A stretch of DNA of 26,470 nt, from the NCBI GenBank assembly GCA_964365645.1, contig CAYIQU010000001.1:1-26470 (forward strand), given 5' to 3'. A program made the translations under genes and the position numbers. The stretch's first letter is position 1, and the number at the start of each line of letters is the position of its first letter. The notes below the pieces were generated by a model. It worked only from the letters and a program-made list of their open reading frames with translations, did not search any database and was not told the origin of the DNA. This DNA comes from an uncultured Hyphomicrobiales bacterium. GTDB lineage: Bacteria; Pseudomonadota; Alphaproteobacteria; Rhodospirillales; 2-12-FULL-67-15. This document shows, piece after piece, positions 1 to 26,470 of this stretch.

Positions 1-738
1 ATTCCCACCGATGCCGAAACAACCGTCGTGGTCCGATTGAAAGAGTTGGGCGCGAGCGTTCATGTCTGCCCGCGTCCGCCAGGAACGCCCGGCGATCCTT
101 GCGTGCACGCGTATCGCCACGCCGTTCAGGCGGGCGCCCTGCCCTTTTCCGTGCAGGGAAATCAAAACGGACTTGCCGTCGAGGGCGGATATACGCTGGG
201 ATGGGAATTGGCGGAACAATTGACCGCCAACCATGCGACGCCGGATTCTCTATTCATCCAGGTCGGCGGCGGCGCGCTGGCCAGCGGAGTCATGCAGGGC
301 ATGGCCGAGGCGATGTCTGACGGCACGATCGAATCCCTGCCCCGCCTGTTTGCCGTGCAAACAGAAGGTGCCTGGCCGCTGGTTCGCGCCTGGCGGACAT
401 TCAGCACCCAAAACGCTTCCGTCGCCGATGCGGCCAGACACAGATCCCGATACATGCGCCCATGGGAAAGCACGCCGCACAGCATTGCCCACGGAATTCT
501 CGACGACGAGACCTATGACTGGTTGGCCGTTGTGGACTTTATGACTCGGACAGGCGGCGATGCACTGATCGCAGCGGAGACGGATATTGCCGCAGCCAAC
601 GCCGCCGCGAAAGAAGTAACCGGGATTTCCGTTTCCGCCACGGGATCAGCCGGACTGGCCGGACTGCTGGCGCCATCGATTCGCTCGGCAAAACCAGCAA
701 GTATAATCGCCCTGCTGACCGGCCGCGAACGAAGCTAA
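1..738 (+). CDS. PLP-dependent fold-type II enzyme (threonine synthase/dehydratase-like), 5'-truncated by the window edge
   Basis: Frame 1 is open from base 1 (IPTDAETTVVVRLKELG...). Motifs EGGYTLGWELAEQ, PDSLFIQVGGGAL (PLP phosphate loop), RLFAVQTEGAWPL, SIAHGI and SATGSAGLAGL. The N-terminal catalytic Lys lies outside the window. Confidence 0.8.
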   Translation: MPTDAETTVVVRLKELGASVHVCPRPPGTPGDPCVHAYRHAVQAGALPFSVQGNQNGLAVEGGYTLGWELAEQLTANHATPDSLFIQVGGGALASGVMQGMAEAMSDGTIESLPRLFAVQTEGAWPLVRAWRTFSTQNASVADAARHRSRYMRPWESTPHSIAHGILDDETYDWLAVVDFMTRTGGDALIAAETDIAAANAAAKEVTGISVSATGSAGLAGLLAPSIRSAKPASIIALLTGRERS

Positions 739-829
739 TGTCAGATGTTCGTGGCGCCCGCTCCCGAACTTGAACCGGCCCTCTTGAAATAAAGGTGGCC
801 CGTTGCGGGGTCTCATTGAACCCTTGGGG

Positions 830-862
830 ATTTTAAGTCGGATTTTGAATTATTAAGAATCA
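830..862 (+). repeat. Degenerate 33-bp AT-rich dispersed repeat, copy 1
   Basis: ATTTTAAGTCGGATTTTGAATTATTAAGAATCA matches 18558-18590 at 25/33 ungapped positions, in the same orientation. Confidence 0.45.
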
Positions 863-952
863 GCGGCCCGAATTGACGTTTAATACCCCCTCGAAAGGGC
901 CGCGCTGCCCAGGGATTTAGCAATATCGGAAAATCCGTTTTATATCGAGCCC

Positions 953-2344
953 CTATCGCTCGATCCTGTAGCGGCGCATTTTCTCCCAGAGCGTTTTTCG
1001 GGAAATGCCGAGTTCTTCCGCGGCCCTGGCGATCGCCCATTTGTGGCGGGTGAGCGATGTTCGGATGGCTTGTTGTTCGGCCCCTTCCATTTGAGCCTTG
1101 AGCGCCGGCGGACCGTTGGAACTACCTTCATCCGCCGCCCCTCCGGATTCCAGGGTGAACAGGTCGTGCTCCTCGATCTGGCTGCCGTCGCAGAAAGTAA
1201 TCGCCCGTTCAATCGCATTTCTGAGTTCCCGCGCGTTGCCGGGCAACGGCCTGGACAACAACTGCGCCAACGCCGCGCCCGAAAGTCCGGTGATCCGCTT
1301 TTCCGCCGCCATCGGATCAAGCGCGATGAATCGCTCCGCCAGGAACGGAATATCCTCGAGACGCTCGCGCAACGGGGGTATTTCGATATGAATGACATTA
1401 AGCCGCCAGTAGAGATCGGCGCGAAATCGACCGGCGTTGATCGCGGCCTTGATGTCCTCTTGAGTCGCCGCGATAACCCGCACGTCGAGCCGTATCGAAT
1501 CGTTGCCGCCGACCCGCTCGACGATGCGTTCTTGCAATACGCGCAGGAGCTTGACTTGCGTCTCGGGCGGAATCTCGGCGATCTCATCGAGAAAAATGGT
1601 TCCGCCTTGTGCCTGCTCGAATCGGCCGATCCGGCGCCGGTCCGCCCCGGTGAACGCGCCCTTTTCGTGCCCGAATAGTTCGCTTTCAACCAGCCCGGCC
1701 GGTATCGCGGCGCAATTGACTTTGACGAATGGCGCACCGGCGCGGGCACTGTTCGCATGGATCAAGTTGGCCATCACTTCCTTGCCGACGCCCGATTCAC
1801 CGGTAATCAACACGGAACTGTTTCCCTGGGCCACGCGCGGCACCAGCCGCTCGAGCCGGCGCATGATCGCGCGTCGTCCAAGGACAACCGATCCCGTGCG
1901 AACGGGCGCGCCGTCCGGACCGATCATCCCGGCCGACTGGCGCATATCCGAAATCCGCGCCAGCAATCGCCGCACCAGGCCAACGAAGGCATCCATCGCG
2001 AATGGCTTGGTCAAATAGTCAACCGCCCCAGCCTTGACCACTTCGACCGCTTCCGGAATGGAACCAAACCCGGTCATCAGCACCACGGGCAGCCCCGGAA
2101 AGTGCCGGGAAACGTTATCAAAGAGGTCTCGGCCCGTCCCATCGGGCAGCCGGATATCCGTCACGATCAGGTCGATGGCGCCTTTTTCCAGCGCGGACTG
2201 CGCTTCCGCCAAGGACCCCGCCGAAACAACCTGGATTTTCTCCAGGCCCAGCCGGTCTTGAAGAGATAGACGCATGATCTCGTCGTCTTCCACCAGCAGG
2301 ACCGAAAGGTCGCCGAAATCCGAAGAGGGTGCGTTGTCGTTCAT
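953..2344 (-). CDS. Sigma54-dependent NtrC-family response regulator (AioR/ArxR-like position)
   Basis: Receiver domain (LLVEDD, VTDIRLPD, YLTKPF), AAA+ domain with Walker A GESGVGKE, GAFTGA loop and FLDEI, and a C-terminal Fis-type HTH (AAEELGISRKTLWEKM). Start reassigned to ATG 2344: ATGA overlap with the kinase stop and a GGAGGA upstream. Confidence 0.95.
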   Translation of the reverse strand: MNDNAPSSDFGDLSVLLVEDDEIMRLSLQDRLGLEKIQVVSAGSLAEAQSALEKGAIDLIVTDIRLPDGTGRDLFDNVSRHFPGLPVVLMTGFGSIPEAVEVVKAGAVDYLTKPFAMDAFVGLVRRLLARISDMRQSAGMIGPDGAPVRTGSVVLGRRAIMRRLERLVPRVAQGNSSVLITGESGVGKEVMANLIHANSARAGAPFVKVNCAAIPAGLVESELFGHEKGAFTGADRRRIGRFEQAQGGTIFLDEIAEIPPETQVKLLRVLQERIVERVGGNDSIRLDVRVIAATQEDIKAAINAGRFRADLYWRLNVIHIEIPPLRERLEDIPFLAERFIALDPMAAEKRITGLSGAALAQLLSRPLPGNARELRNAIERAITFCDGSQIEEHDLFTLESGGAADEGSSNGPPALKAQMEGAEQQAIRTSLTRHKWAIARAAEELGISRKTLWEKMRRYRIER

Positions 2345-3825
2345 ATCTCCCAATCCTCCTTCGGCGCTATTTTCAGGCCGGGCAGCCGAACACGGAATAA
2401 ACTTCCCTTTTCGATTTCGCTTTGCACCTCGATCGTTCCGCTCATGCTTTCCACCAACCGATAAGTGATCCAAAGGCCCAATCCGGTGCCCGAACTGCGG
2501 GTCGTGAAAAAGGGATCGAACAGACGACTGAGGTTTTCCTCCGGAATACCGCTGCCGTTATCCTCGGCTTCGATGATGACCGCATCTCCATCGAGATAAG
2601 CGCGAAACGCAAGATCGCCGGCATTGCCAAGCGCCTGTATTCCGTTGCGCAACAGATTCAACGCTACCTGCTGTACTTTCTGCGAATTCAGGCGCACGTC
2701 ATCACCCAAGCGGTTTTCCCATTCGAAGGAAATCTTCCGATCCCCGATCTCGGCAAGAATCAATTCGCGGACGTCATCGAGGCACTGCCCGCCGGCGAAC
2801 TGTTCAGCCCCTTCGGCCCGCAACTCCACCAGCAACGCCTGGACAATGGTGCTAATTCGGTTCAGGCCCTTTTCAATCAAGGGAAGATAGCGTGCCGCCA
2901 GATTGGTATCCTCCGGATGCGCCTTCAGGGTGTCGATGCAATTCAGCATCCCCGCCAAGGGATTGTTGACCTCATGCGCCACACCCGCCGCGATCCGGCC
3001 CAGCGCCACGAGTTTCTCCGAAACCGCCAATTGCTGCTCGAGTTTCTGCTTTTCGGAAAGCTCCTGGGTCATGCGGTTGAAGGCGCCGACCAAATGATCG
3101 ATTTCGTCATCGGTATGTTCCGCCACCGCCGGCACCGTCCCGACCTCGCCACGGCCGACCGTGTCCATCGCCGCCGCCAGCGCATGAACGGGGCGAACCA
3201 GGCGATTGGATATAATCGCCCCCAGGCCGCTGCCCAATATGACCAGCACGAAAGTCAGGCTGAGAATGGTGATCGTCGCCGAACGGGTTTGCGCCCTGAT
3301 TTCATCCGTCGATAAGCGCAGCCGCACGATGCCATGGATAGACTCGCCCGAGCGGATCGGCACGACTCCTTCGATGAATCCGGCGCCACCGTGGATCACA
3401 CTGGTGGTACGCATTTCGAGAGCCCGCCGAAGTAACGCGCCCTCGGCGGGATTTTGCTCCGATATCCGCCGCCCAAGAGGATGGATTCCGGGATCGAGAT
3501 GCGCGATCACGCGACCATCGGGATCGAGAACCATGGCCGTGAGAATACGGGCGTCGCGGGCGCCTCCCGCGGAACGGGCGGTCATTTGCCGAAGCGTCTT
3601 GTAAACAGCCCAGTAATCATTGCTCGCTGCCGCTTCCGATGCCGTCGCGGCGATGGCACGGCCAAGAACAAGCGCTCGCTCCTCGATCGAGGCCTCAAGA
3701 CGACTGCGTTCTTGGGTTATAATCGCGATCCCGATCGTGAACGCAACCGCGGCGGTTACCGCCGTAATGGTCAATGGCAGCTTGGCTAGAAGGCTCCAGT
3801 GTCGGGGGTGTCGAAATCTGATCAT
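2341..3825 (-). CDS. Membrane sensor histidine kinase (2 TM, HAMP, HisKA, HATPase_c)
   Basis: Two hydrophobic segments flank a periplasmic domain. HAMP (DEIDHLVGAFNRM), H-box AHEVNNPL, N-box NLLRNGIQA, DNGSGI, FDPFFTT and GTGLGL. ATGA overlap with the upstream gene. Confidence 0.95.
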   Translation of the reverse strand: MIRFRHPRHWSLLAKLPLTITAVTAAVAFTIGIAIITQERSRLEASIEERALVLGRAIAATASEAAASNDYWAVYKTLRQMTARSAGGARDARILTAMVLDPDGRVIAHLDPGIHPLGRRISEQNPAEGALLRRALEMRTTSVIHGGAGFIEGVVPIRSGESIHGIVRLRLSTDEIRAQTRSATITILSLTFVLVILGSGLGAIISNRLVRPVHALAAAMDTVGRGEVGTVPAVAEHTDDEIDHLVGAFNRMTQELSEKQKLEQQLAVSEKLVALGRIAAGVAHEVNNPLAGMLNCIDTLKAHPEDTNLAARYLPLIEKGLNRISTIVQALLVELRAEGAEQFAGGQCLDDVRELILAEIGDRKISFEWENRLGDDVRLNSQKVQQVALNLLRNGIQALGNAGDLAFRAYLDGDAVIIEAEDNGSGIPEENLSRLFDPFFTTRSSGTGLGLWITYRLVESMSGTIEVQSEIEKGSLFRVRLPGLKIAPKEDWEI

Positions 3826-4697
3826 GGACGTGGTATCGCGATCATCCGGGCCTTCATGTTCTCGGCATTGCGACGGATACCGTCGAATACCTTGGGATCC
3901 GGCGGCGAGAATCGATCCAGGGCCAAATCCCTGAGCAGCCGCCGCCCCTCGGCATCCTCGTTCATTTTGATGATGGCTTCGGCCATGCGCCGGTTCAAAT
4001 CGCGATTGCCGTGACGCAGCGCAACGATGGGCGGAAACCCGAACAATTCGGAACGGGAAATAACCTTGGTTCTTTTGGTCAGCTGCGGTTGCGTGCGTGC
4101 CAGATATTCCCAGACGTAAGAATCGACCGCGCCGCCCTCGGCCACTTTTTCCGCCACGGCCTCTATGGTTTCAGCATGGCTATAGGTGAAAAAAGTCAAA
4201 CGGAAAAACGCGTCCGGGTTTTTGCCGAGCTTCAAAACAAGCGAGCGCGGCACCAAGTATCCCGAATTCGAGTCAGGATCGGAAAAAGCAAATGTTCGAT
4301 CTTCAAGATCGGCCAGTCCTTCCAGCGGGCTGTCCCGATGTACGATCGTGTAGGAGCGATAGAGCGGCGCCCCCTCGAATTCCGGCAGCGCCAGCAAATC
4401 GAAGAATCCTTGGTCGCTGTGGCGCACGTAGGGATATCCGCAGATCCAAGCGAAATCGACCTGCCCGGTTTCCAGCAATTCCATGACCTCGCGGTAGGAA
4501 CGGCGCTGCACAAACTGAACCGGACGCCCGACTTTCTGGGCCAGATAGCGGCTCCAAGCCTGGTAGAAGGGAACGTTCTCGCGCACCACGACGGCGGTCA
4601 GCCCGAAACGCACCGGCGCCGGCTCGGCGGCGCGCGCCGGCAGGGCGAAGAAAAACGCGACAACTAACAACGCAAGAACACGCGGCCGGGGCGTCAT
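3822..4697 (-). CDS. Periplasmic PhnD-fold oxyanion-binding protein, AioX/ArxX-like, acting with the two-component system
   Basis: Sec signal (…FALPARA|AEP). Phosphonate-binding-family motifs YRSYTIV, FAFSDPDSNSGYLVP and GAVDSYVW, plus FAWICGYPY with a Cys. No ABC permease or ATPase nearby; translationally coupled to the kinase. Confidence 0.85.
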   Translation of the reverse strand: MTPRPRVLALLVVAFFFALPARAAEPAPVRFGLTAVVVRENVPFYQAWSRYLAQKVGRPVQFVQRRSYREVMELLETGQVDFAWICGYPYVRHSDQGFFDLLALPEFEGAPLYRSYTIVHRDSPLEGLADLEDRTFAFSDPDSNSGYLVPRSLVLKLGKNPDAFFRLTFFTYSHAETIEAVAEKVAEGGAVDSYVWEYLARTQPQLTKRTKVISRSELFGFPPIVALRHGNRDLNRRMAEAIIKMNEDAEGRRLLRDLALDRFSPPDPKVFDGIRRNAENMKARMIAIPRP

Positions 4698-5497
4698 CGC
4701 TCATTCCTCCCTTTTGGCAATGCTCTTGCGGCACTGTCCAAAACAACGTCACGCGGATCGGGCTCGTCAAAAGGACCGGGACGGAAACGATAAACAGCCC
4801 GTGCTTCCACGAACAGCGCGCCGGATCGATCCGGTATCGCAAACTCAATAATAGCAGGTTTGCCGCGAACGAGGCTAAGGTCTTTCCAATGTCCCTCCCC
4901 ATCCCGCACCCAGCCGAACCTGTGCAAATCGCGCCAAACCGGCAGTCCGCGTTCATTGCGTCCGACGACTTCCAGCCAGACCGACCGGCCGGTCGTTCCC
5001 CCCGGCAGGGCATGGCCGGCCCGGTGCGAAATCCGCAGCAACGCGGTCCAGTTTTCTTTCTCCCGTCGCAAGTGCAAATCCAAGCGAGCCACTCCATCGA
5101 GAAAACCCGGCCGGCTCGGACCCTGAAAATCATGACCAGCCGCGTGGCAGGCGCGGCAATCGGTCGCCGCCGCCGCGCTGCGGACCGTATTTTCTCCAGG
5201 CGCGTCATGGCAGCGCGCGCAAATCTCCGCCGCCGATCCTGTCGCCCGGCCATGACCGTCCGCCCCATGGCAGTCCCCGCAGACCAGACCGTTTCCGCCG
5301 CTGGGCGCGTGACACGATCGGCAGGCCCCGGATTGCCCGGCTTCGGACTGGCTCGCGTGAAAATCCGGACTCGACGCCGCCCGGGCCATCGCCGAGCGCG
5401 CGAATTCGTCGGCTTGGCGTGGATGACACGCGGCGCAATCCACCGCGCCCACCGGACAGGCCGAGACCAAAACCAATAACGCCATCAGCCACCGCAT
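4694..5497 (-). CDS. Exported pentaheme c-type cytochrome (267 aa)
   Basis: Five CxxCH motifs (CAACH, CRSCH, CGDCH, CARCH, CRACH). N-terminal signal MRWLMALLVLVSAC (possible lipobox VSAC, or SPase I site VGA|VD). Start 5497 overlaps the upstream stop (TAATG). Confidence 0.85.
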   Translation of the reverse strand: MRWLMALLVLVSACPVGAVDCAACHPRQADEFARSAMARAASSPDFHASQSEAGQSGACRSCHAPSGGNGLVCGDCHGADGHGRATGSAAEICARCHDAPGENTVRSAAAATDCRACHAAGHDFQGPSRPGFLDGVARLDLHLRREKENWTALLRISHRAGHALPGGTTGRSVWLEVVGRNERGLPVWRDLHRFGWVRDGEGHWKDLSLVRGKPAIIEFAIPDRSGALFVEARAVYRFRPGPFDEPDPRDVVLDSAARALPKGRNER

Positions 5498-5970
5498 TAC
5501 CGGTACTCCTGAGCGGGTTCGTTTTGTTCGCAGAGCCCACGAGGAATGATGAATGGAACTGTTCCGGGCACCGCGAAGCTGCCCGGGGTTTCCACCGGCA
5601 AGCCAGCCGCGCGCCAAGCCGAGAAGCCGCCCTCCAGCACAAGAACCGCGTACCCCGCCCCGCGCAATCGTCGCGCCCAGGCCGCTTGCCGGGAGGCATC
5701 GCCCGGTTCGATCAGCACCGCGGTTCCGCCCCGGCTGTCCGGCAGGAATCCCTCCGGGTCAAGGCCTCCCCGTAGCGCGCCGGGAACGGTCCCGGCCGAA
5801 TAAGCGTCGGCGTCGCGTAGATCAAGAATCAACGGCGGTGTGCGTCCGGATGATCGCCGCGCCAGTTCGGCGGCGGAGATCGCGCCGATGTCGTTAGCGT
5901 AAGCGGAGACAAAAAGAGTCAAGAAAACGGCGAGAACGGCGGCGGCCTTTCGCACGAGCCTTGCCGTCAT
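5497..5970 (-). CDS. Exported rhodanese-fold protein lacking the active-site Cys (157 aa)
   Basis: Signal peptide (…FVSAYA|ND). Rhodanese motifs LILDLRDADAYSAGTVPGA and VLEGGFSAWRAAGLPVE. The active-site loop reads VLIEPGDASR. Start 5970 by ATGA overlap. Confidence 0.85.
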   Translation of the reverse strand: MTARLVRKAAAVLAVFLTLFVSAYANDIGAISAAELARRSSGRTPPLILDLRDADAYSAGTVPGALRGGLDPEGFLPDSRGGTAVLIEPGDASRQAAWARRLRGAGYAVLVLEGGFSAWRAAGLPVETPGSFAVPGTVPFIIPRGLCEQNEPAQEYR

Positions 5971-6692
5971 ACCGCCGCGCTTGATCGCTTGAACGGCTGC
6001 AGCGGCAGTTCGCGCCCAAGGGCCGCGCTCAGTTCCTCGAGACTCCACGTAGCGGCAACGGTTGTCGCGACGATCGCCGCCTGAGCCCCGCCTTCGGCGC
6101 GCAACGTCGCGAGGTGACGCGGTTCGGTCGCGCCGCCCGAAAGCCAAAGACCGCCTTTGTAATTCCGCCGCGCCCGCTCCAACAACTCCAGGTCCAGGCC
6201 GTTGCCTTTCTCGGCCGCGTCAAACCCATGCAGCCAAACCGTCACGAACCCCAATTCGGTCGCACGCGCCAGCCACGCGTCGGTCGTCTGTTCGCCGTCG
6301 CTGACGTTGAAGCCGCGAATTGCCGCCGTGTCGGGGACAAAAACGCGAAAGCCCTCGCCAGGATAGCGATCACCCATTTCATAAATCACCTGCGGCCGAT
6401 ACCCCCCGGTGCGCGGCACCCAAACCAGATCGGGAAATCGATCGCGGCACCGTGCGGTTTCTTCCAGGCCTTCGGCCACCCATGCCGTGCGCGGCAGGCC
6501 GATCCAGGGGGTTTTTTCGGCGGGCATTCCGCGCAGGATGACGAACCCCGGGCCGGCGTCATCGGCGCCGTGAACGGCCGGATCGAGGATGCGCCCGTCG
6601 ACCAGCGCCGCCAGTTCCTGGGGCAAGTCCGCTTCGTCGAATTCGACCGCGAAGTGAAACGGCAACGTGGGTACGGTTGGCTTATCATTCAT
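5967..6692 (-). CDS. HisA/HisF-like (beta/alpha)8-barrel protein, divergent
   Basis: The C-terminal half resembles HisA/HisF (ELGFVTVWLHGFD…GNGLDLELLERAR…LWLSGGA…HLATL…GAQAAIV); the N-terminal half is poorly conserved. Overlaps both neighbours. Confidence 0.6.
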   Translation of the reverse strand: MNDKPTVPTLPFHFAVEFDEADLPQELAALVDGRILDPAVHGADDAGPGFVILRGMPAEKTPWIGLPRTAWVAEGLEETARCRDRFPDLVWVPRTGGYRPQVIYEMGDRYPGEGFRVFVPDTAAIRGFNVSDGEQTTDAWLARATELGFVTVWLHGFDAAEKGNGLDLELLERARRNYKGGLWLSGGATEPRHLATLRAEGGAQAAIVATTVAATWSLEELSAALGRELPLQPFKRSSAAV

Positions 6693-7593
6693 CGACCAGT
6701 CTCCTCCAGAACGCGTCGCTTTCGGCCGGATCCATTTTCCCCCGCCCCTTGCGGTCGCGCTCGAGAGCCTCCAGCGTCTTGCCCGCCAAGTCGCCGAAGG
6801 CTTTCGCCGCCGCGCTTTGCGGGGATGCCGTCACCAACGGCGAGCCGTCGTCGGCCGCCGATTGCGCGGCGGGATCGAGGGGAACACGGCCGAGAAACGG
6901 AACGTGCCGGCGTTTCGCCAGCGCCTCGACCTGCCCGGCGCCGAACAGGGGCTGCTCCTCGCCGCAGCAGGGACAAATAAACGTGAACATATTTTCGACC
7001 AACCCAAAAACGGGGATGTCCAGCTCGTGAAACATGGCGATGCCGCGCTCGGCGTCGATGGTCGCCAATTTTTGCGGCGTCGAAACGATCACCGCTCCGG
7101 CGACAGGTATTTGCTCGAGGATCGTCAACTGCACATCGCCGGTTCCAGGCGGCAGGTCGACCAGCAGCACATCGAGGTCGGGCCAGGCCACCTCGCGAAA
7201 CATCTGCACCGTCGCCTGCGTGATGATCGGACCTTTCCAGGCCAAGGTCGCTTCGGGGGGTACCAGATTGCCCATGGACACCGACCATATCCCATGCGCG
7301 AAGGCAGGCACGGCACGCCCCTGCTCGTCGGTTGCCAGCCCTTCGCCGCTGCCCAACATCCGGGCCACCGAGGGACCGGTGAGATCGGCGTCCAAAACGC
7401 CGGTCCGCAATCCACGCGCGGTCAAGGACGCCGCCAGGTTGACGGTCAAGGTCGATTTTCCGACGCCGCCCTTGCCGCTGGCGATCAGGACGACGTCGCG
7501 CACGCCGGGGATCACGGCCAAGGCGGTCTCGGGCGCGATTTCGGCATCCGCCTCTTTCCCGCCGCATTCGCAATTTGTTCCGCACCCGGTCAT
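6685..7593 (-). CDS. Mrp/ApbC/NBP35 Fe-S cluster carrier ATPase with a Cys-rich N-terminus
   Basis: Deviant Walker A GKGGVGKST, DADLTGPS, DLPPGTGD and ENMFTFICPCC. N-terminus MTGCGTNCEC. Confidence 0.92.
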   Translation of the reverse strand: MTGCGTNCECGGKEADAEIAPETALAVIPGVRDVVLIASGKGGVGKSTLTVNLAASLTARGLRTGVLDADLTGPSVARMLGSGEGLATDEQGRAVPAFAHGIWSVSMGNLVPPEATLAWKGPIITQATVQMFREVAWPDLDVLLVDLPPGTGDVQLTILEQIPVAGAVIVSTPQKLATIDAERGIAMFHELDIPVFGLVENMFTFICPCCGEEQPLFGAGQVEALAKRRHVPFLGRVPLDPAAQSAADDGSPLVTASPQSAAAKAFGDLAGKTLEALERDRKGRGKMDPAESDAFWRRLVDE

Positions 7594-8648
7594 GCCCGAA
7601 TCTCCCTTGAAGACTTAGCCGATCCGGCCAGAAACTCCGCCAGGGTCCGCACCGCTTCAGCCATCGGCGAGTCCGGCAAAGCCAAGATCGCCGGATTGCC
7701 CGTGTCGCTGACGCCAACGACATCGGGCAGGAAAGGAATACGCGCCAGCAATGGCAAGCCCGTTTCTTCCGCCAAGGTCCGGCCGCCGCCCGTCCCAAAC
7801 AAGGCATGCGCGGCGCCGCACCGCCGGCAGACAAGGCCGGCCATGTTCTCGACAATGCCGAGACAGGGCACGGCGATGTCGGCGAACATTTCAAGGCCGC
7901 GCCGGACGTCCTGCACCGAGGTTTGCCCCGGCTGGGTCACCGCGATCACCCCGGACAGACCGGCATGCCGCGCGACGGCAAGATGAACGTCGGATGTTCC
8001 CGGGGGCAAATCGACCAGCAGCAGATCGAGGGGCCCCCAATCCACCTCGGTCATAAGCTGCGGCAGGCCTTCATCCACCAAGGACCCACGCCAGATCAGC
8101 GCCTTTTCGGCCGGCAGCAGAAATCCGAGCGACATGACCTTGATCCCGAAAGCCTCGCGTGGGGCAATGCGTTTCCCGTCGTCGGTGGTTTCCGCCCGCC
8201 CGGACACTCCGAGCAAGGTCGGGGCCGAGGGACCGTAGACGTCGGCGTCGAGGAGGCCGACGCGCAAGCCCCGTTCCGCCAGCGCCACCGCTAGATTCGC
8301 CGTCAGCGTCGATTTTCCGACTCCGCCTTTCCCGCTGTGAACACCAATGACCCGATCCACGCCGGGCAATCCGCCCTCGGCCAAACGTCGGGGCCGCGGC
8401 TTCACCACCACCCGTATGACACCCGGAACGGCGCGCACGAGATCGGTCAACACCTCGGCCAGGGATTCCGCGTCCTCGCCGCCGACGCGGTCCGTGTTCA
8501 TCAGCACCCGCACCGCGCCGCCGGTCGCCACCACTTCGTGCACCAGCCCGGCGCTCAACACATCGGGCCCGCCCTCGCCCACGGTCACCGCGGCAATGGC
8601 CTTGAGCACGCGCTCTTCCAAAATCTCCGGCGATATCGATGGGGTCAT
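7590..8648 (-). CDS. Mrp/ApbC/NBP35 Fe-S cluster carrier ATPase with an N-terminal DUF59-like domain
   Basis: GKGGVGKST, DADVYGPS, DLPPGTSD and ENMAGLVCRRC. The ~95-aa N-terminal extension resembles DUF59 (DVLSAGLVHEV). Confidence 0.92.
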   Translation of the reverse strand: MTPSISPEILEERVLKAIAAVTVGEGGPDVLSAGLVHEVVATGGAVRVLMNTDRVGGEDAESLAEVLTDLVRAVPGVIRVVVKPRPRRLAEGGLPGVDRVIGVHSGKGGVGKSTLTANLAVALAERGLRVGLLDADVYGPSAPTLLGVSGRAETTDDGKRIAPREAFGIKVMSLGFLLPAEKALIWRGSLVDEGLPQLMTEVDWGPLDLLLVDLPPGTSDVHLAVARHAGLSGVIAVTQPGQTSVQDVRRGLEMFADIAVPCLGIVENMAGLVCRRCGAAHALFGTGGGRTLAEETGLPLLARIPFLPDVVGVSDTGNPAILALPDSPMAEAVRTLAEFLAGSAKSSREIRA

Positions 8649-8905
8649 GGTATCCGTGTTTCTTCCAAATAGCGCGCGATGATCTCGGCTTCCTTGCCGC
8701 CGATGACGTCTTCGCCGCCGTTGCTTTCCCGCATCATGCGAACGATTTCCGCCATCTCATTCCGTTGATATCGAGACATGTCCGGAAGGGCATGACAAGC
8801 GGCACAACGCGCGCGGTAAAGTTCGGCCGGCGTGCGCGGCTGCGCATGCCACCACGCGCCGAACACAGCGGCCAACACCGCCACAACCGCCAAGCCCCGG
8901 CGCAC
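8645..8905 (-). CDS. Small exported or membrane-anchored monoheme c-type cytochrome (86 aa)
   Basis: GTG start with GGAGG upstream, N-terminal hydrophobic stretch, a single CAACH and downstream Met residues as candidate distal ligand. Confidence 0.8.
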   Translation of the reverse strand: MRRGLAVVAVLAAVFGAWWHAQPRTPAELYRARCAACHALPDMSRYQRNEMAEIVRMMRESNGGEDVIGGKEAEIIARYLEETRIP

Positions 8906-8909
8906 TGGC

Positions 8910-10091
8910 TCATCCTCCCATCATGCCAAACCATTCGTCATCCATTTCCCGCTCATTGCGGCATTGGGGGCAAAGGCCGTTGCCATCGGCCGCATCGGCG
9001 GCGAAAGTCAGACCGCATTTGCCGCAACCGGTCAGGGCCTGCGACGCCAATTCACGAGGCTCTTCATCCGATGGTGGCACTATTCCGATTGTTTCCGCCC
9101 GTACCACGCGAGGCGGGCAAACGCTGCCGCACAGACCGCATGCCGTGCACCGCTCGGCGCGAAAGGTGACGGCGATCCGTTCCGGATTCGAGACGGAGGC
9201 GAGCGCCCCGGTTGGACAGAGATCCGAGCAGGCGGCGCAAAGCGTGCAGCCGGGTTCGAAGCGGCGCGGCAGCCAGGGCGGGCGGGCTTCCCGGCCCCAA
9301 GGCAGATCGGCCCGCCGGTGCGCCATGGCCTCAAGGAACGGGTGCGGACGCTGGCGGCGATGGCGCGGCATCGCGGCGCGGAGCTGATCCGCCGCGTCGT
9401 CTTCGGCGGTCGTCTCAGGTACCAAGAAAGAAAGCCCGGCCGTCGCCCCGGACATGGTTCTTAATCTGGCCAATCGCAGGAATCCGCGGCGATTGGTATG
9501 GATCTGGTCCTGGTGATCTTTCTTTGTCTCGGCTTCGGCGCCGCCTTCGGCTTCGCGGACTTCCGGGGCGTTGTCGCCGAACCAGCCGCGCAACGTGGCG
9601 CGCATTTCCGCCAACCCGTCATGAGCGTCGCCTTTCCCGCACCGGCCGCAGTTTTCGAGACCGTGCAAAGCCAGGATGCGCGTGCCGCCTGCAAGCGCCG
9701 CGCCGACCAAGCGGGCATCCAACAGCAGGTGGCAAGGCACCACCACGCCGCCGCCGACATCCGTGCTGGCCGAACAATGGATATGCGCCGCGTTCTTTTC
9801 CGCGATCGCGGCCAGGAACCGTTCGGGCTGGAATACCGCCAGCCGGAAGGCCCCGGCCGGACAGGCCGGCACGCAGGCGCCGCACCCGGTGCAGTCGCTT
9901 TCCTTGAGATCAAGCGCAAGATCGCCCGCCGCCACCGCCTGAACCGGACAAGCGGCCTCGCACCGGCTGCAGATGCGCTGACGTCCGCGCAGGTTGACGC
10001 AGTACTCATCGTCAATCAGCAGATAGGAGCCGCCGCCCGGCAACAGGCTCGCCGGGCTTGCACGTCGCTCGCTGCCTGTCGGTCCGTTCAT
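8910..10091 (-). CDS. Cytoplasmic polyferredoxin (4 x [4Fe-4S] motifs plus extra Cys pairs), NapF/ArxB2-like accessory Fe-S protein
   Basis: C..CSRCEAACP, CTGCGACVPACP, CTLCAACSDLCP and CTACGLCGSVCP, plus C-terminal CGKC…CPQC. Start 10091 by ATGA overlap with the upstream gene. Confidence 0.88.
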   Translation of the reverse strand: MNGPTGSERRASPASLLPGGGSYLLIDDEYCVNLRGRQRICSRCEAACPVQAVAAGDLALDLKESDCTGCGACVPACPAGAFRLAVFQPERFLAAIAEKNAAHIHCSASTDVGGGVVVPCHLLLDARLVGAALAGGTRILALHGLENCGRCGKGDAHDGLAEMRATLRGWFGDNAPEVREAEGGAEAETKKDHQDQIHTNRRGFLRLARLRTMSGATAGLSFLVPETTAEDDAADQLRAAMPRHRRQRPHPFLEAMAHRRADLPWGREARPPWLPRRFEPGCTLCAACSDLCPTGALASVSNPERIAVTFRAERCTACGLCGSVCPPRVVRAETIGIVPPSDEEPRELASQALTGCGKCGLTFAADAADGNGLCPQCRNEREMDDEWFGMMGG

Positions 10092-10516
10092 GGCGCATCC
10101 TGCTCGACCGGAAGTTGCGCGGCGAGCCAACCGCGAAACCCACCGTCCAACACGACGACGTTCCGCGGCAACCGTCGACTCAGCGACTTGTTCAAGCGGG
10201 CAAGATCGACGGGACCGTCGTCGTAGAACACGACCGGACGACCGTCGACGAACAAGCTGCGGTCTTCCGCCAACAAAGCATAGGGCACATTTTGCGCGCC
10301 CGGCACGTGCAGTCCGGCATAGGCGTCGGGAGTTCGCAAGTCGATCAAATGGAAAACAACTCCCGGCCGGCCGCTTTTGATCAACTCAAGCAAGGATTCG
10401 GCCTCCATGCGCCGCTCCTGCGGGCCACAAGCCGCCGCGAGAAGAAGGACCGCCGCCGCGCACGCCGTTGCTCTCGAGGCACGGTCATGCAACCACCGGA
10501 TCGTCTGTTTCAGCAT
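10088..10516 (-). CDS. Rhodanese-fold probable lipoprotein with Asp at the catalytic Cys position
   Basis: LIDLRTPDAYAGLHVPGAQNVP and VLDGGFRGWLAAQLPVE; the loop reads PVVFYDDG. Signal-like LLLAAAC. ATG 10516 has GAGG upstream (the ORF finder start at 10555 is less likely). Confidence 0.82.
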   Translation of the reverse strand: MLKQTIRWLHDRASRATACAAAVLLLAAACGPQERRMEAESLLELIKSGRPGVVFHLIDLRTPDAYAGLHVPGAQNVPYALLAEDRSLFVDGRPVVFYDDGPVDLARLNKSLSRRLPRNVVVLDGGFRGWLAAQLPVEQDAP

Positions 10517-10922
10517 TGCCGGGTTCCTCGGCTTCGTCGGCCAGCTTGCGGCCAAGCCATTGAGTTACCGCCACCGCCGTCACCAGATTGGTGGCGAGCG
10601 GCACGCTGTTAAGATCGCAGGCCCGATAGAAAGGGTGGATATCCGGCTCGTCGCCGGCGGCTCCAATCGGATCGCGCAAGAAATAAACCGCGGCGATGCT
10701 GTTGGAGCACACCAATCCGCACAACTGGATTTCGCCCCCACGCCGGGCCGGGAAGACGCTGGTGACCTCGAATCCCAATTCCCGCTCGATCACCTCGCCG
10801 GTTTCCTGAGTGGACAGCAGGCGATAGTTTTCGAATACACGGCGCTCTTTCTGCATCAGCTTGAGAAGCGCTTTCTCCATGCGCCGATGGGCGATGAGAA
10901 TGACGGTGCGGACGTCGGGCAT
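10485..10922 (-). CDS. Methylglyoxal-synthase-like (MGS-fold) protein with substituted catalytic residues
   Basis: Colinear with MgsA motifs (LIAH, STQETG, RGGEIQL, FLRDP…EPDI, CDLNSVPLATN), but several active-site positions differ. Confidence 0.8.
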   Translation of the reverse strand: MPDVRTVILIAHRRMEKALLKLMQKERRVFENYRLLSTQETGEVIERELGFEVTSVFPARRGGEIQLCGLVCSNSIAAVYFLRDPIGAAGDEPDIHPFYRACDLNSVPLATNLVTAVAVTQWLGRKLADEAEEPGNAETDDPVVA

Positions 10923-10926
10923 AATG

Positions 10927-12078
10927 CTATCCCCCGATTGCCGGAGCCAATCGCGGCACCGACTCAGGCGCTCTCGCGGCCTGGGTCATGTCGGCATAAA
11001 GCCGGGCATGACCGAGGGCCAGGCGGTGGATCGCCTCCATCACCGATTCCTCGCGCGCGAGAGACTGGCGCATGGCCGCCAAACGGCCCGGCGATGCGAC
11101 CAAGGTATTCAGCGCCGCTGCCAAGGCGTCGCCGTTGTGGGCGGAAACGGTCAAGCCGTGTATCCCCTCATCAAAGCGGACAGCTTCGACCCGATCGCTC
11201 CGCAGGACCGGCAACGCGAAGGCTCCCGCCAAATCGAGCAACGGGCTCTTGCAGGTCTTCGCATAAGGCATCAGCAGCAAGTCGGCCGAGGTGAACAAGT
11301 CGGCCACTTCGGACGGATCGACGTAACGCTCCAGAACCTCGATGGCAACCTTGGCCCGCGCCGAAGCCAGCACCGCCGGATCCGTGCCGGAAAGAACTTC
11401 CTCGCCGGCAATCACTATTTTAACAAGCGGCGGAAATCCCCCCCGCGCCAGAACCGCCAGCAAGTGATCCAGGCCCTTGCGATGCGAACCATGGCCGAAA
11501 TAAAGCAGCCGGACTTCCCCCGGCTGCTTGGGCGAAAGCTCCGGCGCTCGGCGGCGCGGCGCTTCGGGATGCGCCATCAGGTTCGGGCTCCCGGGCAGAT
11601 ACACCACGCGGTCTCCGCCGAGGCCGAACATCTCCTCGAGTCCCCAGGCAATATGCGCGTCGCGCGCCACGATACGATCGAAGGCGCGATAAAGCGCATG
11701 GAATCCCGGTTGCGAAAGCCAACGGCGGCGGTGCGGCAGAAGATTATGCGGCGTATAAACCGTCGCGATCCCGCGCTGCTTCAGCCAGGCGAGGAACAAT
11801 CGGGCGGTCAAGGGATCTCCGACCCATTGAAAATGAACCACGTTCGGCGCGAATGCGCGCACTTGCGCGGCCAGACAGGCCCAGCCGACCCAACCCGCCT
11901 TGAAACAGGCTGTCTTGTCGAACGGCGTGCGCCAACCTTCTAATTCGTCGCGACTTCCTTCCACCAGCCGAACGCAGTGACCTATTTCAGTCAACCCAAG
12001 CGCTAGCGCATGGGCGTAGTGACACAGGAAGCCGCGTCCCGACCCCTCGACCAGCAATATGCGGTTTTGATGCTCCAT
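10927..12078 (-). CDS. GT-B fold glycosyltransferase, family 4-like, cytoplasmic
   Basis: NVVHFQW, VYTPHNLLPH, LLYFGHGSHRKGLDHLL, VIAG and LFTSADLLLMPY. No signal peptide. Confidence 0.85.
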   Translation of the reverse strand: MEHQNRILLVEGSGRGFLCHYAHALALGLTEIGHCVRLVEGSRDELEGWRTPFDKTACFKAGWVGWACLAAQVRAFAPNVVHFQWVGDPLTARLFLAWLKQRGIATVYTPHNLLPHRRRWLSQPGFHALYRAFDRIVARDAHIAWGLEEMFGLGGDRVVYLPGSPNLMAHPEAPRRRAPELSPKQPGEVRLLYFGHGSHRKGLDHLLAVLARGGFPPLVKIVIAGEEVLSGTDPAVLASARAKVAIEVLERYVDPSEVADLFTSADLLLMPYAKTCKSPLLDLAGAFALPVLRSDRVEAVRFDEGIHGLTVSAHNGDALAAALNTLVASPGRLAAMRQSLAREESVMEAIHRLALGHARLYADMTQAARAPESVPRLAPAIGG

Positions 12079-12087
12079 GGCTCCCCG

Positions 12088-12828
12088 CTAGAGGCCGGAT
12101 GCCTTGCGAAAATCCGGATCGGTCTTCATCCGCACGAGCGGACGTCCGTTCGCTTCGGCCAGTTCCTTGAGCCGCCGCGGCCCGGCCAGGCGACCGATGT
12201 CTTCCCACAGCACCCGTTCGACCAGATCGAGAACCTCAGCATAGAACGGATGCTGGGCAGCCCCGGCGGCGCGCCGACACCAGCCCGGCCCCCACTCGCC
12301 AAGCTGATCGAGAATAAATGTTTCGCGTTGCGTTTGCGCCGTTTCGGCCCTTGCTTCATCTTCGGATTCGACGGCGGCGGCTTCGATGTCAAAGAGAGTC
12401 CCGACGAATGAAAGCATGGTGCCGATATGATCGGGAAACTCGCCGCTCTGGCGACGCTCATAGACGAACCCTGCCGCCCGGTACGCCGCCTCGGCCCGAT
12501 CGCACTGTTCCTGCCCAAAAGCGCCGGTGGCAAAGACCGAAGCGAACGGAGAAACCGAGCCGGGCGCCGAAAACAGGCCGGTGTATTCCACGGCCAACCG
12601 CTCAAGAAGGGACTCGACGGGATCCGACAACAGATCATGGGGTAGCTTCACACCCATCTCGACCAGAGCCGCTCCCAATTCCCCGCGCAGCAAGGCCAAT
12701 AACTCCGCGTCGACCTCCTGCTCCAGAACACGGCCCAACAGATGATACAGCCCGGCTTGCGCCCGACAGTCTTCGACCCGTTCCTGTGCTTCGGAAGTCT
12801 CCCTCGACATCTCCTCGACTGAAACCAT
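12088..12828 (-). CDS. TorD/DmsD-family molybdoenzyme maturation chaperone
   Basis: EYTGLF, SPFASVF, EFPDHIGTML and HPFY motifs. ATG 12828 is preferred because GGGGAGGA lies 4 nt upstream; the frame is open to 12888. Confidence 0.9.
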   Translation of the reverse strand: MVSVEEMSRETSEAQERVEDCRAQAGLYHLLGRVLEQEVDAELLALLRGELGAALVEMGVKLPHDLLSDPVESLLERLAVEYTGLFSAPGSVSPFASVFATGAFGQEQCDRAEAAYRAAGFVYERRQSGEFPDHIGTMLSFVGTLFDIEAAAVESEDEARAETAQTQRETFILDQLGEWGPGWCRRAAGAAQHPFYAEVLDLVERVLWEDIGRLAGPRRLKELAEANGRPLVRMKTDPDFRKASGL

Positions 12829-12889
12829 CGCGTCCTCCCCGGTCGTCCCGTTTTTCATTGTCGTTCCATCGCCCATCATCCTTGTCAAG

Positions 12890-12934
12890 AAAAAGGCCGG
12901 GAGGGTGGCGGCTCATCTGTCCGCCACCCTCCCG
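12890..12934 (-). terminator. Intrinsic terminator-like hairpin between the catalytic subunit gene and the chaperone gene
   Basis: Perfect 14-bp GC-rich stem (12898-12911 / 12921-12934) with a 9-nt loop, followed on the minus strand by GCC and TTTTT. Confidence 0.65.
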
Positions 12935-12955
12935 AAGGCGTGGGAGGAAGGGAGA

Positions 12956-15616
12956 CTAGTGGCCGCCGCCCACCTGCGGTTTCGGCAAACGACTCCAGTC
13001 GATGTCGACTTCCTTGTGGTTCGCCCTGTGCAAATCGCCGGTGTAGGCGTAGCGCAAGGTTTCCTCGAATGCCTTCATGGCGGCCTCGGCGCTGACCTTG
13101 ATATCGCCGTACTTGTCGCCAGCCTGCGCTTTGGTCACGGTAACCACCGTGTCGTACCAGCCTTGCGAACCGCCGATTGGGTCGACCGACACCGGGATTA
13201 TGTGGTTCGGATGCACGCCCTTGTCGTCCCACCAGACGTTGCGGTCGATGTCGGGATCCCCGCCCTGCGCCCATTCGGCCTTCGGATCCTTTTGCTTGAG
13301 CTGGGCCAAGCGGCCATAGGCCGAGTGGCCGCAGGCGGTGGAAACGGCGATGACATCGGGATGCATCCCCTCGGTGACGTGCGCCTTGGTCACGATGTGG
13401 CCGAGTTGCGACGTGATGCGAATCAAATCGCCGTCGGCGATGCCGCGAGCCTTTGCCGTCTTCGAGTTTATCCAAGCCGGATTTTTGTGATAGAGCTCGG
13501 CCAGGGTCTTGAGCGAGGCGGTGCGGCTCTGGGTGTGAACGTTGACCTTGTACGTCGTCAAGATCAGCTCGTTGGGCTTCTTGTTGCGGGACGGAATGCG
13601 CTTGTAGACCGGCAACGGATTGAAGCCGTATTTCTTGTAGCTCTCCTTGTAGATCTCGATCTTGTGGGAATTCGTGCCGAAGCCGACGCAGTTCTTGCCG
13701 CTGGCCCGCACGCCGATGGCCTTGCCGCCCTTGGTGATGACATTGTCGGGCCCGACGGTCGCGCCTTCCATCTGCGCGGCCGTCAACTGTTTTTCATGCA
13801 GGCCGTATTCCGGCTTCACCTCGTTGCCGTTCTTGTCGACGATCTTCGACGTTTCCGGATCGACTTTTCCATAAATCGGCCAGACGCCTTTCTTTTTGAG
13901 GAAGTCGAGACCGCCCTCTTCCTTGAGACCGGGAATATTGTCGAAGTGGCCGCGCATCCACTCCTCGGGAGTCTTAAAGGCGAAATACTTCTTGATTCCG
14001 AGGGAACCGTCAGGATCGACCTTGTTCATGATCTCGATTGTGGATTGACGCCATTCCTGTGTGCCGCCCAGCGGCTTGATCACCGGCTGGCGGATGCCAA
14101 GCCAGGGTCGCAGGTCGTTAGGCATGGACTCGGCGTCCCACCGTTCGAGGTAGGTGACGTCGGGAATGATGAGGTCGGCCAGTTCCGCCGTCTCGGACAT
14201 GTAGGGACTGAAGGAGGCGAAGAACGGAATCAGCTTCTCATCCTTCATCATTCCTTCCCAGATGTGCCCGGCAGGATAGGTGTAGGCCGGGTTGTCATAG
14301 TACGTCATGTACACCGACACCTTCGCCTCGCCCTTCATGACCATGTAGGGCATGTGCGTGGAAACGGCGTGCGATGCCAACGGATAGAGCGGCGGCGCGG
14401 CCAGCACGCTCGGCACCTTACCACCGGGCGGTTTTGGGTCGGGCTGCGGCCAACCCATGCCGCGCGGCAGGCAATAGCCGCCGACCTTCTCGATGTTCCC
14501 GGTAATGACGTTGAGCATGTGGATCGCGGCTTCCTGGTAGGCGCCGTAGATGTGCTTGCAGGGACCGCGATAGGAGAAGGTGGTCGCCGGCTTGGTGGTC
14601 GCGAACTCGCGGGCGATGCGCCGAATGTCCTTGGCCGACATTCCCGACTCTTGTTCGGCAAATTCGGGAGTATAGGGCTTCAGGTGCGCGATCAGTTGTT
14701 CCGGCGTCACGTTCGTCCAATTGCGAATGAACGTTTCGTCGTAGAGATTTTCGTTCATGATGACGTGCGCCATCGCCAGCGCGATGGCGCTGTCGGTGCC
14801 CGGATAGGGGGCGAACCATTCGTCGGAAATGCCGGCGGTATTCGACAAGCGCGGATCGAAAGTGACGAGCTTGGCCTTGTTGCCGACCATGCCATCCATC
14901 AACCGCTGGGCGTTCGGGTTATGGAAATAGGCGGTTTCGACGATGTTGGAGCCGAAATTAAGAACGTACTTAGTGTTGGCCCAATCGCAGGACTCGATGT
15001 CCGGCCCCCATGAAGGCTCAAGTCCGACTTTTTTCGACGATTCGCAAACGTTGGTGTGGTTCACCATCGCGTTCGAGCCCAACGCCGCCATCATGCGCTG
15101 AATCCCGCCGCCGGTGCGATTGCGGCCCCACTTGAATACGATCTCGTTGAGAATCGCCGGATCGTTCGCCTTGCGCGAACGATCGACCACCTCGCGCAAC
15201 TTTTTCGCCAACAGCGTGGTCGCCTCGTCGTAGGAAATCCGCTTCCATTTGCCCTCGCCGCGTTTACCGGTACGCAGCAAGGGGGTCATGATCCGGTCGG
15301 GATCGTAGGTATGCTGGAAGCCGGCGTTGCCCTTGGCGCACAGCTTGCCGCGGGTGCCGGGGTGGTCGAGATTGCCTTCGAGCTTGACGATACGCCCGTC
15401 CTCGACATAGGCGATGCCGCCGTCCTGGATGTTGCAGACCATGCAGGTAAACGGAACCGCCTGGCGTTCCTTGCCGGTGACCGACGAGAAATCCTTGCCG
15501 CCCAGTTGCTGTTCCATCGCTTTGAGGCGCGTGCTGGCCAGCGCGGTTGCCGCCACCGCGGAAGTGCCGCCCAACTTCATGAAGCCGCGACGGCTCATCG
15601 GGAAGTGCTTGTTCAT
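12956..15616 (-). CDS. Tat-exported Mo/W-bisPGD oxidoreductase catalytic subunit (Psr/Ttr/Arr/Arx/Srr lineage; substrate unresolved)
   Basis: Tat motif SRRGFMK, FS0 motif CMVCNIQD-x27-C, YDPDRIMTPL, putative metal-ligand NHTNVC, DPRLSNTA, GTDSAIALAM, LADLIIPDVTYLERW and C-terminal molydopterin-binding motif HTQSRT…AWIN. GAGGAG RBS. Confidence 0.93.
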   Translation of the reverse strand: MNKHFPMSRRGFMKLGGTSAVAATALASTRLKAMEQQLGGKDFSSVTGKERQAVPFTCMVCNIQDGGIAYVEDGRIVKLEGNLDHPGTRGKLCAKGNAGFQHTYDPDRIMTPLLRTGKRGEGKWKRISYDEATTLLAKKLREVVDRSRKANDPAILNEIVFKWGRNRTGGGIQRMMAALGSNAMVNHTNVCESSKKVGLEPSWGPDIESCDWANTKYVLNFGSNIVETAYFHNPNAQRLMDGMVGNKAKLVTFDPRLSNTAGISDEWFAPYPGTDSAIALAMAHVIMNENLYDETFIRNWTNVTPEQLIAHLKPYTPEFAEQESGMSAKDIRRIAREFATTKPATTFSYRGPCKHIYGAYQEAAIHMLNVITGNIEKVGGYCLPRGMGWPQPDPKPPGGKVPSVLAAPPLYPLASHAVSTHMPYMVMKGEAKVSVYMTYYDNPAYTYPAGHIWEGMMKDEKLIPFFASFSPYMSETAELADLIIPDVTYLERWDAESMPNDLRPWLGIRQPVIKPLGGTQEWRQSTIEIMNKVDPDGSLGIKKYFAFKTPEEWMRGHFDNIPGLKEEGGLDFLKKKGVWPIYGKVDPETSKIVDKNGNEVKPEYGLHEKQLTAAQMEGATVGPDNVITKGGKAIGVRASGKNCVGFGTNSHKIEIYKESYKKYGFNPLPVYKRIPSRNKKPNELILTTYKVNVHTQSRTASLKTLAELYHKNPAWINSKTAKARGIADGDLIRITSQLGHIVTKAHVTEGMHPDVIAVSTACGHSAYGRLAQLKQKDPKAEWAQGGDPDIDRNVWWDDKGVHPNHIIPVSVDPIGGSQGWYDTVVTVTKAQAGDKYGDIKVSAEAAMKAFEETLRYAYTGDLHRANHKEVDIDWSRLPKPQVGGGH

Positions 15617-15652
15617 CGGTCTTCTCCTCTCGGTTTTTTCCGGTGCCGTCGA

Positions 15653-16528
15653 TCAGTAGTAGAGTTGGGGTAATTGCCCGGCGATCAGGATCAAGTCGCG
15701 GAAGGTGTAGGCGCCGACCAGCGATGCCAATCCCGCGATGCCCACCATTGCCGGCTGCTGCGATAAACCTGGTGCGGCCAGGAGAACAAGCGGCAATACG
15801 ATGCCAACCGCGAAGGTCAAGAACCAGAACAGGCTGCCGAACTCGCTGTTGATGATCGCCCAGCCGGCTTGCAATTCTTCGCTGCCATAGAGGAACATCA
15901 CCAGGAAGCCCAGAAATAGGAAAAACGTGACGCCAACCGAGTAGAACAAGATGGTTCGCAGCGCCGGGACCGCGCCTGCGGCCTCTTTCTTCACCGCTGA
16001 CACCAGCGCCAGCACCGCCCCGCCCGAGCTGACCGACAAGACCGTGAACAACACCGGGGTCCAAGGAGAGTTCCAAACCTCCCGGGCGTTATTCACCATC
16101 AAGTCGTTGCCCGTATAGAGCGGCATGGAAAGACCGAGCAGCGAACCGAGTATCCCGATCGGCTTCAACAATGCCGTGTTATTTGTCGTAAGTCCGTAGA
16201 AGAACCCGACGATGCACGCGCCGAACAAAGGCAGAAACAGCGCGCCCCACGACAGCGGCGAAGTCCAGTGGAAGTATATGATCGGGTACATGAAGCGCCC
16301 GGGCTGCCCTAAATCGAGGATCAGAAGCACCCCACAGACAAGCAGAACGACGAAGGAAATCATAAGCGCGGTTCTCTGCAGCGGGAGAACCGATGCCGCC
16401 GCCGTTCCCGAGAAGATACTCGGCGCCGCCGCCATAACGAAGCTCATGCCACTGATGCCGATCAGGAAAAAGTATATCGACAACTCCGAGCCCCAGGGGG
16501 CGATGTTGTAGCTCATATATTCGAACAT
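15653..16528 (-). CDS. NrfD/PsrC-family membrane anchor (quinone-interacting subunit)
   Basis: PWGSELSIYFFLIG, LILDLGQPGRF, SPLSWGA and YTG…WNSP; about 8 hydrophobic segments. Confidence 0.93.
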   Translation of the reverse strand: MFEYMSYNIAPWGSELSIYFFLIGISGMSFVMAAAPSIFSGTAAASVLPLQRTALMISFVVLLVCGVLLILDLGQPGRFMYPIIYFHWTSPLSWGALFLPLFGACIVGFFYGLTTNNTALLKPIGILGSLLGLSMPLYTGNDLMVNNAREVWNSPWTPVLFTVLSVSSGGAVLALVSAVKKEAAGAVPALRTILFYSVGVTFFLFLGFLVMFLYGSEELQAGWAIINSEFGSLFWFLTFAVGIVLPLVLLAAPGLSQQPAMVGIAGLASLVGAYTFRDLILIAGQLPQLYY

Positions 16529-16543
16529 TGTTCGCTCCCTTTT

Positions 16544-17266
16544 TCAGATGACGCCCGCGAAGAAGCGGCTGCCACGATTGTGCTTGTAGAACGCCTCGGC
16601 ATCGGTGCGCGCCGCGGCCGATTCCGGCGCGGCGGAGCCTTGGTCGAAAGCGATGCGTTCCGGTTTGATGTAATAGACCTGCGGCCGGGTGCCCTTTTCC
16701 GGCTTCAAGGTCACGGTCTTGCCGCCGGCGACCAAGCGGGAGACCTCGCTCTTCGGGTCGTTCACATCGCCGAAGATGCGCGAACGGCCGAGGCAAGTCT
16801 GCACGCACGCCGGCAATTGCCCCTGCGCCACCCGGTGGTCGCAGAACGTGCATTTGTCGACCACGCCGGAGATCTTCACGCGGGTACGACTCTGGGGCAG
16901 GACGAAGCGCGCGTTGTAGGGACAGGCGGCAATGCAGGTCCGGCACGCGATGCACCGCTCATAGCGCTGCAGCACGTAACCTTCCTCGTGCTTGTAGGTC
17001 GCCTCGGTCGGGCAATTGCGAACGCAGGGCGGGTTGTCGCAGTGATTGCACAGACGCGGCATGAAGGCGCGGCGGGTGTTGGGATACGCCCCCGTATCCT
17101 TTACCTTGACGATGGTTCGCCAAGCGCCGAGCGGAACGTCGTATTCCTGTTTGCAGGCCGATACACAAGCCATGCATCCGATGCATCGCCTGAGATCGAT
17201 GACCATGGCCCAACGCTTCTTGCCGGGTACGCCAAAGGACGGCGCGGCCTGGAGTCCAACTGCCAT
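16544..17266 (-). CDS. Four-cluster 4Fe-4S electron-transfer subunit (PsrB/TtrB/NrfC/DmsB family, 240 aa)
   Basis: CIGCMACVSAC, CNHCDNPPCVRNCP, CIACRTCIAACP and CTFC…PACVQTC. Start reassigned to ATG 17266 (GAGGGAG RBS). No Tat signal of its own. Confidence 0.95.
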   Translation of the reverse strand: MAVGLQAAPSFGVPGKKRWAMVIDLRRCIGCMACVSACKQEYDVPLGAWRTIVKVKDTGAYPNTRRAFMPRLCNHCDNPPCVRNCPTEATYKHEEGYVLQRYERCIACRTCIAACPYNARFVLPQSRTRVKISGVVDKCTFCDHRVAQGQLPACVQTCLGRSRIFGDVNDPKSEVSRLVAGGKTVTLKPEKGTRPQVYYIKPERIAFDQGSAAPESAAARTDAEAFYKHNRGSRFFAGVI

Positions 17267-17340
17267 GATAGTTCTCCCTCCTGCGGTTTGTTCAATTTCG
17301 CCGCGTCGATGGCGGCAGCCCCTGTTGCCGCGAGCCGTTC

Positions 17341-17360
17341 GGGTGCGCCGAAGCGCACCC
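17341..17360 (-). other. Perfect 8-bp stem with a C(UUCG)G tetraloop in the predicted 5' UTR
   Basis: The minus strand reads GGGTGCGC-TTCG-GCGCACCC. Confidence 0.6.
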
Positions 17361-17388
17361 CATTCCGGCAGGCGTGCACTGCAGGAAG

Positions 17389-17404
17389 AGCATTTTTCAT
17401 GCCA
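17389..17404 (-). promoter_or_regulatory. Sigma54 (-24/-12) promoter of the molybdoenzyme operon
   Basis: Minus strand TGGCATGAAAAATGCT = GG-N10-GC, close to consensus TGGCAC-N5-TTGC(A/T). It lies ~125 nt upstream of the first start codon, and the operon encodes a GAFTGA activator. Confidence 0.75.
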
Positions 17405-17425
17405 CGTCCGGCCATAGATGGAAGA

Positions 17426-17441
17426 TTTGAGTTCTTTCAAA
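17426..17441. promoter_or_regulatory. TTTGA-N6-TCAAA palindrome (FNR/FixK/Dnr-like box candidate)
   Basis: TTTGAGTTCTTTCAAA. The core TTGA-N6-TCAA is present, but the inner T/A of the FNR consensus TTGAT-N4-ATCAA are not matched. Confidence 0.35.
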
Positions 17442-17491
17442 GGGTCGCGGCATCGCGCCGCCAATGCTGCACTGCGTTTCGGGCATTGGCC

Positions 17492-17507
17492 GTTACCGCT
17501 TCGTAAC
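17492..17507. promoter_or_regulatory. Candidate upstream activator site 1 (GTTAC-N6-GTAAC)
   Basis: Perfect 5-bp arms ~90-100 bp upstream of the -24 box, with a near-copy at 17585-17600. Both copies are followed by ATC. Confidence 0.5.
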
Positions 17508-17584
17508 ATCACGGGAGATTTGGCGTGAATCCATGAAACCGGATGATTCTTATGGATATTTCCGCAGGCAAGTAAATTAGTCAT

Positions 17585-17600
17585 GTTTCAGCGAGGTAAC
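17585..17600. promoter_or_regulatory. Candidate upstream activator site 2 (GTTTC-N6-GTAAC)
   Basis: One-mismatch copy of site 1, 93 bp further upstream, sharing GTAACATC. Confidence 0.4.
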
Positions 17601-17854
17601 ATCGCTCAACACGCGCTCGGCGGCCCCGCCAATTCTCCCTCGCGCATTTTTTTCGATTTGGAATACGTCGACCCACCGACATATCATTCAGGCAAGAATA
17701 CGTAAGAAATCCGTGCTGGCGGTGATCGCCGGGGCATTGCTCGGAACGTCTTTCAGCATCTTTGCCGCTAGCCGCCCCATGCTCTTGCGCGCGAATGCCG
17801 CCGTGCTGGCCTTGCCGGAGCTAAAATGATTCTTGTTTAGGGAGCCTACTTCTT

Positions 17855-18469
17855 ATGTCCACGGACAATACTTCTTTTTCATTGGCGAAATACACCCCAA
17901 CCGAACTGCTTGGTTTCATGGAAAGCAGGCGGTCTTTCAAACCCAAGGTTCTTGGCCCGCCTTATCCGGACCGTCGCTTGATCGAGATTTTTATCGGGGC
18001 CGCCCTGACGGCTCCCGATCACGGCATGTTGAGACCATGGCGGTTTCTCAAGATCGAGGAGTGGGGCAAGGCGAAGCTTGAAAATGCCTTCGAGGCGGCG
18101 GCCCTCGAAGCGGATCCCGGCGCTTCGGAGGAAATGCTCCTGTCCGCCCGCAAGAAGGCTTTCGACTGCCCATGCCTTCTGGCCGCGATCGCCGTGCTCG
18201 ATCCGGAACACCCTCATATCCCGCAGTCCGAGCAGCTCATCGCGGTGGGCGCCGCACTTCATAACCTCCTTCTTGCCGCCCACGCTCACGGCTTTTCGGG
18301 AACGATCCTAAGCGGAAAACGCGTAACATCCCGCGCCCTAAGAGAAGCCCTGGATCTCGCCGAACATGAGCACCTGGTCGGCTTCATTCCGCTGGGCACG
18401 CCCACGGTACCGGCTAAACCAAGGCAGCAAGGGAAGATCGCCGAACACCTCCAGGAATGGCCGCTATAA
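17855..18469 (+). CDS. Nitroreductase-family flavoprotein (YdjA-like)
   Basis: SRRS (FMN phosphate binding), APDHGMLRPWRF, AVGAALHNLLLAAHAHGF and VGFIPLGT. GGGAG upstream. Confidence 0.92.
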   Translation: MSTDNTSFSLAKYTPTELLGFMESRRSFKPKVLGPPYPDRRLIEIFIGAALTAPDHGMLRPWRFLKIEEWGKAKLENAFEAAALEADPGASEEMLLSARKKAFDCPCLLAAIAVLDPEHPHIPQSEQLIAVGAALHNLLLAAHAHGFSGTILSGKRVTSRALREALDLAEHEHLVGFIPLGTPTVPAKPRQQGKIAEHLQEWPL

Positions 18470-18557
18470 TCGCGGCTTTCGATTCAAAGATATTTAAACC
18501 GGATTTATGATGCCCGCTGCCGGACTCAAACCGGCACGGTCCTGATGGGGCCAACGA

Positions 18558-18590
18558 ATTTTAGGCCCGATTTCGAGTTATTGAGATTAA
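18558..18590 (+). repeat. Degenerate 33-bp AT-rich dispersed repeat, copy 2
   Basis: ATTTTAGGCCCGATTTCGAGTTATTGAGATTAA matches 830-862 at 25/33 positions. Confidence 0.45.
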
Positions 18591-18712
18591 AGAACTTAGC
18601 CTCCTACCCTCTTGAAAATAGTATAGTTCGACATAACGCATTTTACCGCCCTATACCGCTGAAAAAATTATGTTCATGAATTCCTCCGACGATTTCTCGG
18701 TCTAACCGGCTG

Positions 18713-19927
18713 CTAGACGGTTTCTCTTTTTTGAATCAGGGCCAGCGCATGCCGAGCGATGACGCTTTCTTCATCCGTCGGCACGATCCAGGCGGACACG
18801 CGCGATCCAGCCTTTGCAATGCGCGAAGCGGCGCGAGCATTGGCGACTTCATCCAAATCGAGACCGAGCCAAGCGGCAGCGCGGCAAATCTCGGCACGCA
18901 CCGGCGCGGCGCGCTCGCCGATGCCGCCGGTAAAGACCAGCGCGTCCAACCCGCCCAGTGCCATCGCCAAGGACCCGATTTCCCGGACCACCCGGTAACA
19001 GAAGAACTCGACCGCTTCCTTCGCCGCCGGCTCGGAACTCTCAAGAAGGATTTTCATGTCCGCGCTGATGCCCGAAACGCCGAGAAGACCTGAGCGGTTG
19101 TAGAGTAGGTCGCGCAGCCCTTCATGATCGAGGCCATGTTCGTTCATTAGATACAGCAGCGCGCCGGGATCGACCGCGCCGCTACGGGTCGCCATTGGCA
19201 CCCCATCGACGGTGGAAAAACCCATGCTCGTCGCCACGCTATGGCCCCCGCGCACGGCGGTAAGACTACAGCCATTGCCCAGATGCGCGATCACTGTCCG
19301 CTCGGGCAAAGACTGGCCCGTCACGCGGGCAAACGCGCCGGTGACGTATTCACAGGAAAGGCCGTGAAAACCGTAGCGGCGCAAACCCTTGTCCTCGTGG
19401 GCGCGCGGCAGGCCCAATCGCCGCGCTATTGCCGGCTGGCCGGCGTGAAAGGCGGTGTCGAAGCAGGCAACCTGGGGAAGATCGGGCTCGGCTGCCGCCA
19501 TCGCCCGGATCGCCGCGATGTTGTGCGGCTGGTGGTGCGGAGCCAAGGGCGCCAGCGCCGCCAAGCGCTCGACGATCGCCGGCGTGACCCGAACAGGCTC
19601 GGTGAACTCGCCCCCGCCGTGGACGACGCGATGCCCGGCCGCAACCAACCGAAAGCCCGGCTCCCAACCGGGAAGATGAACCATGATCGCGGCCAAGGCG
19701 GCGGCGTGATCCGCGCCAGGTCCCGGGATCTTGCCGCGATCGGTCTTCAGCGCCGTTCCGTCCGCCCGCTGCCCGCTCAGAATCGGGTGCGCGCCGATGC
19801 CGGCAACCTGTCCGCGCAAGATCGCTCCACCCTCGCCGCCGTCCGCCGGGTAGACGGCGAACTTGATGCTGGAAGATCCCGCGTTGAGGACCAGAACTGA
19901 GAGCCTCGCTTGTGTCATGGCAGACAT
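18713..19927 (-). CDS. ackA: Acetate kinase
   Basis: VLNAGSSSIKF, GHRVVHGG, PHHQPHN, FDTAFH, RRYGFHGLS, HLGNGCS, ATSMGFSTVDG, TRSGAVDP, VFTGGIGE and TDEE. Confidence 0.95.
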   Translation of the reverse strand: MSAMTQARLSVLVLNAGSSSIKFAVYPADGGEGGAILRGQVAGIGAHPILSGQRADGTALKTDRGKIPGPGADHAAALAAIMVHLPGWEPGFRLVAAGHRVVHGGGEFTEPVRVTPAIVERLAALAPLAPHHQPHNIAAIRAMAAAEPDLPQVACFDTAFHAGQPAIARRLGLPRAHEDKGLRRYGFHGLSCEYVTGAFARVTGQSLPERTVIAHLGNGCSLTAVRGGHSVATSMGFSTVDGVPMATRSGAVDPGALLYLMNEHGLDHEGLRDLLYNRSGLLGVSGISADMKILLESSEPAAKEAVEFFCYRVVREIGSLAMALGGLDALVFTGGIGERAAPVRAEICRAAAWLGLDLDEVANARAASRIAKAGSRVSAWIVPTDEESVIARHALALIQKRETV

Positions 19928-19945
19928 CGATTCAGATGTCCAACT

Positions 19946-21721
19946 TCAAATGTCCAACTGGCGCCTCATGTCAGCGGCGTTAACGCCGGCCACGACGACC
20001 GGTTTCTTCATGGCGTCGCGGCGGAACGGTTCGCCCAGTTCCTGGTTGAGGACGGCCTCGATGAAGGTGGTCGTGCCTTTGGCCTGGGCGGCGCACGCTT
20101 CTTTCAGCACGGCGGTCAGGGCGTCCATGGTCTCGACTCGAACTCCCTTCAAGCCACAGCCTTCCGCCACCTTGGCATAGCTTAGGTTGGGGTTGAGCTC
20201 GGTGCCGACGAAGTTGTTGTCATACCACAGCGTCGTGTTGCGCTTCTCGGCCCCCCACTGGAAATTACGGAAGATCACCATGGTGATCCCGGGCCAGCCC
20301 TTGCGCCCAATGGAGGTCATCTCGTTCATGCTGATGCCGAACGCGCCATCGCCCGAAAAACCCACCACCGGCACGTCGGGGCAGCCGATCTTGGCCCCGA
20401 TGATGGACGGGAAACCGTAGCCGCAGGGACCGAACAGGCCGGGTGCCAGATACTTGCGCCCCCGCTCGAAGGTCGGATACGCGTTGCCGATGGCGCAGTT
20501 ATTACCGATGTCGCTGGAAATGATCGCGTCCTTCGGCAATCCCGCCTGGATCGCCCGCCAAGCCATGCGCGGCGACATGTGACCGGGCTCGCGCTTCCGG
20601 CTGTCCGCGTTCCACGTGGTCCCCGGATCGTCGTCTTCATGATCCATGCTGCTTAGCGTCTGCAGCCAGGCCGACTTCGAACGGTGGATAAGCGCCTTGC
20701 GCTCCTCGCGTCCCACATTCCCGGCCGTCGGCGCCAATTGGCCGAGGATCTGGCGCGCCACCATCTTGGCGTCGCCGCAGATACCCACCGCGACCTTTTT
20801 CGTCATGCCGATGCGGTCGGGGTTGATGTCGACCTGAATGATGGCGGCATTCTTCGGCCAGTAATCGATGCCGTAACCCGGCAGGGTCGAGAACGGATTG
20901 AGCCGCGTGCCCAGCGCCAGCACCACATCGGCTTGCGCGATCAGTTCCATGGCGGCCTTGGAGCCGTTGTAGCCCAGCGGTCCCGCCGCCAGGCGATGGC
21001 TGCCCGGAAAACTGTCATTGTGCTGGTAGCTGCTGCACACCGGCGCGTCCACCCGTTCCGCCAGGACCGCGCATTCACCGATGGCGTCGCCGATAACCAC
21101 CCCGGCCCCCGAAAGGATGACGGGGAACTTTGCCTCCGACAGCATTTGCGCGGCCCGCGTCACCGCCTCGACACCGCCCGCCGGACGTTCCAGGCGCACG
21201 ATCTGCGGCAGGTCGATATCGATTTGATGGGTGAAGAAGTCGCGCGGCACGTTGATCTGCGCCGGCGCTGAGCCGCGCCAAGCCCGCTCGATCACCCGGT
21301 TCAGAACTTCCGCCATGCGCGAGGGATCGCGGACTTCTTCCTGGTAGCACACGCAGTCTTCGAACAGGGACATCTGCGGCATTTCCTGAAAGCCGCCCTG
21401 CCCCATCGTCTTGTTGGCCGCCTGCGGCGTCACTAAAAGCATGGGCGTGTGGTTCCAGTACGCTGTTTTGACGCAGGTCACGAAACCGGTGACCCCCGGC
21501 CCGTTTTGCGCGATGAGCATGGCCATTTTGCCGGTCGTGCGCGTATACCCGTCGGCCATATATCCGCCGTTGTTCTCGTTCGCCACGTCCCAGAACGTGA
21601 TCCCGGCCTTCGGGAACAGGTCGGAAACCGGCATGAACGCCGACCCGATGATCCCAAACGCATGCTCAATCCCATGCATCTGCAGGACCTTCACGAAGGC
21701 CTCTTCCGTTGTCATCTTCAT
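19946..21721 (-). CDS. xsc: Sulfoacetaldehyde acetyltransferase (ThDP-dependent)
   Basis: Characteristic N-terminus MKMTTEEAFVKVLQMHGIEHAFGIIGSAFMP, QNGPGVTGFVT, AYWNHTP, GQGGFQE, SDIGNNC, ThDP motif GDGAFG…N and WGAEKRN. Confidence 0.96.
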   Translation of the reverse strand: MKMTTEEAFVKVLQMHGIEHAFGIIGSAFMPVSDLFPKAGITFWDVANENNGGYMADGYTRTTGKMAMLIAQNGPGVTGFVTCVKTAYWNHTPMLLVTPQAANKTMGQGGFQEMPQMSLFEDCVCYQEEVRDPSRMAEVLNRVIERAWRGSAPAQINVPRDFFTHQIDIDLPQIVRLERPAGGVEAVTRAAQMLSEAKFPVILSGAGVVIGDAIGECAVLAERVDAPVCSSYQHNDSFPGSHRLAAGPLGYNGSKAAMELIAQADVVLALGTRLNPFSTLPGYGIDYWPKNAAIIQVDINPDRIGMTKKVAVGICGDAKMVARQILGQLAPTAGNVGREERKALIHRSKSAWLQTLSSMDHEDDDPGTTWNADSRKREPGHMSPRMAWRAIQAGLPKDAIISSDIGNNCAIGNAYPTFERGRKYLAPGLFGPCGYGFPSIIGAKIGCPDVPVVGFSGDGAFGISMNEMTSIGRKGWPGITMVIFRNFQWGAEKRNTTLWYDNNFVGTELNPNLSYAKVAEGCGLKGVRVETMDALTAVLKEACAAQAKGTTTFIEAVLNQELGEPFRRDAMKKPVVVAGVNAADMRRQLDI

Positions 21722-21788
21722 TGCGTGTGCTCCTATCGGGGGTTACTCGGAGGGCGCCATATCGGTCGCCGATTCAACTCGTCGGTCA

Positions 21789-22667
21789 TCATGCGCGGAC
21801 GCCGAGCGTCTCGATCAGCGCCGGGGCCAGTCCCGAGGGCAAATCGAGGACCCGGACGCCGGCGGATTCTAGAGCGCGGCGCTTCGAGTCATAAGTCCCG
21901 CGCGTGCCCATGACAATGGCGCCGGCGTGGCCCATGCGCTTGCCGGACGGCGCGGCCCGTCCAGCGATGAAGGCAATCACCGGCTTTTTCATGGTCGCGG
22001 CGTATTCGGCGGCAGCTTCCTCGGCGGCGCCACCGATTTCGCCGACCAAGACGACCGCGTCGGTGCCAGGGTCCTTCTCGAAGGTTTCAAGGGCATCACG
22101 GCTGGTGGTGCCGACGATGGCATCCCCACCGATGCCGATAAAGGCCGACTGGCCGAACCCGTCGCGGGTCAGATTGAGGCAAACGAGAGTCCCTAAGCTG
22201 CCGCTACGCGAAATGACGCCGATCCGGCCGGGTTTGAAAACGTTGGTGTTGAAACCGGGCATGATGCCGACAAAGCTCTCGCCCGGCGTCACCAAGCCCG
22301 CCGTGTTGGGGCCGACGACGATCGTGCCCCGGTCGCGGGCGGCGGCCAGCACATACATAACGTCTTGCGCCGGGACATGCTCGGTCAGCATGACCAACAT
22401 CTTGGCTCCGGCATCGATGGCGTCCAGCGCCGCGGCCCGCGCGCCCATGGGCGGCACAAACAGGACCGATACGTCGAAACCGACTCCCTTGGCGGCATCC
22501 TGGGCGGAGGCGAACACCGGGAGATCCAGATGCGTCTCACCCGCCTTCTTGGGGTTGACGCCACCGACGACGCGGGTGCCGCATTCGATCATTTTCTGGG
22601 ACCAAAAAGTCCCTTGCTTGCCAGTGATGCCCTGGACCAGCACACGGTGATTGCGACGGACGATCAT
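21789..22667 (-). CDS. ADP-forming acyl-CoA ligase alpha subunit (SucD-like); probable sulfoacetate-CoA ligase (SauD/SauPQ/SqwKL type)
   Basis: [32 protein letters not shown] and the phospho-His motif MGHAGA. Start reassigned to 22667 (ATGA overlap). Context between sauS and xsc. Confidence 0.85.
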
Positions 22668-23788
22668 CGGGCCGCCTTCACCGCGCTTTTCACCGCATCG
22701 TCCATGGAATCGAAGGGCGTGATGCCCAGCCGGTCCTTGACCAGGCGGACGGCTTCTTCCTCGCCGGTGCCGTGGATCGAGAAAAAGACCGGGATCTTGG
22801 GGCGCAAGTCCTCCCACGCCTTGACCACGCCGTCGGCCATGACGTCGGTGCGGGCGAACGCGCCGCAGAAATTGACCACCAGGCTGCGCACGTTGGGATT
22901 GGCGAGCACCAATTCGAGCGCCGGTTTGGCCTGGGTATAGGCGTCGCCGCCGATTTCGAGAAAGTTGGCCGGCCGGCCGCCGAAGAAACTGACCGCATCC
23001 ATGGTCGTCATCGTCAGCCCGGCGCCGTTGGCGAGAATGCCGATATTGCCGTCCAATTCGATGAACCGAAGCCCAGCGGCGCGACCGCGCGCCTCCAGCG
23101 CCGACAGGGGTTCGGCGATGCCCTGCTTCGCCAGTGCTTCCTGGCGGCCGAGCGCGCCGTCATCCACTGTGAGCTTGCCGTCGAGCGCGACCAGCCGGCC
23201 GTCCCTGGTCAGGGCCAGCGGGTTGATTTCCACCATCTCCGCGTCGCGGGCACGGTAAAAATCGTACAGCGCCGCCAACAGCCCGGCGACGGCGGCGCCC
23301 GCGTTGCCGAGATCGAGTCCGGCGATCATCGCGATTGCATCCTGTTTTGAAAATCCGGCACGGATATTGACTGCGCGACGACGGACGGCGTTGGGATCGC
23401 GGGCGGCGGCTTCCTCGATGTCTATGCCACCTAAGGTCGAGAACAGCACCAGCGGTCCCTTGCTGGCGGGATCGTTGAGCACGGCGGCGTAGAATTCGCG
23501 GGCGATGTCGACGCGTTTTTCGACCAAAAGGCGTTCGACGGTATGGGGCCCAAGCTTCATGCCGAGAATGCGGGCGGCTTCCCTTCCCGCCTGCTCGGGG
23601 GTGTCGGCCAACGCGATGGCGCCGGCCTTGCCACGCTTGCCGGCAGGAACCTGGGCCTTGACCGCGACGGGGCCCAGCGCGCGGGCGGCCTCGGCCGCTT
23701 CCGCGGGTGTCGTAACCAGCCGTCCATCGGGAACAGGGATGCCGGCGGCGGCGAAAGCACCCTTGGCGACGTGTTCTTCGAAATTCAT
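22664..23788 (-). CDS. ADP-forming acyl-CoA ligase beta subunit (SucC-like ATP-grasp); probable sulfoacetate-CoA ligase
   Basis: KAQVPAGKRGKAG, EINPL, ALDGK, NGAGL and NFLEIGG. The SucC loop GGIVRCD is replaced by GAFARTD. Confidence 0.85.
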   Translation of the reverse strand: MNFEEHVAKGAFAAAGIPVPDGRLVTTPAEAAEAARALGPVAVKAQVPAGKRGKAGAIALADTPEQAGREAARILGMKLGPHTVERLLVEKRVDIAREFYAAVLNDPASKGPLVLFSTLGGIDIEEAAARDPNAVRRRAVNIRAGFSKQDAIAMIAGLDLGNAGAAVAGLLAALYDFYRARDAEMVEINPLALTRDGRLVALDGKLTVDDGALGRQEALAKQGIAEPLSALEARGRAAGLRFIELDGNIGILANGAGLTMTTMDAVSFFGGRPANFLEIGGDAYTQAKPALELVLANPNVRSLVVNFCGAFARTDVMADGVVKAWEDLRPKIPVFFSIHGTGEEEAVRLVKDRLGITPFDSMDDAVKSAVKAAR

Positions 23789-23810
23789 GATCTTTGTTCC
23801 GAGGGATCGT

Positions 23811-25244
23811 TCAACGGCCGTGCCTGGCGAAATAGGGCCCGAACAGGTCTTCTTCCGAGGGCTTGTCTTCGGCGATCACGGTCGAGAGATGGGTGATGTT
23901 GATGAAATGGCGGTAATTGAGATTCTCGCTGATGCTGTTGCCGGCCCAGGTGCCGCATCCCATGCTCAAGGTGAAATTGAGGCCGTTGTTGAAGCTGCCG
24001 CCGTTGCCGAAGGTGTGCGCCTGATTGACCAGCACGCGCACGACGTCCAGTTCCGCGGCCAGCCGGCAGGGATGATCGGGATTTTGAGTGTGGATACCGC
24101 ATGAATGCCCGGCGCCCTGATGGTTGAGGATAGCGCGCACCAGCCGAACGGCGTGGTCGAAGTCCTTGGCCCGGTAGACCGCAAGCGCCAGCGAAAGTTT
24201 TTCCCCCGAGAACGGATATTCCGGCCCGATCCCGGTTTCCTCGACCATGAAGAATTTGGCGCCGCGTGCCTCTGCCGGAAGCCCGGCCTGCTCGGCGAAC
24301 ACGTCGGCAGGCTTGGCGATCAGGTGCCGATTGAGCGCCCCGTTGACCCAGAGCTTGGTCTGGATCGCGGTCTTCTCCGCGGGACTGGCCATGTAGCCGC
24401 CCGCCGCGCGCAGGGCGGCGATTGCCTTGCCATAAACATCATCGAGAACGATGAGTGAATTTTCCGACGAGCAGGAGGTGGCGTTGTCGAAAATCTTGGA
24501 GGCGCAGATCTTGGCCGCCGCGTCGGCCAGATCGGCCGTCGAATCGACGATGACCGGCACGTTGCCCGCACCGACGCCGATGGCCGGCTTACCCGAGCGA
24601 TAGGCGCGGCGCACGTTGTCCTGCGAGCCGGTGACCACGATCAAGTCACACGCGTCCATCAGCGCCTGAGTCAGGGTCTTGGAGATGGGCGACGGCAGCA
24701 CCTGGACAAGATCGGCGGGGTGGCCGGCGCGGGTTAGCTCAAAACGCATCATCTCCACCACCCGCGCGGTGGTCGATTGGCCGGCGGGCGACGGCGCGAT
24801 GATGATGACGTTGCGACCCTTGACGGCCATCATCGCCTTGTTGGCGGGCGTGGCCGCTGGATTGGTGGACGGGCAGATAGCGCCCACCACGCCAACCGGC
24901 TTGGCGTATTTGACGATGCCTTTCTTCGCGTCTTCCTCGATAATGCCGACGGTGCGCGCCCGCAGAAGATCGCGCAGGGCGCCGAAGGTCTTGCGCTGGT
25001 TCTTGATGATCTTGTCGGGCACGTTGCCGAGCCCGGTATCCCGCACCGCCATTTCCGCCAGATCGCGGGCGCGGACCGGCTCGTAGATGGCCCAGGCCAG
25101 CGCGCGCACGGCATCATCCACGGTTTCCTGGCTGGCCCCGGCAAAGGCGGCCATGGCGGCGCGGCCGCGGCGGACCAATTCGGCGACGGCGGCCTGATCC
25201 TTGGCCGTGTCTATGTCCTTGGCGGGGGGTGAAACGTGGCTCAT
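23811..25244 (-). CDS. sauS: Acylating sulfoacetaldehyde dehydrogenase
   Basis: Acylating ALDH motifs DKIIKNQRKT, PVGVVGAICPSTNPAAT, VTGSQDNV, GVGAGN, catalytic SKIFDNATSCSSENS, SGEKLS and LSMGCGTW. Context with a CoA ligase and xsc. Confidence 0.88.
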   Translation of the reverse strand: MSHVSPPAKDIDTAKDQAAVAELVRRGRAAMAAFAGASQETVDDAVRALAWAIYEPVRARDLAEMAVRDTGLGNVPDKIIKNQRKTFGALRDLLRARTVGIIEEDAKKGIVKYAKPVGVVGAICPSTNPAATPANKAMMAVKGRNVIIIAPSPAGQSTTARVVEMMRFELTRAGHPADLVQVLPSPISKTLTQALMDACDLIVVTGSQDNVRRAYRSGKPAIGVGAGNVPVIVDSTADLADAAAKICASKIFDNATSCSSENSLIVLDDVYGKAIAALRAAGGYMASPAEKTAIQTKLWVNGALNRHLIAKPADVFAEQAGLPAEARGAKFFMVEETGIGPEYPFSGEKLSLALAVYRAKDFDHAVRLVRAILNHQGAGHSCGIHTQNPDHPCRLAAELDVVRVLVNQAHTFGNGGSFNNGLNFTLSMGCGTWAGNSISENLNYRHFINITHLSTVIAEDKPSEEDLFGPYFARHGR

Positions 25245-25350
25245 GGGCGCCTGCCTTTTCCGAACTACGGCCGCCTCGGAAAAGGCCGGCCGACGGCCAA
25301 CCTACACTTCATAAAAACGTTATAAAAACGAATAAGATTGTTCCTTAAGT

Positions 25351-25363
25351 TCAAATATTTTGA
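25351..25363. promoter_or_regulatory. LysR-type recognition site (T-N11-A with dyad symmetry)
   Basis: TCAAA-TAT-TTTGA in the AT-rich gap between divergent sauS and lysR. Tandem ATAAAAACG repeats (25311-25319, 25322-25330) lie toward sauS. Confidence 0.55.
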
Positions 25364-25395
25364 TGTAATAGTCCCCCGGAGACGCGGAGACGACC

Positions 25396-26292
25396 ATGAG
25401 CATTCGCAGCCTACGCACACTGATCGCGGTCGCCGACCACGGCAGCTTCGTCGCCGCCGCCCGCGCCGTCGGCCTGACTCAATCGGCAGTCAGCATGCAA
25501 TTACGCGGACTGGAAGACGAGCTGCGCGCCGAACTGTTCGACCGCGCGCGCCGCCCTCCCACGCTCAACGACCGCGGCCAGGCGCTGGTGCGCCGCGCCC
25601 GCGACATCGTTCTGCTTTACGAGCGCCTGGGCGAGCCGGTCGAGGACGACGGCATGGCCGGTCTGCTCGATTTGGGCGCGGTGCCCACGACCCTTTCAGG
25701 CGTGGTGCCCCGCGCGCTCGCCGGATTGCAGCAGGTCCACCCGCGCATCGCCGTCAATATGGTCAACGGCATGTCCGGCGAACTGGTCGATCGGGTCAAG
25801 CGCGGGGAACTAGACGCCGCCATCGTCAGCGAGTCGGATCGCTTGCCGTCGGGGCTCGCCTGGCATCCGGTGGCGACGGAGTGGATCGTTGTCGCGGCGC
25901 CGCCGCAAAGCGTCGAGAAAACCGATCGGGACCTACTGGCAGCCTGGCCCTACATCCGCTTTAATCGCCGCGCCTGGGTCGCCAATCCGATTCAACAGAG
26001 CCTGCGCCGACGCAAGATCCGGCCGCGCCAAGCGATGGAACTCGATTCCCTGGAATCGATCCTGCTCATGGTCTACTACGGCCTCGGCGTTTCGGTGATT
26101 CCACAGCGTTGCGTCGAGGGGCCGCACCCGCTCCCCATCCGTTATATCCCGTTCGGCGATCCACCACTCGCCCGCCGCATCGGCTTGCTCGAACGCGCCG
26201 GAAATCCCAAGGCGAAACTGACCGCCGCCCTCCATGTCGCCTTCAAGAACCTAGCGATCAAGGATGGGGTGCCCGCGAAAGCGCCGGCCTAA
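25396..26292 (+). CDS. LysR-family transcriptional regulator, divergent from sauS
   Basis: N-terminal wHTH (LIAVADHGSFVAAARAVGLTQSAVSMQLRGLE…LFDR), substrate domain GELDAAIV and ESILLMVYYGLGVSVIP; 298 aa. Confidence 0.96.
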   Translation: MSIRSLRTLIAVADHGSFVAAARAVGLTQSAVSMQLRGLEDELRAELFDRARRPPTLNDRGQALVRRARDIVLLYERLGEPVEDDGMAGLLDLGAVPTTLSGVVPRALAGLQQVHPRIAVNMVNGMSGELVDRVKRGELDAAIVSESDRLPSGLAWHPVATEWIVVAAPPQSVEKTDRDLLAAWPYIRFNRRAWVANPIQQSLRRRKIRPRQAMELDSLESILLMVYYGLGVSVIPQRCVEGPHPLPIRYIPFGDPPLARRIGLLERAGNPKAKLTAALHVAFKNLAIKDGVPAKAPA

Positions 26293-26470
26293 CCTAATGT
26301 TTGCGCTAATCGCACCGCCGTCGCGCGCAACGCATTGACGTGCTCCATGGCATGGGCAAAACGGCGCCGTCCTAGACGCAATCGCCGAAACCACGTAATA
26401 CTCCTTCCGGCTGTTACGGAACTCTAAGTTCCATTTTGTAAGAATATGAATTTTAATTCCGCGGAGCGCC

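Follow-up and report, generated by a model that had tools for sequence, protein, structure and literature searches.

The last three genes of a 17-gene operon in the 26,470-nt window (the whole stretch of DNA analysed here) encode a three-component signalling system, X-S-R, which by the family membership of each of its proteins belongs with AioXSR, ArxXSR and ArrXSR. The operon also comprises the structural genes B-C-A-D and a block of accessory genes, and its enzyme is distinct from Aio and from Arr/Arx; it represents a previously unassigned family that we name BCA. We consider X-S-R to be wired to the B-C-A-D operon because a promoter and UAS palindromes lie upstream of B and because the adjacency of sensor and enzyme genes is conserved. 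Control of a non-Aio, non-Arx operon by an XSR-family sensor is very likely, albeit without expression data.

A sensor protein, a kinase and a regulator

All genes of the operon lie on the minus strand. X (positions 3822-4697, 291 aa) carries a signal peptide at approximately residues 1-23 and has the fold of a PhnD-type class II periplasmic binding protein (Pfam Phosphonate-bd PF12974, E = 1.1e-59). Its best solved relative is AioX of NT-26 (PDB 6esv, E = 1.5e-62, about 50% identity), followed by ArrX (1.8e-41), and the bit scores against these two proteins are 214 and 145. Matches to PhnD and PtxB (5.5e-13 and 1.9e-12; range 1e-12 to 1e-19) are far behind. X is a member of the AioX/ArxX/ArrX subfamily of PhnD-like binding proteins, as had been claimed by an initial annotation made from the sequence alone. 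The motifs read by that annotation, FAWICGYPY with its cysteine codon at 4440-4442 (Cys86) and SDPDSNSG (residues 139-146), held exactly. So did its placing of the AioX cysteine within a WICG-type motif: AWICGYPF of NT-26 AioX aligns column for column, and Cys86 falls on Cys106, the residue that bonds arsenite (Badilla et al. 2018, PMC5908839). Failure of the two cysteines to align had been named as grounds for refuting the reading, and this is not the case.

The AioX pocket consists of Cys106, Tyr88, Tyr131, Ser161, Ser163, His192 and Asp210 (PMC5908839). All seven residues are kept in X, as C86, Y68, Y113, S143, S145, H174 and D192, in columns that are invariant or nearly so in two X alignments, the Cys86 column being invariant. 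Residues 33-41 of X (LTAVVVREN) match the AioX signalling loop (LTPVFLSND) both in length and in being hydrophobic; a loop of this type is missing in ArrX, where it is shorter and more polar (PMC5908839). Selectivity is not fixed by the conserved pocket, for ArrX keeps the pocket yet binds arsenate (Badilla et al., PMC5908839). A sub-micromolar affinity of X for arsenite or arsenate is inferred from indirect evidence only, there being no ligand-binding data.

S (2341-3825, 494 aa) is a membrane histidine kinase with the Pfam architecture TM1, periplasmic sCache_3_2 (residues 39-182), TM2, HAMP (205-257), HisKA and HATPase_c. R (953-2344) is a sigma-54-dependent response regulator of 463 aa, the 506-aa frame that starts at a TTG being over-extended; its Pfam domains are Response_reg (REC), Sigma54_activat AAA+ (7.4e-70) with GAFTGA, and a Fis-type HTH_8. 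Both proteins meet the criteria for AioSR/ArxSR-type partners, namely a periplasmic domain/HAMP/HisKA/HATPase kinase and a REC/AAA+ GAFTGA/HTH_8 regulator. X meets those for a signalling role, its gene being accompanied by those for a kinase and a sigma-54 activator and by none for a cognate ABC permease or ATPase. ATGA overlaps join the X stop to the S start (3825-3822) and the S stop to the R start (2344-2341). These were read directly and bear out the initial annotation, whose description of X, S and R held throughout, coordinates included. A third such overlap, between the stop of the preceding cytochrome gene and the X start (4697-4694), is an addition to it. The claim that the window has no transporter genes and no ars genes also held: no ABC ATPase or permease gene was found in it, nor any ars gene by tblastn with ArsR/C/D/A/Acr3 queries.

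In a docking model, the X-S pair scored 0.80 against 0.18 for the best control, three runs agreed in 100% of contacts and the partner pLDDT was at least 83. The predicted contact surface for X on S comprises residues 69-79 and 108-118. The mark applied is attained by 58 of 80 solved complexes and by 2 of 110 mismatched pairs, counts that hold only roughly here, with our own alignments used. The model supports binding of X to S without showing it.

Promoter and enhancer sites upstream of B

The stretch 17267-17620, which the initial annotation had taken for the promoter region, does indeed lie upstream of B (ATG at 17266) and holds both a sigma-54 element and two palindromes. The former, TGGCAT-N5-ATGC (-24/-12; 17390-17404, minus strand), precedes the start codon of B by about 125-140 nt. 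The latter, presumed to be binding sites of R, are GTTACCGCTTCGTAAC at 17492-17507 and GTTTCAGCGAGGTAAC at 17585-17600 (no strand assigned). They include the sole exact GTTAC-N6-GTAAC of the 2.37-Mb assembly and form its sole tandem pair; the genome also carries rpoN. For aioB, too, a pair of tandem palindromes has been reported in the upstream region (PMC3834237), in agreement with this layout.

Both the architecture and its conservation are shown. Of 82 related loci, 75 have a GTTAC-N6-GTAAC palindrome ahead of B, at a distance of 115-470 nt, and 54 have a -24/-12 element in the correct orientation, versus 10 with one on the opposite strand. The palindrome recurs in the aio, arx, T3 and M900 systems, where it lies between X and the operon concerned. 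Among 80 species loci, X adjoins the BCA enzyme genes in 67; of the 13 others, only 2-3 are flanked by enough sequence for X to be ruled out. Promoter, UAS and conserved adjacency support the initial claim that the triad is wired to the enzyme. A simple scan found no separate promoter for basal expression of X-S-R.

The operon and its molybdoenzyme

The structural genes (12088-17266; Pfam, NCBIfam and PDB hits) encode a 4x FeS subunit, B (16544-17266), an NrfD-type membrane anchor, C (15653-16528), a Tat-exported Mo-bisPGD subunit of 886 aa, A (12956-15616), and a TorD/NarJ-type chaperone, D (12088-12888). Between D and X lie ten accessory genes (4694-12078), identified from Pfam matches and open reading frames. 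They encode a GT4 glycosyltransferase (10927-12078), an MGS-like protein (10485-10922), a rhodanese-like lipoprotein (10088 to about 10516), an ArxB2-like polyferredoxin (8910-10130), an 86-aa protein (8645-8905), two Mrp/NBP35 ATPases (7590-8648 and 6685-7593), a 241-aa TIM-barrel-like protein (5967-6692), a second rhodanese-like protein (5497-5970) and a pentahaem cytochrome c (4694-5497). Both rhodanese-like proteins lack the catalytic cysteine. The accessory set recurs in the same order in Inmirania and in a Rhodospirillales MAG, and each of its genes is found in another 16-23 genomes.

The initial annotation had placed the enzyme outside both Aio and Arx, which was confirmed by model scores and by a tree. 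As an AioA, subunit A is rejected by a score of 24 bits against a cut-off of 359 (TIGR02693); the true AioA of a related X locus reaches 1259. The best model for A is PhsA, with 366 bits, and ArrA gives 195, whereas a real ArxA used as control scores 432 with ArrA and 269 with PhsA. The best PDB matches are PsrA (2vpw, 5e-64) and ArrA (6cz7, 1.5e-46), and identity to ArxA is about 28%. A forms its own clade in the radiation related to Psr/Phs and Arr/Arx, the separate clades each having SH-aLRT support of 96-100. Assignment to Arr/Arx is excluded by the order of the two scores, by the separate clade and by the motif KWGRNRTG, which stands where (R/K)GRY or XGRGWG (as defined in PMC13685797) would be expected. 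Its GR occupies the position of the ArrA RGRY and ArxA GRGWG motifs, neither of which is present, and Gly-Arg is all that A has in common with them. A also carries H-T-x-x-C...K, like ArrA residues 189, 193 and 198, and has proline at the position of ArrA Tyr210.

A PhsA/PsrA identity is likewise rejected, since the 366 bits fall below the cut-off of 694 and the gene order is B-C-A-D, not A-B-C; the PhsA of an E. coli plasmid has a long branch and is not part of the BCA clade. With TtrBCA only the gene order is common (TtrA 107 vs 1750 bits, TtrB 202 vs 416, TtrC 62 vs 314). No Aio, Arr or Arx enzyme was found in the 2.37-Mb assembly, which is 73.5% complete, and no AioA above cut-off; neither were ars, aio or arx genes seen in the window or in that assembly.

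Discussion

The closest analogy is with AioX-AioS-AioR of Rhizobium sp. NT-26 and Agrobacterium tumefaciens, the arsenite sensor that controls aioBA. The two systems agree in the sequence of X, including its pocket with the equivalent of Cys106 and its type of signalling loop, in X-S-R order, in domain architectures and in the sigma-54 promoter with two tandem palindromes. They differ in that the present target is a Tat/NrfD-type B-C-A-D enzyme rather than AioBA (a Rieske subunit and AioA), that X-S-R follows its target genes at the 3' end of the operon instead of preceding them, and that the ligand of X is inferred. With ArxXSR/arxB2ABCD of Alkalilimnicola ehrlichii and Sulfuricystis thermophila M52, the system has in common the sensor family, the UAS palindrome, similar host types and a parts list: a Cys-ligand Mo subunit, a four-cluster FeS subunit, an NrfD anchor, a TorD-like chaperone and a B2-type polyferredoxin. 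In contrast to Arx, A belongs to a different clade, scores higher with PhsA than with ArrA and has WGRNRTG in place of XGRGWG, the gene order is B-C-A-D, and the subtype in the window has about nine extra accessory genes. ArrX-ArrS-ArrR/arrAB of Chrysiogenes arsenatis offers the same binding-protein subfamily, pocket (cysteine included) and three-component logic; however, its X protein is more distant, binds arsenate and has the shorter, more polar loop, and its enzyme is of another family. TtrSR/ttrBCA resembles the system in gene order, and the Ttr/Psr/Phs enzymes in being Cys-ligated, Tat-exported and NrfD-anchored. TtrS also has a PhnD-like periplasmic domain. Here, unlike in TtrS/TtrR, the binding protein is free and not fused to the kinase, and the regulator is sigma-54-dependent.

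These properties inspire the following model. In the periplasm, X would use Cys86 and the Tyr/Ser/His/Asp residues of its conserved pocket to bind an arsenic oxyanion, of which arsenite is the most probable, and in its liganded state would dock on the Cache-like periplasmic domain of the kinase. S would then autophosphorylate and pass the phosphate to R, and R~P would bind the tandem GTTAC-N6-GTAAC sites at 17492-17600 and open the sigma-54 promoter at 17390-17404. The transcript would cover B-C-A-D, the accessory genes and X-S-R itself, resulting in positive feedback, and the product would be a Tat-exported molybdoenzyme of the BCA family with an NrfD-type anchor.

The initial annotation had proposed a soft oxyanion as inducer, with arsenite as the default; this is still an inference, although the evidence favors arsenite over the sulfur and selenium alternatives. 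Arsenite is favored because X has an AioX-like loop, because X proteins from Aio and Arx contexts nest among those from BCA contexts in the X tree, and because ars resistance genes flank 14 of 101 BCA loci within 10 kb (compared with 3 of 10 aio loci). Such X proteins from Arx and Aio contexts share 69%, 68% and 64% identity with BCA-context X, compared with 57%, 58% and 50% with further X proteins of the Arx or Aio kind; context labels in this tree span only 10 kb on either side. On a plasmid of Azoarcus KH32C, arsR-C-D-A-acr3 abuts R-S-X, and in Sulfuricystis the BCA cluster and arx occupy one region of about 35 kb. On balance, we regard arsenite as the best-supported ligand, by a modest margin and without binding data. 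Whether the enzyme itself acts on arsenic is a closer call, evenly poised or tilting slightly in favor, its substrate being unproven. That it oxidizes arsenite and delivers electrons to quinone or cytochrome c is more doubtful, and we would put this inference somewhat below an even chance.

In the alternative that survives best, and remains possible, the specificity of X has shifted from arsenic to another oxyanion (thiosulfate, tetrathionate, polysulfide, sulfite, selenite, antimonite or phosphite), and B-C-A is a sulfur/selenium oxidoreductase of the Psr/Phs/Ttr type. In its favor, PhsA is the top model and Thermus PsrA the top solved structure for A, and TtrB and TtrC give 202 and 62 bits, both under cut-off. 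The B-C-A order matches ttrBCA and srdBCA. Many carriers are sulfur oxidizers (Sedimenticola, Allochromatium, Thiobacillus, Sulfuricella, Inmirania), the operon has rhodanese-like genes, selectivity is not set by pocket conservation, and no ars gene lies within 10 kb of 87 of the 101 loci. Against it, the three biochemically tested X proteins all bind only arsenic oxyanions (ArrX also phosphate, weakly), X of aio/arx loci is interleaved with BCA-locus X at up to 69% identity, ars genes are enriched beside the BCA cluster, and X has no match to the TtrS model at E <= 1e-3. The neighboring-gene argument for sulfite or selenite is weakened because both rhodanese-like proteins are without the catalytic cysteine.

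A second alternative, which we consider unlikely, is that X senses arsenate, as ArrX does, and that the enzyme represents a new family of respiratory arsenate reductases. ArrX has the same pocket and cysteine, A has equivalents of ArrA Arg165, His189, Cys193 and Lys198, and the anchor is of the NrfD type, as is ArrC. However, X is nearer AioX than ArrX (214 vs 145 bits) and has the hydrophobic loop of the AioX type, and the carriers are Alpha-, Beta- and Gammaproteobacteria. It has been reported that Arr correlates with menaquinone and Arx with ubiquinone (PMC13685797); BCA carriers would be ubiquinone organisms. Finally, the idea that the adjacency is incidental, X-S-R serving an aio/arx operon in the unassembled 26% of the genome (an arx operon does lie nearby in Sulfuricystis) or X being an orphan transporter-binding protein, is all but excluded by the assembly's sole tandem UAS pair upstream of B, the translational coupling of X-S-R to the operon, the recurrence of the pairing in 67 of 80 species, the second, separate X-S-R of the Sulfuricystis arx and the lack of permease or ATPase genes.

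To our knowledge, no three-protein sensor of the XSR kind switches on enzymes other than those that metabolize arsenic. It is tempting to speculate that B-C-A-D constitutes a third, unrecognized family of respiratory molybdoenzymes that transform arsenic. An X-S-R that binds arsenite would switch it on, and it would act most likely as an anaerobic arsenite:quinone/cytochrome c oxidoreductase or, alternatively, on thioarsenic compounds; we offer this bolder reading tentatively, the balance lying against it. The BCA family occurs in at least 80 species of groundwater and sediment Alpha-, Beta- and Gammaproteobacteria, and BCA, T3 and M900 make at least three uncharacterized enzyme families with an enhancer of the AioR/ArxR type. 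Given the kind of sensor involved and its recurring pairing with the enzyme in at least 67 other species, a further arsenic-linked family of respiratory enzymes may have gone unnoticed.

The operon and its promoter

The genes considered here form one long string on the minus strand, which runs from a sigma-54 promoter (17404-17390) through the enzyme genes B-C-A-D and a set of accessory genes to X-S-R, placed last. B, the FeS subunit, starts at an ATG at 17266 and is followed by C, an NrfD-type anchor, by A, a molybdopterin subunit of 886 residues with a twin-arginine signal (12956-15616), and by D, a TorD-like chaperone. The first five accessory genes encode a GT4 glycosyltransferase, an MGS-like protein, a rhodanese-like lipoprotein, a polyferredoxin and an 86-residue protein; the remainder specify two Mrp/NBP35 ATPases, a 241-residue protein, a second rhodanese-like protein and a pentahaem cytochrome c. 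The periplasmic sensor protein X (3822-4697), the histidine kinase S (2341-3825) and the activator R (953-2344) complete the string, with ATGA overlaps at all three junctions (cytochrome/X, X/S and S/R). A simple sigma-70 and terminator scan of positions 700-5700 revealed no internal X-S-R promoter, an absence that says nothing either way.

Upstream of B lie a -24/-12 element (TGGCATGAAAAATGC) and two palindromes, GTTACCGCTTCGTAAC and GTTTCAGCGAGGTAAC, 93 bp apart. These sites include the single exact GTTAC-N6-GTAAC of the whole assembly, and together they are its one tandem pair at no more than one mismatch. The genome contains rpoN. An A subunit of the same type (BCA, comprising BCA1 and BCA2) is encoded by 80 species genomes and is adjoined by X in 67 of them; for the remaining 13, flanking DNA suffices to exclude X in only two or three. 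X-S-R lies downstream on the same strand, as in the window, at 18 of 19 BCA1 loci, and upstream and divergent at all 48 BCA2 loci. In 75 of 82 loci B is preceded, at a distance of 115-470 nt, by this palindrome, mostly paired, and TGGC-N8-TGC follows in the correct orientation in 54/82, as against 10/82 on the opposite strand. An identical palindrome separates X from the target operon at aio, arx, T3 and M900 loci (the last two being other X-linked molybdoenzyme families), in agreement with the two tandem palindromes reported upstream of aioB solely where aioXSR is present (PMC3834237). Because of this promoter, palindrome and linkage evidence, there is little doubt that the operon truly belongs to the AioR/ArxR-type regulon class, of which it appears to be this organism's only representative.

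Several features of the surroundings deserve mention. In Inmirania thermothiophila (related loci L012:14332-15699 and L018:6736-9073) the operon ends in R alone, directly after the cytochrome gene; the module is split, with X and S encoded some 5 kb off on the other strand. Both rhodanese-like proteins of the window (5497-5970 and 10088-10516, minus strand) are exported, and their active-site loops read LIEPGDAS and VFYDDGPVD, respectively. The former ends in a conserved tail, VPFxIPRGLCExNxPAQExR, common to Inmirania and a Rhodospirillales MAG; the latter resembles the rhodanese of T3 loci and is an additional gene that the clusters of the closest relatives do not have. A nitroreductase-family gene (17855-18469, plus strand) diverges from the operon promoter region. 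A separate minus-strand gene string (18713-26292), unconnected with the finding, includes an acetate kinase (18713-19927), a thiamine-diphosphate enzyme (19946-21721), succinyl-CoA-ligase-like alpha (21789-22817) and beta (22664-23788) subunits and an aldehyde dehydrogenase-like protein (23811-25244), with a divergent LysR regulator (25396-26292). The string has the look of an organic-acid or acyl-CoA pathway.

The sensor and its partners

X is a true member of the AioX/ArxX/ArrX family. Among all solved structures its top match is NT-26 AioX (E 1.5e-62, about 50% identity over 259 residues), with ArrX second (1.8e-41) and the transport proteins PhnD, PtxB and HtxB trailing at 1e-10 to 1e-19. 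The comparison with the ArrX, AioX and TtrS sensor domains rests on HMMER E-values and alignments, without a joint tree. In AioX the pocket is formed by Tyr88, Cys106, Tyr131, Ser161, Ser163, His192 and Asp210, with arsenite bonded to the Cys106 sulphur; PhnD has no equivalent of this Cys (Badilla et al. 2018, PMC5908839). All seven are kept in X, by alignment, as Y68, C86, Y113, S143, S145, H174 and D192, and are invariant or nearly so among relatives. The claims of the initial annotation held: X carries FAWICGYPY and SDPDSNSG, its Cys codon at 4440-4442 (C86) aligns with the AioX arsenite ligand, and the protein is closer to AioX than to PhnD or PtxB by the E-values of solved-structure matches. 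Likewise confirmed were the HAMP domain of the kinase, the GAFTGA motif of the activator, and the absence of transporter and ars genes from the window.

The domain architectures of S and R are those expected for such a triad. Structure prediction of mature X with the periplasmic domain of S scored 0.80, as against 0.18 for the best control, with 100% contact agreement over three runs and a partner pLDDT of at least 83. The 0.80 mark is reached by 58 of 80 solved complexes and by 2 of 110 mismatched pairs; these counts are only a rough guide, since our own alignments were used for the X-S prediction. The predicted interface joins invariant S residues (D70, W72, P112 and G118) to an X segment adjoining the ligand residue His174. 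The docking model favors binding without demonstrating it.

The enzyme is neither Aio nor Arx

That the enzyme is of neither type had been proposed at the outset and is borne out by model scores and phylogeny. Against the NCBIfam models, A scores 366 bits for PhsA (cut-off 694), 195 for ArrA (cut-off 1600), 107 for TtrA (cut-off 1750) and 24 for AioA (cut-off 359). An ArxA encoded at an X-linked locus, taken as a reference, reaches 432 bits for ArrA and 269 for PhsA, and an AioA scores 1259 on its own model. In a maximum-likelihood tree of 42 catalytic subunits, with AioA as root, the window A falls within clade BCA1 (SH-aLRT 100), of which BCA2 is the sister (joint support 96); both stand apart from ArxA (100), T3 (100), M900 and PhsA. 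No AioA, ArrA/ArxA or Acr3 was found in the assembly (2.37 Mb, 565 contigs, 73.5% complete).

The Mo-ligand Cys of A is kept in NHTNVCESSKK, which lines up with the SHSSVCAEAHK of ArrA and has equivalents of its residues 189, 193 and 198; the roles of the ArrA residues are taken second-hand from PMC13685797. At the position of RGRY in ArrA and GRGWG in ArxA (residues ~160-170), A has KWGRNRTG and BCA2 proteins KWGRDRTG. Gly-Arg is common to all, but neither full motif is present, and KWGRNRTG resembles the SGRN(R/Q)G of unusual Arx-like proteins of Ca. Methanoperedens (PMC13685797). Strain M52, which bears arx, encodes a 59%-identical homologue, so A was also considered as a divergent ArxA. 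The idea was dropped: M52 possesses a distinct, true ArxA served by an X-S-R of its own, and the tree assigns the two A proteins to different clades.

Other X-linked enzymes

The T3 family (24 loci, e.g. L103:1795-13744, L106, L108, L120 and L125) is a second X-S-R-linked molybdoenzyme without an assigned function, found in lucinid-clam symbionts (Ca. Thiodiazotropha), Sedimenticolaceae and marine Alphaproteobacteria. Its loci typically begin with tandem GTTAC-N6-GTAAC sites, continue with a NapC/NirT-type multihaem cytochrome, B, A, D, a dihaem cytochrome c, a Cys-less rhodanese and a cytochrome c, and end with X-S-R; there is no NrfD subunit. The T3 A protein is about 39% identical to the window A (PhsA 318 bits), and no other X, S and R are as close to those in the window as the T3 set (63%, 51% and 62%). 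M900 (L019:1700-4600 and L110:6909-9960) is a third X-linked, Psr-like enzyme of about 900 residues (PhsA 279 bits), with GHGK in place of the GR motif and the same palindrome in front. It lies between the BCA2 and arx clusters of Sulfuricystis thermophila M52 and is divergent from X in Rhodoplanes azumiensis. In S. thermophila and S. multivorans (first 35 kb of L014/L181), about 35 kb directly beside dnaA-dnaN-gyrB hold two paralogous X-S-R sets, the BCA2 cluster, flavocytochrome c sulfide dehydrogenase, M900 and arx, with ArsR- and ArsC-like matches at the far end in M52.

What does X sense?

AioX and ArxX bind arsenite with Kd values of 177 and 311 nM, and their authors concluded that each X binds its own enzyme's substrate. 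Residues 53-61 of AioX, the signalling loop LTPVFLSND, correspond to LTAVVVREN in X, of equal length and with the three key positions hydrophobic; we counted this likeness toward arsenite. In a tree of 138 X proteins, whose context labels extend only to +/-10 kb, there is no sorting by target enzyme. One Arx-context X shares 69% identity with a BCA2-context X versus 57% with other Arx-context X proteins, an Aio-context X compares likewise (68% to a BCA-context X versus 58%), and another Arx-context X is 64% identical to a BCA1-context X versus 50%. An enzyme-specific X signature, expected as a ligand clue, could accordingly not be derived. Genes for ars resistance occur within 10 kb of 14 of 101 BCA loci, 3 of 10 aio loci and none of 24 T3 loci; by our rough estimate of one to two ars operons per genome, a random 20-kb segment would hold one about 1% of the time. 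On a plasmid of Azoarcus sp. KH32C, arsR-C-D-A-acr3 directly adjoins R-S-X. In both Sulfuricystis genomes arx, equipped with a second X-S-R, shares its region with a BCA2 cluster that has a set of its own, and the BCA cluster matches arx in its parts list, down to an ArxB2-like polyferredoxin. In the absence of binding data we infer, with moderate confidence, that the ligand is arsenite.

The alternative that X senses a non-arsenic oxyanion, such as a sulfur compound, is less likely but cannot be ruled out, again without binding data. Several points weigh against arsenite: pocket conservation does not set the selectivity of X, the best models for A are sulfur reductases, many BCA hosts are sulfur oxidisers, most BCA loci lack ars genes, and the X-tree labels have the narrow reach stated. 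Arsenate, also without binding data, is an improbable ligand; the signalling loop is shorter and more polar in the arsenate-binding ArrX (PMC5908839). The rhodanese-like genes lend the sulfur reading no help and were dismissed as a sulfur-transfer clue, since neither protein has the catalytic Cys.

Novelty and implications

To our knowledge, Aio, Arx and Arr are the only enzyme systems under X-S-R control, and every X tested so far binds what its enzyme uses as substrate. The full-text literature searched holds no account of the BCA family or of X-S-R attached to it. The paper on arx diversity in strain M52 describes only the arx cluster, and a survey of the DMSO-reductase superfamily mentions unassigned Cys-ligated lineages in general terms. 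A Thioalkalivibrio candidate for "alternative arsenite oxidation" is SoeABC and unrelated. The triad itself is a new member of an established family. What is new beyond that, as far as the searched literature shows, is that such a triad is attached to an unassigned enzyme family, an arrangement conserved over three proteobacterial classes. The window stretch is present in groundwater metagenomes of several studies, which speaks to habitat only and carries no arsenic information; in the single RNA run its share was too small to use.

The same sensor and enhancer logic is found on a molybdoenzyme without assigned function in at least 67 species, and apparently on two more unassigned families. 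BCA is a candidate for an additional arsenic-cycle enzyme, a role that is inferred only. The hypothesis can be tested directly in cultured carriers (Sulfuricystis, Sedimenticola, Thauera, Aromatoleum, Hydrogenophaga taeniospiralis and Azoarcus sp. KH32C). The X proteins are candidate parts for arsenic biosensors. If X does bind what the enzyme metabolises, BCA and these two further families would fill gaps in the anaerobic arsenic cycle of aquifers, a setting in which mobile arsenic endangers public health, and surveys counting only aioA, arxA and arrA would miss them.
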